Shown: positions 1-64,000, numbered from the stretch's first letter. The stretch: 64,000 nt of DNA from a virus (IMGVR_UViG_3300025131_009354:1-64000); one strand, 5' to 3'. The notes: a model not told the origin generated them from the sequence alone. Program-made: numbers and translations.

Positions 1-94
1 ACCCAATCATCAGAGTAACTCTCATGGATACCACGCACGAACCACGGTTTCACGCAGAGCATTGGCGATCAGCCAGGCATTTTGAGGTAGTATC

Positions 95-298
95 ATGAAG
101 TGCGGCGACCTAGTAAGAATTAGAAAGTCAGCGATTGACCACTTGTCCACCTTGTGGTTCATTGAGTTGGCGGACAACAAGACGCCCTTGGTGCTGATTG
201 AGAAGCTGGATAGTCTCCACCCAGGTTGGTTTGTACTCAAGCCTGATGGCTCAAACTTCTTTATCCTTGAAGAAAATCTAACGAAAAGAATGTGGTAA
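95..298 (+). CDS. small SH3/KOW-like beta-barrel protein (GDLV family)
   Basis: RBS GAGGT; begins MKCGDLVRI; first of six tandem small ORFs. Confidence 0.7.
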   Translation: MKCGDLVRIRKSAIDHLSTLWFIELADNKTPLVLIEKLDSLHPGWFVLKPDGSNFFILEENLTKRMW

Positions 299-495
299 TG
301 AACCCCGAATACAAAAGCTATAAAATTGGCGAACTGGTTGGCGTGGCTAGCGCAAACACTCTCGGTCTCATCACTCGCTCAAATTATTGGGCTCTTGATG
401 AATATCTCGGCGGTGAGACTGAGTTCGTTGATGTGATGTGGGGCGCACACGAATCAAAACAATATCCCGTGCAATATCTGGTGAGAGTAAAATGA
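298..495 (+). CDS. small SH3/KOW-like protein
   Basis: ATG overlaps upstream TAA; YKIGELVGV motif. Confidence 0.65.
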   Translation: MNPEYKSYKIGELVGVASANTLGLITRSNYWALDEYLGGETEFVDVMWGAHESKQYPVQYLVRVK

Positions 496-707
496 AATAC
501 GCTGACGGATTAAAGCCGGGCACCCTACTCCGCATCAAGAAGCAGTGCCGAAAGAACATCGCCATCTTGGAGAGCGGGGAATACGCTATCCTCGCTCACA
601 AGCAAGTGAAGACGGGCAAAAGTATTTTATGGGATGTATTATACCCCGACGGCCGCCGCTCTATTTTTATGCCTACGAATTGGGAGGTGCTGAGTGAACC
701 AGAGTGA
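492..707 (+). CDS. small SH3/KOW-like protein
   Basis: ATGA overlap with previous gene; LKPGTLLRI motif. Confidence 0.65.
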   Translation: MKYADGLKPGTLLRIKKQCRKNIAILESGEYAILAHKQVKTGKSILWDVLYPDGRRSIFMPTNWEVLSEPE

Positions 708-939
708 ATACAGCCTCTACCATGCGAACAAAGTTCAAATGCCCGGCACTCTTCTGCGCGCCCGCCACACTCCTCACGCAGGGAAGTTGGCCTTGGTTCT
801 TACCAAGTCTTACGAGGAGAAGAAAGGCACCGGCACAAGCTGGGCCAACCGTTATGTGGATCTTCAGTGGACCACTTCCGGCGAACGCTTTCAAGAACTT
901 TTAACAAATGTTAATAATTGCTTTTCAGTTGTAGAATAA
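694..939 (+). CDS. small SH3/KOW-like protein
   Basis: RBS GGAGG before GTG; MPGTLLRA motif. Confidence 0.6.
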   Translation: MNQSEYSLYHANKVQMPGTLLRARHTPHAGKLALVLTKSYEEKKGTGTSWANRYVDLQWTTSGERFQELLTNVNNCFSVVE

Positions 940-970
940 TATGTTATACTCAAGCACAAGGAGAAATAAA

Positions 971-1162
971 ATGAGCACACAACATCTACAGTCGGGCACC
1001 GTCCTAAAGAATTCTGACGGGGCAGTTGGTCTCGTGTTGGGACGATTCATCCGTAAAGGCGAGGCATGGTGGACAGTCCACTGGGAAGATCTAGATACTG
1101 CTGCCCACAAAGAATTAGACATTTGTGAGTCCATGGAGATTCTAAGCGCTGATGAATCTTAG
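971..1162 (+). CDS. small SH3/KOW-like protein
   Basis: RBS AAGGAG; LQSGTVLK...VGLVL...WTVHW. Confidence 0.65.
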   Translation: MSTQHLQSGTVLKNSDGAVGLVLGRFIRKGEAWWTVHWEDLDTAAHKELDICESMEILSADES

Positions 1163-1179
1163 CGTAAACCCCAGCACAA

Positions 1180-1392
1180 ATGGCCATCAAGCCTAAATTA
1201 AGACCAGGAGATCTGGTAGAGCTTAAGTCCTCTGATTACAGGTTCTTAGGGCTCGTAAAGAGGGCCTCCTATGCCCGCCGCCGCGGTGAATCACCCATGA
1301 TTTATGTAGAGTGGTGCGGTCTAGCACCAAGAATATATCCCCAGCAATATGTCGAGGAAAGCCTTTTAAAAATAGTAAAGAAGAGCAAATGA
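1180..1392 (+). CDS. small SH3/KOW-like protein
   Basis: LRPGDLVEL...LGLV...YVEW...EESLL. Confidence 0.65.
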   Translation: MAIKPKLRPGDLVELKSSDYRFLGLVKRASYARRRGESPMIYVEWCGLAPRIYPQQYVEESLLKIVKKSK

Positions 1393-1442
1393 ACCTCTTT
1401 GGCGAACTAGATACTTTATAAGCCGGGAAGAGGAAAATATGT

Positions 1443-3287
1443 ATGAATTGGTACCGCGGTAACAAAAGTTATTTTATTTGGGCTTTTGTATTAGTCGCGG
1501 TTCTTTTCGTTATGTCTTCTCATCTTGCGCGCCTAGAGGTAAACCAGCCCAGTGTTGTGTCTTACAGCCGGGCGCTTACTCTGTTAGGCTCCGCAAGTGA
1601 CCAAGGTACTTCTGCCGAAGTAGTGATCCGCCAAGACAAGTGGACAATCACTATGGGCGAGAAAATCTATGAAACAAATGCACCACTCTCAGAAGAGGTT
1701 TTAAAAAAACTATCTGAAGACAAAAATATAGAGCTTAGGTTTCTTGGGTCAGATCCGCCGTCGATATGGCTGACTCTTCTTGTCTCTTGGCTGCCGATAG
1801 TATTTATATTTATTATTTTAATATATGTATTTCGTTCCGTCATGAAGAACACTGGCCCATCGCCGATGACAACCTTCTCTCAGACAAAGTCCCGAGTCAT
1901 TCTTCCGTCAGAATTTGGTGTAAAGTTTGATGATGTGGCGGGCTGCCAAGAGGCGAAGGAAGAGTTAGTAGAACTAGTTGAGTTCCTGCGTCACCCGCAC
2001 CGTTTTGTAAAGCTTGGCGGCAAGATGCCGAAGGGTGTTCTTTTATATGGTCCTCCTGGGACAGGAAAAACCTTATTAGCCAAGGCTGTTGCTCATGAGG
2101 CTCAGGTTCCCTTTATATTATCTTCCGGGTCTGAATTTGTCGAGATGTATGTTGGTGTCGGCGCATCACGAGTTCGTGACTTATTTGCTCGCGCCAAGAA
2201 GATGGCCCCATGTATTGTATTCATAGACGAGCTAGATGCAATAGGAAAACATCGCGGCGGCGGTGGCCATACCGGAGGGAATGATGAAAGAGAGCAAACA
2301 CTAAATCAAATACTCGTAGAGCTAGACGGATTCGAAGAAAACTCAGGAATAATTGTGATGGCAGCGACTAACCGTGTTGAGGTATTAGATAAAGCTCTGA
2401 CCCGCCCAGGGAGATTTGACAGAAAGGTCTCTGTGCCGCTGCCTGACTCTCGCGGAAGAGAGCAGATTTTAAAAATTCATACTGCCACCGCTCCCCTTGA
2501 TCGCCAGGTAGACCTAAAAACATTGGCAGCAACGACCCCTGGGTTATCAGGCGCTGATTTAGCCAACCTAGTAAATGAGGCATGTATCTTGGCTGCTATG
2601 AAGAAGTCGTCAAAGATTACCAATGCTCACCTTGAAGAAGCAAAGGACAAAGTTCTTATGGGAAAACCCCGTAAATCACTCCAGATTTCTGAGGACTCAC
2701 GCCGCGCAACAGCGATACACGAAGCCGGCCATGCCATTTTGGCTTATTATCTAGAAGATGCTGACCCGCTGCACAAAGTAACAATTGTGCCCCATGGTCA
2801 AGCGCTGGGACTAACTGTACAGATGCCAACTGACGATCGCTTCTCTTGGAACAAGAAGGAGAATATTGCCAGAATAAAAGTCCTTCTTGGAGGATACATC
2901 GCAGAGAAAATGTTCTTTGGGGAAGATGGTACGTCTACTGGTGTTTCAAATGATTTACTGAGAGCAAAACAATTAGCCGAGAGAATGGTAAAGGACTTTG
3001 GAATGGGTTCTATTGGGCCAATGTACTTTGGAAAGAATACAACTAATTCTTATATTGAACGTTCATCAGAAACTTCAGAGGCCTATAAATTAGAGTTTGA
3101 CCAAGCCGTAGAAGAGATTATCAGAAGGTCTCTCAAGGAAGCAGAGGGTCTTCTAGAGTCAAAGAGAGAGCACGTTGCTCTTCTTACGACATCTTTGGTG
3201 GACAATAATACCGTCACGGCAAAGGAGCTAGAGGGCATTTTCGGAGTCCTCGACATTTATATTCAGGAAGATGAAGAAAAAGCTTGA
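1443..3287 (+). CDS. ftsH: ATP-dependent zinc metalloprotease FtsH
   Basis: two N-terminal TM segments; KFDDVAG; Walker A GPPGTGKT; Walker B IVFIDELD; RPGRFDR; HEAGH zinc motif. Confidence 0.97.
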
Positions 3288-3311
3288 CGTATCCCTGTGG
3301 CCTGATATTCT
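3283..3311 (+). promoter_or_regulatory. sigma70-like promoter (CTTGAC class)
   Basis: TTGACG-N16-TATTCT with extended -10 TG. Confidence 0.5.
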
Positions 3312-3337
3312 AGTATAGAAGATGGGGGGGAACTGCT

Positions 3338-3622
3338 TTGCCTAAAAGTAAAAAACACCTTAAGCGCCTTAAGCGGGACAAGAAGAAAAAGAAAGACAAG
3401 AGGGTCATCCACGACCAACAGCAGAAGCTAGATAAGCAGATGAACATGTTTGACAGACTGCCAAGCTCATGCTCGGCTTGTAAAAAAGAATTTCCCAAGA
3501 CTCGCGACGCCCATATGACATGGCAAGTCGTAGTAAGAACAGAACAAGAACTGGTCAGGCTTTTCTGCCCAGAATGTCAAGAACTAGCCAGCAAACTGGC
3601 AGAGGAGCAAGATGAAGTTTAA
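3338..3622 (+). CDS. basic zinc-ribbon protein
   Basis: Lys-rich N-terminus; CSAC...FCPEC; TTG start. Confidence 0.65.
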   Translation: MPKSKKHLKRLKRDKKKKKDKRVIHDQQQKLDKQMNMFDRLPSSCSACKKEFPKTRDAHMTWQVVVRTEQELVRLFCPECQELASKLAEEQDEV

Positions 3623-4670
3623 AGAAGCAGTTACCTACGATGATATGCTCATGGTACCAAGGTACAGCAATATCGAGAGCAGAAATGAAGTAGATATTGG
3701 AAGCGACTTATCATTTGATATTAGGCTTTCTCTACCGGTGATTGCGTCGCCGATGGACACAGTCTCTGAGTCTAGGATGGCCCGTGCCATGGGCGCGGCT
3801 GGTGGAGTGGCAGTTTTGCATCGCTACAATACAATTCAAGAACAGGTCTCACTAGTTCAGGAGTCTATTCTTGGCGTACCCGTTCATAACCGTCTTACCC
3901 ACCCAATCGCAGCGGCTATTGGGGTTACGGGAGATTGTATGGAGAGGGCAGCCGAGCTTGTAGCTGCCGGCGTTGATATTTTGTGTGTAGACGTTGCCCA
4001 CGGGCACCATATCCTAATGAAAAAAGCGCTTGAGCACTTGAGCGAAGAATATAATAATAGTATTCATATTATGGCAGGCAATGTTTGCACGCTAGAAGGT
4101 GTCAATGATCTTGCCGACTGGGGCGCTCACTCAGTTCGCTGTAATATTGGCGGAGGCTCTATTTGCAGCACCCGCCTGGTGACAGGACATGGGCTGCCAG
4201 GACTTCAGACTATTTTCGACTGCGCTCGTACTGATCGAGATGTGTCGATTATTGCCGATGGCGGCATTAAAACTTCTGGAGATATTGTGAAGGCGCTCGC
4301 TGCCGGAGCCGACTTTGTAATGTGCGGCTCTTTGCTAGCTGGCACGGACGAAAGCCCAGGTCAAACAATTAATTTGCCAGATGGCAGCAGAGCAAAAGAA
4401 TATAGAGGCATGGCCTCAAAAGATGCGCAGCTAGATTGGCGGAACAAGTCACCTACCCCTGAGGGTGTTGCGTCATATATCCCCCACAAGGGAAGCGTAG
4501 TAGATATTCTTAGGGACTTAGAGGGTGGGATCCGCAGCGGATTTTCCTATACCGGCGCTCGCACTCTAGCTGAGCTACGAAATAAAGTAGAATGGGTACG
4601 GCAAACATCCGCCGGCACTCACGAAAGTAACACACACATCTTAAGCACCCGGAACGCACGGAGAAAATAA
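3612..4670 (+). CDS. guaB: IMP dehydrogenase / GMP reductase family, no CBS domain
   Basis: [23 protein letters not shown] catalytic Cys loop, IIADGGI, YRGMAS, PEG; guaB vs guaC not resolved. Confidence 0.88.
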
Positions 4671-4671
4671 A

Positions 4672-5004
4672 ATGTTTTATCGTAAAGATCCGAAAAAACA
4701 GCAAGCTAAAATCAATCAAGAACCGACAGAGTTTGAGACTCAATATAGTTCTGCGCCAACATGCTTCGAGGTGCAGGAGAAGTGGAGAGTAGAGTGTGAT
4801 CAGACCGAGTGCCGCAACTGGATGAACTTCGAAGAGGACTTAAACTGCGCGGTAGCGTGCGCAAGGAAATACCCAGCAGGTCTTAGCCTGCGAGAAGTGG
4901 CTGACAGAATGGGAGTTAGCTTCCCTCGTATTAGTCAAATTGAGCATGCCGCTTTTAATAAGCTTGAGTCTACTGGGATTTTTGAAGATTTTGACGATCA
5001 ATAG
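4672..5004 (+). CDS. Cys-rich protein with sigma70 region-4 type HTH
   Basis: GLSLREVADRMGVSFPRISQIEHAAFNKL preceded by a Cys cluster. Confidence 0.75.
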   Translation: MFYRKDPKKQQAKINQEPTEFETQYSSAPTCFEVQEKWRVECDQTECRNWMNFEEDLNCAVACARKYPAGLSLREVADRMGVSFPRISQIEHAAFNKLESTGIFEDFDDQ

Positions 5005-5025
5005 GGTGTTTTTGATATTGACAAC

Positions 5026-5033
5026 CTATTTAT
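5026..5033 (+). promoter_or_regulatory. putative late promoter motif CTATTTAT
   Basis: intergenic; identical octamer precedes at least 9 genes in the window. Confidence 0.55.
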
Positions 5034-5073
5034 TGATGATTGTGTTACCAATCACTTTAAGGAGAACAATGTA

Positions 5074-5580
5074 ATGACTAAGAAGACTCTTATTAACGAA
5101 AACGTTATTCGTCGCTGGGGAAAGCTTGCTAACATGGCCCCTCTCACCGAAAACTATCTTGACACTATCGATGAAGAAGAGGAGCTAGAGATGGACGCAG
5201 TTGAGCTTCCCGCCGAAGATGGCGAAGAAGAGATTGTAGATGCCGAAATGGAACTTCCAGGCGAGCCCGCAGCCCAAGTAGAGATGAGTGAAGAAGAGGC
5301 AGAAGTACTAGTACAAGCCATCGCCGACGCAGTCTCTCAAGTGACCGGCGTCGAAGTAGACGTAGAGTCTGAGGAAGAGGCTGAAGCTCTCGCTGATGAC
5401 GGAGCAGATCTTGAAGCTGCTGGCGAAGACCTAGAAGCGCTTGCCGACGAGGAAGCTGGAATGGGCGACGCTGCGTACAATCGTACCGACGAAACTATTG
5501 ATCTAGAGGTTGTTGATGACGAAGAACTCACCGAAGCAGTTCTTAAGCGTGTTGTCGAGCGTCTTCTTAGCCGTCAATAA
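5074..5580 (+). CDS. highly acidic protein, possible head scaffold/internal protein
   Basis: RBS AAGGAG; Glu/Asp-rich; LINE..IRRWGKLA N-terminus; followed by terminator. Confidence 0.7.
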   Translation: MTKKTLINENVIRRWGKLANMAPLTENYLDTIDEEEELEMDAVELPAEDGEEEIVDAEMELPGEPAAQVEMSEEEAEVLVQAIADAVSQVTGVEVDVESEEEAEALADDGADLEAAGEDLEALADEEAGMGDAAYNRTDETIDLEVVDDEELTEAVLKRVVERLLSRQ

Positions 5581-5615
5581 ACTAATTTCGAGTAACGCTT
5601 GAAAGTAATCTAAAG

Positions 5616-5643
5616 AACGACCTCACTCCGGGGTCGTTTTTTT
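5616..5643 (+). terminator. rho-independent terminator
   Basis: AACGACCTC/GGGGTCGTT stem followed by T tract. Confidence 0.75.
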
Positions 5644-5665
5644 ATATGCGGAAAAGAGATAAATA

Positions 5666-6007
5666 ATGTTTAATGTCCTTAAACTTTTAGAAGAAGAGGG
5701 TTATATTAATGAAGGTGAGGATAACATTATCTACGCCGAGAAAGCTTTCTTCGCCGCTCGGGTGATGAAGTGGATTAGGGATGAGGCACAGGCTGACCCA
5801 AACTTTAATCTTGCTTCCCACTTGACTATACTAATGTATTATAAATCAGGACTGGCCGAACTAAAACTTGATGAAGATGGCCTAACATATCGGATGAAAG
5901 AAAACCCGGAGGTAGACGAATTTGTTCACTCACTTACTCAAGCTGTTCTCGGCGATCTTCCGCCTTCGTCCGAGCCGCCTGCTAGCGAACCCGACGAAAC
6001 CCCTTAA
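5666..6007 (+). CDS. hypothetical protein
   Basis: 113-aa ORF in gene-dense plus-strand context. Confidence 0.6.
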   Translation: MFNVLKLLEEEGYINEGEDNIIYAEKAFFAARVMKWIRDEAQADPNFNLASHLTILMYYKSGLAELKLDEDGLTYRMKENPEVDEFVHSLTQAVLGDLPPSSEPPASEPDETP

Positions 6008-6017
6008 AGATATTCTT

Positions 6018-6623
6018 GTGGCAGAAAATATTATCTCATTTATGAAGTCTAAGGGGTATGTTTATTTTGAGAGAGTGGACAAGAAATTAAACCTAAATTT
6101 AATAGGTGTTCGACGGGACAATGATAGCTCAAACGAGTTTGATGACTATCTTCTCGTGTTCTATCAATCTGGAGACACAGTCATACAGAAAAAGTATGAG
6201 GTCACAACCGACCCAGGAAAGTATTGGTTAGAAAACCCAATGAACCCTAGGGGGACTGCGATTCTCATTCCTGGACAGTATCGAGGCGGATGGAAGCTCG
6301 GAAGGCACCAAAACCGATACCAGGCTCTTGTACAGCGAAAGCCTTGCAAGGTTTGGCGAGACAACAACAAAGATGATATAATTGACTATAGAGGGCTAGA
6401 AATGATCAATAAGGGGTTCTTTGGCATTAACATACACAAAAGTAACCCTTATACTGAGTCTTACCTTGTTAATAGATGGAGTGCTGGCTGTCAAGTGTTC
6501 AAACGCGCCGAAGACTACAACGAATTTTTAGAACTGTGTAAGTCTTCTGCACTTATCTACGGAAATAGCTTTACTTATACACTTATCACTGAGAAAGAAT
6601 TAAGAAAACACATCAATAGCTAA
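6018..6623 (+). CDS. L,D-transpeptidase-like (His/Cys) protein, possible endolysin
   Basis: NLIGVR, FDD, TTDPG, GINIH...WSAGCQV; start uncertain (GTG 6018 or ATG 6042). Confidence 0.6.
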   Translation: MAENIISFMKSKGYVYFERVDKKLNLNLIGVRRDNDSSNEFDDYLLVFYQSGDTVIQKKYEVTTDPGKYWLENPMNPRGTAILIPGQYRGGWKLGRHQNRYQALVQRKPCKVWRDNNKDDIIDYRGLEMINKGFFGINIHKSNPYTESYLVNRWSAGCQVFKRAEDYNEFLELCKSSALIYGNSFTYTLITEKELRKHINS

Positions 6624-6631
6624 CTATTTAT
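6624..6631 (+). promoter_or_regulatory. putative late promoter motif CTATTTAT
   Basis: intergenic, upstream of the gene at 6674. Confidence 0.55.
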
Positions 6632-6673
6632 AGATAGCCTGGGTGGCTTTAAGATTTAAGGAGAACATAAATA

Positions 6674-6925
6674 ATGTCAAATAAGTTTAAGATTTCAACA
6701 GCAAGGTTAGCCGAAATTATCAAGGAAGAGTACGCCTCTATTCTGGATGAGCTTGGTGGGCGACGTCCAGATGTGAAGAAGACTAAGTCCGCCGTCAACA
6801 CAGAGAAGGCTGCAACGGACGTAGAGACAGAAGAAGATAATGCAGAGCTTACCAAAGAGGAATCATCTCCCGACTCGATGGGCTCGATCAGAGACCTAAT
6901 CCGGAAAGAGCTTCAGAGCCTGTAA
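6674..6925 (+). CDS. small protein with KIS..RL.EIIKEE leader
   Basis: MSNKFKISTARLAEIIKEE; C-terminal IRDLIRKEL. Confidence 0.7.
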   Translation: MSNKFKISTARLAEIIKEEYASILDELGGRRPDVKKTKSAVNTEKAATDVETEEDNAELTKEESSPDSMGSIRDLIRKELQSL

Positions 6926-6927
6926 AT

Positions 6928-7341
6928 ATGCATCAAGTTTTAAATCCACACCAGATAGATATTCTTCGGGGCAGCCCGGCTATCCATAATGAATTTTCCG
7001 CAAAGGTAAACATCCTAGATGACCGCCTTCAAAAGAATGGCATGTCATACCGAGAGTGGGATCTTCTTAACGATCGCCAGCGCGAGATCTTTTCCGGCAA
7101 TCTTTTTCTTGATGCCGAGTGCGCCAACGGCGTAGATGATTATGTCAACGGTGCAGTAAGTTCTTGTGGGTGCGCCGACACAGAGGAAGAACTCCACCAC
7201 CACTCCCCCGTGCTTATGGGGGAAATAGAAAAACAAAGAGAAATGCTACCAGCAATTAGTGTGTCTGTCAATCCAACAGAATCTTTGGATAACCAAATAG
7301 ACCAACTATTCACGGTCTTATTAGAAAGTGAGGATACTTGA
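6928..7341 (+). CDS. hypothetical acidic protein
   Basis: 137-aa ORF coupled to neighbours. Confidence 0.6.
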   Translation: MHQVLNPHQIDILRGSPAIHNEFSAKVNILDDRLQKNGMSYREWDLLNDRQREIFSGNLFLDAECANGVDDYVNGAVSSCGCADTEEELHHHSPVLMGEIEKQREMLPAISVSVNPTESLDNQIDQLFTVLLESEDT

Positions 7342-8150
7342 AGTCTTTATTAAGATACCCAGGTGGAAAAACTAGAGCGCTCAAACACATCATCCCTTAT
7401 TTCCCAGAAAACCTGACAGAAATGGTCAGTCCTTTTTTTGGCGGCGGATCAATTGAGATTCACTACGCCTCCCAAGGCACAAGAGTTCATGGATATGATA
7501 TCTTCGAACCGCTCACTAACTTTTGGCAATATGTTCTTTCGGATCCAGAAAAGTTAGGGTACTTGCTTGAGACGCTGTTCCACCCCTGTTCTAAGGAGAT
7601 GTTCGCCCAGTACCAGAAGAAGCAAAACTGGACACACATGGACGACACTCACCTACTTTGGAAAGAATTTCGTGCATGCATGTTCTATGCTTTGAACCGT
7701 GCCTCATTTAGCGGGGCAACTATGAGCGGTGGATGGTCAAGGGAGGCCGCACAGAAGCGGTTTACCGAAAGCAGCATCGAGCGCCTTAAAAACTTCGTAT
7801 GTCCCTCTCTAACTGTAGAGCAGGCAGACTTTACTGAGAGCCTCGAAAGGCATGATGACGAGACTTTTATCTACGCTGATCCACCATATCATGTGGAGAA
7901 GCCTGTACTATACGGTGACCGGGGCTCAACGCATAAGGGGTTTGACCACCACGGATTCGCCGAAGCAATCAAAAAGAAAAACAACTGGGTGATTTCTTAT
8001 AATCCAAACCCAACTATATTAGAGCTATACAAAGATTATGAAATCGTATATCCTGAGTGGGCATACGGCATGTCTTCTGATAAGAAGTCGAAAGAAGTAT
8101 TGATTTTAAACGTGAAGGAGAGTGAAGATGCGTTACTTATTGATGATTAG
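7338..8150 (+). CDS. Dam-like (D12 class) DNA N6-adenine methyltransferase
   Basis: LLRYPGGK, PFFGGGS, LNRASFSG, IYADPPY; target sequence unknown. Confidence 0.92.
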   Translation: MKSLLRYPGGKTRALKHIIPYFPENLTEMVSPFFGGGSIEIHYASQGTRVHGYDIFEPLTNFWQYVLSDPEKLGYLLETLFHPCSKEMFAQYQKKQNWTHMDDTHLLWKEFRACMFYALNRASFSGATMSGGWSREAAQKRFTESSIERLKNFVCPSLTVEQADFTESLERHDDETFIYADPPYHVEKPVLYGDRGSTHKGFDHHGFAEAIKKKNNWVISYNPNPTILELYKDYEIVYPEWAYGMSSDKKSKEVLILNVKESEDALLIDD

Positions 8151-8255
8151 TTTATTGTTTCCCGCCGTCGCGACAGCGGGAAACCAGTTTCACTTTGTGG
8201 GCATCCGCGCAATCCCCAACCTTTCACTAATGTATTTTTGGTAGGAGAAAACCAA

Positions 8256-9842
8256 ATGAACAACGACCATATCTTGTTCGGGAATGATATCCGACAAAAG
8301 CTAATCAATGGAGCAAACAAGCTCACTGATGCGGTAGCCTCAACACTTGGCCCTCGCGGACAGAACGTTATATTATATAAACGAGGGGCTGACCCAGTAA
8401 TCACCAAGGACGGAGTCAGTGTTGCCAGAGTTGTTGAATTAGACGACGATTACGAGCAGGCTGCTGTAGAAGTTCTTCGGCAAGCAGCGCTAGAAACAGA
8501 GAAGGCTAGCGGCGATGGAACAACTACTAGTACAGTTTTAGCTCGGGCCATTTTGATGTCAGCCAACAAGCATATTGCAGCCGGCGCATCTTCTATCGAG
8601 ATCAAGAGGGGCATTGATCTAGCCGTTGAGGCAATCTGCGACAGGATTACAGACATGGCACAACCTGTCTCCAGCGAAGAAGAGATCCGACATGTTGCAA
8701 CAGTGTCTGCTAACGGCGATGAGGCTATTGGAACTCTGATTGCCGAGGCTGTTGCTACTGCCGGTAAAGATGGAGCCATCACGATTGAAGAGGGCAGATC
8801 TCTCCAGACATCCATGGATGTAGTTGAGGGGTTTCAGTTTGAGGGAGGGTATGTCTCCTCTCAGTTCATTACTGACGAGCGCAAAGGGACAGTTGAACAC
8901 CGAGATACTCTTGTTCTTGTGACTGATGAGTCGCTAGATAATGTAGAGGAGATGCTTCCCATTCTTGAGGTGGTTGCCCGCGACGGTCGCCCTTTTGTGG
9001 TGGTGGCGGAAGAAGTTGAGGGGCCACTTTTGGCTGCACTTATTATAAATCGCATGCGTAATGGCATGAAGATCGCTGCTATCAAAGCTCCTCGCTATGG
9101 AGAAGAGCGCCGGAACTTGCTAGAGGATGTCGCCCTTGTTACTGGCGCAACGTTTGTGAGCAAAGAGAGAGGGTTACGTCTTAAGGATGTAAAACTTGAG
9201 CACCTAGGATCAGTCAAGAAAATAGAAATTGGCAAAAGGTTTACCACTATGGCCGACGGTGACGCAAACCACGAAGAACTAGAGGATCGCCTAGCTACCC
9301 TTCGGGGACAAGTAGAGGAAACAGAAAGCCTAGTAGAGGCAGAGAGAATTCAAAATAGAATCACTCGCCTCTCCTCGGCTATCGCCGTCATTAAGATTGG
9401 CGGCGCTACAGAAATAGAAGTCACAGAAAAGAAGCATCGGGTTGAGGACGCCCTAGAGGCTGTTCGATCAGCACAGGAAGAGGGGATTGTCCCCGGCGGC
9501 GGCACAGCCCTTTTAAAGTGCGCTAATAATATTGAGATCGAGGCTGCCTCCCCGGATCAGTTCCGCGGCGCAGAAATAACTCTTCAGGCTTGTTATGCTC
9601 CAATTACCCAGATTTTACAGAATGCAGATATCTCTTCTGATATCGTAGTAAATTCTCTCTTGCATGACGAGCATGATAAGAATGTCGGCTTTAATGTTAG
9701 GACTGAAAGGTTCGAGAATTTAGTGGAGACCGGGGTCATCGACCCGGCTAAAACGGTGAAGTGTGCATTACAAAATGCCGCTAGCGCAGCAGGAACGCTG
9801 CTCACCACTAATTGTGCTGTTCTTCGGAAGGGTGGTGAATAA
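8256..9842 (+). CDS. groEL: chaperonin GroEL
   Basis: TLGPRG, ITKDGVSVA, GDGTTT, KAPRYG, GIVPGGG, GVIDP; no GGM tail; no groES in the window. Confidence 0.96.
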   Translation: MNNDHILFGNDIRQKLINGANKLTDAVASTLGPRGQNVILYKRGADPVITKDGVSVARVVELDDDYEQAAVEVLRQAALETEKASGDGTTTSTVLARAILMSANKHIAAGASSIEIKRGIDLAVEAICDRITDMAQPVSSEEEIRHVATVSANGDEAIGTLIAEAVATAGKDGAITIEEGRSLQTSMDVVEGFQFEGGYVSSQFITDERKGTVEHRDTLVLVTDESLDNVEEMLPILEVVARDGRPFVVVAEEVEGPLLAALIINRMRNGMKIAAIKAPRYGEERRNLLEDVALVTGATFVSKERGLRLKDVKLEHLGSVKKIEIGKRFTTMADGDANHEELEDRLATLRGQVEETESLVEAERIQNRITRLSSAIAVIKIGGATEIEVTEKKHRVEDALEAVRSAQEEGIVPGGGTALLKCANNIEIEAASPDQFRGAEITLQACYAPITQILQNADISSDIVVNSLLHDEHDKNVGFNVRTERFENLVETGVIDPAKTVKCALQNAASAAGTLLTTNCAVLRKGGE

Positions 9843-9886
9843 AAACACAAGTCTAGCGACTAATTAGAGCAGCCGGTTTCATACAT

Positions 9887-9918
9887 AAAGACCAGTATAT
9901 TTTGTGCTGGTCTTTTTT
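9887..9918 (+). terminator. rho-independent terminator after groEL
   Basis: AAAGACCAGTA/TGCTGGTCTTT stem plus T tract. Confidence 0.6.
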
Positions 9919-9937
9919 ATAACACGGGAGAACTTAT

Positions 9938-10408
9938 ATGAAGCCGAAAACACAAGAAGAGGCCATAGCCTCATTGTTAGAGAAAGTAGAGAGAGTTGAG
10001 CGCAAAATCTCAGGAGCGCAGTCGCTGAATGGCGGCTTTGATAAGCTCCTTTTGGAGGTCGCTCATATCAAGGAGGCTCAAGTAGAAATCCTCCAGGGTA
10101 TCCGAGGGGTTAAAAAGAATTTGTACGAGCCAGACTCAGGACTTTTCAGTCGAGTTAAAGAACTAGAATCAGAATCAGCCCGCCGCTGGGAATATATTGT
10201 AGAAACGAAGCCAGTTGTGGGACAACACCAAGAACTTCTCCACTGGAGAAAAGACGCCCAAAAAGATTTAGACGAAGTGGAAGACCTCCGGGTGGAGATG
10301 GCCAAGCTTCAAGACTGGAAAGCCGGAATGTCCAAGGTGATGTGGCTTGTGGGCACCGCCGCCGCAGGCATGTGGGTGAAGCATTTTATGGATATGCTCA
10401 TGAAGTGA
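9938..10408 (+). CDS. coiled-coil protein with C-terminal membrane anchor
   Basis: heptad pattern then VMWLVGTAAAGMWV. Confidence 0.65.
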   Translation: MKPKTQEEAIASLLEKVERVERKISGAQSLNGGFDKLLLEVAHIKEAQVEILQGIRGVKKNLYEPDSGLFSRVKELESESARRWEYIVETKPVVGQHQELLHWRKDAQKDLDEVEDLRVEMAKLQDWKAGMSKVMWLVGTAAAGMWVKHFMDMLMK

Positions 10409-10554
10409 TATGTTTGGCTTATTTCTCTCACTCATTTTTCTAGGGGGAGCGATTTATTACCGCAATCGCTGGAAGAAGTGCGAGGAAGTCAAAGAAAATC
10501 TTAAAAAAAACCGCCCCTTGTACGACGACTGGGGCGAATAAAATATAAATAAAA

Positions 10555-10583
10555 CTTGACATACTACCCAGCCATGCTAATAT
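10555..10583 (+). promoter_or_regulatory. sigma70-like early promoter
   Basis: TTGACA-N16-TAATAT, extended TG, A-rich UP element. Confidence 0.7.
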
Positions 10584-10604
10584 AGTTATGGAGGAAAGCC
10601 CCTT

Positions 10605-11240
10605 ATGTCCTACTGGCACCAAATGTATCCGCGCTACCAAAAGGCTGAGCGTCTTGAAGTGAAGAACGGCGAGGCCCGCTTTGAATCTTTGATGGACAAG
10701 AAACTATCCGAAAAGGATCGTAAGTTTGCTGAATCCCTCAAGCGGCAGTTTGAGGATGGCGGCAAGTTAAGCCCCAAGCAGATTGAGTGCATTGAGCGTA
10801 TGGAGCAACGCTACTCCCCCGAAACAGTTCTGAAGCGGCAGCGCTGGACTCAGTCCTACAAGGCTGACCACCGCTCCACCGCTCTCATCGTTGCCAAGTA
10901 CTACCGCACCACTCACTACTTCAGCGACTTGGCAGGCAAGATTTTACTTGAAGAGGACTTCGTTCCAACCGAGCGCCAGTTCGAGGCGATGACTAAAAAC
11001 AAGTATGCCAAGAAGGCCATTGCCACTGCGACTGAGCCGGCTGCCTTTCCGGCAGGTTCGCTCTGTAAGATTCGGGCGAACTATAACTTGGTAAGCAATC
11101 GTGAACTCCACGACCAGTTCGCCTTGGTCATGGAGAACCATCCCATCGGGCTCCACGCCTCTTCAACCCTTCTTGTAAATGGGGCGAAGGTCAGGCTTGA
11201 AGACCGTTGCCTGAAGGCAGCAAAAAAGAAAAAGAAATAA
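10605..11240 (+). CDS. hypothetical early protein with C-terminal SH3-like domain
   Basis: RBS GGAGG; FPAGSLCKI in C-terminal part. Confidence 0.7.
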   Translation: MSYWHQMYPRYQKAERLEVKNGEARFESLMDKKLSEKDRKFAESLKRQFEDGGKLSPKQIECIERMEQRYSPETVLKRQRWTQSYKADHRSTALIVAKYYRTTHYFSDLAGKILLEEDFVPTERQFEAMTKNKYAKKAIATATEPAAFPAGSLCKIRANYNLVSNRELHDQFALVMENHPIGLHASSTLLVNGAKVRLEDRCLKAAKKKKK

Positions 11241-11292
11241 CTTAACAAAAAGTCAATAATGGGGCATAATCCTAATAAGGAGGAGTTAGTTT

Positions 11293-11703
11293 ATGCGTGC
11301 AACAATTAGTTTCGACGTAGACATCGAAAAAGTTAGTACAACAATGTGGGCGCTTGTCCTAGAGGAGGCGGCCAACCTAGGAGAGACCCAGGTCAAGCTT
11401 GAGAATGCTGATCAGGAGAACTTAATGGAAGAGTTGTCTAGGGTGATCGAGCGCTTATCAGAAACGACTAGCCAACTAGGGCAATATCAGCAGATGCTAG
11501 CAGGCTTTGAGCGCGCTAGGCTGGAGACCATCTTGCCAGCACCAGCATCAGAAGACGAAGCGACACAAGCAGGACAGCCGGCATCTAATCTCGGAGAAGT
11601 TAGAGATGCGATTAGAAACATGAAAAGTTTTGATGGTTTCCTGGAGGCTATTAATAATAATTCTCCCGAGGAAGAGGGGAATCATGATCCCGAAGAAGGG
11701 TGA
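11293..11703 (+). CDS. hypothetical coiled-coil protein
   Basis: RBS AAGGAGGAG; upstream TTAACA-N17-CATAAT. Confidence 0.7.
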   Translation: MRATISFDVDIEKVSTTMWALVLEEAANLGETQVKLENADQENLMEELSRVIERLSETTSQLGQYQQMLAGFERARLETILPAPASEDEATQAGQPASNLGEVRDAIRNMKSFDGFLEAINNNSPEEEGNHDPEEG

Positions 11704-11914
11704 CCTAGTATATTTACCTTCAGATATTATGATATTTGGAGTAATTAGTGAAGGTGGAGAAATCCACGACTGGCTGAGCCTGGATGAGCCTACCTACGGG
11801 GTGATGGTTATCCCCAACTATGATGATGAAAACATCTATCACAAGGTTCACGTAAGAGGGAGTGAGTGGTACGTGAGGACAATTGATACAATGGAGGTAA
11901 TGTCCGGTGCTTAA
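11684..11914 (+). CDS. small SH3/KOW-like protein
   Basis: PKKGDLVYL...WYV. Confidence 0.6.
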   Translation: MIPKKGDLVYLPSDIMIFGVISEGGEIHDWLSLDEPTYGVMVIPNYDDENIYHKVHVRGSEWYVRTIDTMEVMSGA

Positions 11915-12218
11915 AGTTTTAGAAGTTTTTGAGAGACAGGCCAGGGTCGCAACTGAGCGCCCAGACGGATCTGAGTATATAAATTTTGAACATGTTTATG
12001 ACACTCGCGAGTGTTTATTAAACACTAATTATATTGTAGCTATACATCCTTACGAGTTTTCTTCCTCGCGAGAAATAAAGAAGACCGAGGGGAGATTCCC
12101 CGAGGGGACTAAGTTTAGCACATTTGTTTTGGACGGTAACTCTTTCCGTCAATCTGAAATTATTGTAATTGGGTCGTTTGAGAAGTTCACGCAGGTTCTT
12201 GGCGACACTGCACAGTGA
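11907..12218 (+). CDS. hypothetical protein
   Basis: RBS GGAGG; overlapping start/stop with neighbours. Confidence 0.6.
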   Translation: MLKVLEVFERQARVATERPDGSEYINFEHVYDTRECLLNTNYIVAIHPYEFSSSREIKKTEGRFPEGTKFSTFVLDGNSFRQSEIIVIGSFEKFTQVLGDTAQ

Positions 12219-12967
12219 GGTTCCCAAGCTGGGGAGAGCTTTTTGATTACCACTGTGGAGTCAAGAGAGACTCTCTTGACCATTTCCCAGGGGGCGAGAA
12301 CCCTCTCTATGAACAGTTTTCCCAGCGTAGGTATAATTATGCCACAGGCTCTGACACCACCTGCTGCCGATTAGTATTTCTAAAAGAGGTTTTAGACGAT
12401 CCGGTGAATAAGACTCTTGTTCGAAATGGGAGATTTATCTGGTGTCGGGAATTAAAATACGAAGGACTATCAGGAAAAGGTTTTCGCCAAATTTCATTTA
12501 GCGTGGACAACGGAAAGAAAAGATTCATAGTGGCAGAGAACAATATCCTATGCCTGCCTTCTGATATTTTTGTTAGCAATAACCGTTACTTCCGTGCAAA
12601 AGGCTCTACATTCACCCCGTTTTCTTCTGTGTTTGGCTATAGAAAAACAATAGCGATGATGTGTAAGAATAGTGAGTTGCCAGCAGAAGAGTTAAGAGAG
12701 AAGATTAAGTCCGAGAACCCTTTCCGTCCCGGCACCCTTGTCTCGCCTAGGCTAGGGTATTTTTTCCCTGACCAGCCTCAAGTTCCTAATAATTACCCTC
12801 AGGTAGCCTACCCAAACCTACTGGAGGAACATCCGTGTGGCATTATTCTGGGGAGAGGAACTTTAAATGATGATCGTTCAGGCAGAGAGTTTTATCGAGT
12901 TCGCTTTGGGGGGACTACTTATGAGAGAGTACACCCTGTTCAATTGGAGATCGTAAATGAAGTTTAG
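12215..12967 (+). CDS. hypothetical protein with C-terminal SH3-like domain
   Basis: FRPGTLVSP...GIIL...YRVRF...VHPVQLEIV. Confidence 0.65.
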   Translation: MRFPSWGELFDYHCGVKRDSLDHFPGGENPLYEQFSQRRYNYATGSDTTCCRLVFLKEVLDDPVNKTLVRNGRFIWCRELKYEGLSGKGFRQISFSVDNGKKRFIVAENNILCLPSDIFVSNNRYFRAKGSTFTPFSSVFGYRKTIAMMCKNSELPAEELREKIKSENPFRPGTLVSPRLGYFFPDQPQVPNNYPQVAYPNLLEEHPCGIILGRGTLNDDRSGREFYRVRFGGTTYERVHPVQLEIVNEV

Positions 12968-13214
12968 ATTATATACGAAGACAGATTGCGTATATTGCCA
13001 GATGGCTATTCGTCTTTTGGCCGAGCATCAGAAAGAATTTGAATGTTTTGCTTTGGATTCAAAGCCAAAATTGCTTAACGAGATCAAGGACACCTACCGA
13101 TGGGAGACTGTGCCGCTTGTAGTGGAAATTACGGAGGGACAAGAAAAGTTTATTGGTGGCTTTACTGATCTTAAAGAATACTTACTTAAAGGCAAGCAAT
13201 TACTCCAAGGATAG
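12957..13214 (+). CDS. glutaredoxin
   Basis: CVYC, TVP, FIGGFTDL. Confidence 0.9.
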   Translation: MKFRLYTKTDCVYCQMAIRLLAEHQKEFECFALDSKPKLLNEIKDTYRWETVPLVVEITEGQEKFIGGFTDLKEYLLKGKQLLQG

Positions 13215-13223
13215 GCAAAATAT

Positions 13224-13826
13224 ATGATATGGACATCAAAGATCTCGCCCTTGATAAAGGATGTAGAACTCCGCAAGCCGCCAGTTATAGTAAAAGTAAA
13301 TAAGTTCACAGAAGAGTCGGCAAAACGCTTCCACGTTGAGATGGCCCAGGCTCACAATAGCGGACAGAAAGTTATTCCTATTGTGATTGATTCTTACGGC
13401 GGACAGGTCTACGCCTTGATGTCTATGATATCAGCGATTGAGTCCTCTGACCTGCCAGTCGCGACAATTGTAGAAGGCAAGGCGATGTCTTGTGGTGCCG
13501 TCCTTCTCACTTTTGGCGAGCAGGGCATGAGGTTCGCCAATCCCAATGCAACCGTGATGATTCATGACGTGAGCAGCGGAGGGCACGGAAAGATAGAAGA
13601 ATTAAAAGCCGACGTAAAAGAGGCCGAAAGGCTTGACGAGAAGATATTTACTATGATGGCTCGTAATTGCGGAAAGAAAGACGACTACTTCAAGAAAAAG
13701 GTTTTTAATAAAAAACATGCTGACTGGTTTATGGATGCCCAGGAAGCAAAGAAACATGGACTTGTCAACCACCTACGTGTTCCCAAGATGAACATCAGGG
13801 TAGAAGTGGACATTGACTTTGGGTAA
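13224..13826 (+). CDS. clpP: ClpP-like serine protease
   Basis: IDSYGG, GKAMSCGA (Ser), VMIHD (His), WFMDAQEAKKHGLV. Confidence 0.9.
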   Translation: MIWTSKISPLIKDVELRKPPVIVKVNKFTEESAKRFHVEMAQAHNSGQKVIPIVIDSYGGQVYALMSMISAIESSDLPVATIVEGKAMSCGAVLLTFGEQGMRFANPNATVMIHDVSSGGHGKIEELKADVKEAERLDEKIFTMMARNCGKKDDYFKKKVFNKKHADWFMDAQEAKKHGLVNHLRVPKMNIRVEVDIDFG

Positions 13827-14311
13827 TGCTGGAACTCGTCTTAGTTTCAGCGATGGCGTATAACTTCCCATCATATTATAATACTCAGCAAGAGTTTAAC
13901 GCCGCTGTCATCATAGATCAAGTTGTAAAAGTCGGCGATGATCCATATTATATGGTAGCTCTTGCCTGGACAGAGTCTCGTCTACAATCAGCCAAAGTAT
14001 CTAGGACTAAAGACTACGGAATTTTTCAGATAAACTATCGTTTCTGGGGAAAGAGGTGGGGTTATGCTAGCCCCCGTAAATTTCTAGAAGATATGTCTGG
14101 CCCAAAGCATGCAACCATTTCTGCCCTTATTGTTCTGAAGGAGATGCGAAAGTACAGAAGCTGCCAAGGGCTTAACCTAGCTGCATGCTATAATGGTGGG
14201 CCAGCTTGGCAAAAATCACGGAACAAAGAAAAGATAATTGCGTACGCAAACAAGGTCAATAGGATGAGAGGCATCCTTAAGAGAGGGTTCCCCGGTTGGG
14301 TGGCACGTTGA
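13826..14311 (+). CDS. lytic transglycosylase (SLT-like)
   Basis: AWTESR catalytic Glu, DYGIFQIN, ACYNGG. Confidence 0.8.
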   Translation: MLELVLVSAMAYNFPSYYNTQQEFNAAVIIDQVVKVGDDPYYMVALAWTESRLQSAKVSRTKDYGIFQINYRFWGKRWGYASPRKFLEDMSGPKHATISALIVLKEMRKYRSCQGLNLAACYNGGPAWQKSRNKEKIIAYANKVNRMRGILKRGFPGWVAR

Positions 14312-14640
14312 AACAGCACTATGGGATCAAGATAACTACAATTCTCAATGCTGCTGAGAAACTTACTGCTGATCTTGATTATTTATGTTCTTTAATAGAG
14401 CAGCCAGATCCAGAGTTTCCTATAGCGGACGCCGTTATCTACGCAACGGCTGTATCTGCGTTGTCTTCACAATTAGACTTTATCACGGAAGACATATCGG
14501 GTAACGACTTAAGCGAAGATGAAGAATATGTTAAACTAACTCAAGACGAAATAGGGATGCTTAATTTATACACAGAGAATGCAGAGGACTCGATTAAGCA
14601 CTTGGAGGAAACATGTGGGATCTCACTAAGAAACAACTAA
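14296..14640 (+). CDS. hypothetical acidic protein
   Basis: operon-coupled ORF. Confidence 0.55.
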   Translation: MGGTLKQHYGIKITTILNAAEKLTADLDYLCSLIEQPDPEFPIADAVIYATAVSALSSQLDFITEDISGNDLSEDEEYVKLTQDEIGMLNLYTENAEDSIKHLEETCGISLRNN

Positions 14641-14825
14641 TTTATATTGGTTTTTATTATTTCTGGATAGTCTTTTTATTGGCATGCGTTGCTTTTGACA
14701 TGGCCTTTGACAACGTAAGCGGCTTTACTTTCGGTTATGCCTTCGCGCTAATCTATTTTATTATTCGCACTCGCGAAGTACACAAAGAGTTGGAGATATT
14801 CAATGATTACGAATCAGAAGATTGA
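14613..14825 (+). CDS. small two-TM membrane protein
   Basis: RBS GGAGG; two hydrophobic helices. Confidence 0.6.
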   Translation: MWDLTKKQLIYIGFYYFWIVFLLACVAFDMAFDNVSGFTFGYAFALIYFIIRTREVHKELEIFNDYESED

Positions 14826-15030
14826 GGTCGGCGAAGTCCAATACTCGAAGTTTTCACAAGTTCTTCGTTTTACTGTGACAGCCAATATCGAAGCTATCCA
14901 AACAATCGAAGATATTACTTATCGCAATGATATGACAATTGAAGAGATTGCCACAAAAATGGGGGAACTTCTAAAAAAAGCGATAGTAAGTGACTACCAC
15001 CGCGGTGGCCTTCGAAGGAAATATGATTAA
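14803..15030 (+). CDS. hypothetical protein
   Basis: RBS GGAG; 75 aa. Confidence 0.55.
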   Translation: MITNQKIEVGEVQYSKFSQVLRFTVTANIEAIQTIEDITYRNDMTIEEIATKMGELLKKAIVSDYHRGGLRRKYD

Positions 15031-15239
15031 TGTTTTATCGTGTTTTGGCAGTAGCTGCGATGATAGCCTACACTCCAATTTATTGGTCTATCCGTGCGGT
15101 GGACAAAGTTAAAGAAACTATAGGACAATAAAGCCAGAGATGTTAAAAGATTTTGCAGCATATACCATCGCCACAGTAATTGGCATTGCTTTTTTAGGCG
15201 TCGTCGCCCTTGGAATGGTCAAGGAAAGCTTGAGAGATA

Positions 15240-15707
15240 TTGACATTGCCCCACCTAACTGAAAATAATTGGAACACACTGGGCGGCCGCCCAATTCTAA
15301 ACATTCAGCAGCGCATTCAGCGCCGCCTTGAAGAAGATCGTTACACTTTCCATGTTGGGACAGATAGCAAATCGTACAAGGATCATACAGTCGTGACCAC
15401 GACCATCTGTTTTCGGGAAAATGGCTCTGGCGCGCTAGTTGCTTATCAGCGGAATAAGGTCGATAATTTTACAAATATTGCAGAACGCTTAATCCATGAG
15501 ACCCTGGTCTCGATTGAGGCTGCGTTCATGGTGCAAGACATCACAGGCACACCCCCCACTGTCCACTCAGACATAAACACAAAAGAATCAGCCTTAAGCA
15601 ATCGATCAATGAGTGTTATAATGGGGATGGTCAACGGGATGGGTTTTCCTGTTAAAGTTAAGCCTAATGCGTGGGCTGCTGATATTGCAGATATGTTTAC
15701 GAGGTAA
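15240..15707 (+). CDS. RNase H-like YkuK (DUF458) family protein
   Basis: FHVGTDS, ERLIHET, VHSDIN, VKVKPNAWAA..AD. Confidence 0.8.
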   Translation: MTLPHLTENNWNTLGGRPILNIQQRIQRRLEEDRYTFHVGTDSKSYKDHTVVTTTICFRENGSGALVAYQRNKVDNFTNIAERLIHETLVSIEAAFMVQDITGTPPTVHSDINTKESALSNRSMSVIMGMVNGMGFPVKVKPNAWAADIADMFTR

Positions 15708-15708
15708 G

Positions 15709-15966
15709 ATGAGTACATCACAGAAGAAGCGAAAATGTTTATTAACTTGTGCGCGCAAGAAGTCCAATCTGCCCAATACAAACAACAGGCTTAAGGAGTT
15801 GTGCCTAGATCCAATACACATTCAAGAGTGGAATCTGTGGCTTAACTATTATGAGCCAATAGTTCGTAACGACCCATATTTTGAACATGAATTGATTACT
15901 CGTGGCCGACCACTTGCTTGGTTCGTTGCGGAACTCAACCAGAGAAAAAATAAATATATTTCTTGA
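15709..15966 (+). CDS. hypothetical protein
   Basis: RBS GAGGT before ATG. Confidence 0.5.
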   Translation: MSTSQKKRKCLLTCARKKSNLPNTNNRLKELCLDPIHIQEWNLWLNYYEPIVRNDPYFEHELITRGRPLAWFVAELNQRKNKYIS

Positions 15967-15977
15967 AAGGAAATACA

Positions 15978-16346
15978 ATGCTTACTGATGAAGAGATCAA
16001 CAAACATATTGATATTTTTAAAACATTTTGCAAGAATAATAGATTGAGACTAAGAGAAGCTGGCGATGGAATGCCTATAGCCCGAGCTATCGGGAAGTTT
16101 AACGAAGACCAGTTTTTTTGTAACTTTCGCACTGGGACTATTGGCGTCTTTGTTACCCGCGAGACTCAACGACAGTTTACTTACTTACATAAGAAGCTGA
16201 CTAAGTTAGGCTGCGTAGCTACGCAACTGGGGGATTTCGAGGCCGCATATGATTTGGAGTGGATGAACATCCCTCCCGTAGCACGGCTGCTAAAAATAAA
16301 GAAAGGTGCTGCCAAAGTGAGAGATCCAAAGTGGCTACGAGATTAA
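15978..16346 (+). CDS. hypothetical protein
   Basis: RBS AAAGGA; 122 aa. Confidence 0.6.
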   Translation: MLTDEEINKHIDIFKTFCKNNRLRLREAGDGMPIARAIGKFNEDQFFCNFRTGTIGVFVTRETQRQFTYLHKKLTKLGCVATQLGDFEAAYDLEWMNIPPVARLLKIKKGAAKVRDPKWLRD

Positions 16347-16347
16347 G

Positions 16348-16551
16348 ATGAGGAAGAACCAAATAGAAGCAGTTAGAAAGTGGCTTAGTGACTCCACTCT
16401 TCCTCGCACGGCCGAGTTTGAAGAATTGTCCCTGCTTACTGCCCAATTTATATTTGCTGCTACATATTACTACGACAGGGTAAAGCTTCATATGCTATTG
16501 CACCCTTTGTTTTATTTGGCGGGCTTCTTAACTTCTTATTATTTGTTATAG
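16348..16551 (+). CDS. small membrane protein
   Basis: hydrophobic C-terminus. Confidence 0.45.
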   Translation: MRKNQIEAVRKWLSDSTLPRTAEFEELSLLTAQFIFAATYYYDRVKLHMLLHPLFYLAGFLTSYYLL

Positions 16552-16575
16552 TTAATAGAATGGAGATATAATATT

Positions 16576-16836
16576 ATGAGTGACACACCTAGAAAAAAAC
16601 CAACCCCAAAAATCGAAATAAAAAATGAAAAAGGAAACAATACATTTAAAAGGAGCGACGTCACGAAACACGATGTTCGCCCCCTTAAGGGATTCGAGGA
16701 AGGTCTTCAGAGGATATTAGAAAAGTTTGAATTCCCAGAGGAATCTCGCCGCGAAATTTTTTCACGCATCAAAGAATACACCAACGCCCAACAAGCCGGC
16801 AAACCAAAGAAAGATAATCAAAATGACCAAGACTAA
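16576..16836 (+). CDS. hypothetical protein
   Basis: TAGTTA motif and GGAG upstream. Confidence 0.55.
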   Translation: MSDTPRKKPTPKIEIKNEKGNNTFKRSDVTKHDVRPLKGFEEGLQRILEKFEFPEESRREIFSRIKEYTNAQQAGKPKKDNQNDQD

Positions 16837-17062
16837 TCAAGAATTTGAAACCACTGTCAAGGAATTCGTGAATAAGCTCACGACCATCGAGAATGAGATG
16901 ACAATCCTTCGACAAGATCGCACAGAACTATTTGCAGAGATGAAGAGTCGTCTAGACCCTCGATCATTTCGGGCAGCCCTCAAGATTCATAATTTACAAA
17001 CGTCCACCCCAGATCAAACTTCTTTAACAAGAATTCTGGAAGTTTTGGAAACTTGTGAATAG
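16823..17062 (+). CDS. GapR/DUF2312-like (T4 DsbA-like) DNA-binding protein
   Basis: VKEFVNKLTTIENE...DRTELFAEMK.RLDP..FRAALKI coiled-coil pattern. Confidence 0.6.
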   Translation: MTKTNQEFETTVKEFVNKLTTIENEMTILRQDRTELFAEMKSRLDPRSFRAALKIHNLQTSTPDQTSLTRILEVLETCE

Positions 17063-17071
17063 TTATATATT

Positions 17072-17556
17072 ATGGGGTAAAGCAGAAAAAACCACTTGAA
17101 CTTTGTGTCGCATTCTACAAGGGCGAAGGAGAATGGCACCATCGGCTTGTCCGCAGCACTACTCAATCGGTTTATTCTCATGCAGAACTGATCATGCCCG
17201 ACGGCAAAGCAATCAGCATCCAGCCATTCAGCACCGCAGGCATTCGCAAGATATGGTTTGAGGACGAAGAAGACGCTAAGGACTACGACATAATCTGTGT
17301 ACCGGCTAGCCAAGAACAGATTGATACGATAGAGGCTTTCTTCCACGACACCAGGGGAGATGGCTATGATTGGGCTGGAATGATTCTCTCAAAAATTACA
17401 CCGTTCCACATCAAGCGGACAGGCCGCTGGTATTGTTCTGAGTGGATTGCGTATGCTCTTCGGCTAGCCGGCGCGGTTGACAACCTCTATCATTATTCCG
17501 ATTTAACGCCGCAAAGGCTCTATGAAGTGCTGCATCACTATGCCAACCAAGACTAA
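17072..17556 (+). CDS. permuted papain-like (YaeF/YiiX, NlpC/P60) enzyme; start anomalous
   Basis: frame extends upstream of 17194 through AFYKG and YSHAEL; YDW.G and WYCSEW; no in-frame canonical start. Confidence 0.7.
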
Positions 17557-17785
17557 AGAATATTCTGTCTTTGCGCCGGGCAACCTTGTCACCTGCGCAA
17601 AAGATCTTTATTCGTCTACTCCTATCGGCGGCTTGGCCGGATCCGAGAACCAAGTTGTCTATGGGACAGTGGGGCTCATTATCTGTGGGCCAAACTCTGA
17701 GCGCAGGGCTCAATACCAAGTACAGTTTCTTAATAATGTTACTTGGTGGGTAAATCATAATGAGATAGAACCCTATATAAGTTAG
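17540..17785 (+). CDS. small SH3/KOW-like protein
   Basis: FAPGNLV...VGLII...YQVQF...WWV...EIE. Confidence 0.65.
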   Translation: MPTKTKEYSVFAPGNLVTCAKDLYSSTPIGGLAGSENQVVYGTVGLIICGPNSERRAQYQVQFLNNVTWWVNHNEIEPYIS

Positions 17786-17823
17786 GGAAGAATGCTGTAT
17801 AATAAAACAAGAAGGGGGTCAAC

Positions 17824-18105
17824 ATGACCAACAATATTAATTATCAACAAATTTTCGAAGAAGAGATTTCCGAGCACACAAAGTCCTCCGCAAACTTAGC
17901 TGAGCGTTTTTTTGAGTTGCCTTACGAGCAGAGATGCTTAGTGGAGTCATTGATGGATGCAGCATACCAGCGTGCTGTGGATGACGCCTTCAATCCGGAG
18001 GTTGTTTTGGAGACTGCCGAGCTAGCTGGGGAGATGGGTGCGCAGCTTTATAATTTTGCAAATATGCTGCAAACATACCTGTCTGATCCGGATGAAACCG
18101 ACTGA
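17824..18105 (+). CDS. hypothetical protein
   Basis: TGTATAAT upstream; purine-rich RBS. Confidence 0.6.
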   Translation: MTNNINYQQIFEEEISEHTKSSANLAERFFELPYEQRCLVESLMDAAYQRAVDDAFNPEVVLETAELAGEMGAQLYNFANMLQTYLSDPDETD

Positions 18106-18448
18106 CAGAACTACTTATAATGAGGGCGATTTAGTCGAAGTGATCCGTGTTGGATCCTTCACTATTTGTTATACGCTAGAGGGCGAATTCCCTGGCGTTA
18201 GGGAGTGTCCGGTGCAAGAACTAGAGGTCTATACGCACCCAAAGCGCCGTTATGAAAATATTTTTCTAAATCTTGAAGGAAAAGCGGCCTTGATCGTCTA
18301 TGTTTCGCGGAATAAATTGTTGCAGCCAGTGGGTTACCGAGTTTTAATTGAGGGCAAAGAAATGTTTTGCAAATCTATCGTTGCTGAAAAATATTTTAAA
18401 CTCATAGGAACCCAGGGCAATGCGATTAGGAGATCTGGTAAGATTTAA
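18092..18448 (+). CDS. SH3/KOW-like protein
   Basis: YNEGDLVEV...YRVL. Confidence 0.6.
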   Translation: MKPTDRTTYNEGDLVEVIRVGSFTICYTLEGEFPGVRECPVQELEVYTHPKRRYENIFLNLEGKAALIVYVSRNKLLQPVGYRVLIEGKEMFCKSIVAEKYFKLIGTQGNAIRRSGKI

Positions 18449-18599
18449 AACACACGACCACCAAGTTGAGTGGTACATCGGGTTGCTTCTTCGTTACGAC
18501 AAGTTTACCAAAGTGGCTGAAATCATGGTAGGAGAGCATCTATATTATGCGCCTGGAAGATTGGTCAACACTCACCAACGAGGGAGGCGACACCCATGA
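18420..18599 (+). CDS. small SH3/KOW-like protein (59 aa, absent from ORF track)
   Basis: translated by hand: MRLGDLVRFK...IGLLL. Confidence 0.6.
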   Translation: MRLGDLVRFKTHDHQVEWYIGLLLRYDKFTKVAEIMVGEHLYYAPGRLVNTHQRGRRHP

Positions 18600-18722
18600 G
18601 ATTGACATCTATAGAGGTAATATTGTTTATCGCTGCATGTATCTTTTTATATACCCAATGGAATTAGGCTTAACGGCACACGCCTAACGTGGTAAATTAG
18701 CACTCTAAAGAGGTGCTTTTTT

Positions 18723-18953
18723 ATGCGAAGAATCATTTTGTGCTTATTCTTGTCCGCAGCCTGCGCAACAGCAGAAAAACACCCCGATACATGCTGCGAG
18801 CGGCTTCAGACCCGCAATCAAATGCTGAAAAAATATGAACGACTCTGCATTGGGCTTGTCTTTTTAGAGGGACGATTCAAGGGTGATGCAAGGGCTGTAG
18901 AAAATATTAGAGCAGGACTGGAGGTTTGCAAATATGTATATGGAGTGAGGTAA
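18723..18953 (+). CDS. small Cys-rich lipoprotein
   Basis: signal peptide with lipobox-like LSAAC; CCERL; paralogue of 24049. Confidence 0.65.
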   Translation: MRRIILCLFLSAACATAEKHPDTCCERLQTRNQMLKKYERLCIGLVFLEGRFKGDARAVENIRAGLEVCKYVYGVR

Positions 18954-18971
18954 AAAATAATGGAAGAGTGA

Positions 18972-19313
18972 TTGCCCTATGCAAACAAAGGAGAGCCCGT
19001 GACCGAAGATAAAAAGCCCCCTATCCGGAAAGATAGACGCAGGGCAAAAAAGAAAACACATAAACTAACAAAGCGCCACGTCGAGATGATCAGGTCTCAA
19101 AAGGGAAAGCAGTCAGTCAGAGAGATTGCTAAATGGTTTGCCCGAGAGACTCACCATATTTATAAGATCTCTCCGTCGATGGTTCATCACATCCTGACCG
19201 GCAAGCGGCATGCTCGCAAAGAAGATCAGGTATCGATCTACGACCTGATCGCCGACGAGGCCAGCGAGGAAGAGCTTGAAAAGCTTGACCCAAAAAAAGT
19301 TGATTTTAATTAA
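18972..19313 (+). CDS. basic HTH DNA-binding protein
   Basis: KLT...VEMIR...SVREIA...ISPSMVHHILTGK; start uncertain. Confidence 0.6.
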   Translation: MPYANKGEPVTEDKKPPIRKDRRRAKKKTHKLTKRHVEMIRSQKGKQSVREIAKWFARETHHIYKISPSMVHHILTGKRHARKEDQVSIYDLIADEASEEELEKLDPKKVDFN

Positions 19314-19331
19314 AAAAAGATGCGTTTTTTA

Positions 19332-19360
19332 CTTGACCAGAACCCTATCCGTGGTAATAT
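19332..19360 (+). promoter_or_regulatory. sigma70-like early promoter
   Basis: TTGACC-N16-TAATAT with TG; near-identical to the 20487 promoter. Confidence 0.75.
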
Positions 19361-19383
19361 AGTGTTACAAGGAGAGAGAATAA

Positions 19384-20427
19384 ATGGCTGTTGACTTCAA
19401 AACCTTCGTATCCCTGGCCCCCGCAGTTAGCGCTGCTCGGTTGCCCGTCTTGCTTCGTGGTCGCCACGGCATCGGCAAAAGCCAGGTTGTTTATCAACTC
19501 GCAGGTACCCTCGGGCTTCCTGTTATTGAGCGCCGTGCCAGCCAGATGACTGAGGGCGACCTTGTTGGTCTGCCCAGCATCGAGGGCAACCGTACCACGT
19601 TCAATCCGCCGGATTGGTTCAAGCAAGCTTGCGAAGAGCCCGCCGTCCTCTTCCTCGACGAGGTTGATCGTGCTACTCTTGAGGTTCGTCAGGGCATCTT
19701 TGAGTTGACTGACAGCCGTAAGCTTAACGGGCACACTCTTCACGAAGATACCATCGTCTTCGCTGCCATCAACGGCGGTGATCATGGCGAGAGCTATCAG
19801 GTCAATGAGATGGATCCTGCTGAACTTGATCGTTGGAGCGTCTGGGATGTCGAGCCCACTACTGAAGACTGGCTCGCCTGGGGTAAGAACAATGTTGATA
19901 GTCTTGTTTGGGACTTCATTAACCAGAACCGTGCCCACCTTGAGCATACTACCGATATTGAGCCCAACAAGCGCTATCCCAGCCGTCGTAGCTGGAAGCG
20001 ACTGAATGATGTTTTGGTCAACGCTGACATGATCAAAGAGGCATCACCGGCCATGTTCAACCTGGCTCAAAGCTTCGTTGGGTTTGAAGCTGCGGTAGCC
20101 CTCAACGATTTCGCTAAGAATTACGAGCGGGTCGTAACTGTTGATCAGCTTCTGGCTGGCGAACGTGTCGAAGCTCTGGCGGCCTTCTCGCTCAATGAGC
20201 ACTGCGCCATGATCGAAAAGATCGACGCCGAAGAGGCATGCAAGAAGGAACTCACCGAAGAGCAGATCAGCAACCTGGCTACCTACTTCGTCAGCCTGCC
20301 TAGCGAAGCTGCCATGAAGCTCTGGGGACTCGTCAGCAAAGGCGGAGTACAGGGCAATGTGGTGAACTTCCACGCTGCCAACGACGGCGATGTTGGGGCA
20401 CACTTGAGCAATATTCTGGGAGCATAA
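19384..20427 (+). CDS. MoxR-like AAA+ ATPase
   Basis: Walker A GRHGIGKS; EGDLVGLP; Walker B LFLDEVDR; MDPAELDRW; PSRRSW. Confidence 0.88.
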   Translation: MAVDFKTFVSLAPAVSAARLPVLLRGRHGIGKSQVVYQLAGTLGLPVIERRASQMTEGDLVGLPSIEGNRTTFNPPDWFKQACEEPAVLFLDEVDRATLEVRQGIFELTDSRKLNGHTLHEDTIVFAAINGGDHGESYQVNEMDPAELDRWSVWDVEPTTEDWLAWGKNNVDSLVWDFINQNRAHLEHTTDIEPNKRYPSRRSWKRLNDVLVNADMIKEASPAMFNLAQSFVGFEAAVALNDFAKNYERVVTVDQLLAGERVEALAAFSLNEHCAMIEKIDAEEACKKELTEEQISNLATYFVSLPSEAAMKLWGLVSKGGVQGNVVNFHAANDGDVGAHLSNILGA

Positions 20428-20486
20428 TTTCTCTCCGACCTGGGCATGTCTTAAAACTGCCGGCTCCCTTTTTGCCAAAAATAAAG

Positions 20487-20515
20487 CTTGACCAATACCT
20501 TATCCGTGGTAATAT
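20487..20515 (+). promoter_or_regulatory. sigma70-like early promoter
   Basis: TTGACC-N16-TAATAT; shares TATCCGTGGTAATATAGTGTTA with the 19332 promoter. Confidence 0.75.
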
Positions 20516-20536
20516 AGTGTTAGAAGGAGAGAGATA

Positions 20537-21436
20537 ATGAGTCGTCAGAACCAATGTCACGCGTGCCATGGCTGGGGTCACAACCGTCGAGGCTGCCCAC
20601 GCATTAAAGAATCTCACGCCAAGGTGGAAGCCATGGCGAAGAAGTACGGGATCCCACTCCCCGCCAAAGATGAATATGTTTCCACACAGTGGATCAGCGA
20701 TATCAATGCCGCCAATATGGCTGCGAACGGTAATGTCACCGACAGCAACGATGAGATCACCTACTCCGAGCGCTGGAATTGGGAAGAGATCGAAGGACGC
20801 AAGCGGGCACAATCCCGAAAGAACGGACGTGGGCGTACCTGCGGCTTCTGCGGTGAGGGCGGACATAACTCTCGCACCTGCCCCGACAAGAAACAACACC
20901 GCAAGAACTGCGATGCGATGCAGGGACTTGCCCACCGAGTAGTTGCGACTTGTCTTGAAAAGGCTGGCATCGTCCCAGGCGCTCTGATGTACTACCGCGA
21001 CTGGAGCTATGAAACACGAGACTACACTCAAAGTTTTGCTCTCGTTCTGGGAGTTGACTGGAGTAAAATTGCTTCTCCTGGGCATGACTCCTCTCAGGGC
21101 CTGCCGCGAGGGTTCGAAGAGTGGTTCCGCGGCAGCTTCATTAAGGCGCGCATGTCTGATGGTAGTATGAAATACTTTCGTATTCCTTCGGATGTCCGCC
21201 AACAGAGCAAACGTAATTACTCCGAAACGCGGGACGCGTACGAAGGCCTCACTAATCCTGTTCGAGGAGGAAAGCTCAACAAGGATAATGGGTGGATGGG
21301 CGAGAACGTTACCCTTATTGATCCAGCATGCCATGGCATCTATCGCTGGTCGAAAGAAGGAATAGTGGACGAAGAGTTGCAACCTGTTATTGAAAAACTG
21401 ATCAGTGATGCCGGCAGTAAGTGGTCAGATGTCTAG
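20537..21436 (+). CDS. early protein with two CCHC zinc knuckles
   Basis: CHACHGWGHNRRGC and CGFCGEGGHNSRTC. Confidence 0.75.
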   Translation: MSRQNQCHACHGWGHNRRGCPRIKESHAKVEAMAKKYGIPLPAKDEYVSTQWISDINAANMAANGNVTDSNDEITYSERWNWEEIEGRKRAQSRKNGRGRTCGFCGEGGHNSRTCPDKKQHRKNCDAMQGLAHRVVATCLEKAGIVPGALMYYRDWSYETRDYTQSFALVLGVDWSKIASPGHDSSQGLPRGFEEWFRGSFIKARMSDGSMKYFRIPSDVRQQSKRNYSETRDAYEGLTNPVRGGKLNKDNGWMGENVTLIDPACHGIYRWSKEGIVDEELQPVIEKLISDAGSKWSDV

Positions 21437-21596
21437 GAGATGGACAAAAGATGATTAAATATTTATTGTATTTCTTTTGCCGGCCTCAACGTCCAGTTCG
21501 TGCAAAACACATTCAACTCCATGCTTCCGCTGATTATCTGTAGAACTATACGACATTCAGTCTATGTGTTACTCTTGGTAAAGAGGAGAGCACAAC

Positions 21597-21887
21597 ATGA
21601 CTGACAAGACCAGCGATGCACCAGAAGAAGAGCCCGGCGAAGATGAGGAAGAGCCTAAGTCGCCGCCTAAGCTTCTAGACTTTAATGAAGATACCTTTGA
21701 CGCAATCTTCGAAACAATTCAGAGGATTGGTATGCAGACTATTGAAAATCAACAGATTCTTCGTTCTCTCTATACTACTGTGTCAAACCTAGAGCTTGCC
21801 TTTGCAGAACTACATGCCATGGCGACAAAAGACCACCAGCGTCTTGACCGCCTAGAGGGCGGATCAAAGGACGTGGGAGAGGAATAA
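21597..21887 (+). CDS. hypothetical coiled-coil protein
   Basis: RBS GAGGAG. Confidence 0.6.
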   Translation: MTDKTSDAPEEEPGEDEEEPKSPPKLLDFNEDTFDAIFETIQRIGMQTIENQQILRSLYTTVSNLELAFAELHAMATKDHQRLDRLEGGSKDVGEE

Positions 21888-22150
21888 GTATAGTTGTATC
21901 AGTGAAACTATACACAAAACAAAAGATGGTGTAGAATTAATTGTTAGAGAAGGAGAAAATAATAGATAATTTGAAGGAAGGCACGATTTGGGAGGCGCTG
22001 AACCGCCCAGGTCGTATGGAAAAGGTTGTCAAGATTTTGCCGGATATGGTATATTATGAGAACCTTCAGAGCAGAGCGACGTTTTGTCGCCCAAGAGATA
22101 ACTTTTTAACCATGTATGAATATCGTCGGGAAACCGAACAGGAGAAAACA

Positions 22151-22330
22151 ATGATTAACAATGTGGCAGATAAATGGCAAGAACTGAAACTGCTGGTGGA
22201 GTCTTTGGAAGAGGACGTCCAAAAGAATGCAAGTGGCAACAAAGCAGCAGGCACCAGAGCACGCAAAGGATTACGCACTCTTAAAAGCACAGCTTCAGAG
22301 CTTGTGCGTCTTACTCTTGGGAAGGAATAA
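22151..22330 (+). CDS. histone H1-like protein (Hc1 family)
   Basis: GNKAAGTRARK signature; own RBS AGGAG. Confidence 0.75.
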   Translation: MINNVADKWQELKLLVESLEEDVQKNASGNKAAGTRARKGLRTLKSTASELVRLTLGKE

Positions 22331-22331
22331 A

Positions 22332-22634
22332 ATGAAGCTCAAGCTCCACTGGTCTGAAAAGTTTGAAGTAGTGAGAGAATACCCACAGTTCACCCTTGAT
22401 ACTGAAGAGTTTCCGGAATTAGAACTAGAGATTCAGCAAGTCTGGACTGCACCTGACAAGGGAACTCAAGAAAAAGCATTAGCTGATCTTGAGTACAAGA
22501 TGCATCATACCGAGAAACGCGGAGAGACGATTATGCAGATTGTTGGCCCATGGAATGACTTTGATAAAGCTCAAGTATCCTCGCTAACAGAAGAGGAAGG
22601 ATTCCTTAAGATGTCAGCGGCGGAGGAAGAATAA
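22332..22634 (+). CDS. hypothetical protein
   Basis: RBS AAGGA; coupled to next gene. Confidence 0.6.
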   Translation: MKLKLHWSEKFEVVREYPQFTLDTEEFPELELEIQQVWTAPDKGTQEKALADLEYKMHHTEKRGETIMQIVGPWNDFDKAQVSSLTEEEGFLKMSAAEEE

Positions 22635-23155
22635 TGGACTCGACAAAAAGTCATGTAAAGATTTATAATATTTCTCCTGAAGAGGCAGAGGATTTTGAGT
22701 TCGACTATGATACAGAGACTAGTGACATCTTGACTGAACTTGTGCCTAACTTAGATGACTGGGGAGGTCTTGGGTGGATGGAGCTAGAAGAGTACGAATA
22801 TAATCCTCATGACAATACTATGCACCTCAGTTTGGAAACAAAGTGGGCATCACCTGTTCAGTGGTTGCAGTACGCTAGCAAAGGTACACACTATTTTGAG
22901 AATAGGCTCATTACAATGTCTACCGTCCAAAAAGACGAAACCTGTGTTAATGGTGTCGCCATCATGGATGGAGAAGTGCTACAACAAAAGACTCTTTTCG
23001 AAATGGAGTCAGAAGAGGTCGGCAAATATTATAATGAAGGCCATCCGGATTATAATTTAGAAAGCCTGGATAATCAAATCTGGGATTCAATTGGAAAGTT
23101 CGTTAAAGTCTGCGAACAATTTTACCTTGAAGGGGATAAAGAAAATGACTACTAA
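22634..23155 (+). CDS. hypothetical acidic protein
   Basis: RBS GGAGG; ETKWASP. Confidence 0.6.
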   Translation: MDSTKSHVKIYNISPEEAEDFEFDYDTETSDILTELVPNLDDWGGLGWMELEEYEYNPHDNTMHLSLETKWASPVQWLQYASKGTHYFENRLITMSTVQKDETCVNGVAIMDGEVLQQKTLFEMESEEVGKYYNEGHPDYNLESLDNQIWDSIGKFVKVCEQFYLEGDKENDY

Positions 23156-23615
23156 CACAACCGTAAAGGGATCAACCGTCACTTTACATTATCGGGGTAC
23201 TCTCGACGATGGTACTGAGTTTGATAGCTCATATAACCGTGGCGAGCCGATGACAGTAACTGTCGGCGCTGGTCAACTTATTGAGGGTTTTGACTCGGCT
23301 CTTTCTGGCATGGAGGAGGGCGATACCAAGACCTTTACCCTTCCCCCTGAAGAGGCTTACGGCGACAGGGACGAAGCCGCCACCACAAATCTAAGCCGCG
23401 GAGTATTCCCGGATGATTTTGAGTTTACTACCGGCATGACCGTACCATTGACTGGGCCTGGTGGGCAGCCTTTCCTCGCCACCATCACTGAGGTGACAGA
23501 TGAAGAAGTTGTTGCTGATTTGAACCACCCAATGGCCGGAAAGAACCTCACCTTTGAGGTGGAAGTCTTGACAGTCGATACTACCGGTGATGGCGATGAG
23601 ACTACTGCTAGCTAG
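23145..23615 (+). CDS. FKBP-type peptidyl-prolyl isomerase (SlyD/FkpB-like)
   Basis: VTLHYRGTLDDGTEFDSS, GQLIEGF, PPEEAYG, DLNHPMAGKNLTFEVEV. Confidence 0.95.
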   Translation: MTTNTTVKGSTVTLHYRGTLDDGTEFDSSYNRGEPMTVTVGAGQLIEGFDSALSGMEEGDTKTFTLPPEEAYGDRDEAATTNLSRGVFPDDFEFTTGMTVPLTGPGGQPFLATITEVTDEEVVADLNHPMAGKNLTFEVEVLTVDTTGDGDETTAS

Positions 23616-23719
23616 GATAACATTCTTCTTAGCTAGAGCCTTCCAGAGCAGGGGGATGCCAATTGGACAATGGTTCCAAAACAAGGGCATCCTCCTGCTT
23701 GTGGGAGTGAAGCATAAAC

Positions 23720-24052
23720 GTGATTAGTTTGCTTTTAGCAGTAGCTTTGGCTGCCCCAAACTACTATGCCAAGCGACCGCCGAGCAACCGCCAGGTTAGC
23801 ACGAAAGCTTATCAAATTGTGCAACTTCTCAGGAAACAAGATCGGCGCGTCTTAAAGCTGGTGATGTACCACATGGACTGGATACCAAAACTGAGGTACG
23901 ACAGAGAAAAGAAGAAATACGACAGAGAGAAAAGAAGGCAGAAAAGCAAGAGACAACAACAGAAGGAACAATTGAACTCTTTTGATCAGTGGTATGTAGA
24001 TATGCTGCTGGATATGGCCGGCGTTCCTAAACAACCAAGAGGTAGAAAATGA
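23720..24052 (+). CDS. secreted basic protein
   Basis: signal peptide MISLLLAVALA. Confidence 0.55.
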   Translation: MISLLLAVALAAPNYYAKRPPSNRQVSTKAYQIVQLLRKQDRRVLKLVMYHMDWIPKLRYDREKKKYDREKRRQKSKRQQQKEQLNSFDQWYVDMLLDMAGVPKQPRGRK

Positions 24053-24423
24053 AATATATTTTATTAGCAACAACTTTTATGGCAATCAGCGCATGTGCTA
24101 GCACTCCTCGGTCACCTTCTGAAGAGTGCTGCCAGCGCCTTGATGTTCGTACTCAAGAGATGCAAGAATTTAATCGCTTCTGCAAGGTACTCATCTTCGC
24201 CAAACGAACGAACAAGAACCCGGCAATCCAAGAGAGCATTGCCCGACGACTTGGAATATGCCGGTTTGTTTTTGGTGCTGAAAACAATACACAACTCTTG
24301 TCTGCTGGGCCGGATGACAACCTCTACAAGGTTCGGCATTTCTTAGACCAAGACCCCCCCGTAAATGGATGGCAGACTCCTCTTGACTGCGACCCATCAG
24401 AGCCAACATGCGAGGAGTTTTAA
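24049..24423 (+). CDS. small Cys-rich lipoprotein
   Basis: lipobox ISAC; CCQRL; paralogue of 18723. Confidence 0.65.
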   Translation: MKYILLATTFMAISACASTPRSPSEECCQRLDVRTQEMQEFNRFCKVLIFAKRTNKNPAIQESIARRLGICRFVFGAENNTQLLSAGPDDNLYKVRHFLDQDPPVNGWQTPLDCDPSEPTCEEF

Positions 24424-24666
24424 ATGGAGTACACATATCAATGCTCTTCATCCGGAAGCAGAAACAACAAGCTCAAATCAAGCTGCGAGTTCGAAGCAGT
24501 TCTTGGTGAGGGCCCTCACCATTGTCCGATTTGCGGAGCAGAACTAAGACTAGCTTCCACAGGAAAAACCGTATCGGAATTCCTGCAAGAAGGCCTCCGC
24601 AAATTCGAAGCCCAACAAGCAGCCAAAGCTAAAACCAAATCCAAAGGCACCAATAATAAAACATGA
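24424..24666 (+). CDS. small zinc-ribbon protein
   Basis: YTYQC...C...CPICG. Confidence 0.55.
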   Translation: MEYTYQCSSSGSRNNKLKSSCEFEAVLGEGPHHCPICGAELRLASTGKTVSEFLQEGLRKFEAQQAAKAKTKSKGTNNKT

Positions 24667-24959
24667 ACATCGAAACCATAACATCCTTTCTTAGTATAGT
24701 ACTAGTAGTAGTAACATGTGGCTTTATATTCAGTAAGCTAATAGGAGCCTTTACAGAGTTTGCCCTGCGAGTATTAAAGAACCAAGATGATAGAAGAGAC
24801 GATGAATGGTAGAGAGAGCTAAGGAGTGTGAGATATGAATTCAGTAAAAGATTTTGTAGTGGTGTTTGCTCTTGCCTGCTTGCTTAACTTGGTGGTCTAT
24901 GCTTGTGTGCTAGCGGTAGAGTAGATAGCTTTATTAGGCGTTTACAGTTTCGTTGACAA

Positions 24960-25100
24960 AATGGCAGCTAATGGCTGCAAAACTTGCACAGTTTGCAAGT
25001 GTATGATTTATCGAATATTAATGTAATAATGATAGCGGTTCTCTAGCGTTATCAATGGCTTCAGTATTGGCTGCGATTGGCTGCGTTTGTGTGCGATTGG
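24960..25100. repeat. cluster of A(A/T)TGGCTGC-like repeats in a non-coding region
   Basis: copies at 24960, 24970, 25054, 25066, 25076; 10-bp periodicity over 25066-25100. Confidence 0.6.
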
Positions 25101-25175
25101 AAGAGATGGGCCTAATACATGAGTAATTAGGGGCAGTCAAGGGAAAAGAAAAAAGAGAATATAGTGCATTATTTA

Positions 25176-25204
25176 CTTGACCAGCAAGCCATATATGGTA
25201 TTAT
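25176..25204 (+). promoter_or_regulatory. sigma70-like early promoter
   Basis: TTGACC-N16-TATTAT with TG. Confidence 0.7.
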
Positions 25205-25227
25205 AATGGTACGGAGAGATACTGACT

Positions 25228-26445
25228 ATGACCTTTGACCTCAAGCTACACGCCTACAGGCTTCTGATGGATGACCCGTTCTTTGCTGCGTTGTCCCGCA
25301 AGATTGAGAAGGTAGCTACGACTGCCATCCCTACTGCTGGTGTTCGGGTTGATCCCGAGACTGCTCAGTTTGAAATGGCTTACAACCCTGAGTTCTTTGC
25401 CAGCCTTCCGGAAGATCAGATCAAGGGTGTCCTCAAGCATGAGTTCTATCATCTGATCTTTGAGCATGTTACCAGCCGTAAGCCTGAGGGCGTTAACCCC
25501 AGGGCTTGGAACATTGCTGCGGACTTGGCGATCAACAGCCACTTGGTTGGTGAACTGCCTGACAACTGTTGCATGCCTGGTGTTGCTCCCTTCGAAGATC
25601 TGCCTCTTCATCAAACTGCTGAGTGGTATCTTGCCAACCTTCCCCAGCCGCCAGAAGGCTCCGAAGGTGAGAGCGGTTCGGGAGAAGGTGAAGGCGAAGA
25701 AGGCGGTGACAGCGATGCCAGCGGTGAAGGCTCTGACAGCCCTGGCAACTTTGATGATCACTCTGGCTGGTCAGACGGCCAATCCGGAGAAGCTGCTGAC
25801 GCTGCTAACCAAATGGCTAGAGAACGACTTAAGCAAGGCATGAAAGAAGCTGCCAAAGAAGCTGCTGAGTCTGCCAAGGGCTGGGGCTCGATGTCGCAGG
25901 GAGTAAAACAAGAAATTCTAAAGCGACTGGAAACTAAAGTAGATTGGAAGAAAGTGCTGAGGTACTTCATCAAGACTAGCCAGCGTGCTAGCCGTACTTC
26001 CAGCGTGAAGCGTATTAATAAGCGGTATGCTTATATCCATCCCGGCAAGAAGACTAAGCGCCAGGCAAAGATTGCTATTGCTATCGATCAGTCCGGCTCT
26101 GTCAGCAGTGACATGCTTGAATCTTTCTTCGGAGAACTTAATAAGCTGGCAAAGCTGGCAGAGTTCACAGTCATTCCCTTCGATACTCAGGTGGATGAGA
26201 GCAAGGTATACGTTTGGAAGAAGGGTCAGAACAAGAAGGCTGAGCGCGTACTGTGTGGCGGCACTTGCTTCGACGCTCCCACCAATTACGTGAATGATCA
26301 GAGCTTTGACGGTGTCATTATTCTGACGGACATGGAAGCTCCTAAGCCTAAGCGCTGCAAAGCTCAGCGCATGTGGATGACTGACCGGCAAGGTGCTGCT
26401 CGTCCTTACTTCAAGACTAACGAGCGAGTGATTGCAATCGATTAA
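25228..26445 (+). CDS. vWA-domain protein with N-terminal HExxH metallopeptidase-like domain (DUF2201-like)
   Basis: PTAGV, LKHEFYH, WNIAADLAIN, Gly/Glu/Ser linker, MIDAS DQSGS, GGT, ILTD. Confidence 0.88.
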   Translation: MTFDLKLHAYRLLMDDPFFAALSRKIEKVATTAIPTAGVRVDPETAQFEMAYNPEFFASLPEDQIKGVLKHEFYHLIFEHVTSRKPEGVNPRAWNIAADLAINSHLVGELPDNCCMPGVAPFEDLPLHQTAEWYLANLPQPPEGSEGESGSGEGEGEEGGDSDASGEGSDSPGNFDDHSGWSDGQSGEAADAANQMARERLKQGMKEAAKEAAESAKGWGSMSQGVKQEILKRLETKVDWKKVLRYFIKTSQRASRTSSVKRINKRYAYIHPGKKTKRQAKIAIAIDQSGSVSSDMLESFFGELNKLAKLAEFTVIPFDTQVDESKVYVWKKGQNKKAERVLCGGTCFDAPTNYVNDQSFDGVIILTDMEAPKPKRCKAQRMWMTDRQGAARPYFKTNERVIAID

Positions 26446-26652
26446 ACCCACGAGAAATTGTATAGTTTCCCAACATTCTGCTAAACTTTTAGGGAACAAA
26501 AGAAAGGAATAGAATATGAATAAACTACTAACCCAATGGATGATCAACCATCCTGTCAAATATACAATGGCTTTCAGTTTATTGACTGCTGCCAACACTG
26601 CCCTGCTTCTCTACTATCTCAACCTCTAACTTTGCGGGAAAGAAATAAAAGA

Positions 26653-26823
26653 ATGAAACAACTAACACAACAACTGATAGAGTATGAACAGGGAGAGCTT
26701 AATGATAGCGAGACTATTGAACTCTTCCAGCAACTGGTTGACAGCGGACTTGCCTGGAACCTGCAAGGTCACTACGGTCGAGTAGCCTATGCAATGATTG
26801 AAGAAGGACTAATTAATACTTGA
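26653..26823 (+). CDS. small conserved phage-type protein
   Basis: YEQGEL...[28 protein letters not shown]. Confidence 0.7.
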
Positions 26824-26848
26824 CAACAGTTGACTGCTGTGCTAGAAT
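26820..26848 (+). promoter_or_regulatory. sigma70-like promoter
   Basis: TTGACA-N17-TAGAAT with extended TG. Confidence 0.6.
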
Positions 26849-27004
26849 GACTGCCATGCCAGCCCCCCAAGGGGGGTACCCAGGCCATGCCCCCACCCCC
26901 CCAGGTATGTCCCTAGGGATTGACTACCCCTGGAAGCCGTGCTAAGGACATTCACAACGCGTAAGTAATTTTTCCAGATTTCAGTTTTAAGGAAGAAAGA
27001 AGAT

Positions 27005-27226
27005 ATGATTAAAGTGGGTGACATCGTATACCGAAGAAGAAGAAGAGGCTTTCTCCATGAATATCCTGATGTAGTTAAGAACAGCGTCGGACTAGTTATT
27101 AAAGAGTTGCTAGACAAAGGAGCGGTTCCTCAGTACTATGTCCACTTCGACGACAAAGAAAGACCTCTGTGGTATCTCCAGCATGACCTCCATAAAATCG
27201 GAGGAGAAAGAAAAAAACATGTTTAA
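27005..27226 (+). CDS. small SH3/KOW-like protein
   Basis: MIKVGDIVY...VGLVI...YYVHF...WY...DL. Confidence 0.7.
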   Translation: MIKVGDIVYRRRRRGFLHEYPDVVKNSVGLVIKELLDKGAVPQYYVHFDDKERPLWYLQHDLHKIGGERKKHV

Positions 27227-27467
27227 CTTTAGTACCAAGTGTAAAGAAATCGATAAAGAGAATAGTAACCTCTTTAGGGCAGCCACCCTACTTCAAGAGC
27301 TAGGAAACGAGCCAGGACTAACAACGGCTCAGTTTGCCCTCCAACTAGAGCGTCATGATATCCCAGCAGATGAATACGAGAATCTGTACCTGGCGGCCAA
27401 AGCAATTGAAACGATGATGTCTCTTGACCTGCCATCAGAGTTTGCTAGCGAGCCAACCGTACATTAA
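27219..27467 (+). CDS. hypothetical protein
   Basis: RBS GGAGGAG. Confidence 0.55.
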   Translation: MFNFSTKCKEIDKENSNLFRAATLLQELGNEPGLTTAQFALQLERHDIPADEYENLYLAAKAIETMMSLDLPSEFASEPTVH

Positions 27468-27673
27468 TGTGGAATCCAGGTGACCTTGTAGAAATTACAG
27501 ACATCGCAGCCATGCCGGCTCTTATCGGCTCAGTCGGAATCATTGTTCGCAGACTAGGAGTCAACCCAAATGGAGGCGAGGATCATTTCTATGAAGTGGA
27601 TGTCTCGTCACATGGCTATCAAATCCTAATAGAAAAAGAGCTAAGATTAGTTCGGGAAGCAAATAAAAAATGA
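27467..27673 (+). CDS. small SH3/KOW-like protein
   Basis: MWNPGDLVEI...VGIIV...YEV...EKELRLV. Confidence 0.7.
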   Translation: MWNPGDLVEITDIAAMPALIGSVGIIVRRLGVNPNGGEDHFYEVDVSSHGYQILIEKELRLVREANKK

Positions 27674-27870
27674 AAATTGGAGATTTAGTAGAATTCTCAC
27701 TTGGCACTGTGCCGGGAGAAGTAGATGGCATTGGAGTATATGCCGGCAGTAGCGATAACGGTAAGCATAAGGTGCTATATGCCGGCAGGTCTTATGAACT
27801 ACAGCCACAGTTCATTAATCTAATTTCTATAGTACGAAAGACCGGTGTAAATGATCCGGTAGACAATTAA
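27670..27870 (+). CDS. small SH3/KOW-like protein
   Basis: MKIGDLVEF. Confidence 0.7.
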   Translation: MKIGDLVEFSLGTVPGEVDGIGVYAGSSDNGKHKVLYAGRSYELQPQFINLISIVRKTGVNDPVDN

Positions 27871-27985
27871 AAACAAAGTCTAAAGTAGAAACCCGCGGAA
27901 CATCATTAATCCTTTCAGCACTTCGGTACCCCCCCTACACAACTCTTTAAAACTATTGTATAATCATAGGGGAGTATTTCAGTAT

Positions 27986-28174
27986 ATGTTAACTTTTCAA
28001 AAGGGTGATTTTATTGTTGAGCACTTAGGCGCGCGATCGCCTGCGTCGTTCGGCGTAGTGACCGGTATTCATGAGGGTGAGGTTATTTCTGTACGATTCC
28101 CTAGAGGAGAATTTTACAGCTTTGCCAGCTATTGCCGGCATTATCAGGATTGGTTAGATGAACACAGATTTTAA
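27986..28174 (+). CDS. small SH3/KOW-like protein
   Basis: FQKGDFIV...FGVV. Confidence 0.6.
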   Translation: MLTFQKGDFIVEHLGARSPASFGVVTGIHEGEVISVRFPRGEFYSFASYCRHYQDWLDEHRF

Positions 28175-28382
28175 AGTTGGCGACCTTGTACGGCGTAAGT
28201 CAGTTTCCAAAAAATTGACCAACAGGCCTTACACTGCTTTGCAAGAGTCAAACGATTTGGTACTTGTTGTCAACTCCCTGCCTGCTAGTAAAAGATTTTT
28301 TTATGGCAATGTTTGTGGTACTGGTGATACACACCTTTGGAGCGTTGATCAATTTTACTTAGTCTCTAAGGGGTGCCCGTGA
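28158..28382 (+). CDS. small SH3/KOW-like protein
   Basis: FKVGDLVRR. Confidence 0.65.
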   Translation: MNTDFKVGDLVRRKSVSKKLTNRPYTALQESNDLVLVVNSLPASKRFFYGNVCGTGDTHLWSVDQFYLVSKGCP

Positions 28383-28582
28383 AACGTGGTGATGTAGTTG
28401 TCTTAAGGGCAGACAAGATTTACGAACGCTATGGAAAAGACGTTCCCTATTATCTTGTAGTTGAAAGATATGACCGCGACATCGTAAAGGTACATGATCC
28501 GGTTTCCAAAGAGATGACTGCTGTGCCCATTGATGACTTAATTTTGATTTCCTCAAATTGCGGGCATCAAAAAAATTTCTAA
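28373..28582 (+). CDS. small SH3/KOW-like protein
   Basis: VKRGDVVVL...YLVV...DDLILI. Confidence 0.6.
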   Translation: MPVKRGDVVVLRADKIYERYGKDVPYYLVVERYDRDIVKVHDPVSKEMTAVPIDDLILISSNCGHQKNF

Positions 28583-28602
28583 GAAAAAATTTCGAGACTT
28601 AT

Positions 28603-28839
28603 ATGAACCCTACTTTAGATTTACATGGATATAAACATCATGAAGTACAAAATGCTGTGGCGAGATTCATCGAAGATTGGTTGGGCGAAGGTGTTTTCAT
28701 TGATATTATTACGGGACATAGCGAACAAATGGTTAAGGAGACGGTCAAAGTGATTCAATATTATGGTTTAGAATATATGACAGGGTTGCCTGAGCACTCT
28801 GGGAAAATTAGAGTGGTGCTGTACAATGACTATCATTAA
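28603..28839 (+). CDS. stand-alone Smr-domain protein
   Basis: TLDLHG, IITGH, G.IRV C-terminal strand. Confidence 0.75.
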   Translation: MNPTLDLHGYKHHEVQNAVARFIEDWLGEGVFIDIITGHSEQMVKETVKVIQYYGLEYMTGLPEHSGKIRVVLYNDYH

Positions 28840-28980
28840 TTTTTTGATTTATGGTGTTGCTTGGATTGTAGTGAGTTTTGGATTAACTCTTTTTATTGCT
28901 TCGGCCTTCTTCGGAATTCCTAAAGAAATTAGTGAAGAAGAATATAATGACTTGCAAAGCAAGAAGGGAAGGTAAGCCAA

Positions 28981-29328
28981 ATGTTATATAACTCGTTGTT
29001 TTTATTGTTATTTTCTACTTTTTTCAATCAAACATACCAACTCCGGCAAATTGAGTGCCCTCGATGGATGCCCGGTAGTAATGAAGTTTTACCCCAAGGT
29101 GTGGTACTTTCTCCCGCCCTAGAACTTCAAAATAAAGTAAGATGCTACTGTGAGGTTGTTAAGCGCAAAGAAAGGCAGTGTATTGCTCGGCATGTGCCTG
29201 CCTCTATTTGTAAGGAGCGTACTTCGGTATGGGTTGCTGACAATTTGTCACTTAAAAATAGCTTCCGGTTAGTGAACGGTGTTGCGCCGGCCCCGAGACG
29301 AGATAGGATGATGAGTTTTGAACCGTAG
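28981..29328 (+). CDS. secreted Cys-rich protein
   Basis: hydrophobic N-terminus; several Cys. Confidence 0.55.
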   Translation: MLYNSLFLLLFSTFFNQTYQLRQIECPRWMPGSNEVLPQGVVLSPALELQNKVRCYCEVVKRKERQCIARHVPASICKERTSVWVADNLSLKNSFRLVNGVAPAPRRDRMMSFEP

Positions 29329-29719
29329 AGGAATGACCCTTCTTATAGTTTTAGTTACATCTACACTTATTAGCTTGAGTGTAACGTTATTAATTTCTTC
29401 CGTCAACACTGAAGTGATGATCGCAGGGAACAATCTCCGCATTGCCCATGCAAAAATTTCGGCGGCGAGTGGCTTGAACCACTTTGCCGCCCTTAATTTA
29501 ACTTACGACACACTTAGAGAGCGCGCTGGCGACGTGCAAACTCTTCAAATTATTCCCGAGACCCAACTTGGGCAGCGCACCTCTTATGAAGTAAATGTGC
29601 ATTTTTCTCCCTCTCTAAGTGACGGGCGATATTTTGTTGAGAGCATCGGATATTACAAAAAATCTGGGCGAGTTATTTCCGTGCATCCAATAAAAGCGCT
29701 TTTTCAAGGCGAGCAATAA
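29318..29719 (+). CDS. PilX-like type IV minor pilin/pseudopilin
   Basis: class III signal RRG|MTLLIVLV; IAGN...A...AASGL pattern; VESIGY. Confidence 0.7.
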   Translation: MNRRGMTLLIVLVTSTLISLSVTLLISSVNTEVMIAGNNLRIAHAKISAASGLNHFAALNLTYDTLRERAGDVQTLQIIPETQLGQRTSYEVNVHFSPSLSDGRYFVESIGYYKKSGRVISVHPIKALFQGEQ

Positions 29720-29729
29720 AAAAACAAAA

Positions 29730-29737
29730 CTATTTAT
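29730..29737 (+). promoter_or_regulatory. putative late promoter motif CTATTTAT
   Basis: heads the cluster of leader-bearing genes. Confidence 0.55.
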
Positions 29738-29772
29738 TAAGCCGTAAGCCTATACAAAAGGGACACTTTCAC

Positions 29773-30516
29773 ATGAAGCTTGATCTTAACTTCCTTAAAA
29801 ATATGATATTGGAAGAACGACAAAGCCGCAAAAAGCAGTATCTACGAGAAGGGGTTTTTGGAGATTACTCTAAAGGGCGCTCCGATCGCGGCATGACTCC
29901 TGCTGATATTGATGCTCGAATTGCAGCAGTCCAATCCAAGCTAGGAATAGAAACCGGCAACGTAGGAAAACCACAAGATGTTAAAACTTTTGGGGGATCC
30001 GGCACCGCACCTATTCCAGGTGAAGCAACCACTACCATGGCTCCTGCTGCTGGTAACGCCGCACGGGACGCAACAAAAGACCTAATTAATAAATTTACTA
30101 CCGCAGAGAAAAAAGAAGCCGCGGCGGATAGTATAATAATTCTTATTGCGACGCCTCCTTTTGGAAATGTCAAAGCCGGGGAAAAGATAGAAAATATAAT
30201 TTTAAAAGATTTCGAAAACTTTGGATCAATTCTTACGGGGCCAGGAGGATTTGGTGCCGAGGGCGTCAAGGCACTTGGACACAACTACGCGCTAACAAAC
30301 GTAATAAATACAATTTTCCCAGCAGGCTTTGGAACTACTCTCAACGATGAACAAGAGGAATCTTATACAATGCTCTTAGACATTGTCCGAGAACTGCTCG
30401 GACAGGACAAAGTGCAGGAGTTAGAAGATGAGATGGGGGTTAAGCCATTGGCTGCATTGCCTCCAGAATCTGCCGGCACTTCGCCCACGGACACAATGAT
30501 AGGAGCATATGACTAA
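29773..30516 (+). CDS. putative virion internal protein with shared leader
   Basis: MKLDLNFLKNMILEE. Confidence 0.65.
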   Translation: MKLDLNFLKNMILEERQSRKKQYLREGVFGDYSKGRSDRGMTPADIDARIAAVQSKLGIETGNVGKPQDVKTFGGSGTAPIPGEATTTMAPAAGNAARDATKDLINKFTTAEKKEAAADSIIILIATPPFGNVKAGEKIENIILKDFENFGSILTGPGGFGAEGVKALGHNYALTNVINTIFPAGFGTTLNDEQEESYTMLLDIVRELLGQDKVQELEDEMGVKPLAALPPESAGTSPTDTMIGAYD

Positions 30517-30665
30517 TGATTACTAAAACTCCTATTTGGAATATCGTCCGGCAAGAACTAAGAGAAGCCGCTAGATCAACGAAAATTGTAAACCTTATAA
30601 TAGAAAGAATCAAGGAGACACCGCAAGATGAAGCTGACAATGAGCCAACTAAAAAAGATCGTTAG
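30516..30665 (+). CDS. 49-aa protein with shared leader (absent from ORF track)
   Basis: translated by hand: MITKTPIWNIVRQELRE. Confidence 0.5.
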   Translation: MITKTPIWNIVRQELREAARSTKIVNLIIERIKETPQDEADNEPTKKDR

Positions 30666-30828
30666 CGAAGTCTTGGCAGAAGCTGCGCCTGACGGCTATA
30701 TACAAAAGAAATATAGGAAATCTTTTAAACGGATGATAGCCAAAGCCGGCAGCGGCGGGAATAAAAATACACCGCCCTTTACTAAAAAAGCAAAGCTCGG
30801 CAAATCAGGAACTTCAGGGAACCCATAG
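30628..30828 (+). CDS. small basic protein with shared leader
   Basis: RBS AAGGAG; MKLTMSQLKKIVSEVLAE. Confidence 0.65.
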   Translation: MKLTMSQLKKIVSEVLAEAAPDGYIQKKYRKSFKRMIAKAGSGGNKNTPPFTKKAKLGKSGTSGNP

Positions 30829-31598
30829 TGAAAAAATTAATAACAGAGTGGAGAAGGTTTATAAAAGAAGGTGTCGTAATTAACATCCCTGATACCTTTG
30901 TTCCCCACTCCGAACTCAATCAGGATTTCTGGAATCAACCCGGAGAAAAGCTCGATCCGAAGATCCGATTACAACTCCTGAAAATTGCTCAGGACTTCAT
31001 TGATAACAGTCAAGGATCTGACGCTCCTTTAAAGGACATCACGTTTACAGGATCACTTGCGAACTTTAATTACTCTCCCTTCTCTGATGTGGATCTTCAT
31101 GTTCTTTTCGATTTTTCTGAGATAAATGACGATGAAGAATTAGTCCGTGAATATTTTCAGGCTGCCAAAGCTGTCTGGAATTTTACCCACGACATTCGCA
31201 TGAAAGGCTATGAGGTTGAGATCTACGGGCAACACTCTAAAGATCCTCACGTAGCTTCTGGACTTTATTCAGTCCTCAACGATGAGTGGATTGTGAAACC
31301 TGACCAGAAAGATCCTCAAATCGACTTTAAAGATATTAAAGTAAAGGCTGATTCTTTGGAAGATCAGATTGATAGAGTTGTAGGACTTTATGACGAAGGC
31401 AAATATCAAGAAGCTATTGACCGTGCAGACAAACTGAAAGAGAAGATTAGAAAACTCCGCAAAACAGGACTCGATAGTGTGGGAGAGTACTCAGTTGAGA
31501 ATCTCGCATTCAAAACGCTACGACGAAACGGATATCTCGGCAAATTGTCTGATGCTAAGACAGATGCTTATGATAAACTCATGTCCGTCGAGGACTAA
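30828..31598 (+). CDS. Pol-beta-type nucleotidyltransferase domain protein
   Basis: TGSLANFNY..SDVDLHV, VEIY, ENLAFKTLRRNG; leader MKKLITEWRRFIKE. Confidence 0.8.
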   Translation: MKKLITEWRRFIKEGVVINIPDTFVPHSELNQDFWNQPGEKLDPKIRLQLLKIAQDFIDNSQGSDAPLKDITFTGSLANFNYSPFSDVDLHVLFDFSEINDDEELVREYFQAAKAVWNFTHDIRMKGYEVEIYGQHSKDPHVASGLYSVLNDEWIVKPDQKDPQIDFKDIKVKADSLEDQIDRVVGLYDEGKYQEAIDRADKLKEKIRKLRKTGLDSVGEYSVENLAFKTLRRNGYLGKLSDAKTDAYDKLMSVED

Positions 31599-31611
31599 CT
31601 CAAATAAGGAA

Positions 31612-31619
31612 CTATTTAT
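31612..31619 (+). promoter_or_regulatory. putative late promoter motif CTATTTAT
   Basis: 3 nt before the ATG, implying a leaderless mRNA. Confidence 0.55.
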
Positions 31620-31622
31620 AGC

Positions 31623-31934
31623 ATGAAGCTTACACGCGACATTATCAGAAACCTCATCGAAGAAGAGGTTAAACTTCTTTCTGAAGCTGTCTTCGGTGCC
31701 CAGTCCAATATGACTGGACAAGAGAGAGAAAAAGAAAGCCTGATTGCTCAAGCTCAAGCATATCAACTTGCAATGACACCTGAAGCTTTGGAAAAACAAT
31801 GGGCCGAGGCAGAAAAAGCTGGAGTGGCTCCTGAGAGTAAGAATGCGTGGATTAAGGAAAGAAAAAAACACCTTGACGACGCCTGGGCTTCGGTCAATGC
31901 AGATGCTACTCGGCTATCGGGAGGTCAGCCATAA
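31623..31934 (+). CDS. putative virion internal protein with shared leader
   Basis: MKLTRDIIRNLIEEEVKLLSE. Confidence 0.65.
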   Translation: MKLTRDIIRNLIEEEVKLLSEAVFGAQSNMTGQEREKESLIAQAQAYQLAMTPEALEKQWAEAEKAGVAPESKNAWIKERKKHLDDAWASVNADATRLSGGQP

Positions 31935-31935
31935 C

Positions 31936-32274
31936 ATGAAAATTACAAAACCACAACTACAACAAGTTATTCAAGAAGAGATTAAGAATGTCATCTCCGA
32001 GATGGTTCGTCTTCGTCCAAAAGATATTGCCGGTAAAGATCTCACTTTCCAAATCCTTCAGCCCATTACTAACAAAAGAGGCAAGCCTGACTTTGAGCGG
32101 GTAACCTATAAGGGCAAGATCGTAAAGCTTCCGGGTATTACCCGAAGTGAACTGCGCGATCCTCTATCTCCTGAGCAGCCTGTTATTGTAGAATTAGAGT
32201 CTGGTGAACATCTTCATTTTGTTCCTGGCACAGATGTAAAGCTCACGCTAGCTGACGTCACATACAATTTATAA
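31936..32274 (+). CDS. putative virion internal protein with shared leader
   Basis: MKITKPQLQQVIQEEIKNVISE. Confidence 0.65.
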   Translation: MKITKPQLQQVIQEEIKNVISEMVRLRPKDIAGKDLTFQILQPITNKRGKPDFERVTYKGKIVKLPGITRSELRDPLSPEQPVIVELESGEHLHFVPGTDVKLTLADVTYNL

Positions 32275-32298
32275 TCATATATTATTGACTGAATAAAA

Positions 32299-32306
32299 CT
32301 ATTTAT
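32299..32306 (+). promoter_or_regulatory. putative late promoter motif CTATTTAT
   Basis: directly upstream of yeaH-spoVR-prkA. Confidence 0.5.
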
Positions 32307-32323
32307 TTTAGGTCTATAATATT

Positions 32324-33514
32324 ATGAGCACTTTTAAAGAACATAAAACAATTGCTGATAGAGCCGCGAGTGATCGTGCGCGTCATCGCCAAAAGATTGA
32401 AAAAGCTATAAAAGAGAGTATTAAGGACGTTGTAGCTGAAGAAAGTATCATTGGACAAAACGGAAAAAAGAAGATAAGAATACCTGTTAGGGGCATAAAA
32501 GAGCACCGGTTTGTTTATGGAGCTAATGAAAATAATAAGCAAGTCGGCTCAGCGGAAGGAAAAGAAGTCAAACAAGGACAGAGAATTGGACACCGCCGTC
32601 GCCGTTTAGCGAAGGAAGGACAAGGCGACCGTCCTGGAGATAAGCCCGGCGAGGAAATGTATGAGATAGAAATGTCCCTAGAGGAACTAGCTGGATATCT
32701 TTTTAGTGACCTTAATTTGCCCGAGCTAGAAAAGAAGAACTTCAAATTTACAACTCAAGAAAAGATGAAACGGAAAGGCAAGCGCCCATACGGAATTCGT
32801 CCACGCTTGTCAAAAAAAGAAACCATTAAACAAAAGATTAGAAGAAAGAAGGCCGCAATTAAGGCGGGATCCTATGATCCGGAAAGTGGTGAGCGATTTA
32901 CGTTTCACGAGAGTGACCTACGGTATAAACACATAGCACCAGTAATCAAAGAAAACACTGCTGCTGTTGTATTTTTTGTGATGGATGTGTCCGGGTCTAT
33001 GACTAAATCCAAGAAGTTTCTTGCTCGGAGTTTCTTTTTTCTTCTCTATCAATTTTTAAACCATAAATATTCATCTATTGACGTAGTGTTTATTTCTCAT
33101 ACTGCCGACGCCCACGAAGTCAATGAGGAGCAATTTTTTACACAGGTTCCCAATGGCGGAACACTTGTCTCGACTGGGTTGAAAAAAGCAGAAGAGATTA
33201 TTGAAAAACGATATCACCCAAACAATTGGAATCTCTATACTTTTTACTGCGGGGACGGAGATAATTGGGGGATAGATAATAAAGAGGCGCTTGATGCGTT
33301 TAAGCGGTTAAAAGAGATAAATCAGGCAATGTGTTATACTGAAATCGGCTCTGAGCCGACTTACCGAGAACTTTCATTCTTTGGGGGTTCGGGCGAAAGA
33401 CGGCTTTGGGATTGGGTTAAGCTCGCAGAGGATAAGAGCTTCAAGAGAGTTCGCCTCACCGAGAGTAAAGATATTTGGCCAGCGTTTAAAAGATTATTCG
33501 GAGGTAAAGAATAA
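32324..33514 (+). CDS. yeaH: YeaH/YhbH (DUF444) family vWA-like protein
   Basis: DRARHRQKI, IPVRGIKEHRF, LNLPEL, DLRY, VMDVSGSM, GGTLVS, YHP..WNLY, DGDNW. Confidence 0.92.
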   Translation: MSTFKEHKTIADRAASDRARHRQKIEKAIKESIKDVVAEESIIGQNGKKKIRIPVRGIKEHRFVYGANENNKQVGSAEGKEVKQGQRIGHRRRRLAKEGQGDRPGDKPGEEMYEIEMSLEELAGYLFSDLNLPELEKKNFKFTTQEKMKRKGKRPYGIRPRLSKKETIKQKIRRKKAAIKAGSYDPESGERFTFHESDLRYKHIAPVIKENTAAVVFFVMDVSGSMTKSKKFLARSFFFLLYQFLNHKYSSIDVVFISHTADAHEVNEEQFFTQVPNGGTLVSTGLKKAEEIIEKRYHPNNWNLYTFYCGDGDNWGIDNKEALDAFKRLKEINQAMCYTEIGSEPTYRELSFFGGSGERRLWDWVKLAEDKSFKRVRLTESKDIWPAFKRLFGGKE

Positions 33515-34830
33515 TGTCAGACTGGTCGATGGAAGAGCTTCAGGAATGGGATAAAAAGATTTGTAAGATTGGAGAGTCCCTGGGTTTAGACTGGTATCCA
33601 ATTGAGTATGAGATATGTGATTATAAAGAGATGATCGGACACATGGCTTACACGGGGTTACCGACTCACTATAGGCATTGGTCTTTCGGAAAATCCTTTG
33701 ATCGTATTCAGACAGAATATAATTTGGGGATGTCTGGTTTACCATATGAGATGATAATAAATTCCAATCCCAGTATATCGTACCTTATGACAGAGAACCC
33801 AATGCCGACCCACCTACTTACAATGGCACATTGTGTAGGCCACAGCGATTTCTTCAAGAATAACCGTATGTTCTCTGAGACCGGCGCTGATACAGTAATT
33901 GATCGGTTTAAAACCTCCGGTAAACGTGTCAAGAAATATATGGAAGATCCAAATATTGGAATTGATAAGGTTGAGAAGATATTAGATGCTTGTCACGCTA
34001 TTCGTTTTCAAGTCCCGCGGACTCCCGGACTAAAACGTCGGAATCATAAAGAACTTAAAGAATATTATAAAAGATTAATATTGAATGATAAGTCTGGCTG
34101 GTGGGATCATTTTAATTTAGAAAAAATTCCACTAGAGCCAGACTGTAACCTTTTAGCCTTTATAGCAGATAATAATCGATTTCTAGAGGAGTGGGAAAGA
34201 GATCTAATTCGTATTGTTGAACAAGAGTCTAAATATTTTGTCCCGCAAGCTTGTACCAAAATAATGAATGAGGGGTGGGCTTGCATGATGCATGAAAAAA
34301 TTCTTAATATGCTGGATATACCAGATGATTATTTCCTATCATTTGTCCGATTACATAATCAGGTAGTTAGGCCTCACTTGGGCAGGATTAATCCATATCA
34401 CTTAGGGTTTAAAATATTCAAATATATTGAAGAAACCCAAGGATTTGATGAATGTCTGAGGATCAGAGAAATACACAACGACGAAACTTTCCTTAAAAAC
34501 TATCTTAATGAGGAATTATGCAAAGAGTTGAATTTATTTACTTATTCGTTTAATAGGAGAGAGGGGTACAACCAAATCGCCGATGTTTCTGGGGAAGATA
34601 GCTGGCAAAGAGTCCGCGATAACCTAATTAAAGGTGTGGGATTAAATAGTGTTCCTGTAGTTCTAATAAAAGAATTACGTAAAGATGGAACACTTATTTT
34701 ACAGCATGAGCACGATGGGAGAGATCTTGAATTATCCGAAGCAAATAAAGTGTTTGAGCACATTAACAGTTTGTGGGTTGGTGGTATAAGATTCACAACA
34801 GTAATAGAAGAAGATACTTGGGAGTTCTAG
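33514..34830 (+). CDS. spoVR: SpoVR/YcgB family protein
   Basis: GLP..YRHWSFGK, YEMIINSNP, AHCVGHSDFFKNN, TKIMNEGWA, NPYHLG. Confidence 0.94.
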   Translation: MSDWSMEELQEWDKKICKIGESLGLDWYPIEYEICDYKEMIGHMAYTGLPTHYRHWSFGKSFDRIQTEYNLGMSGLPYEMIINSNPSISYLMTENPMPTHLLTMAHCVGHSDFFKNNRMFSETGADTVIDRFKTSGKRVKKYMEDPNIGIDKVEKILDACHAIRFQVPRTPGLKRRNHKELKEYYKRLILNDKSGWWDHFNLEKIPLEPDCNLLAFIADNNRFLEEWERDLIRIVEQESKYFVPQACTKIMNEGWACMMHEKILNMLDIPDDYFLSFVRLHNQVVRPHLGRINPYHLGFKIFKYIEETQGFDECLRIREIHNDETFLKNYLNEELCKELNLFTYSFNRREGYNQIADVSGEDSWQRVRDNLIKGVGLNSVPVVLIKELRKDGTLILQHEHDGRDLELSEANKVFEHINSLWVGGIRFTTVIEEDTWEF

Positions 34831-34833
34831 TAG

Positions 34834-36777
34834 ATGTCAAAAAATAACAAATCTGATAAGTTTTTGAAACTGGTTGGCAAACACCAGGAGAAGAAAAAAG
34901 TAAAACAATTTCGTGGAAGTTTATCTGAATACATGGAATTGCTTGAAGATGATTCTGGTATAGCCAAGCTTGCACATAAAAGACTGTTTGACTCCATAGT
35001 CTCGAATGGCGTAACTAGAATGGAGAGATCTAATGATCGATGCAACAAATTATTCGGCGGGGAAAAGCTTAGAACATATGATTATTTCCAAGACAAGTTC
35101 TTCGGGATGGAGCGCTCTCTTGCAAAGATAATGAGATTCTTGAGATCAGCATCTTTAAAAGGAGAAGAGAGCCGTCAAGTTCTTTTACTGCTTGGCCCAG
35201 TGGGTGCCGGTAAATCTGCCTTAATGGAGCATATCAAAAGCGCCCTAGAAGAATGTGAGGGAATGTATCATATTGATGGGTGTCCGATCCATGAAGAGCC
35301 CCTTCATCTTATTCCCCGCTCCTTGAGGGAAGAGTTTCGTAAGCTATATGGAATTCGGATTGAAGGTGATTTGTGCCCAGTCTGCCGGTTCAGGCTTAAA
35401 GACGAATTTGATAATGATTATATGGCAATGCCTGTTGCTCAATCTTCTTTTTCTGTCCGCGGGAGGCGTGGTGTCGGCGTGGTGCCGCCAATGGATGCCA
35501 ATAGCCAGGACGTAACAATTCTAGTTGGCAGCGAAGATATTTCAAAGCTGGATATGTATTCTGAAGATGATCCACGAGTTCTCTCACTAAATGGGGCTTT
35601 CAACGTTGGTAACCGAGGTATTGTGGAGTTTGTAGAAGTCTTTAAAAACGAAATTGAGTTCTTACATACAATGATCACAGCGACACAAGAGAAATCAGTG
35701 CCATCGCCAGGCAAAGGTCCCATGATTTATTTTGATGGCGTAATTCTAGCTCATTGTAATGAGGCAGAGTGGAACAAGTTCAAGTCAGAGAATACTAATG
35801 AAGCTATCCTTGATAGAATTGTGAGAGTTAATGTACCTTATTGCCTAGAAGTATCTGAGGAAATAAAGATTTATCAAAAGATGCTTAACCTATCTGATTT
35901 TGATGGACATGTTGCCCCACATACACTGGAGGTTGCTTCTATGTTCGCCGTTCTTAGCCGGTTGCACCCCTCCAACAAGGTTGACCCACTAACGAAAATG
36001 AAGCTCTATAACGGCAAGGATGTGATTGAAAAAGGTACAGTTAAGAAAATTGATATTAACGACCTCAGAGATGAATCCAGAAATGAGGGAATGACTGGTA
36101 TTTCTACACGATTCATCATGAAGGCTATTGATTCGGCTCTATCGGATAGTGAAGAAGATATGGTAACGCCAATATCTATCCGCGATGCGCTAATCAAGCA
36201 GGTCAAAGATCAAATTGTAGTAGAGGACGACCGTAATAGATATCTTGACTTTTTGGGAAAAACATTACACGACGAATATCTTAATATCCTAGAAAAAGAA
36301 ATTACAAAAGCATTTGTATCAGCATATGAAGAACAAGCAGAAGCTCTGTTTAATAACTATTTGGATCATGCGGAAGCCTACGTTAATATGGCGACAGTAA
36401 AGGATTCTATTACAAAGGAAGAAATAAACCCAGATGACGGCTTTATGGCTTCTATCGAGGAGCAAATTGGGATTACCGGGACATCCAAAGAGAACTTCCG
36501 TGTGGATATTACAGCCTTCATGTTCTCTAAGCTTCGACGCGGAGAGAAAGTGGACTGGAAATCTTATGCGCCGCTTAGGGAAGCTATTGAGACTAAGTTA
36601 ACATCCTCAGTCAAGCAAATATCTCGCATTGTGACCAAATCTAAAAGCCGAGATAAAAAGCAACAAGGAAAATATAACGAAATGGTGGACACTCTAATAA
36701 AAGAATATGGATACAACGAGAGTTCAGCACAAGAAGTAATTAAATTCGCAGCTAATAATCTGTGGAGAGACAGCTAA
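34834..36777 (+). CDS. prkA: PrkA/YeaG family AAA+ protein
   Basis: LLGPVGAGKS, GCPIHEEPL, GDLCPVC, DDPRV, GNRGIVEFVEVFK, EAILDRI, VPYCL, APHTL, EGMTGISTRF. Confidence 0.95.
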   Translation: MSKNNKSDKFLKLVGKHQEKKKVKQFRGSLSEYMELLEDDSGIAKLAHKRLFDSIVSNGVTRMERSNDRCNKLFGGEKLRTYDYFQDKFFGMERSLAKIMRFLRSASLKGEESRQVLLLLGPVGAGKSALMEHIKSALEECEGMYHIDGCPIHEEPLHLIPRSLREEFRKLYGIRIEGDLCPVCRFRLKDEFDNDYMAMPVAQSSFSVRGRRGVGVVPPMDANSQDVTILVGSEDISKLDMYSEDDPRVLSLNGAFNVGNRGIVEFVEVFKNEIEFLHTMITATQEKSVPSPGKGPMIYFDGVILAHCNEAEWNKFKSENTNEAILDRIVRVNVPYCLEVSEEIKIYQKMLNLSDFDGHVAPHTLEVASMFAVLSRLHPSNKVDPLTKMKLYNGKDVIEKGTVKKIDINDLRDESRNEGMTGISTRFIMKAIDSALSDSEEDMVTPISIRDALIKQVKDQIVVEDDRNRYLDFLGKTLHDEYLNILEKEITKAFVSAYEEQAEALFNNYLDHAEAYVNMATVKDSITKEEINPDDGFMASIEEQIGITGTSKENFRVDITAFMFSKLRRGEKVDWKSYAPLREAIETKLTSSVKQISRIVTKSKSRDKKQQGKYNEMVDTLIKEYGYNESSAQEVIKFAANNLWRDS

Positions 36778-36791
36778 AGGATTGCCTAAAG

Positions 36792-37778
36792 ATGGGTAAC
36801 ACCCTAGAAAGACTAGAAAAACTACAGAACTTTATTGGAAACACTCCAACAATTCGGTTTCAGTGCGAAATTAATGGTAAGAACGTTACTGTTTTAGCAA
36901 AATATGAAGCTAATAATTTTACCGGCAGCATTAAAGACCGGATGGCCTACCAAATAATTAAAGCTGCACATGTGTTTGATAAAATCTCCCCCGGAGATAT
37001 CATTGTTGAGGCAACAAGTGGGAATACTGGTATTTCTTTTGCTGCAATTGGGGCATATCTCGGACATCCAGTCCAAATTTATATGCCAAACTGGCTTTCT
37101 GAAGAAAGAAAACGTTTATTACGATTTTATGGTGCAGATTTATTTGAAATAAGCGCAAAAGATGGCGGATTTATGGAATGTATTGACCTTGCTGCTAAAA
37201 AAAGTAAGAAAAACGGGTATTTTTGCCCAAAACAGTTTGATAATACTTGGAATATAATGGCTCACCAGAAAACAACGGCTCCGGAGCTTGAAAATACATT
37301 AAAATCCAATAAATTAGGTAATTTAGATGTATTTATAGCAGGTGTAGGGACGGGTGGGACTATAATGGGGTTTTATCACTATTTTTCTGAACTCTTGCAC
37401 AATAAGAACGATTTCAAGGCATTTCCAATACTGCCGGACAAAAATGAAGACGAAGGACATCGCATCGAAGGCATTGGTGATAGTTTTGTTCCGCGTATCC
37501 TAAATTTAAAGTCCCTGGGACCTGTTCTGAGGGTAAAAGACTCAGATGCAATAAATATAGCGAGACAGATAAACAAGCTAGGGCTCTCCGTAGGAATTTC
37601 CTCCGGCGCGAATCTTTTCGGGGCTATAATCAAAGCATCAGAGCTTCCAGCATCTGGAAATGTCGCGACAGTGCTACCTGACGGAAATAAGAAATATCTA
37701 ACGACAGATTTATGCTCTCAGAGCAAAGAACCTCTCTCGGAAGAGATAAAAATCTTAGATTATGAATTAATTTCTTGA
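36792..37778 (+). CDS. cysK: cysteine synthase family (PLP-dependent)
   Basis: IGNTP, TGSIKDR, EATSGNTG, GVGTGGT, IEGIG, GISSGAN; CysK vs CysM not resolved. Confidence 0.88.
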   Translation: MGNTLERLEKLQNFIGNTPTIRFQCEINGKNVTVLAKYEANNFTGSIKDRMAYQIIKAAHVFDKISPGDIIVEATSGNTGISFAAIGAYLGHPVQIYMPNWLSEERKRLLRFYGADLFEISAKDGGFMECIDLAAKKSKKNGYFCPKQFDNTWNIMAHQKTTAPELENTLKSNKLGNLDVFIAGVGTGGTIMGFYHYFSELLHNKNDFKAFPILPDKNEDEGHRIEGIGDSFVPRILNLKSLGPVLRVKDSDAINIARQINKLGLSVGISSGANLFGAIIKASELPASGNVATVLPDGNKKYLTTDLCSQSKEPLSEEIKILDYELIS

Positions 37779-37802
37779 CATAACTCGTTTTTGTGATATT
37801 TT
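37774..37802 (+). promoter_or_regulatory. sigma70-like promoter (CTTGAC class)
   Basis: TTGACA-N16-TATTTT with TG. Confidence 0.55.
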
Positions 37803-37835
37803 AGTAGTATAGAAAGATTAAGGGATATAGCCATA

Positions 37836-38186
37836 GTGCAAATAATGAAAGAGGGAGTTGATATATCGATTCCTATGTCCGGCAACGATGACGAATATCC
37901 AGAGGAGGCTCTGCCTGTTGGAACATATGTTCGCCCAATACGCCATGACAAGCTTGGTGTTATAACTGATGCTTTTTATGGGGAGTTGGACGCAAACAAT
38001 ACTAAAATAATTGTTTATACAATTTTAATGTTCCCCAAAAACAGCCCCATGGGACACCTTTCAAAAGAGCCAGAGCAATACTATATATCTAACGAATACG
38101 AGTACGACATTATCGCCTATTTAATGGTCGCACCTGCCGACATGGATAAAATAACTAGAAACCTAAGTGGAGGATTGTTCATATGA
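37836..38186 (+). CDS. SH3/KOW-like protein
   Basis: LPVGTYVRP...LGVI; start uncertain. Confidence 0.55.
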   Translation: MQIMKEGVDISIPMSGNDDEYPEEALPVGTYVRPIRHDKLGVITDAFYGELDANNTKIIVYTILMFPKNSPMGHLSKEPEQYYISNEYEYDIIAYLMVAPADMDKITRNLSGGLFI

Positions 38187-38950
38187 GGATACAGCCATCA
38201 GCACTATTGTTTGATATGGATGGGACGATTACAGATGCAAGACAACCTATTACACAAGATGTGGCAGATTCTTTGCTGGGGATCCCCCCCGGCGTAAAGA
38301 AATATTTAGTCACAGGGTCGGACATGGCGAAGGTCGAAGAGCAAATCCCAACAGATATTCTACTTGAGGTTTTTGATCGAGTTTATGCGTGCAACGGGAC
38401 TAGAGTCTATAATTGTAATTTAGATATGGATGATGAACACGGCGCTTTAGAGGCAGAGTTGATCCACAAGGTATCCCTAACTGATCATTATTCAGAGGCT
38501 GATATTAATCATATCCTAAACGTGTTGCTTAAAACGGCCTCAGATACGCACACTAAAATTAAAACCGGTACTTTTGTAGAATGGCGCGACAGTCAGGTCA
38601 ATTTTTCTGTAGTGGGGAGAAACTGCACGCCAGAACAAAGAGATGACTATATTCAGTGGGATAAGAAATCCGGCGAACGCAGCAAAATTGTAGAAAAACT
38701 AAGGAAGGAGTTCAAAGGATGGGGGCTCTCTTTCCGACTAGGCGGACAGATCTCGATTGACATAACGAGAGAAGGCTGGGATAAAAGTTATGCCTTTAAT
38801 AACATGTTAGAATCCCCAGACCAGTGTGTGTTTTTCGGAGACAAAATCTGTAAAGATGGAAATGACCTTGATATTGCAATGAAGTGCGCCTTTTATCACC
38901 ACATTGAGAGTCCTGCCGACCTCATTCTTAACCTACAGGAGTATCAATGA
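38183..38950 (+). CDS. eukaryote-type phosphomannomutase (HAD IIB)
   Basis: FDMDGTIT, VTGSD, GTFVEWR, NFSVVGR, GGQISID, GWDK, FFGDK...GND. Confidence 0.88.
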   Translation: MRIQPSALLFDMDGTITDARQPITQDVADSLLGIPPGVKKYLVTGSDMAKVEEQIPTDILLEVFDRVYACNGTRVYNCNLDMDDEHGALEAELIHKVSLTDHYSEADINHILNVLLKTASDTHTKIKTGTFVEWRDSQVNFSVVGRNCTPEQRDDYIQWDKKSGERSKIVEKLRKEFKGWGLSFRLGGQISIDITREGWDKSYAFNNMLESPDQCVFFGDKICKDGNDLDIAMKCAFYHHIESPADLILNLQEYQ

Positions 38951-38953
38951 GTA

Positions 38954-39175
38954 ATGCCGTCGATTACGCTACTGGTTGTTATTCTATTAACCCTGTTTTT
39001 GCCTGGTGGAACTATAATCCTGTTCGTTTGGCATCGCTCAAAGAACATCTTGAAAAAGAACGAATCAGCAAGAAAGAAAAACAACAAGAAAAAAAGAATT
39101 CTGCAAAAATTGCAGAAGGAACAATCTCGATATATGCGTAGCAAAAGAAATAAGCGTTCACGAAAGGAAAAATAA
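38954..39175 (+). CDS. small membrane protein with basic tail
   Basis: hydrophobic N-half with LPGG, Lys-rich C-half; competes with 38947 frame. Confidence 0.45.
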   Translation: MPSITLLVVILLTLFLPGGTIILFVWHRSKNILKKNESARKKNNKKKRILQKLQKEQSRYMRSKRNKRSRKEK

Positions 39176-39357
39176 TGAACTGCTTTCAAATCGAAGTCCG
39201 TGGTGTAACCTTCACAATTTGGGCCCCTACTCTTCGTGAGGCTGTAGAGACCTTCCTGATTGATATGGATTTCTTCGAAGTTCCCAAGGATGCCATACCG
39301 TGCAGTGGAAGCCCTTGTGGAGAGGATATTTTCCCACCAGAGTGTGGTGGTTTTTAA
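39175..39357 (+). CDS. hypothetical protein
   Basis: RBS AAGGA. Confidence 0.5.
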   Translation: MNCFQIEVRGVTFTIWAPTLREAVETFLIDMDFFEVPKDAIPCSGSPCGEDIFPPECGGF

Positions 39358-39368
39358 TTCCTTTTTTC

Positions 39369-39397
39369 CTTGACTCGTCCTATATTAATGGTATTAT
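39369..39397 (+). promoter_or_regulatory. sigma70-like early promoter
   Basis: TTGACT-N16-TATTAT with TG. Confidence 0.65.
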
Positions 39398-39419
39398 ATT
39401 GTTAAGGAAGGAGAGGAAT

Positions 39420-39674
39420 ATGAATTTTCCATGGAAAAAGAGCAAGAAATCGCAACAACCAAAAGAAAGCGAGAAAAATATGTCTATTCAGCTTGGCGAT
39501 CCAGTAATGATCATCCCCGCTAACCAAAATACCGGCAGATCAGCCGACCTCAAAGGTGTTGTTGTTTCTTTCGAAGATAAAGAGAAAACCAGTGCAGTTG
39601 TAGTATGGGGGCTCCCAGGGCTTGAGTTAGAGTCGATTCTTCCTGTTGAGCGGCTAGTCTCGATCGTACAATAG
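39420..39674 (+). CDS. small SH3/KOW-like protein
   Basis: IQLGDPVMI...KGVVV...AVVVW...PVERL. Confidence 0.7.
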   Translation: MNFPWKKSKKSQQPKESEKNMSIQLGDPVMIIPANQNTGRSADLKGVVVSFEDKEKTSAVVVWGLPGLELESILPVERLVSIVQ

Positions 39675-39883
39675 AGTTCAGTACTTAAGAATAAAATATA
39701 GAATGGAATACTTTGAATAATTGGTATAATTTGTTTTTTTACCCTGAAAACCATGAATATGGCGCAGGGCTGAGATCTTGGGCTGCCTGTGTTCTTATGG
39801 TTGGTATATTGTTAGCCACTGGCTACCTAGAGGGACTTGAGCAGACCAGTTTTTACGGCAAGTAAGAAAGAAAAGAGATTAAA

Positions 39884-40087
39884 ATGATCCGAATTGCTAT
39901 TATCGCAGGCATTGCCTATTGTTCTATTGGGTATACTCTTAAAAATCCTGACCAAGCGACTAAGCTGTATGATTCTACTTCTAGAGTTGTTTCAGTGGCG
40001 TATGAAAAGGTTAAATTACTTTTTTTAGATGAAGACTCTGCACAAGTGACAGTCATGCCGGAGCAAAAAGTAACAATTCATTTATAA
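39884..40087 (+). CDS. small membrane-anchored protein
   Basis: hydrophobic N-terminus. Confidence 0.5.
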   Translation: MIRIAIIAGIAYCSIGYTLKNPDQATKLYDSTSRVVSVAYEKVKLLFLDEDSAQVTVMPEQKVTIHL

Positions 40088-40108
40088 TTGGAATAGTCAA
40101 AAATAAAG

Positions 40109-40137
40109 CTTGACTTATCCCCTGGGCATGGTATAAA
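40109..40137 (+). promoter_or_regulatory. sigma70-like early promoter
   Basis: TTGACT-N16-TATAAA with TG; AAAAATAAAGCTTGAC shared with the 20487 promoter. Confidence 0.65.
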
Positions 40138-40163
40138 AGAGATGTAGAAAGGGAGAAACACTA

Positions 40164-40637
40164 ATGAAGCTCCAATCCGCGCTTAAGAAAATTGACGCCC
40201 GAGCCAAGAAGGTCGGCGTTGAAGTATCCATCCGAGAAGATAAGCGGGCTCACGACTCGCTGTATTATATCCGCTTCGAAGGATCTAACCAGAGCATCAG
40301 CTTTTACTCCAAGTGTAACGGCGAAGATAATATCCACCTGATCAAGGTAACTCGTGATGGTGATGTGAGCGACCCTCAGACCGATTACTTCGCTGGTACA
40401 TTTGCGGACAATCTCACCCAGGCTCTAAACTGGTGTGCCCCGCTTCCCCCGAAATATCCTGCCGGTTCGCTGGTTCGTTTCAAAGATAACAAGCGAAACG
40501 GTCGCTCCAGACTCACGGGTATTGTCGCTCTGGTAATAGAGGCAAAGACCGGCGGAAACTACAAGGTTCAGTATGCTGGTCAAAAAGACCGCTACCATCC
40601 TTACTTCTCCGAGCGTGACTTAGAAAGGATTTCATAA
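40164..40637 (+). CDS. early protein with C-terminal SH3-like domain
   Basis: SDPQTDYFAG; YPAGSLVRF...YKVQY...ERDLE. Confidence 0.7.
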   Translation: MKLQSALKKIDARAKKVGVEVSIREDKRAHDSLYYIRFEGSNQSISFYSKCNGEDNIHLIKVTRDGDVSDPQTDYFAGTFADNLTQALNWCAPLPPKYPAGSLVRFKDNKRNGRSRLTGIVALVIEAKTGGNYKVQYAGQKDRYHPYFSERDLERIS

Positions 40638-40951
40638 TGGCCTCGCCAAACCCTGAAGTTGAGTTTCATCTTAGTGGCTTTCTTGAGCAATGTAGTGAAA
40701 TCCTCAAAGAGCATTATGAAACGAAGCTCCCCACTTTGGATATCCCAGATATTAAGGTCTATCCTGGCGGAAAATATTATAAGGTTGCCAAGAAAGACAA
40801 CAGCCATAACGAATCTGTTTGGTTCTTCGTGGATAAAGAAGACGGCAATATTTGGAAAGCCGCTTCTTGGAAGGCTCCAGCTAAGAACTTCCCTCGTGGA
40901 AACATTCTTGAGGACGTTGCCAAAGATGTAATTGGTGTTTACGGACTTTAG
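40637..40951 (+). CDS. conserved phage-type hypothetical protein
   Basis: GGKYYKV...SVWFFVDK.DGNIWKAASWKAPAK..RGNI. Confidence 0.75.
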   Translation: MASPNPEVEFHLSGFLEQCSEILKEHYETKLPTLDIPDIKVYPGGKYYKVAKKDNSHNESVWFFVDKEDGNIWKAASWKAPAKNFPRGNILEDVAKDVIGVYGL

Positions 40952-40959
40952 GAGAGGAC

Positions 40960-41184
40960 ATGGATCAGTGGAATGAGTTTGAAGACATGGAGCACTTGCA
41001 TAATTGTATTGTGGCCAATCTTGAAGCAGGCATTCTAACACAGGAAGATTTGGAAAAGCCCAACTGGGGAGTTTCTCCGCTTTTTCTGATTGAAGCCGGA
41101 CGAAACGAAATTACCGCTAAACGGGCAAGTTGGCTAATACCTACTTTGTTTCTTTCCGGGTTTTTGCTCGGTTACTTTTTATAG
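40960..41184 (+). CDS. small protein with C-terminal TM helix
   Basis: RBS GGAGAGG. Confidence 0.55.
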   Translation: MDQWNEFEDMEHLHNCIVANLEAGILTQEDLEKPNWGVSPLFLIEAGRNEITAKRASWLIPTLFLSGFLLGYFL

Positions 41185-41222
41185 CATCTATTTATTGGCT
41201 ACACAAAATACAGGAGAACAAA

Positions 41223-41402
41223 ATGAAAATTGGTGATATTGTAAAGATTGTCCCAAGTACCAAAGAGGGTGACAGAGACCTATCCGGTATTATTGTCGAT
41301 ATTAAAACAGATAGGGCTAAAGTAGTTTGGGAACTCACAGAGAATATTCATACCCAAGGAATTGTCCACATTGACCGTTTAATCAAACACCCCCATTTTT
41401 AG
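41223..41402 (+). CDS. small SH3/KOW-like protein
   Basis: MKIGDIVKI...GIIV...AKVVW; CTATTTAT at 41188. Confidence 0.7.
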   Translation: MKIGDIVKIVPSTKEGDRDLSGIIVDIKTDRAKVVWELTENIHTQGIVHIDRLIKHPHF

Positions 41403-41411
41403 GAGAAGAAA

Positions 41412-41654
41412 ATGAAAATCACTGAACAAGAATTTGATGCTATTAGACAAGGGTTGTGGGCTGCCTTTAACGAAGGTTGCTTGGATGAAAAATGTTGCCT
41501 TTCAGCGATGGACAAGATGAAAGAGGTTTATAAACGATATCGGTGGTTCAAGGACCAACTTTCATATTTTGACCCCTCTGAACTTCAAAGAGAATATATT
41601 GAAGAGTTTGGAAGCTGGGGGAAAGGAGAAGAAAATGAAAAAGAAAAACACTAA
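41412..41654 (+). CDS. hypothetical protein
   Basis: RBS AGGAG. Confidence 0.6.
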   Translation: MKITEQEFDAIRQGLWAAFNEGCLDEKCCLSAMDKMKEVYKRYRWFKDQLSYFDPSELQREYIEEFGSWGKGEENEKEKH

Positions 41655-41830
41655 ACGAAGATAAGTGTCAAGGGTAAACCTGAACCGATCTGGCAGGAAC
41701 CATAAAGAGCCAGCGTCCCTACCTTCAGTAACCATGTACCTTTGAAGAGTTGCGTGTGGAAAACGGTTTGTAGGGTTAGATACAAAACTAACAGGAATCC
41801 TCTTCAAAGGGGTGAAAACTCTTCAAATCT

Positions 41831-41902
41831 AGGGACGTAGCTCAGTGGTAGAGCACCGGACTTTTAATCCGATGGTCGTGGGTTCAATCCCCACCGTCCC
41901 TA
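41831..41902 (+). tRNA. tRNA-Lys(TTT), CCA not encoded
   Basis: acceptor AGGGACG/CGTCCCT; anticodon loop CTTTTAA; T-loop TTCAATC. Confidence 0.92.
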
Positions 41903-41910
41903 CAACAATT

Positions 41911-41987
<77 letters not shown>

Positions 41988-41997
41988 AGGAGTTTCA

Positions 41998-42597
41998 ATG
42001 TTGCGAATTTTGGGAAAGTTGCCGAGAGAGTTAGGAGTCGCCGTCAGCGGCGGACCAGACTCCATGGCTATTTTAGATTTTCTCAGCAACAATCACGATG
42101 TGACCGCAGTTTATTTCGACCACGGCACCGACTTCGGGAAGAAATGTAAAAGATTTGTAAAGAACTTTTGCGATAATAGAAATATTCCCTTTGTGATAGG
42201 AGTTAATTATAATGATTGTCCTCCGCACAAATCACTCGAAGAGCACTGGCGTGACGAGCGTTACAAGTTCCTACATAGCTTTGATATGCCCATCATCACG
42301 GGTCATAACTTAGACGACGTGATAGAGTGGTTTTTGTTCTCTTCGATTCATGGCGCAGGCAAGGTAATGCCCTACAACAACAAAAACGTCATTCGACCAT
42401 TTATCTCTACCTCTAAACGCTCGCTGGAAGCTTGGTGTTATAGAAAAGAAGTTCCATATTTGGTTGACCCCGGAAACGCAGACAGAAAGTTCATGCGCAG
42501 CATTATCCGGCATGACATTATGCCTCACGCACGGCTCGTAAATCCGGGGATCGAAAAGACATTTAAAAAACTCGTGGAAAAGGAATATAATAACTAA
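41998..42597 (+). CDS. tilS: minimal tRNA(Ile)-lysidine synthetase
   Basis: PP-loop VAVSGGPDS, DHG, RDERY, TGHNLDD, IRP, DPGN...R..IRH; no C-terminal domains. Confidence 0.88.
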   Translation: MLRILGKLPRELGVAVSGGPDSMAILDFLSNNHDVTAVYFDHGTDFGKKCKRFVKNFCDNRNIPFVIGVNYNDCPPHKSLEEHWRDERYKFLHSFDMPIITGHNLDDVIEWFLFSSIHGAGKVMPYNNKNVIRPFISTSKRSLEAWCYRKEVPYLVDPGNADRKFMRSIIRHDIMPHARLVNPGIEKTFKKLVEKEYNN

Positions 42598-42607
42598 GAA
42601 AGGATAT

Positions 42608-42684
42608 AGGGGATTAGCTCAATTGGTCAGAGCACTCGACTCATAATCGATAGGTTCAGGGTTCAAGTCCCTGATCCCCTACCA
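42608..42684 (+). tRNA. tRNA with CAT anticodon, probably tRNA-Ile2
   Basis: CGA-CTCATAA-TCG arm resembles Ile2; ends ACCA; 10 nt downstream of tilS. Confidence 0.85.
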
Positions 42685-42687
42685 AAA

Positions 42688-42762
42688 GCCGCTTTAGCTC
42701 AGGGGTAGAGCAGCAGTTTTGTAAACTGCCGGTCATCTGTTCGAATCAGATAAGCGGCTCCA
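42688..42762 (+). tRNA. tRNA-Thr(TGT)
   Basis: GCAGT-TTTGTAA-ACTGC; acceptor GCCGCTT/AAGCGGC; CCA. Confidence 0.93.
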
Positions 42763-42763
42763 T

Positions 42764-42839
42764 GCGGGCATAACTCAGTTGGTAGAGTGTCAGTTTTCCA
42801 AACTGAATGTCGTCGGTTCGAACCCGACTGTCCGCTCCA
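42764..42839 (+). tRNA. tRNA-Gly(TCC)
   Basis: TCAGT-TTTCCAA-ACTGA; acceptor GCGGGCA/TGTCCGC; TCCA. Confidence 0.94.
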
Positions 42840-42840
42840 G

Positions 42841-42928
42841 GGAAGAGTGTCCGAGTGGTCGATGGTGAGGCACTAGAAATGCCTTGTACAGCGATGTACC
42901 GTGGGTTCGAACCCCACCTCTTCCTCCA
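42841..42928 (+). tRNA. tRNA-Ser(AGA), long variable arm, A34
   Basis: AGGCA-CTAGAAA-TGCCT; variable arm GTACA-GCGA-TGTAC; acceptor GGAAGAG/CTCTTCC; TCCA. Confidence 0.88.
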
Positions 42929-42933
42929 AGAAT

Positions 42934-42963
42934 AAAGGGCTCCCTTCGGGGGGCTTTTTATTT
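42934..42963 (+). terminator. rho-independent terminator after tRNA cluster
   Basis: GCTCCC-TTCG-GGGGGC hairpin plus T tract. Confidence 0.8.
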
Positions 42964-43219
42964 ATCTTTTTTTGCCCTAAAGATTACGTGGACTCAGAAA
43001 TTTCCGGGAACAAAAAAAATATATATTAAAGACGTTCTTTTATGAATAAAGAGTCTAATTAAAACGTATAAGGGTCGCTCACTCTACTAACTCAGTGAGC
43101 CCTCATAACTACGGTTATGAAACAGTTTCCTACAAAGAGTTCCAATAGTCGCCGTTTTAGCGGCGATCGTTTATATAAAATGTTATAATACTTTTTATAT
43201 TTCTCAAGGAGGAAATATT

Positions 43220-44602
43220 ATGGCTAATGTATTATCCGGTTCAACAATCGGTAAATCTATGCAGGTTAATGTAGATATTCTAGGTGGTATTCAGTACAGC
43301 GCCAACACCGGCAGCTTTAAAGGGTTGCCCACGAAGGCGTCCTTGACGACCGCTGCGGAGCAAAAGCAATATCTTAGTTCTTCGTTCGGTTCAGATACCG
43401 GAACAATTATTCAGGCGCTTAATCACCTGAAAGCTCAATCGAGCGCGGTTGCGCCCGCGGGTTTGACGGGATCGATCCAGCTACGTAATTCAGACGGGAC
43501 AGGGTTTGAGGCTGTTCCAGGCCTCCGCGCTATCCACACCGATTTGCACGTCCCCGCTAAACTGAATGTGACTGGTGCCGTAGATATGGCATCTACATTG
43601 CAAGTTGATGGTGTCGGTACCTTTACGGCTCAGTCGGTTCACAGCGCTGGTGCTACGTTCAACTCGGCTGGTTTGTCTGCTTGTGGTGCCATCGCTGGTG
43701 GTACCACCCTGGCTCTAAGTGACCTTGCTAGTGTCGCCTCCATTTCGATGGATGACGGCTCTACATTGGGACCTGACTCGGTTGCTGATTTGTGGACATT
43801 CAGTGCCGCTGGTGACACCACGCAGAAAGACGGTGCTTATGACTTTGATATTGCGTCTCACGACGGAACCAACGGTCTTAAGCTTGGTGGGGTTCTGGTT
43901 GATGCTTCGGCTGGCGATCTTAACTACACCAATGTAGCTGCTGCCGGCACGGCTGAAGCCTCTAAGGCTCTTGTCGTGGATGCTAACAAGGATATTGGCA
44001 CCATTCGCAATCTTACGATTGATGGTACCTTTAGCGATGGCAACTACACCTTTGACACAAGCGGCAATGTAAGTGGTCTCGGTACAGTTGGTTGTGGTGC
44101 TATTACTTCAACTGGTGCTTCTACGCTTGGAAGCATCTCGTCGGTCGGTGCTGTTACTTCAACTGGTATGATTACAGCCGGCTCAAGCTTCGTCATTGGA
44201 TCTGCCGATCTAAATGAAGCCGACATGGAAAAACTTGATGGTATTACTGATGGTACGGCTGCTGCAAACAAGGCTCTTGTCTTGGATGCTAACAAGGATA
44301 TTGGCACCATTCGCAATCTTACGATTGATGGTGTCTTTACCGATGGCAACTACACCTTTGACACAAGCGGCAACGTAAGTGGTCTCGGCGAGGTTGGTTG
44401 TGGTGCTATTACTTCAACTGGTGCTTCTTCGTTCGGAAGCATCTCGTACGTCGGTGATGTTACTGTGCAGGACATAGCCGCCGCGGCCTGGGATGACATT
44501 CCATCCTTCCAGATTCAGGGAACTAATGCTGCTGGGCAAATTGCTAACTTCCGGCTCATGGTTTCTGGTGGTATTCTAAGAGCCGCACAGGGAACTGCAT
44601 AA
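43220..44602 (+). CDS. Gly/Ala/Ser/Thr-rich repeat protein, probable tail fibre/virion protein
   Basis: RBS AAGGAGG; beta-rich low-charge composition; internal duplication. Confidence 0.7.
   Translation: MANVLSGSTIGKSMQVNVDILGGIQYSANTGSFKGLPTKASLTTAAEQKQYLSSSFGSDTGTIIQALNHLKAQSSAVAPAGLTGSIQLRNSDGTGFEAVPGLRAIHTDLHVPAKLNVTGAVDMASTLQVDGVGTFTAQSVHSAGATFNSAGLSACGAIAGGTTLALSDLASVASISMDDGSTLGPDSVADLWTFSAAGDTTQKDGAYDFDIASHDGTNGLKLGGVLVDASAGDLNYTNVAAAGTAEASKALVVDANKDIGTIRNLTIDGTFSDGNYTFDTSGNVSGLGTVGCGAITSTGASTLGSISSVGAVTSTGMITAGSSFVIGSADLNEADMEKLDGITDGTAAANKALVLDANKDIGTIRNLTIDGVFTDGNYTFDTSGNVSGLGEVGCGAITSTGASSFGSISYVGDVTVQDIAAAAWDDIPSFQIQGTNAAGQIANFRLMVSGGILRAAQGTA
43964..44464 (+). repeat. ~195-bp in-frame direct repeat, offset 306 bp
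   Basis: 43964-44158 vs 44270-44464; both encode KALV.DANKDIGTIRNLTIDG...GAITSTGAS. Confidence 0.9.
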
Positions 44603-44627
44603 TCTTAGATAACATAACTGGTTTTTT

Positions 44628-44657
44628 AAACAGGGGGCTTCGGCTCCCTGTTTTTTT
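44628..44657 (+). terminator. rho-independent terminator
   Basis: AAACAGGGGGC-TTCG-GCTCCCTGTTT plus T tract. Confidence 0.85.
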
Positions 44658-44672
44658 ATATCTATTTATAAT

Positions 44673-45296
44673 ATGTCCCGCATAAAACTCAAAAAGCTAA
44701 CTCTTCAATATGCCTTTCTAAAATTAGAGAAAGAAGAAGTAGAAGAGGCTTGTTCCGGCCAAGAAAAAGAAATTCAAGAATATATGAGAAAGTATTACCC
44801 AGAATACTATGAAGTTTCTCCAGAGGCTGAGGAGAAGCCCAAACAAGAAGACGCTGAAAATAAAGCAGAGAAGACAGACAATAAAGAGGAAGATATACCC
44901 GAGGATTCTGAACCAGAAGATATAGAAGAGTTCGAAGAACGAGAGTCAATTCCAAAAAACAAGGATCTTAGGACTCTTTATCGTAAGATTGTATCAAAAA
45001 CACATCCAGACAAAATAGGAGATGATAAATATGCTGAAGTATTTAATGCTGCGGCCAGAGCCTATGAAGAAGATAATCTTGCGAAGCTGTTAGAGATAGC
45101 CGGCACGCTCAATATAGAATTAGTGGAACTATCCCCAGAATCCGTCGCTCTCTTAGAAAATAACATAAAAATGTTAGTCAAAGAAGTACATAATATGAAG
45201 CAGTCTACAGCCTGGGCTTGGGCAAACGCCGAAACCGAGGAACAAAAACAAAAGATTATCAAGTTTTTAATGGATTCAAGGGGAATTAAAAAATGA
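44673..45296 (+). CDS. acidic protein with J-domain (DnaJ-like)
   Basis: LRTLYRKIVSKTHPDK...F.AA.RAY; CTATTTAT at 44664. Confidence 0.75.
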   Translation: MSRIKLKKLTLQYAFLKLEKEEVEEACSGQEKEIQEYMRKYYPEYYEVSPEAEEKPKQEDAENKAEKTDNKEEDIPEDSEPEDIEEFEERESIPKNKDLRTLYRKIVSKTHPDKIGDDKYAEVFNAAARAYEEDNLAKLLEIAGTLNIELVELSPESVALLENNIKMLVKEVHNMKQSTAWAWANAETEEQKQKIIKFLMDSRGIKK

Positions 45297-45652
45297 ACGA
45301 ACAAAGTAAAAGACAAATAGCAGTTGTAGTTAATGACGATGATCTTCGCCCAATACTGAAGAATATCTTTATTCTTATTGTGAAAAGAAATAACACTCTC
45401 AGAGAAGAAGCCCTTAAAGCGCTCGATAAGGAAATCAACGAAGGCGAACCATCAGATATTATAAAGGCTATGACAGGACTTACAGCCGTGGCGGCACAAA
45501 TGGCTGTAGAGCTTCAGGACGTTGCTGCCCTAGTACACCAAATGAATGATCAAGTGGAAGAGGAAGAACTACTCTCCCCCGATGCAGAGGTCATTGAAGA
45601 TTTGCCTAATCTGCCGGAAAACAGTCTCAGAATTAGTGACCGGAGTGAATAG
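45293..45652 (+). CDS. hypothetical protein
   Basis: coupled to upstream gene; 3' end overlaps convergent gene. Confidence 0.55.
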   Translation: MNEQSKRQIAVVVNDDDLRPILKNIFILIVKRNNTLREEALKALDKEINEGEPSDIIKAMTGLTAVAAQMAVELQDVAALVHQMNDQVEEEELLSPDAEVIEDLPNLPENSLRISDRSE

Positions 45653-46834
45653 GCGATCGTGCTCGCCACGAACCAACTCTAAAAAAGTATGATGATGTTC
45701 AAGTAGGGCAAAGATGAATATTTCAAAGCCTCCATCGAGCGCCAATTGATTGACTTCTCTCACGTCTGTGCCAACAATTGTTTGAGATATCTCGTCTGTC
45801 ATTAGTATTATTACTTTTTGGTTCCCGCTTTCCCAGCCAAAGGGATACAACCCGTTCATCGACCATTTTAGAGCGTCGATTGATGGTTCGACACCACCGT
45901 CAGGAAGCTGACGGATGGACTCAAGATATGGAAGAAAATCCACAGCGTCAACGAAGTTTGTGACCATCTCAGAATGACGGGTTAAAGCTGGCTCATATGC
46001 CCCAAGGGAATGTCTACCTATGACAGCCAGACCAAATCGAAAGTTGCTTGTCAAAGGGTCGTCTAAAAGAGGAGCAATGCCCTCTATCATTGATTCTATC
46101 TCGTCATCAAACGATCCGGAAATATCGATAATAAAGACAATATCCACTCCACGATTATCGAAGCCCTCATCAACTTCACCATCGCAGTCGTTGTCTAAAT
46201 CATCACAACGCTCAGGTACAGGCAAAACCTGTCCATCACAAGGCCCGTCAAAACCACCCTCTTGGCAATATCTAACTCCTGCCCTGCATTCGCCAACAGC
46301 CATTGTGCCAGCCGGCCCATCATAACAAACAATGGCTGTTGTGTTGGCAACTCCTTCGTCAATTGTTCCGTTACAGTTATTGTCTAATCCGTCACACACT
46401 TCCTCTTGCGGGCCAACGTGCCCATCACAGAAAAGGTCTGACTCTTCACATTTCATTACGCCAGGAGTGCAGACGCCCACACCATAATCTGCTCCTTCAA
46501 CAAACCCGCACAGCATGTGTTGTTCTGGATATGTTTCGTCTACGGCTCCGTCGCAGTCATTATCTATTCCATCACATTCTTCGCTTGTTGGTGCAACTGC
46601 ACCATGACACTCTCCCCAACCATTAAAAGTACACCTCCTGGTGCCATATGAACATTGTCCCGGAATAGTAGGGAGTTTAGCTGGGTTCATGTTGGCATAT
46701 ATTTCACCAAGATGATTGCACACCTGTTCTTGTCCCGGCGTACACTCTAGCGCAATTAACTCATCATCATCTAAACATGCAGAGCAGCTTGCGAGCAAGA
46801 TCGCGGGCACCAAAAATAATAATAAACGTCTCAC
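45569..46834 (-). CDS. lipoprotein with E.CDG.DN.C.G..DE repeats and C-terminal vWA domain
   Basis: lipobox LASC; three MopE-like repeats; MIDAS DISGS, GGVEP, LMTDE. Confidence 0.85.
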   Translation of the reverse strand: MRRLLLFLVPAILLASCSACLDDDELIALECTPGQEQVCNHLGEIYANMNPAKLPTIPGQCSYGTRRCTFNGWGECHGAVAPTSEECDGIDNDCDGAVDETYPEQHMLCGFVEGADYGVGVCTPGVMKCEESDLFCDGHVGPQEEVCDGLDNNCNGTIDEGVANTTAIVCYDGPAGTMAVGECRAGVRYCQEGGFDGPCDGQVLPVPERCDDLDNDCDGEVDEGFDNRGVDIVFIIDISGSFDDEIESMIEGIAPLLDDPLTSNFRFGLAVIGRHSLGAYEPALTRHSEMVTNFVDAVDFLPYLESIRQLPDGGVEPSIDALKWSMNGLYPFGWESGNQKVIILMTDEISQTIVGTDVREVNQLALDGGFEIFIFALLEHHHTFLELVRGEHDRLFTPVTNSETVFRQIRQIFNDLCIGGE

Positions 46835-47301
46835 TTCATCGTATCCTCAGCGCAACTTTCAAAAGTCGAATATAATACCATGGTCATGACGGTACTATTG
46901 AATACACGAAATCGAATCTTCTTCAAGGGAAGATCTTCCATATTATACATCGCCGTCAAAACAATTGGAGGCGTATTATCTGATTGGGAAGGGGTTTTAA
47001 AAGCTAGAAGGAGTGAGTTCCCAGGGCCGTTTTGTAAGATCCCAGAAATATAGCCATCTTTTATTACTTCGGGTATTCCGATTTGAGCGGAAGACGTATC
47101 ACCTGGGAAGGTGGTTATCCTATCGCTAATATGGATGACCCACTTGCAGTTATTGTTCTGCCCCGGCATATAAAATGTGGATTTTGCCGCAAATACAGTT
47201 TGATGTATATTGTTGGCTTTTGTTTGGTAATAAAGAGCCGCGGCGCAAGAGATAGCAAGTATCCCCAGAAGTATAACTCTTTTTGTAAGGAATTTAGTCA
47301 A
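46831..47301 (-). CDS. exported/membrane-anchored protein
   Basis: TTG start with GGAG RBS; hydrophobic N-terminus; overlaps next gene start. Confidence 0.6.
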   Translation of the reverse strand: MTKFLTKRVILLGILAISCAAALYYQTKANNIHQTVFAAKSTFYMPGQNNNCKWVIHISDRITTFPGDTSSAQIGIPEVIKDGYISGILQNGPGNSLLLAFKTPSQSDNTPPIVLTAMYNMEDLPLKKIRFRVFNSTVMTMVLYSTFESCAEDTMK

Positions 47302-47311
47302 GATACTCTCC

Positions 47312-47566
47312 TTACGGGAGAGGGCTTATCTCAACTACCTTTCCCTTGGGAGATAAAGTAATAAAAGGCATCTTCTTTATCTCTTTAATAAGTATCTCGT
47401 TGTTTGGGCTTTTTGTTTTCTTTTCTATCCAGACAAGAATTTGTGTTTTTTCTTTAATCTGTCCAATGTATGACCACTCGCCTTCGACCTTTTGCCAAAT
47501 TTGAGGAAAGTCAATACTTTGGCTTCCAAATATTAAAAGTCCGAACAACATAATGTTGTTTATCAT
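47312..47566 (-). CDS. small exported protein
   Basis: start at MINNIMLFGLL, downstream of minus-strand CTATTTAT. Confidence 0.55.
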   Translation of the reverse strand: MINNIMLFGLLIFGSQSIDFPQIWQKVEGEWSYIGQIKEKTQILVWIEKKTKSPNNEILIKEIKKMPFITLSPKGKVVEISPLP

Positions 47567-47613
47567 ATCTTGATCCAATCCTTTCGTGAAATTAATAACC
47601 AGATTTACTGTGG

Positions 47614-47621
47614 ATAAATAG
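47614..47621 (-). promoter_or_regulatory. putative late promoter motif CTATTTAT (minus strand)
   Basis: ATAAATAG on plus strand; heads the only minus-strand operon. Confidence 0.55.
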
Positions 47622-47647
47622 TATCCCTTCACTCTAGTTACTACGAT

Positions 47648-48547
47648 ATGAAGAAAAAAACACCTTTTTACGTCAAGTTTCTTACAATATGGTTACTTTG
47701 CCTGACAAGTTGTATGACCGGTTGTGCCACGATTAACTTTAGTCAAGAGAAAGAAGTAGGGTTGTTGCCGATGCACGCGTTTGTACAAATTCAACAATCT
47801 GTGGAGCTTGAAGGTTGTGGGCAAGATCCTGAAACTAAGGAAAGCAAATGCCAAAAAGCAATAATGCGTTATGTCTCTTCCGGTGCGTATGTTTTTCACA
47901 GTGAGGTATCTGAAGGTTTTTCTTACGCCTTAACGGCCGGTCACTCCTGCCAATCCAGTATTCCAAAGGTTCAAAACATCAACGGATATAAGGTGACGAA
48001 TAATGGCTCAGTCTTTACGGCTGTAGGTTTAAATGGTTCACGACATGACGCAGAAGTAGTAAGTATTAATTCTCGCTTCGATCTTTGTTTGTTAAGAGTT
48101 TCAGATGTACTAGGGAACCCTCCTACTCTCAAAATAGCAAAAAAGGTACCTAGGCGAGGAGAGCTTGTTACAAATATGGCTGCACCTCATGGATTATTCT
48201 GGCCTGGGACAGTGCTACTGTTTAAAGGAATTTTCTCAGGGTATCACAGTAGGGGGTATTCTATTTATACAATCCCCACAAAACCCGGATCTAGCGGGTC
48301 TCCAATTTTAAATGATAAAAATGAACTTATAGGAGTTATTTTTGCTGGCTATTCTATCATCGAGAATGTTGGGCTATCTTCACCGCTTATAGCTATCAGA
48401 GTATTTCTTAAAAAGTCAATAGTTAAAGGGGAAATGGAACTTTTCGAAAAAAGTAGAAAGTCTTCTGGTACAGATAGACAAACTACAATAGAAAGAAGCT
48501 GGATGCAAAAGATGAAAACAAAACTTAGTGAAGTTTTCGGTCAGTAA
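47648..48547 (+). CDS. trypsin-like (S1) serine protease, exported/lipoprotein
   Basis: LTAGHSC, FDLCLL, PGSSGSPI; signal peptide with Cys. Confidence 0.85.
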   Translation: MKKKTPFYVKFLTIWLLCLTSCMTGCATINFSQEKEVGLLPMHAFVQIQQSVELEGCGQDPETKESKCQKAIMRYVSSGAYVFHSEVSEGFSYALTAGHSCQSSIPKVQNINGYKVTNNGSVFTAVGLNGSRHDAEVVSINSRFDLCLLRVSDVLGNPPTLKIAKKVPRRGELVTNMAAPHGLFWPGTVLLFKGIFSGYHSRGYSIYTIPTKPGSSGSPILNDKNELIGVIFAGYSIIENVGLSSPLIAIRVFLKKSIVKGEMELFEKSRKSSGTDRQTTIERSWMQKMKTKLSEVFGQ

Positions 48548-48562
48548 AATACTTAAGTAACT

Positions 48563-49045
48563 ATGGCTGAACAAAATTTTCAAAATATTCAAAGGGCACT
48601 CGACCAAGCTCCTTCTGTCGTGGGTGCAGGGTCTGCAAGATTTCCCTTATCCGTTAGTCTGAGCGGCTCACCAGTACCCGTTGGGACAAGCGAGACTTTA
48701 ATTCACACCTTTCCGGTTAATACTAATGCCATGGAAGAATTATATGTGTATGCCTACAATTATTCCACTTCGGATTACAATTTGTCAATGTCATTTGCTA
48801 CTGATTCCTCAGATGCTTTCGTAATAAACAATATTATAACGCCGGTATCGTCTATGACTGGGCTTACTTTATGTTATCCAGGGATCCCCCACAAAAGCAC
48901 AGACATATCTAGCCCTTTAAAAGTATTTGTCAAAACCAAAGATAACGCTTCGGCTATAAGTGTCCTCGGTTATGTGATCCGATACTACCCTGTTGATAAC
49001 GGCGGTAATACCCAGGCAACGACCTACGGATATAGTACAGAATGA
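48563..49045 (+). CDS. probable virion structural protein
   Basis: beta-rich; TACTTA motif upstream. Confidence 0.55.
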   Translation: MAEQNFQNIQRALDQAPSVVGAGSARFPLSVSLSGSPVPVGTSETLIHTFPVNTNAMEELYVYAYNYSTSDYNLSMSFATDSSDAFVINNIITPVSSMTGLTLCYPGIPHKSTDISSPLKVFVKTKDNASAISVLGYVIRYYPVDNGGNTQATTYGYSTE

Positions 49046-49395
49046 GAGACCCTATCCCGCGGAGAATGCTGGGGCCGATCACAAAAGAGATGGGCGGGGA
49101 TCAAGTACCATCCGGTTCTAGTGGTGGCGGCGGTGGCGGCGTAACAATCACAAACAATATCAACGGCTATATATTAAGGGCTACTGGTGATGCGAATAGG
49201 GTAGAGGGTATTCCACAACTTCAATATGATTCTAGCCGCGCTACCTTGACTGCCAGCGCTGGTATATACATTTCCGGTTCAAATGACCCAGGAGATAACT
49301 ATTTATATCTACATGGAACTGATAGTACCGGCGCAAAAAAGCAGTTTAAGATTGAGATAAGCGGGTCTATGTTTAAAGTCATATCTCAAGCCTAG
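49042..49395 (+). CDS. probable virion structural protein
   Basis: Gly run; C-terminus GTD.TG...F.I.ISG resembles that of the 43220 gene. Confidence 0.55.
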   Translation: MRDPIPRRMLGPITKEMGGDQVPSGSSGGGGGGVTITNNINGYILRATGDANRVEGIPQLQYDSSRATLTASAGIYISGSNDPGDNYLYLHGTDSTGAKKQFKIEISGSMFKVISQA

Positions 49396-49404
49396 GAGAA
49401 AAAG

Positions 49405-49644
49405 ATGTGGAATTCTATTACTAAAAGGTTCATTCTTAATGAGGATGTCAAAGTTGATCCACTTGCCTCTGTTCAGGCATTATACGATATAATTACGAAT
49501 GTTAAAGTGTCAACTCAGAGGGACAACAAAAGAATACACGTAGCCAAAGAGCATGTAAGAAATATTAAAAGACAACTTCGAAGTCTTAACGAAAAAGTTT
49601 CGAAGCTTGAAGAAGAGCTTAGTCTACTAAACGAGGAAAAATAA
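49405..49644 (+). CDS. small coiled-coil protein
   Basis: RBS AGGAG; LNE motifs. Confidence 0.6.
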   Translation: MWNSITKRFILNEDVKVDPLASVQALYDIITNVKVSTQRDNKRIHVAKEHVRNIKRQLRSLNEKVSKLEEELSLLNEEK

Positions 49645-52600
49645 ATGGGCGGTGTTTATGGTAAGACCGGGCATATGTCTCATTTATATGACAATCCCGA
49701 TTTAACATTCCAGGAAATGAAAGAAATTCTACAAGCCGCGGCCAACGCAGACTTAGATGTAGAAGAAAAGCTAGATGGGCAAAATCTATATTTATCTTAC
49801 TCAATACCAGAGGGGAAAGCCAAAGCTTCTAGGAACCTTACGCATCTTCGTAACAAGGGTGTTGATGCAATGGGATTAGCTAATAAGTTTGCTGGGCGTG
49901 GTACACTGTATGATGCCTTTACAAATTCTTTTGATGCTTTCGAAAAAGCAGTAGAAACAATGAGCCCAGAAGCTAGAGAGAAGGTTTTTGGACCAGATAC
50001 GAACTTTTGGTATAATGCAGAAGTGATGGATCCGGATAATCCAAATATTATCAACTATGATTCTAAAACACTCAAAATACACGATAAAGGTCATTATCGA
50101 TTTGACAGGAAAGCAAAGGACGGAAAAGGGGACAAGATTTTTGAGGATTTCACAGAGAGGTTAGAAATCTTAGATTCGCATCTTGATAGAATACAAAAAG
50201 CCCTAGAGAATCATGACTTTTCACTTATAAGAGACGCGGCTCTTCAATTAAAAAAGATGTCTGATGATGTTCCCTTGCGTACAGCCATTACTAAAATTAA
50301 CTCTATTATCGGTAGAGAGGGACTAAATGATAACGATACTGTAGGTGATTATTTATACAAACGAGTTCACAGTGGGTTAGATACCGATCTCAATGATTTA
50401 AAAAAGGAAGAAATAACAAACTACTTGTTGAAGCTCCCAAGTAATGTGGGACTTAGGGCAATCAAAAAAGGACTATCTCCAGAAGATACGCAAGACCTAA
50501 ATGCTATTATAGCATCAAAATCCAATATACTTCAACAAGCGATTCAGCCAGTTGAAAATGTGATTCATGATTTTACTGTAGAGTTGCTAAAAGGAATGGA
50601 AAGCCGGTTTATTCTTGATAACGATAAGGAAACCGAAAGACTTCAAAATAACTTAGCAAACGCAGTAAACGCCCTTACGGCAACAGGTTCAGAAGATCCT
50701 GCCGCCATAGAGATAATGCAAAGGCACCTAAACAAGATTAAGGACTTTGTGAATATCTCTACCCCTATTGAGGGAGTTGTTTTTGATTATAACGGGCACA
50801 CTTACAAATTCACCGGTAATTTCGCCCCTCTTAACCAGATTTTAGGAATGGTTGACCCTACAAAATATAGCCGCGGCCCACAAAACCCCGAAACAAATAA
50901 TGAGTCCTTAATCTTTTCTAAAAATATTATAAAAGAAGAGGAAGAGAAAATATCTTCTGAACCTAGTAAAGCAGAACGCTTTGTGCTTTCATTGCCAAAA
51001 TTTACTCCTACAGAAGCTTGGGGTGATCCCAATTCTATGGAAAGAGAACAGATTCAAAGAATATTTGATACCGTTGGTGGTGGTGCAACTATTCAAGAAA
51101 AATTACAGTTCTTAAATGATTCTATTAACAATCCCCGAGGAGGAATCAGATCTCCTCGTAGAATTATCAGTACTCTGATTCTTCTGGAATCTATTAGGGC
51201 TGTTATTGAATCATTTGGTGAATCGCCTGCCGGTTTTGTTTTTGAAGGTTTTATGGCCGGATTACTTCGCGGTAAGCAAGTTGCCGGCAGAACTGAAAAG
51301 GGTAATCTCCCTATTCAAGATTTAATTGCTTTCTCTGAACTTGGTGGTGGTAAAAGTGTACCAGTAAGTCTCAAATTGTTAAAGGGATTAGCTCCCGGAA
51401 AAAAAGGTAAGATAACAGATATTGAAGGAAGTTATACTAATCTCATAGATGCACTAGAAGAATTTGGACTCATGGTTTACATCGTTGGTAGAAAAGATGG
51501 TGAACAAATTGTCCTTGAGAAATTTACTTTTACTAGAGATAATTTTATGGAAGCTCTTATAAGAGGGGCTACAGGCGGATTAGTTAAAGAAGCTTATTTG
51601 TTTCAACTCCCCGGAAAAACAGTTGAACAATCTATTCGTAAACTTAAACGAACAAAAGATTGGGATACAAAATATGAACTCTTGCAAACAACTTATGGTT
51701 ACGACCCTAAAGAACGGGCTCGAAAACTAAGCAACAAAGAAAAAGAAGAAGAAATAGCCATAACGGATGAGGTACCTGACGGAGAAGATATAGAAGTAGA
51801 AGTGGACTCAGAAGAGGTAAAGACTCCTGGAAATAGAAAAGATACTTCATATTCTGTAAAAGAATGTCGAAGACTTTGGAATGAAAGGCTGAACGAATCA
51901 TTATTGGTCGAATCTTCCCAGCGACAATGGTCTATTAGTCCCGCCCAATTAAGAAGCATTGCTCCTATGGTTGATTATGAAAAATTAGGATCTTTACCTT
52001 ATAATTCCAATAAGATTGTACAAGTCGCTGAACAATATATGAAATACTTGTCTGATAATCTTTTGAATGTCTTTGAGGCTACTAAAGATTTGTCTGAAAA
52101 TATCACGCAGTATTTTACTTTCCGAAAAAGAAGCAAAGCTATTTCATCAGGGGAAAAAGCGATTGAAGATTCTAACACGATTAGTGATGAAATGGCTCAA
52201 CAATTAAGTCAAGACAAAGGTGTAAAAGAATCATTAAATAATGAGAGATCATATACACAAGGCATTAAGAACTCGGGAGACACCAATGGAAAAAAGATTG
52301 CCCTTTTCCCAGGGAAATTTAAACCACCCCATAGAGGACATTATGAGTTCGCTAAAAAAATGGCTAAAAAACTTGGAAATGAAGGAGAGGTGGTTGTTTT
52401 AATTTCTCCATCTTCTAAGCCTGAAGTAAACCCTCAACAGTCGTTAGAAATTTGGAATCAATATCTGCAATCCGGTGATGCTCCGGATAATATCCAAGTG
52501 GAAATTGCGGATTATCGCAGCCCAATCACCTCAGTTTATGAGTTTGTAGCTGATCCTGTCAAAGCGAGAGCCGGTGATACTATTTATTTAATCAAGAGTT

Positions 52601-53007
52601 CAAAAGATGTCGGAGATACAAGGTATAACGGGGCTCAGTCTTATGCTGAAAGAAAAAATCCTGGTGTCAATGTAGAAATAATAGAGGAAGATCCTGTGAC
52701 TCGTCCTGATGGAACCCCTTACAATGGTGAAGATGCTAGAGAAGCTATAGCCATGAATGACGCTGTCCTTTTCAATACTTTTGTACCAAAAGTTATCGAT
52801 TCAGATGAAATATGGAATATTTTTCATCCAAACGAATCATATAACGAGCACGTAGACTTTATGATAGACGAGATCTCGGCGATGGGATCCGGAGCCGTTT
52901 CTGGCGGTGGTTCTGGCTTCGGGCCACCCAATACCTATAACCCCTATACTCCCGGTAGAGTAAAAAAACCTAAAGTTAAGCGGGCAAAACGACAAAGGCG
53001 GAAGTAA
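49645..53007 (+). CDS. 1120-aa multidomain protein: KxDG ligase-like, PD-(D/E)xK-like and HxGH nucleotidyltransferase domains
   Basis: GHMSHLYD...EKLDG...EGVVF; FEGF...IQD...VSLK; FPGKFKPPHRGH. Confidence 0.7.
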   Translation: MGGVYGKTGHMSHLYDNPDLTFQEMKEILQAAANADLDVEEKLDGQNLYLSYSIPEGKAKASRNLTHLRNKGVDAMGLANKFAGRGTLYDAFTNSFDAFEKAVETMSPEAREKVFGPDTNFWYNAEVMDPDNPNIINYDSKTLKIHDKGHYRFDRKAKDGKGDKIFEDFTERLEILDSHLDRIQKALENHDFSLIRDAALQLKKMSDDVPLRTAITKINSIIGREGLNDNDTVGDYLYKRVHSGLDTDLNDLKKEEITNYLLKLPSNVGLRAIKKGLSPEDTQDLNAIIASKSNILQQAIQPVENVIHDFTVELLKGMESRFILDNDKETERLQNNLANAVNALTATGSEDPAAIEIMQRHLNKIKDFVNISTPIEGVVFDYNGHTYKFTGNFAPLNQILGMVDPTKYSRGPQNPETNNESLIFSKNIIKEEEEKISSEPSKAERFVLSLPKFTPTEAWGDPNSMEREQIQRIFDTVGGGATIQEKLQFLNDSINNPRGGIRSPRRIISTLILLESIRAVIESFGESPAGFVFEGFMAGLLRGKQVAGRTEKGNLPIQDLIAFSELGGGKSVPVSLKLLKGLAPGKKGKITDIEGSYTNLIDALEEFGLMVYIVGRKDGEQIVLEKFTFTRDNFMEALIRGATGGLVKEAYLFQLPGKTVEQSIRKLKRTKDWDTKYELLQTTYGYDPKERARKLSNKEKEEEIAITDEVPDGEDIEVEVDSEEVKTPGNRKDTSYSVKECRRLWNERLNESLLVESSQRQWSISPAQLRSIAPMVDYEKLGSLPYNSNKIVQVAEQYMKYLSDNLLNVFEATKDLSENITQYFTFRKRSKAISSGEKAIEDSNTISDEMAQQLSQDKGVKESLNNERSYTQGIKNSGDTNGKKIALFPGKFKPPHRGHYEFAKKMAKKLGNEGEVVVLISPSSKPEVNPQQSLEIWNQYLQSGDAPDNIQVEIADYRSPITSVYEFVADPVKARAGDTIYLIKSSKDVGDTRYNGAQSYAERKNPGVNVEIIEEDPVTRPDGTPYNGEDAREAIAMNDAVLFNTFVPKVIDSDEIWNIFHPNESYNEHVDFMIDEISAMGSGAVSGGGSGFGPPNTYNPYTPGRVKKPKVKRAKRQRRK

Positions 53008-53017
53008 TTATAATACT

Positions 53018-53809
53018 ATGAAAAATATAGATAGACAACAAATGATAGCCGAACAAGTAATTCGCGAACACGTTCGTAAAAGAATTAAAAATAAGATCCT
53101 AGAACAAAGACAGAATGAAGGTAAGCTTCGAAAAGTAATTCGTCGGATGATACTTGAAACGGAAACAGGCACAGAAGAGCCAAATAGCTTTACTGGAATA
53201 AATGTGCTAGCTGATTTATTAAAAAGCATCGTACCTGTTCTGGGAGATGGTTACAAAATGCTTACTACTTCAGAAGCGCAGAGGCAGTCATTTAGGACTC
53301 ATATAATCCACGCTGTTAAGAATACTTTACGTCCGATTGAAGTTAATAAAGACGCAGAAGACGTCCAAGAACGCTTTGAGTATGAAATTGATGCCGATAT
53401 CCTTTTAGAAAAAGTAGCTATGGTTGTTGATGATGAGGCAGCCGAATCCGTCGAAGGTGAGTTCATCGATATCGAGGACTCCGCACCAGTAGAAGATGAG
53501 TTTGTAAGAGTTGACGATCAAAATGAAACAGGTCGCAACTTTGCTGCGGAAACATTTAAAAAAATAGAAAAACAAATAGTAGACGCCTATGACCTATTGG
53601 CGGACGATGAAGACCGTAATATGTTTTATGAGTACCTGCTTACGAATCTTCTCCTCTATTTTGATAAGTTTGAAGATGAGTTGGCCAATGAGCTTCCAGA
53701 TGTTTCTACCAAGGAATATGAAGAAGAGAAGCATGACACTGCATCTGCCGGCAGCGAATTCGCACCCGACGCCCCAGCCGGCGAAGCAGATCTCGGCTTA
53801 GAACTTTAA
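53018..53809 (+). CDS. acidic protein with repeated IR..I...I.E leader, putative virion protein
   Basis: IREHVRKRIKNKILE, LRKVIRRMILE. Confidence 0.65.
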   Translation: MKNIDRQQMIAEQVIREHVRKRIKNKILEQRQNEGKLRKVIRRMILETETGTEEPNSFTGINVLADLLKSIVPVLGDGYKMLTTSEAQRQSFRTHIIHAVKNTLRPIEVNKDAEDVQERFEYEIDADILLEKVAMVVDDEAAESVEGEFIDIEDSAPVEDEFVRVDDQNETGRNFAAETFKKIEKQIVDAYDLLADDEDRNMFYEYLLTNLLLYFDKFEDELANELPDVSTKEYEEEKHDTASAGSEFAPDAPAGEADLGLEL

Positions 53810-53954
53810 AAATAAAACTTAACACTTTCTCAGGGCTCGTTATAATAGCTGCAAGCTGTTTAACAACTAATCTAAACTATTCTTTACTTCTTACTACTTT
53901 ATTCTAACTATAACAGCTTAAAACTCTGCTAGCATATAAGTAAGAATAAATAAG

Positions 53955-53983
53955 TTGACAACTCTAGCGTATTGCTATATAGT
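53955..53983 (+). promoter_or_regulatory. sigma70-like promoter of tmRNA
   Basis: TTGACA-N17-TATAGT. Confidence 0.7.
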
Positions 53984-53994
53984 ACTATAGTAAT

Positions 53995-54318
53995 GGGGGT
54001 AACCGGTATCGATTGACGGGGAAGTAGAAAAGGTGCAAGGGTGAGGGAAGCGTGGCTCACTAAAAACGCTTAAACTTTTAATCGCAAACGACGATTTTAA
54101 CATGGAGATGGCAGCTTAAAAACCTGACCTCTCTTGAGGCGACGGCAGCCGATAAACAGAAAGCCGTATTTGAGAACCTTAAGGCTTTTGATTATCTCAG
54201 CCACAATAAGATGATCTAGTCAAGCGGGCTGTCCGACGAAAAAAACAGGCCTAACCTTGTGAATGACCTTTCTGTGAAACTGGACAAGACGGGAGTTCGA
54301 TTCTCCCTACCTCCACCA
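53995..54318 (+). ncRNA. ssrA: tmRNA; tag ANDDFNMEMAA at 54084-54119
   Basis: acceptor GGGGGTA/TACCTCC with G3:U70; T-arm GGGAG-TTCGATT-CTCCC; ACCA end; tag ORF ending AA-stop. Confidence 0.95.
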
Positions 54319-54343
54319 GCCGCCCTCGGGCGGCTTTTTTTTT
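54319..54343 (+). terminator. rho-independent terminator
   Basis: GCCGCCC-TC-GGGCGGC plus T9. Confidence 0.85.
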
Positions 54344-54386
54344 GTGGGGAATCTATTTATTATATGCCTTTAAGATTGGTGGTAAA

Positions 54387-55694
54387 TTGACAAAAACTCT
54401 TATACTTGATACTAATGTTTATTTAACAGACGCACAGTCTCTTTTTTCTTTTGGCAGAAGTAACGTTGCAGTTCCAACTATTGTACTAGATGAGATTGAC
54501 CGGCACAAACACCGACAAGATACAGCAGGCTTAAATGCCAGGACAATGAATCGAGTGTTAGATAAGCTTCGCTCAAAAGGAAGTTTATTACATGGCGTTC
54601 CACTTGGCAGCGGAAAAGGTAAAGTCTTTGCCGCACAATATGATCCAAGATATATGCCCGCCGGCATGGATCAAGAAGACTCCGATAACAAAATAATTGC
54701 TGTTGCTCTTCGACTGAGAATAGAGGGCCACGATATCGCCGTGATCTCTCGTGATCTTAATATGCGAGTTAAATGTGACTCGTTCGGGATAGAGTGCTAT
54801 GATTATCAGCCTCAACAAGCAGTAAAATCTGTAGAAAACCTATATGACGGCTCTTCGGAGATTGTTGTACCTGATGAGTTGGTGGAGAATTTCTACAACG
54901 ATATAGAAGTCTTTCTGCCAGACCAGAAATCAAAATTGTTCCCAAATCACTATTTGGTGCTTAAATCAGAGAAAGATCCAAAGAAGACAGCGCTTTGTCG
55001 ATTCAAAAACTACGAAACACCTCTGCAAAAGATTTATACTTATCGAGACATCTGGGGACTTTCGGCGAAAAACAAAGAACAGAAATACGCCATGGATCTC
55101 CTTTTTGATAAAGACATTCAGATAATATCCTTGACAGGACAGGCAGGAACTGGTAAAACACTTATAGCAGCAGCTTGCGGACTAGAACAGGTCTTACATA
55201 ATACAAAAGCTAACGGCGGGTACGATAAATTGATAATCACAAGGCCAGTACAGCCCATGGGTCGAGATATTGGGTTTTTGCCCGGCACTCTAGAGGAGAA
55301 GATGTTGCCCTGGATAGCTCCTATACGTGATAACTTAGAATATCTTTTTGGGGACAAGACGGCACTTCAGATGCACATGGAACAAGGAATTGTAGAGATT
55401 GAGGCCATGACATATATTCGAGGCAGGTCGATCTCAAACGCCTTTATGATAGTTGACGAGGCACAAAACTTAACAACTCACGAATTAAAGACTATAATAA
55501 CTAGAGTGGGGCATGGTACTAAATTAGTCCTGACAGGCGATATTCAACAGATTGATAATTCATATGTTGATGCTGTCTCGAATGGGTTGACTCACGCTGT
55601 AGAGAAATTTAAGGAATATAGCATTTCTGGGCATGTGACGCTATATAAGGGAGAGAGATCAAAATTGGCAACTTTAGCGGCTGAAATCCTGTGA
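54387..55694 (+). CDS. phoH: PIN-PhoH fusion (PhoH2/YlaK-like)
   Basis: ILDTNV, VLDEID, DNKII, SRD.NMR; GQAGTGKT, IGFLPG, YIRGRS, VDEAQN; TTG start; CTATTTAT at 54353. Confidence 0.92.
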   Translation: MTKTLILDTNVYLTDAQSLFSFGRSNVAVPTIVLDEIDRHKHRQDTAGLNARTMNRVLDKLRSKGSLLHGVPLGSGKGKVFAAQYDPRYMPAGMDQEDSDNKIIAVALRLRIEGHDIAVISRDLNMRVKCDSFGIECYDYQPQQAVKSVENLYDGSSEIVVPDELVENFYNDIEVFLPDQKSKLFPNHYLVLKSEKDPKKTALCRFKNYETPLQKIYTYRDIWGLSAKNKEQKYAMDLLFDKDIQIISLTGQAGTGKTLIAAACGLEQVLHNTKANGGYDKLIITRPVQPMGRDIGFLPGTLEEKMLPWIAPIRDNLEYLFGDKTALQMHMEQGIVEIEAMTYIRGRSISNAFMIVDEAQNLTTHELKTIITRVGHGTKLVLTGDIQQIDNSYVDAVSNGLTHAVEKFKEYSISGHVTLYKGERSKLATLAAEIL

Positions 55695-56359
55695 TAACTT
55701 ATATTACTGAAAAAGTAGAAAATACTACTCGATATTTTAAATTTGGAAGCATTGAGGTTGAAGAGTTGGAACCTCCACCAGAGAACGTTAGCCTAGATGC
55801 AGTATTTAAGGCTGTCGAGAATCATTTTCCATCACACTATTTCACAGGCTTGAAAAGTGTTAAAATTGGCAATTTTATTGACCTTCGGGACAAGAATTTC
55901 ACTGCCCTTTACGACGATGGAATATTCTATATTAATCACGACCAAGCTGATTCTAAAAGCATTCTAGATGATGTAGTTCATGAGTTTGCTCATCATTTAG
56001 AAGCAGTATACACAGATTTGATCTATGGAGATAAGTCAATTGTTCGCGAATTCATTGGAAAAAGGACTAGCCTAAAATTTGAACTTCATAGCGAAGGGTA
56101 CTGGTTGAAGGATTATAATTTCGATAATCTAAGGTATGACGAAAAATTTGATGAGTTCCTATACAAGCGTCTCGGGAAGTCAATGCTCCGGATGGTCACG
56201 ACGGGATTATTCATAAGACCTTATGCGTCGGTCTCTTTAAGGGAGTATTTTGCTACTGGATTTGAAGCTTACTATTTAGGGAAGCGCGACACCCTAGAAA
56301 AAATTAGCCCAATGCTATATGATAAGATTAATGAACTTCATCATCAGAGAAATTTTTAA
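55691..56359 (+). CDS. HExxH zincin-like metallopeptidase
   Basis: VHEFAHHLE; SLREYFATGFEAY. Confidence 0.65.
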   Translation: MITYITEKVENTTRYFKFGSIEVEELEPPPENVSLDAVFKAVENHFPSHYFTGLKSVKIGNFIDLRDKNFTALYDDGIFYINHDQADSKSILDDVVHEFAHHLEAVYTDLIYGDKSIVREFIGKRTSLKFELHSEGYWLKDYNFDNLRYDEKFDEFLYKRLGKSMLRMVTTGLFIRPYASVSLREYFATGFEAYYLGKRDTLEKISPMLYDKINELHHQRNF

Positions 56360-56374
56360 GAAAGCAGGTTACAA

Positions 56375-57214
56375 TTGGCAGGTAAACACATCTCTTATTC
56401 TGAGTGGCGGAACTGGCATGTTTGCCCTCACTACCATAAACTCACTTACATTGATAAAGTAACTCAGTTCCAGGGCAATATTTTTACAGCCTTTGGCAAA
56501 GCTCTTCACACTGTTTGTGAGTTTACTTTGACTTCCCCCGAAAAGTACAGACAAACCGGCGCTATTGAGGCGCTAGTTAAAGAGCAGTTCTTGAAAGAAT
56601 TGAAGGCTCTGCCCGAGAGTGAGCAGCAAAGAGCTAAACGTGATTTCAAACTCAAAGAGTGGCTTGTAAGTGGAATAGAAATCATTCCTGACCTTTACCG
56701 TTGCCTGACCGACAAGTTCGGCAAGCTGGGTGAGGACTGGGAAGTACTCAGGGCAGAAGAGCAACTCTATGTGCCCATCACCGAATTCACGGAAGCAGAA
56801 AAAAACTTCAAAGGCTTTATCGACCTTGTGGTTTATTCCAAAAAGGATGAAAAGGTTCACCTGATTGATTGGAAGACCTGCTCGTGGGGATGGAAGCGTG
56901 AAAAGAAGAGCGACAAAATCCTCGCTTACCAGCTTGTCTTCTATAAGCATTTTTATGTTCAGAAATATGAAGTAGACCCAAAAGATGTGGATTGTCACTT
57001 CGTTTTGCTGAAGCGGACAGCCAAGGCCGGAAAGAAGGCAGAGTTTGTGCGTGTAACGGCAGCTAAAAAAAGAACAACTGACGCCCTTAACGCCTTGACA
57101 AAAGCATTGCATAATATCAATAAACAGAACTATATTAAGAACCGGGCAGCTTGTACAAATTGTAAAGACCGCTTTGGAACTTGTGAGTTTTACCAAACGG
57201 AACATTGTCCATAG
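56375..57214 (+). CDS. PD-(D/E)xK RecB/Cas4-like exonuclease
   Basis: HISYS, CP, FG.ALH, KGFIDLV, LIDWKT, QL..Y, C-terminal Cys cluster. Confidence 0.85.
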   Translation: MAGKHISYSEWRNWHVCPHYHKLTYIDKVTQFQGNIFTAFGKALHTVCEFTLTSPEKYRQTGAIEALVKEQFLKELKALPESEQQRAKRDFKLKEWLVSGIEIIPDLYRCLTDKFGKLGEDWEVLRAEEQLYVPITEFTEAEKNFKGFIDLVVYSKKDEKVHLIDWKTCSWGWKREKKSDKILAYQLVFYKHFYVQKYEVDPKDVDCHFVLLKRTAKAGKKAEFVRVTAAKKRTTDALNALTKALHNINKQNYIKNRAACTNCKDRFGTCEFYQTEHCP

Positions 57215-57226
57215 GAGGATATTCTT

Positions 57227-58501
57227 TTGACAGAGAAAAAGAAGATAAAAATATTAACACTGAGCGACCACCCCTTGTTGCCTTCTGGTGTCGGCACTCA
57301 GACAAAATATATAATACAAGCATTATTGGATAGTGGAAAATTCTCTGTCCTTTCTCTAGGTGCAGCCGTAAAACATAAAGATTATACTCCTGTACGTGTC
57401 CAGGGCTATGAGGAAGATTGGCAAATCATTCCAGTTGATGGTTATGGTACACAAGAGCAAATTAGAGTACTCTTGGCACAATATGAACCAGATATACTTT
57501 ATTTCATGACCGACCCTAGATTCTATCATTGGCTATGGGGAATGGAACATGAAATCAGACATGCTGTTCCTATGATTTATTACCATGTATGGGATAATAG
57601 GCCTTATCCGGTTTACAACAAATCTTTCTATGATTCTAACGATATGATCGCCACTATTTCGAAGGTGACGAGTGATATTGTCCAGACAGTCTCCCCAGAT
57701 GTTAAAGAGCAGTATATTCCTCATGCTGTTGACACAACTATTTTTCGCCCAGCCGAAACGCCGGAAGAAATTAAAAAGTGTGTAGAAATAAGAGATGCTG
57801 TCCCTCATATGAATGAGGATAAGTTTATAGTATTTTGGAATAACCGAAACGCCCGCCGCAAACAGAGTGGCACGTTACTGTTCTGGTGGAAAACCTTCTT
57901 GGATAAAGTAGGGCATGATAAGGCTACCTTAATTATGCATACTGATATCCGAGATGAACATGGGCAGCCTTTGGACTATATCCTAGAACATTTGGGACTA
58001 AACAAAGGACAGGTTGTATTTTCTGTTCAGAAGATGCCGGCTGAAGAATTGTGTAACTTCTACAGATGGGCAGATTGTACGGTAAACATTGCTGACGCAG
58101 AAGGGTTTGGATTGGCAACTCTAGAGTCTCTTGCTTGTGCAACTCCAATCATCGTGTCAATGACTGGTGGCTTACAGGAGCAAGTAACAGACGGAGAAGA
58201 GTGGTTTGGCGTCGGACTTGAGCCAACTTCTAAGTCACTAATAGGTTCTCTAAACGTGCCATTTATTTATGAGGATAGGGTCAGCGAAGAGTCTTTTGTC
58301 AATGCTTTGGAAAAGATATACAACATGACGCCCGAAGATCGAACAGCCCTAGGACAAAAAGGTCGGGAACATGTAATGAAGAATTATAATTTCGAAAACT
58401 TCAAAGAAACTTGGGTTAGAACAATGTTAGAACTCCATGAAAGTTGTGGATCTTGGGAGAATAGAAAAAATTATCAATCTTGGGAGTTAAACACAGTATG
58501 A
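57227..58501 (+). CDS. GT-B (GT4-like) glycosyltransferase
   Basis: SDHP..PSGVG, IPHAVD, NRNARRK, EGFGLATLESLAC. Confidence 0.88.
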   Translation: MTEKKKIKILTLSDHPLLPSGVGTQTKYIIQALLDSGKFSVLSLGAAVKHKDYTPVRVQGYEEDWQIIPVDGYGTQEQIRVLLAQYEPDILYFMTDPRFYHWLWGMEHEIRHAVPMIYYHVWDNRPYPVYNKSFYDSNDMIATISKVTSDIVQTVSPDVKEQYIPHAVDTTIFRPAETPEEIKKCVEIRDAVPHMNEDKFIVFWNNRNARRKQSGTLLFWWKTFLDKVGHDKATLIMHTDIRDEHGQPLDYILEHLGLNKGQVVFSVQKMPAEELCNFYRWADCTVNIADAEGFGLATLESLACATPIIVSMTGGLQEQVTDGEEWFGVGLEPTSKSLIGSLNVPFIYEDRVSEESFVNALEKIYNMTPEDRTALGQKGREHVMKNYNFENFKETWVRTMLELHESCGSWENRKNYQSWELNTV

Positions 58502-59802
58502 GCAACAAGGTTAAAAAAGTATTATTAGTCGGCCCAATCCTGTCGAATAGTGGGTATGGTGAGCATGCCAGGTGTGTTTTGCGTTCTCTTATCAGGAACA
58601 TAGAGAAGTTTGATATTTATATAGCACCAACATCCTGGGGCGCAACGTCTACAGACACCAGGGACACACCCGAAAACAAATTCATCATTAATTGCATCAA
58701 GAGGACACAACAGTATAAGGAAGGTAAATATGACATTTCCCTCCAGGTTGCTCTTCCTAATGAGTGGAAGAAAATAGCTCCAATAAATATAGGCATCACA
58801 GCGGCGGTTGAAACAGATAGGTGTAACCCAGAATGGATCCGCAATTGTAATGAGATGGATAAGGTTATTACGATATCTGAGCATGCTAGTACATCCCTCA
58901 CTAAGCACGCTTACCCACTACAGGATAAACAAGGGAACCATGTTGGAACCCTTAGTTGTGAGAATAATCCCAAGGTGATAGGGTACCCGGTCAAGGAATA
59001 TATTCCTGATGATTTCTCTAAAAATTTAAATATCTCAGAGAAATGTTTCTTATCTGTTGCTCAGTTCGCTCCACGAAAAAATGTTGAGGCTCTTATCCGA
59101 TCTTTTGTGGAAGAATTTAAGGAAGAAGAAGTTGGACTAGTGTTAAAGGCAAATATGGTAACAGACTCAATTATTGACCGTCGAAACACCAGCCAACTAA
59201 TTGGGCAAATGCTTAAAGCGATAGACCCAAAGGATAAACGCAAATGTAAGATTCATCTATTACACGGACGCCTAACCGAGGACGAGCTTCATTCATTGTA
59301 TAGCGATCCTAGAATATTCGGATATGTAACGACTACTCATGGAGAGGGTTTTGGACTCCCGGTATTTGAAGCAGTATATTCAGGGCTTCCGGTAATAGCA
59401 CCAACTTGGTCTGGGTATTTGGATTTTTTAAAGGCCCCGGTAGTAAACGAGACATCCGGAAAGGTAAGGTCAAAAAACCTATTCCTTAAAACTCGTTTTG
59501 AGCTAAAGCCGGTAGATCCCCGTGCAATTATGCAAGGAATTATCATAGAAGGGTCACAATGGGCATATATCGATGAAAAGCATTTTAAGAAAAATATGAG
59601 ATCGTTATTAGAATCTCCTACATCTTATAGAAATGATGCAAAGATATTACAAGAACACATAAGAAATAAGTTTTCGGAAGAAAAAATATACTCTAAATTC
59701 TTAAATGAGATATTGGATTCCCTTGGCAGCCATCCCGATTTAGCTCCGAAACCGGGGTTAGACGAGGATGACTTTGCTTTATTTAAGACACAAAATCTCT
59801 GA
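58498..59802 (+). CDS. GT-B (GT4-like) glycosyltransferase
   Basis: SGYGEHAR, PRKN, GEGFGLPVFEA, WSGYLDF. Confidence 0.88.
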   Translation: MSNKVKKVLLVGPILSNSGYGEHARCVLRSLIRNIEKFDIYIAPTSWGATSTDTRDTPENKFIINCIKRTQQYKEGKYDISLQVALPNEWKKIAPINIGITAAVETDRCNPEWIRNCNEMDKVITISEHASTSLTKHAYPLQDKQGNHVGTLSCENNPKVIGYPVKEYIPDDFSKNLNISEKCFLSVAQFAPRKNVEALIRSFVEEFKEEEVGLVLKANMVTDSIIDRRNTSQLIGQMLKAIDPKDKRKCKIHLLHGRLTEDELHSLYSDPRIFGYVTTTHGEGFGLPVFEAVYSGLPVIAPTWSGYLDFLKAPVVNETSGKVRSKNLFLKTRFELKPVDPRAIMQGIIIEGSQWAYIDEKHFKKNMRSLLESPTSYRNDAKILQEHIRNKFSEEKIYSKFLNEILDSLGSHPDLAPKPGLDEDDFALFKTQNL

Positions 59803-60656
59803 TGAAGAAAAAATTAATCCTTCAACCCGGCAAAATGGGGGATATAGTTATCACCACTCCGATCGCACAATATTATGCGGATCAAGGATACGAGGTAGTG
59901 TGGCCCGTATTTGATAACTATATAGATTATTTTAAACAGTTCCCAGACATCAAGACATTCTCCTTGGGGGTGTCGATGAATCCTTATGTTTATTACACAA
60001 ATACACGCATCGATGCAAATAACCCAGATGTGTTTATAATGGCGGGGGTTGAATTCTTTCGAAAGTTGGCGGCGTGGTTGACCAAGCAACCCGACCAAGA
60101 AGAATACGAGGTTTTAGATTTTTGTTTTACATTTCCAGGACATCGTAATGACATAAATAATCAAATGACCCAGATTTTCTCAAAAAGAAATAGAAACTGG
60201 ATTGACTTAAAATATTTTCTCGCCAATGTTCCTCTGCAAGAGAGGTGGAATTATAGCTGGACCCGCGACTTAGAAAAAGAACAGAAGCTCTATAATTTTA
60301 TCACTTCTTACGCTAAAGAAAAGTATGGATCCGAAAAATATTCCATAGTACACCAGTATAAGAATGGAAAAAAACTCCCAGAAGTGGAAGTATCCAATCC
60401 AATCAATTTCTCTTATATTAAAGGTTACGAAATATATGACTGGACGATGGTGTTAGAAAATGCCCAAGCTATTATGTGTGTAGATTCGTGCTTGGCTAAT
60501 TATGTGGAAGTTATACCATCTCTGAAAAAGGTAACTAAACATTACCTTGGAAGCGAAGAGCCTCACTTCCACCCCTACATGAGAAACATCTTAATTAACA
60601 ACTGGATAAACCACTCGGAGTCTGATGTGGCGTATAACGAATTTTCTCTGGACTAA
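59802..60656 (+). CDS. GT9/heptosyltransferase-like glycosyltransferase
   Basis: GKMGDIVITTP; CVDS. Confidence 0.55.
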   Translation: MKKKLILQPGKMGDIVITTPIAQYYADQGYEVVWPVFDNYIDYFKQFPDIKTFSLGVSMNPYVYYTNTRIDANNPDVFIMAGVEFFRKLAAWLTKQPDQEEYEVLDFCFTFPGHRNDINNQMTQIFSKRNRNWIDLKYFLANVPLQERWNYSWTRDLEKEQKLYNFITSYAKEKYGSEKYSIVHQYKNGKKLPEVEVSNPINFSYIKGYEIYDWTMVLENAQAIMCVDSCLANYVEVIPSLKKVTKHYLGSEEPHFHPYMRNILINNWINHSESDVAYNEFSLD

Positions 60657-60659
60657 GAA

Positions 60660-61058
60660 GTGTTAACAGGATTCACTAACGGATGTTTTGACATTATACA
60701 TGTTGGCCACCTAAGATTAATAAGTTCTCTTACTGAGAGAGTAGATCATCTAGTGGTTGGTATCGATAGTGATCGAATGGTGAGATCTTCCAAGGGTAAT
60801 GACCGACCCTATAATAACCAAGAGGATAGAAAATTTTTCCTTGAGAATATTAAAGGCGTGGCGGAAGTTTTTATCTTTGATTCTCACGACGAATTAAGAT
60901 CCCGGTTAGAGAACTTAAACCCGGATCATATGGTGGTAGGGTCAGATTACAGACACAAAGAGGTGATCGGATCAGAACACGCAAAAACTTTATCTTTTTT
61001 TGAGGTTATAGATGGATATTCAAGCACTGAAATCTTACAATATACTTCTTCTGGGTGA
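60660..61058 (+). CDS. HldE/RfaE domain II-like adenylyltransferase
   Basis: FTNGCFDIIHVGH, VGIDSD, KG.DRP, VGSDY, YSST. Confidence 0.88.
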   Translation: MLTGFTNGCFDIIHVGHLRLISSLTERVDHLVVGIDSDRMVRSSKGNDRPYNNQEDRKFFLENIKGVAEVFIFDSHDELRSRLENLNPDHMVVGSDYRHKEVIGSEHAKTLSFFEVIDGYSSTEILQYTSSG

Positions 61059-61806
61059 TAGTTGCACAGACATGTATCATTATGGGGTGTGTGAGCGTCT
61101 GAGTCAAGAAGCGCCAGTTCCCGTCTTTAAGTTGATTTCGACGGAACACAAACCCGGCATGGCATCAAATGTAGAAAAAAATATTCTGGCATTCAACAAT
61201 AAGGTAACTCTAGTATCTAATGACCCTTCTTTAATAACAAAAGAGAGGTTCATCGATAATAAATTCAACCAGCAACTTTTGAGAATAGATAAAGGCGAGG
61301 GAGCTTCACTCCAGCCATTATCCAAAATCCCTAACAACATAGAAGACTATGACTGTGTAATTATCTCTGATTATAATAAGGGGTTTCTTAGGCACGAAGA
61401 GTGCTTAAAGATATCTTCTCTGTGTGCGCGACATAAAATCCCTTTCTTTGTTGATAGTAAAAAGCAAGATTTATCATGTTTTGAGGGTGCTATTTTGAAG
61501 ATAAATAAAAAAGAAGCTGAACAGGTGGTAAAATATCCTATAAACTATGATATAATTATTACATTGGGTGGCTCTGGTGCCCAATGGTTGGACAACTGTA
61601 TACCTTCGATCGCGACTGAAGTGTTTGATGTTTGCGGCGCAGGAGATACTTTTTTTGCATCTTTGGTAGAGGAATTTTTGAATACAAAAGATATGATAAA
61701 ATCTATACAATATGCCAACCGGTGCGCGTCCATAACTGTATCAAAAATTGGAGCCCACGCTCTGACTGCCGAAGAGGTCTGTGAAGTAAATGAAATTAAA
61801 GTCTAA
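61012..61806 (+). CDS. HldE/RfaE domain I-like PfkB kinase
   Basis: RLSQEAPVP, GMASNV, QQLLRID, ISDYNKG, DVCGAGDT. Confidence 0.88.
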   Translation: MDIQALKSYNILLLGDSCTDMYHYGVCERLSQEAPVPVFKLISTEHKPGMASNVEKNILAFNNKVTLVSNDPSLITKERFIDNKFNQQLLRIDKGEGASLQPLSKIPNNIEDYDCVIISDYNKGFLRHEECLKISSLCARHKIPFFVDSKKQDLSCFEGAILKINKKEAEQVVKYPINYDIIITLGGSGAQWLDNCIPSIATEVFDVCGAGDTFFASLVEEFLNTKDMIKSIQYANRCASITVSKIGAHALTAEEVCEVNEIKV

Positions 61807-62560
61807 AATCGCATCTGCAAGTTCAATCGAGGAAAAGATCCTCTGCCTACAGGACTCCTATAAGGGGAGAGATTGTTATATCTTGACTTGCGGTCAATCA
61901 TTGAACGAGTATTCTAAAAAGGAACTTGATGATCTTTTGGCAGACGAATTAGTCCTCAGTGTGAAACAGGCATACAACCGGCACCCCGAGATTAGTGATT
62001 TTCACTTTTTTAATTGTTGTAATCTTCCTGTAGGAGAGGATAAATTCATACATTACGACTATAAAGATTCCGATACTATTTCTATAACTTCTAGTAATTA
62101 TTCTCCCGCTCTTCGGTGGTCTCCGTATCAAGAACATGATATTTTCCTAAAAGTCCCGATCCGAACGGAGAAAAACAATGAGTTTATTTGCCGCACTAAG
62201 AACTTTGATAAGTTTCTCCTAAGCAACGGACACCAAAGACCATCAGGGCCAGGGATCATGCTAGAGACAGTCATATATACAGCAGTTCATCTTGGGGTAA
62301 AGAACATATATGCCCTTGGTTGGGACTTGAGCGCCAAGAACATCACCAAGGTTGACGAATATAACCACTTTTTTGGTTCAACATTGGATTTGTTGAACCG
62401 GGGAGACATGTTAGATTGGGAGATAGGGGAAACAAGATCCGCATCAAAAGAGTTGTATTATTGGCTACAGTCCAAGGGAATATCTTTACATCTTGTTTCA
62501 TCTCAAAGTTCTCTATATGAAAACATACCCCGTGTTAGATTAGAGGATATCCAACAATGA
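61790..62560 (+). CDS. Maf/DUF115-like protein, possible nonulosonate transferase
   Basis: CYILTCGQSL; LGVKNIYALGWD. Confidence 0.55.
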   Translation: MKLKSKIASASSIEEKILCLQDSYKGRDCYILTCGQSLNEYSKKELDDLLADELVLSVKQAYNRHPEISDFHFFNCCNLPVGEDKFIHYDYKDSDTISITSSNYSPALRWSPYQEHDIFLKVPIRTEKNNEFICRTKNFDKFLLSNGHQRPSGPGIMLETVIYTAVHLGVKNIYALGWDLSAKNITKVDEYNHFFGSTLDLLNRGDMLDWEIGETRSASKELYYWLQSKGISLHLVSSQSSLYENIPRVRLEDIQQ

Positions 62561-62922
62561 AGAAGCCTGATACCTCATTAGTTAATTTTGTCCCAAAGGG
62601 GTGGGGATTCGAAAAATGGATCGCCAACTCAGAAGAATATTGTGGAAAGCTTCTATATTTCGTAAAAGGAAAACAATGCTCTTGGCACTATCACAAGCTT
62701 AAAGATGAGGTCTTTTATATACAATCTGGACGAGTTCTAGTAAAATATGGTGAGTCCGATGATATTAAAGAGTCCAACGAGCTTATTTTATCAAAGGGTG
62801 AGAGGTTCCACGTAACACGAGGACTTCGCCATCGCATTATTGCTCTTGAGGATACTGAGTTATATGAATTTTCAACACAGCATTTTGATAGTGATAGCTA
62901 TCGCCTAGCGAAAGGAGATTGA
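62557..62922 (+). CDS. cupin sugar isomerase-like protein
   Basis: VPKGWG.E, YCGK, SWHYH..KDE.FY, H, EFST, DSYR. Confidence 0.8.
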   Translation: MKKPDTSLVNFVPKGWGFEKWIANSEEYCGKLLYFVKGKQCSWHYHKLKDEVFYIQSGRVLVKYGESDDIKESNELILSKGERFHVTRGLRHRIIALEDTELYEFSTQHFDSDSYRLAKGD

Positions 62923-63010
62923 TTATTAACTATACAATTCTCTGTGGCATAGTGTATACTGTTCCTGAGAGAAAATTATTTACCTCAATGTAACAATGTA
63001 AGGATGTACA

Positions 63011-63850
63011 ATGTCAGATACTAATGCTTTTATTATTGCAGAAGTGGGGATCAACCACAACGGAGATATAAAAATAGCAAAAAAGCTTATTGATATCGCC
63101 CATAGTTCCGGCTGTGACGCAGTAAAGTTTCAAAAAAGAACTATCAATACCGTTTATTCCGAGGATGTCCTTGACTGTCCCCGAGAGAGCCCCTGGGGAA
63201 CCACCCAGAGACAACAAAAAGAGGGATTAGAATTCGGGAAGGAAGAATATGACATAATTGATGAGCACTGTAGAGAATTGGGGATCAAGTGGACATCCTC
63301 TGCTTGGGATATTGAAAGCCTATATTTTATTAATAATTACAATGTCCCGTTTCATAAAGTCGCTTCTGCTATGTTAACTCATACAGAGTTTCTTAATGAA
63401 GTAGCTAAGTGCAGGAAACATACTTATATTTCCACAGGACTATCAACAATGGAACATGTCGATGCTGCGGTAGAAATATTTAAAAATAATGACTGCCCCT
63501 TTACTCTTCTGCATTGTGTGTCAACTTACCCGACAAAAGAAGAAGATAGTAATCTTTTGACTATAAAATCTTTAGAGGAAAAGTATGGCTGTGGTGTCGG
63601 ATATAGTGGACATGAATCTGGCGGACTACCTACCCTTGTGGCCGCGGCATTAGGAGCACCAGTTATTGAGAGGCACATAACCTTAGATAAGGAAATGTAT
63701 GGATCGGATCAGTCAGCTTCTTTGAATCCAAAAGAATTAAAAGAGTTGGTTTCCACTATTAGACAAGTTCAGAAAATTCTCGGGAACGGAAAAAAATCTT
63801 TACTCGACGATGAGATTCCAATTGCCAATAAATTAAGGTACTGGGAATAG
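63011..63850 (+). CDS. neuB: N-acetylneuraminate/nonulosonate synthase (NeuB family)
   Basis: IIAEVGINHNGD, AVKFQKR, KVASA, ISTG, LHCVSTYP, GYSGHE, IERHITLD, GSDQSASL. Confidence 0.93.
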   Translation: MSDTNAFIIAEVGINHNGDIKIAKKLIDIAHSSGCDAVKFQKRTINTVYSEDVLDCPRESPWGTTQRQQKEGLEFGKEEYDIIDEHCRELGIKWTSSAWDIESLYFINNYNVPFHKVASAMLTHTEFLNEVAKCRKHTYISTGLSTMEHVDAAVEIFKNNDCPFTLLHCVSTYPTKEEDSNLLTIKSLEEKYGCGVGYSGHESGGLPTLVAAALGAPVIERHITLDKEMYGSDQSASLNPKELKELVSTIRQVQKILGNGKKSLLDDEIPIANKLRYWE

Positions 63851-63858
63851 AAGAAAAG

Positions 63859-64000
63859 GTGAAAGTATTAATAACAGGTGCTACTGGGGGACTAGGGAGA
63901 GAGCTAGCATCTCAGTATGCTATGGCAGGACATGATTTATGTTTGGTAGCAAGGGACAAGTATAAACTAAACGATATTAATTCTAAACTATCAAGCCAAT
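63859..64000 (+). CDS. short-chain dehydrogenase/reductase, truncated by window end
   Basis: MKVLITGATGGLGRELA...LVAR. Confidence 0.8.
   Translation, partial: MKVLITGATGGLGRELASQYAMAGHDLCLVARDKYKLNDINSKLSSQ

Follow-up and report, generated by a model that had tools for sequence, protein, structure and literature searches.

A yeaH-spoVR-prkA operon conserved in a lineage of marine T4-like phages and its possible role in host protein turnover

The window, by which we mean the whole 64,000-nucleotide stretch of viral DNA analysed here, carries three closely spaced genes on its plus strand. They encode homologues of YeaH/YhbH (DUF444; positions 32,324-33,514, 396 aa), SpoVR/YcgB (33,514-34,830, 438 aa) and PrkA/YeaG, also known as SpdA (34,834-36,777, 647 aa). 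The corresponding Pfam matches are PF04285 (346 bits) for YeaH, PF04293 (402 bits) plus SpoVR_C PF24755 for SpoVR, and PF08298 AAA_PrkA (469 bits) and the PF06798 C-domain (270 bits) for PrkA, the last two against cut-offs of 25 bits. The yeaH and spoVR genes overlap by 1 nt and a gap of 3 nt separates spoVR from prkA; all three genes are full length and translationally coupled. A copy of a promoter-like element of this phage clade, CTAyTTAy, is found 18 nt 5' of the yeaH ATG (CTATTTAT, 32,299-32,306, plus strand), and a CysK/CysM-like PLP enzyme is encoded downstream of prkA (36,792-37,778, plus strand; PALP PF00291, 189 bits). The GC content of the region is 0.39-0.41 versus 0.41-0.43 in the neighbouring genes. 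The open reading frames, the Pfam matches and the motifs discussed below bear out a preliminary description of this DNA, which had reported a full-length, tightly packed trio with intact motifs, AT-rich like its surroundings. None of the three proteins reaches its NCBIfam equivalog cut-off (TIGR02877, 368 versus 468 bits; PRK15455, 394 versus 576; PRK11767, 273 versus 679), and they hence represent a divergent subfamily rather than equivalogs of the characterised proteins.

For each gene, conservation of the motifs was examined in 83-84 phage sequences and 10-11 cellular ones. YeaH (phrog_19072; best NCBIfam model TIGR02877 YhbH) consists of a basic N-terminal region and a vWA domain, the MIDAS motifs of which, DVSGS, GGT and GDGDN, are invariant or nearly so in this set. 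The same is true of the H106-x3-H110 and NEGW motifs and further His of SpoVR, and in an alignment of 34 sequences H106, H110, N252, E253, G254 and H260 are invariant. In PrkA, an AAA+ domain is followed by a helical C-terminal domain, and the protein matches the PDB entry 9xip, ‘Serine protein kinase’, with an E-value of 8e-103. Its Walker A motif, GPVGAGKS (residues 121-128), is kept in 84 phage sequences, and an alignment of 24 sequences from across the family shows no variation at G121, P122 or K127.

The AlphaFold2 model of SpoVR (pLDDT 85, pTM 0.84) comprises a predicted zincin-like helical domain (residues 1-342) and the SpoVR_C beta domain. A Foldseek search with this model gave no match at E ≤ 0.001. 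In VIA-align, zincins made up nearly all of the top 50 matches, including members of the M1, M32, M3, M4, M61 and M30 families, with 160-199 aligned residues superimposing at an rmsd of 3.4-4.5 Å and Z scores of 6-11.3, a range in which helical proteins can match by arrangement alone. The fold of SpoVR is predicted to be zincin-like. However, the HExxH motif with its catalytic Glu is absent from SpoVR: the sequence reads H106-C-V-G-H110, with Cys at position 107 between the two invariant His residues. As the canonical zincin catalytic Glu is missing, SpoVR may not be a peptidase.

The window is part of a 75.6-kb IMG/VR contig, which is collinear with complete phages of ~190 kb, and its source is probably an uncultured T4-like phage from the sea with a genome of about 190-200 kb. 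Structural genes are absent from the window, and neither a Gp23-type capsid gene nor TerL was found on its own contig, which is 37% complete. Both genes, the capsid gene being of the T4 Gp23 type, do occur in four relatives that share the trio (PrkA 63-87% identical), of which two have a completeness rating of 100%. The complete relative G004, with which the window is collinear, also encodes the portal, the tail sheath and the baseplate hub. PrkA of this type is present in at least 171 IMG/VR stretches. A search of viral databases for the cluster, as the preliminary description had proposed, led to 80 related loci, which are independently assembled contigs from many samples; in 79 of them the trio is intact and its gene order unchanged (PrkA 62-89% identical). 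The trio is under strong purifying selection, with pN at 0.07-0.15 while pS, at 0.72-0.91, is saturated. The pairwise identities of each gene track those of the other two (Spearman and Pearson correlations of 0.73-0.91), so the genes are co-inherited. The AAA+/vWA/metalloprotein trio of that description is therefore genuinely phage-borne.

The lack of structural genes in the window and the presence of the same locus inside some MAG bins might suggest that assembly joined host DNA to a viral contig by mistake, or that the genes were captured too recently to be under selection. We consider such an artefact extremely improbable. The recurrence of the arrangement in 79 of the 80 loci, the identity of at most 59% to bona fide cellular loci and the saturated synonymous sites of genes whose proteins are conserved rule out chimerism and recent host capture. 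In addition, the GC content matches that of the neighbouring genes, and two loci (L087 and L089) are syntenic almost end to end with IMG/VR phage contigs, which identifies them as mis-binned phage.

A phylogeny that includes the cellular homologues, also suggested in the preliminary description, recovers the phage clade as monophyletic with an SH-like support of 100 (FastTree, 175 rows) and an SH-aLRT of 100 (IQ-TREE, 60 rows). A cellular subtype, type 2, groups with this clade at 97-98% support. These nearest cellular relatives are 53-59% (PrkA), 39-45% (YeaH) and 38-45% (SpoVR) identical to the phage proteins over their full length, which is far from the near-identity to a cellular locus that would have cast doubt on the phage origin. 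Type 2 is near-universal in the sampled Bdellovibrionota and sporadic in Bacillota (Clostridia-like) and Bacteroidota. It has in common with the phage trio the three families, their lengths, domain architecture and invariant residues. Of 29 Bdellovibrionota loci, however, 27 have the order prkA-yeaH-spoVR, as do all 20 readable type-2 loci of Bacillota, Bacteroidota and Acidiferrobacterales, whereas the phage order is yeaH-spoVR-prkA, as had been noticed at the outset. Moreover, the surroundings of the cellular loci are chromosomal, with genes for a nucleoside phosphorylase, an adenosine deaminase and a Crp regulator, for example, and the phage copy is preceded by the phage CTAyTTAy element instead of a stress-sigma promoter. 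Judging from the trees and the synteny, the phage trio has a single origin and a derived gene order within one clade. A large marine T4-like phage lineage would owe its trio to a single capture of a cellular PrkA-YeaH-SpoVR module by a common ancestor; the genes would then have been reordered to yeaH-spoVR-prkA and passed on vertically as one translationally coupled operon.

The experimentally studied members are more distant. Like the phage protein, E. coli YeaG (SpdA) and B. subtilis PrkA contain the AAA_PrkA and PrkA C-domains with the Walker A Lys (K108 in B. subtilis, K127 here), and they co-occur with YeaH/YhbH and YcgB/SpoVR. The studied PrkA/YeaG proteins are ~31-41% identical to phage PrkA (classic Bacillota 36-41%, proteobacterial-type 31-33%) and differ in being controlled by RpoS, NtrC or sigma-E and in having no phage context. 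The order of the module is typical but not strictly defining, as E. coli ycgB is unlinked and spoVR precedes prkA in three classic Bacillota loci.

Phage trios are already on record, and their occurrence in phages is not new. The trio has its own PHROG families, and annotations of it exist for Thermus phage phiYS40 (2006), for relatives of that phage and for Ralstonia phage RsoM2USA; we found no functional study of it in any phage in the literature. In the Thermus phages phiYS40, TMA and Lalka8 and in RsoM2USA, a full-length PrkA adjoins a vWA/DUF444 protein and SpoVR, and the Thermus phages resemble our clade in their vWA-SpoVR-...-PrkA order, with an extra gene between spoVR and prkA in phiYS40 that is absent in Lalka8. 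However, the PrkA proteins of these phages are 31-33% identical to that of the window and fall into other parts of the tree, the Thermus phage proteins with unnamed representatives and that of RsoM2USA with a Magnetococcales homologue. By their position in the tree, these trios are acquisitions independent of that in the present clade.

Two findings on cellular homologues bear on the function of the trio. B. subtilis PrkA hydrolyses casein in an ATP-dependent reaction that needs the Walker A Lys108 and is slow in vitro (24 h) (PMC9512850). E. coli YeaG is required for a starvation-induced, non-specific degradation of cytoplasmic proteins that yields amino acids and ATP (PMC13684143, PNAS 2026), in a study that tested yeaG only, neither yeaH nor ycgB. 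Because of these two activities and the zincin-like fold predicted for SpoVR, we prefer a protein-turnover reading, in which the trio most plausibly serves to recycle the host proteome and thereby feeds virion production; we put the probability of this at about 45%. PrkA would be the AAA+ ATPase motor and YeaH its vWA/MIDAS partner or adaptor, similar to MoxR-vWA pairs, whereas SpoVR would be a zincin-like metalloprotein that supplies or controls the hydrolytic activity. Together, they would use ATP to turn over cytoplasmic proteins of the host with little specificity. Expressed from the CTAyTTAy element alongside the virion genes, the trio would convert host protein into amino acids (and energy) at the time of peak demand for capsid and tail protein, and slow-growing, nutrient-limited hosts of the open ocean are where the benefit would be greatest. 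For the phage proteins, we infer that they form a complex, that this complex is proteolytic, when it is expressed and what the phage gains from it.

The preliminary description had instead envisaged a manipulation of host dormancy or development. In such a signalling module, PrkA would act as a Ser/Thr kinase and push the host into, or keep it from entering, a dormant, stationary-phase or developmental state. This agrees with the genetic link of the cellular genes to nitrogen starvation, stationary phase and sporulation, and with the kinase activity reported for E. coli YeaG, which, as cited in PMC9512850, autophosphorylates and phosphorylates AceA. In marine virome work, spoVR has also been counted as a viral AMG and taken for a sporulation gene (PMC8940887). 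On the other hand, B. subtilis PrkA showed no kinase activity and has a degenerate P-loop in its C-domain (PMC9512850). The C-domain of phage PrkA (residues 385-647) is predicted to be all-alpha (AlphaFold2, pLDDT 76, pTM 0.55); Foldseek returned no match at E ≤ 0.001 and none with a kinase fold, although absence from such a list excludes neither a family nor a kinase. Bdellovibrionota and Bacteroidota that do not sporulate are among the nearest cellular relatives, which makes a role in sporulation unlikely, and a lytic T4-like phage would gain little from a dormant host. We therefore regard the signalling module as unlikely: the data on cellular homologues and the predicted fold of SpoVR favour protein turnover.

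Phages often encode targeted degradation functions, and the trio might perform a selective regulatory proteolysis or remodelling of a few specific host or phage proteins, such as regulators, defence proteins or ribosome-associated factors, as a takeover or anti-defence device. Indeed, the vWA/MIDAS protein that works with an AAA+ protein is usually its substrate adaptor. In B. subtilis, PrkA is regulated through phosphorylation by PrkC and influences sporulation by a regulatory route (PMC9512850). Yet the sole quantitative data obtained in vivo describe a broad, non-specific YeaG-dependent turnover (PMC13684143), the PADLOC defence models gave no match, and the locus contains no evident target candidate. 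A selective device of this kind is unlikely.

The sequence in front of yeaH, previously described as a putative late motif, turned out to be a real, strand-biased element. CTATTTAT occurs 12 times in the window compared to 3.4 expected, and 11 of the 12 copies are on the plus strand, which is that of the genes. In the 75.6-kb contig, the element is found 15 times in the forward and once in the reverse orientation, and 8 of the 15 forward copies fall within the ~10% of non-ORF sequence, 4-43 nt 5' of ORF starts. Its position ~15-25 nt 5' of yeaH is kept in the close subclade and in some distant loci. In G004, it is found 5' of the tail sheath gene, of an adaptor-like gene and of the gene preceding the major head gene, which makes late expression of the trio plausible. 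We also considered the T4 late promoter, TATAAATA, but the window has 11 copies of it, 10 of them on the minus strand, and several copies are just the reverse complement of CTATTTATA. The element of this clade is its own CTAyTTAy and not the T4 late promoter.

As the trio and the structural genes have this element in common, the trio could act on phage proteins during virion morphogenesis, for example in scaffold removal or in quality control of head and tail assembly. The trio of the Thermus phages, unlike ours, is in fact located between portal/minor head genes and TerL. In G004, however, the structural genes are at 10-29 kb and the trio at 95.8-100.3 kb, i.e. ~75 kb from the structural block, and the nearest cellular homologues (PrkA 53-59% identical) retain the invariant residues outside any viral context. 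A role in morphogenesis appears quite improbable.

If turnover of host protein is indeed the function, the trio may go as far as a form of ‘viral autophagy’: a single ATP-driven machine, in which SpoVR is the hydrolytic partner of PrkA/SpdA and YeaH the MIDAS adaptor, would be switched on with the late genes and liquidate the host proteome. We hold this stronger version to be possible but doubtful. Functional analogies, which imply no homology, are offered by FtsH, where an AAA+ domain is fused to an M41 zincin peptidase and thus combined with a zincin-type metallodomain, and by MoxR-vWA pairs, where an AAA+ protein works with a vWA/MIDAS partner. In the phage, by contrast, the three functions are distributed over three separate proteins, and SpoVR is devoid of the HExxH Glu. 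If this stronger version is true, the phage trio, compact and abundant as it is, would open a direct way to the mechanism of starvation-induced protein degradation in cells.

Elsewhere, the window encodes FtsH (1,443-3,287), GroEL, a tmRNA and a MoxR/vWA pair, with MoxR at 19,384-20,427 and a DUF2201 metallopeptidase-like plus vWA protein at 25,228-26,445. This phage thus appears to invest heavily in protein handling. The preliminary description had further joined a cysteine synthase to the trio. The CysK-like gene is present: its best start, ATG 36,792, is exactly 14 nt past the prkA stop, and it is possibly co-transcribed with the trio. Its product shows the features of the PALP fold, a PLP-lysine motif, an Asn loop and a Gly-rich phosphate loop, contains the SIKDR, TSGNTG, GVGTGGT and SSGA motifs and scores 251 bits with TIGR01136 cysKM, below the cut-off of 344. 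Membership in the module did not hold up, because cysK is found in only 10 of the 80 related loci, all of them among the 16 closest, and is missing from the other 6 of these and from all 64 more distant loci. It is a variable accessory neighbour outside the conserved module.

By ORF calling, three genes abut on the + strand of the window: yeaH of the DUF444/YeaH family (32324-33514, 396 aa, Pfam 346 bits), spoVR (33514-34830, 438 aa, Pfam SpoVR 402 bits, plus SpoVR_C) and prkA (34834-36777, 647 aa, AAA_PrkA 469 bits, C-terminal domain 270 bits). The NCBIfam families are concordant with Pfam, yet YeaH, SpoVR and PrkA all fall under the equivalog cut-offs, and the top NCBIfam score of the phage YeaH was obtained with the short Bacillota-type YhbH model. 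The GC content across the trio region is 0.39-0.41, the same as in the neighbouring genes. The octamer CTATTTAT (32299-32306) lies 18 nt before the yeaH ATG, and the next ORF, also on the + strand, encodes a CysK/CysM-like PALP-fold enzyme retaining the PLP-lysine, Asn-loop and Gly-loop signatures; its most sensible start codon is the ATG at 36792, 14 nt after the prkA stop. These observed features (ORFs, packing, motif, cysK spacing and GC) were recomputed here, and the preliminary description was right about them in every detail. Scans for sigma-70 promoters and terminators between 31.5 and 39.2 kb stayed at chance level, with none prominent inside the operon, and PADLOC defence models gave zero matches to the four proteins (the trio and the CysK-like enzyme).

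A scan of IMG/VR with PrkA as the query yielded 171 confirmed stretches with this type of PrkA. In the best 80 of the 171, on contigs of up to 257 kb, identity to the window proteins is 62-89% for PrkA, 49-89% for YeaH and 46-84% for SpoVR, and 79 of these 80 loci contain a full-length, tightly spaced yeaH-spoVR-prkA, the exception being severed by a contig end. The pairwise identities of the three genes correlate over 83 loci (Spearman 0.73-0.86, Pearson 0.86-0.91), which would be expected of a trio inherited as one unit. We give pN and pS instead of dN/dS, since saturation of synonymous sites extends even to comparisons with the closest loci available. A saturated pS of 0.72-0.91 versus a pN of 0.07-0.15 between the window and the five closest loci tested argues for strong purifying selection. 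In both the phage clade and its nearest cellular relatives, the following are invariant or nearly so: in YeaH the MIDAS residues; in SpoVR H106-x3-H110, NEGW and one additional His; and in PrkA the Walker A and NRGxxExxE segments. A cysteine synthase had previously been counted as part of this module. However, among the best 80 of the 171 stretches, cysK is confined to the 16 closest loci, of which 10 have it, while the 64 more distant loci all lack it; the genes 5' of the trio are likewise unconserved among these 80 loci. Only the trio forms the module, with cysK as a variable neighbour.

The window covers positions 1 to 64,000 of an IMG/VR contig of 75.6 kb, for which CheckV gives a completeness of 37%. 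There are no structural genes within these 64 kb, which hold numerous small same-strand ORFs, six tRNAs, a one-piece tmRNA with the tag ANDDFNMEMAA (53995-54318) and accessory genes typical of phages, among them those for a PIN-PhoH protein (54342-55694), FtsH, GroEL (8238-9842) and MoxR. Four long relatives have both a capsid gene of the T4 Gp23 type and a large terminase gene, and two of them, of 190.5 and 193.8 kb, are rated 100% complete. The closest complete relative, G004, additionally encodes a portal, a tail sheath and a baseplate hub. The window is collinear with G004: in both, the trio is followed by cysK, a small ORF and a phosphomannomutase-like gene, and a homologue of a 1120-aa window gene lies ~13-14 kb 3' of the trio in window and G004 alike. 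The protein database contains thousands of close relatives, many of Tara or other marine origin, and a megablast of the locus against GenBank phages gave zero matches. Given the capsid and terminase genes of the relatives, the collinearity with G004 and the marine protein matches, we assign the locus to an abundant uncultured marine T4-like phage lineage of ~190-260 kb.

The 1120-aa three-domain protein (49645-53007) is matched by a 674-aa ORF of G004 (C1:114041-116056) in its N-terminal (58%) and C-terminal (44%) domains only, and therefore the middle domain is an insertion in the window lineage or a deletion in G004. Of the four long relatives searched, G002 alone encodes a homologue (47%) of the FtsH-like AAA+/M41 protease (1443-3287), and the FtsH gene is therefore patchy and accessory. 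The six-tRNA cluster (41831-42928; Lys-UUU, Arg-UCU, Met-CAU, Thr-UGU, Gly-UCC, Ser-AGA) is found ~4 kb 3' of the module.

In an exhaustive search of 1.84 billion representative proteins, PrkA identity fell to at most 42%, apart from two representatives at 55% and 51%. Among 185,579 species genomes, close PrkA matches were found only on MAG contigs. Two of these contigs, from Luteolibacter and Halobacteriovorax bins, were rejected as cellular carriers; they are syntenic almost end-to-end with IMG/VR phage contigs and represent mis-binned phage. Eleven MAG contigs (seven from Bacillota bins, three from Bacteroidota bins and one from an Acidiferrobacterales bin) have a PrkA of 56-59% identity and the order prkA-yeaH-spoVR, and the two whose flanks were scanned (L095 and L099) show ordinary chromosomal genes around the locus. 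This type-2 PrkA, the cellular subtype nearest to the phage clade, was found in 8 of 121 genomes of a Bacillota sample, in which a further ~30 genomes encode the classic PrkA (36-41%) and a single genome encodes both types, and in 1 of 121 Bacteroidota genomes. Of 124 sampled Bdellovibrionota genomes, 113 had a PrkA match, ~100 of them full length at 53-59%, and the canonical order prkA-yeaH-spoVR was present in 27 of 29 Bdellovibrionota loci. In three classic Bacillota loci (L113-L115, from genomes G016, G067 and G109), spoVR lies directly 5' of the classic prkA and no yeaH was detected in the 1.5-kb downstream flank; gene-order variants thus exist in cells too.

PrkA trees were calculated with FastTree (175 rows) and with an IQ-TREE LG+G4 quick search (60 rows), and the phage clade was monophyletic with a support of 100 in both. 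It joins the Bacillota and Bacteroidota type-2 sequences with a support of 97-98, and the next branch outward is that of the Bdellovibrionota. In the simplest scenario, a phage ancestor acquired a type-2 operon from a cell once, long ago, and prkA then moved to the operon end; we infer the direction of the capture from the derived gene order and not from the tree. PrkAs from the Thermus phages and from Ralstonia phage RsoM2USA are located elsewhere in the tree. Hence, the module was captured by phages at least three times. Bdellovibrionota MAG contigs were considered as the donor lineage and rejected, as L087 and L089 are the mis-binned phage contigs mentioned above and L088 (also L131; G007:C9:56085-61007) is nested inside the phage clade, with a trio in phage order and a PrkA 64% identical to that of the window. 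The flanks of L088 look cellular (Fpg glycosylase, PAS histidine kinase, GDSL lipase), and contig C5 of this MAG carries a normal type-2 copy. This suggests that the trio passed from a phage to a cell, or else an error in binning.

Phages that carry the trio are already on record. Thermus phage phiYS40 (deposited in 2006) and its relatives have genes for a vWA protein, SpoVR and a 'serine kinase', arranged as in the window, whereas RsoM2USA has the trio in the bacterial order, and PrkA and SpoVR appear in the annotated-ORF table of the RsoM2USA paper. PHROG families exist for all three proteins. Furthermore, a study of a virome from a marine oxygen-minimum zone reported spoVR as its most abundant 'sporulation AMG' (PMC8940887). 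This reading of viral spoVR in marine viromes is corrected here, because most of the nearest cellular relatives come from phyla that do not sporulate, and spoVR occurs together with prkA and yeaH. A literature search found no paper that treats the phage trio as a unit or tests it in phages. New here is an operon that is clade-wide, of single origin, rearranged and strongly selected, together with the identification of the nearest cellular subtype and a map of its distribution, the exclusion of cysK from the module, a motif tied to structural genes and, from modelling, independent support for a putative zincin-like SpoVR lacking the catalytic glutamate.

The octamer in front of yeaH is an instance of CTAyTTAy, which occurs 15 times in the forward and once in the reverse orientation in the 75.6-kb contig. 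Eight of the 15 forward copies fall into the ~10% of non-ORF sequence, 4-43 nt before ORF starts. Loci of the close subclade and some distant ones retain the motif ~15-25 nt ahead of yeaH, with diverged flanks. G004 has 24 forward and 5 reverse copies, and 8 of the forward ones are within its 17-kb structural block, where five intergenic sites are each found just before an ORF. Two of these five ORFs are small; the other three are the tail sheath gene, a head-tail adaptor-like gene and the gene in front of the major head gene. Some copies of CTATTTAT are just 4 nt before an ATG, a spacing that does not easily fit a simple -10 element of the gene in question. The T4 late-promoter octamer TATAAATA is present in the window in 11 copies versus 3.5 expected (e.g. 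6625-6632, 31613-31620, 44663-44670, 48262-48269 and 49300-49307), 10 of which are on the non-coding strand. A T4 late promoter in sense orientation was therefore rejected, as almost all copies of TATAAATA lie on the opposite strand and are often merely the reverse complement of CTATTTATA. As copies of CTAyTTAy precede structural genes in G004, the assignment of this motif to a late class is reasonable but unproven.

The SpoVR model was predicted from a 34-sequence alignment (pLDDT 85, pTM 0.84). Foldseek against the PDB at E ≤ 0.001 returned no match for this model or for that of the PrkA C-domain. In an exhaustive structural alignment, the top 50 matches of the SpoVR model were almost solely zincin-fold metalloproteins (M1 aminopeptidases/LTA4H, M32, M3, thermolysin, ACE, M61, M30, M48, YbeY), with Z of 6-11.3 and 160-199 aligned residues, falling within model residues 1-342. 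The invariant H106-x3-H110 is on a long helix (97-116) and the invariant NEGW on a later one, a predicted arrangement that resembles that of gluzincins, and the position of the HExxH glutamate is occupied by a Cys. The zincin-like fold of SpoVR is suggestive rather than proven, because Z of 6-11.3 lies where helical proteins can match by architecture alone. The C-terminal domain of PrkA was modelled as all-helical, with neither a kinase nor a protease match; the model gives no support for the kinase label and settles nothing. The window PrkA matches PDB entry 9xip with an E of 8e-103, and 9xip, 9xiq and 9xir (30 chains in 3 entries) are a 692-aa PrkA-family 'Serine protein kinase'. PrkA matches of 1,000-1,570 aa were considered as PrkA-SpoVR/YeaH fusions, i.e. 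as evidence for a complex, and rejected, as they are intein-containing PrkAs. In many PrkA homologues 38-42% identical to the phage PrkA, the AAA+ domain is interrupted by one or two LAGLIDADG inteins, which brings the proteins to ~850-1,570 aa (e.g. P0125, P0128, P0134, P0148, P0167, P0169 and P0174).

Among stress modules with a still unresolved biochemistry, the cellular trio is, to our knowledge, one of the most widely conserved. The PrkA of B. subtilis binds and hydrolyses ATP via its Walker A lysine and degrades casein in an ATP-dependent manner; its ATPase is required for its role in sporulation, and kinase activity was not seen (PMC9512850). The latter result argues against kinase or dormancy signalling by the phage trio, which we consider quite unlikely, and a morphogenetic role would be very improbable. 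E. coli needs YeaG to degrade stable cytoplasmic proteins, largely non-specifically, in response to starvation, and this degradation yields amino acids and ATP for new protein synthesis. This bulk, autophagy-like proteolysis in starving cells was reported in October 2026 with a proposal to rename YeaG as SpdA, in a study that left yeaH and ycgB aside (PMC13684143). It makes a concrete, testable viral function of the trio plausible. Our favoured reading, with a probability of roughly 0.45, is that the trio may be an ATP-driven protein-turnover machine that recycles host protein, probably late. PrkA would be its motor, YeaH the MIDAS partner of PrkA and SpoVR a zincin-like component, and the phage would deploy all three, probably alongside its late genes. 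A narrower, regulatory proteolysis by the trio is possible but unlikely. As the whole abundant marine T4-like lineage keeps a selected, rearranged operon that is motif-linked to structural genes, two ideas about such protein turnover become testable: large phages of nutrient-poor waters may fund virion synthesis by recycling host protein, and the three proteins may act as one machine in which SpoVR is zincin-like.

A second AAA+/vWA/metallopeptidase-like system is encoded elsewhere in the window. It consists of a MoxR-type AAA_5 ATPase (19384-20427) and a DUF2201 protein (25228-26445) with a putative metallopeptidase N-domain and a vWA-like domain.
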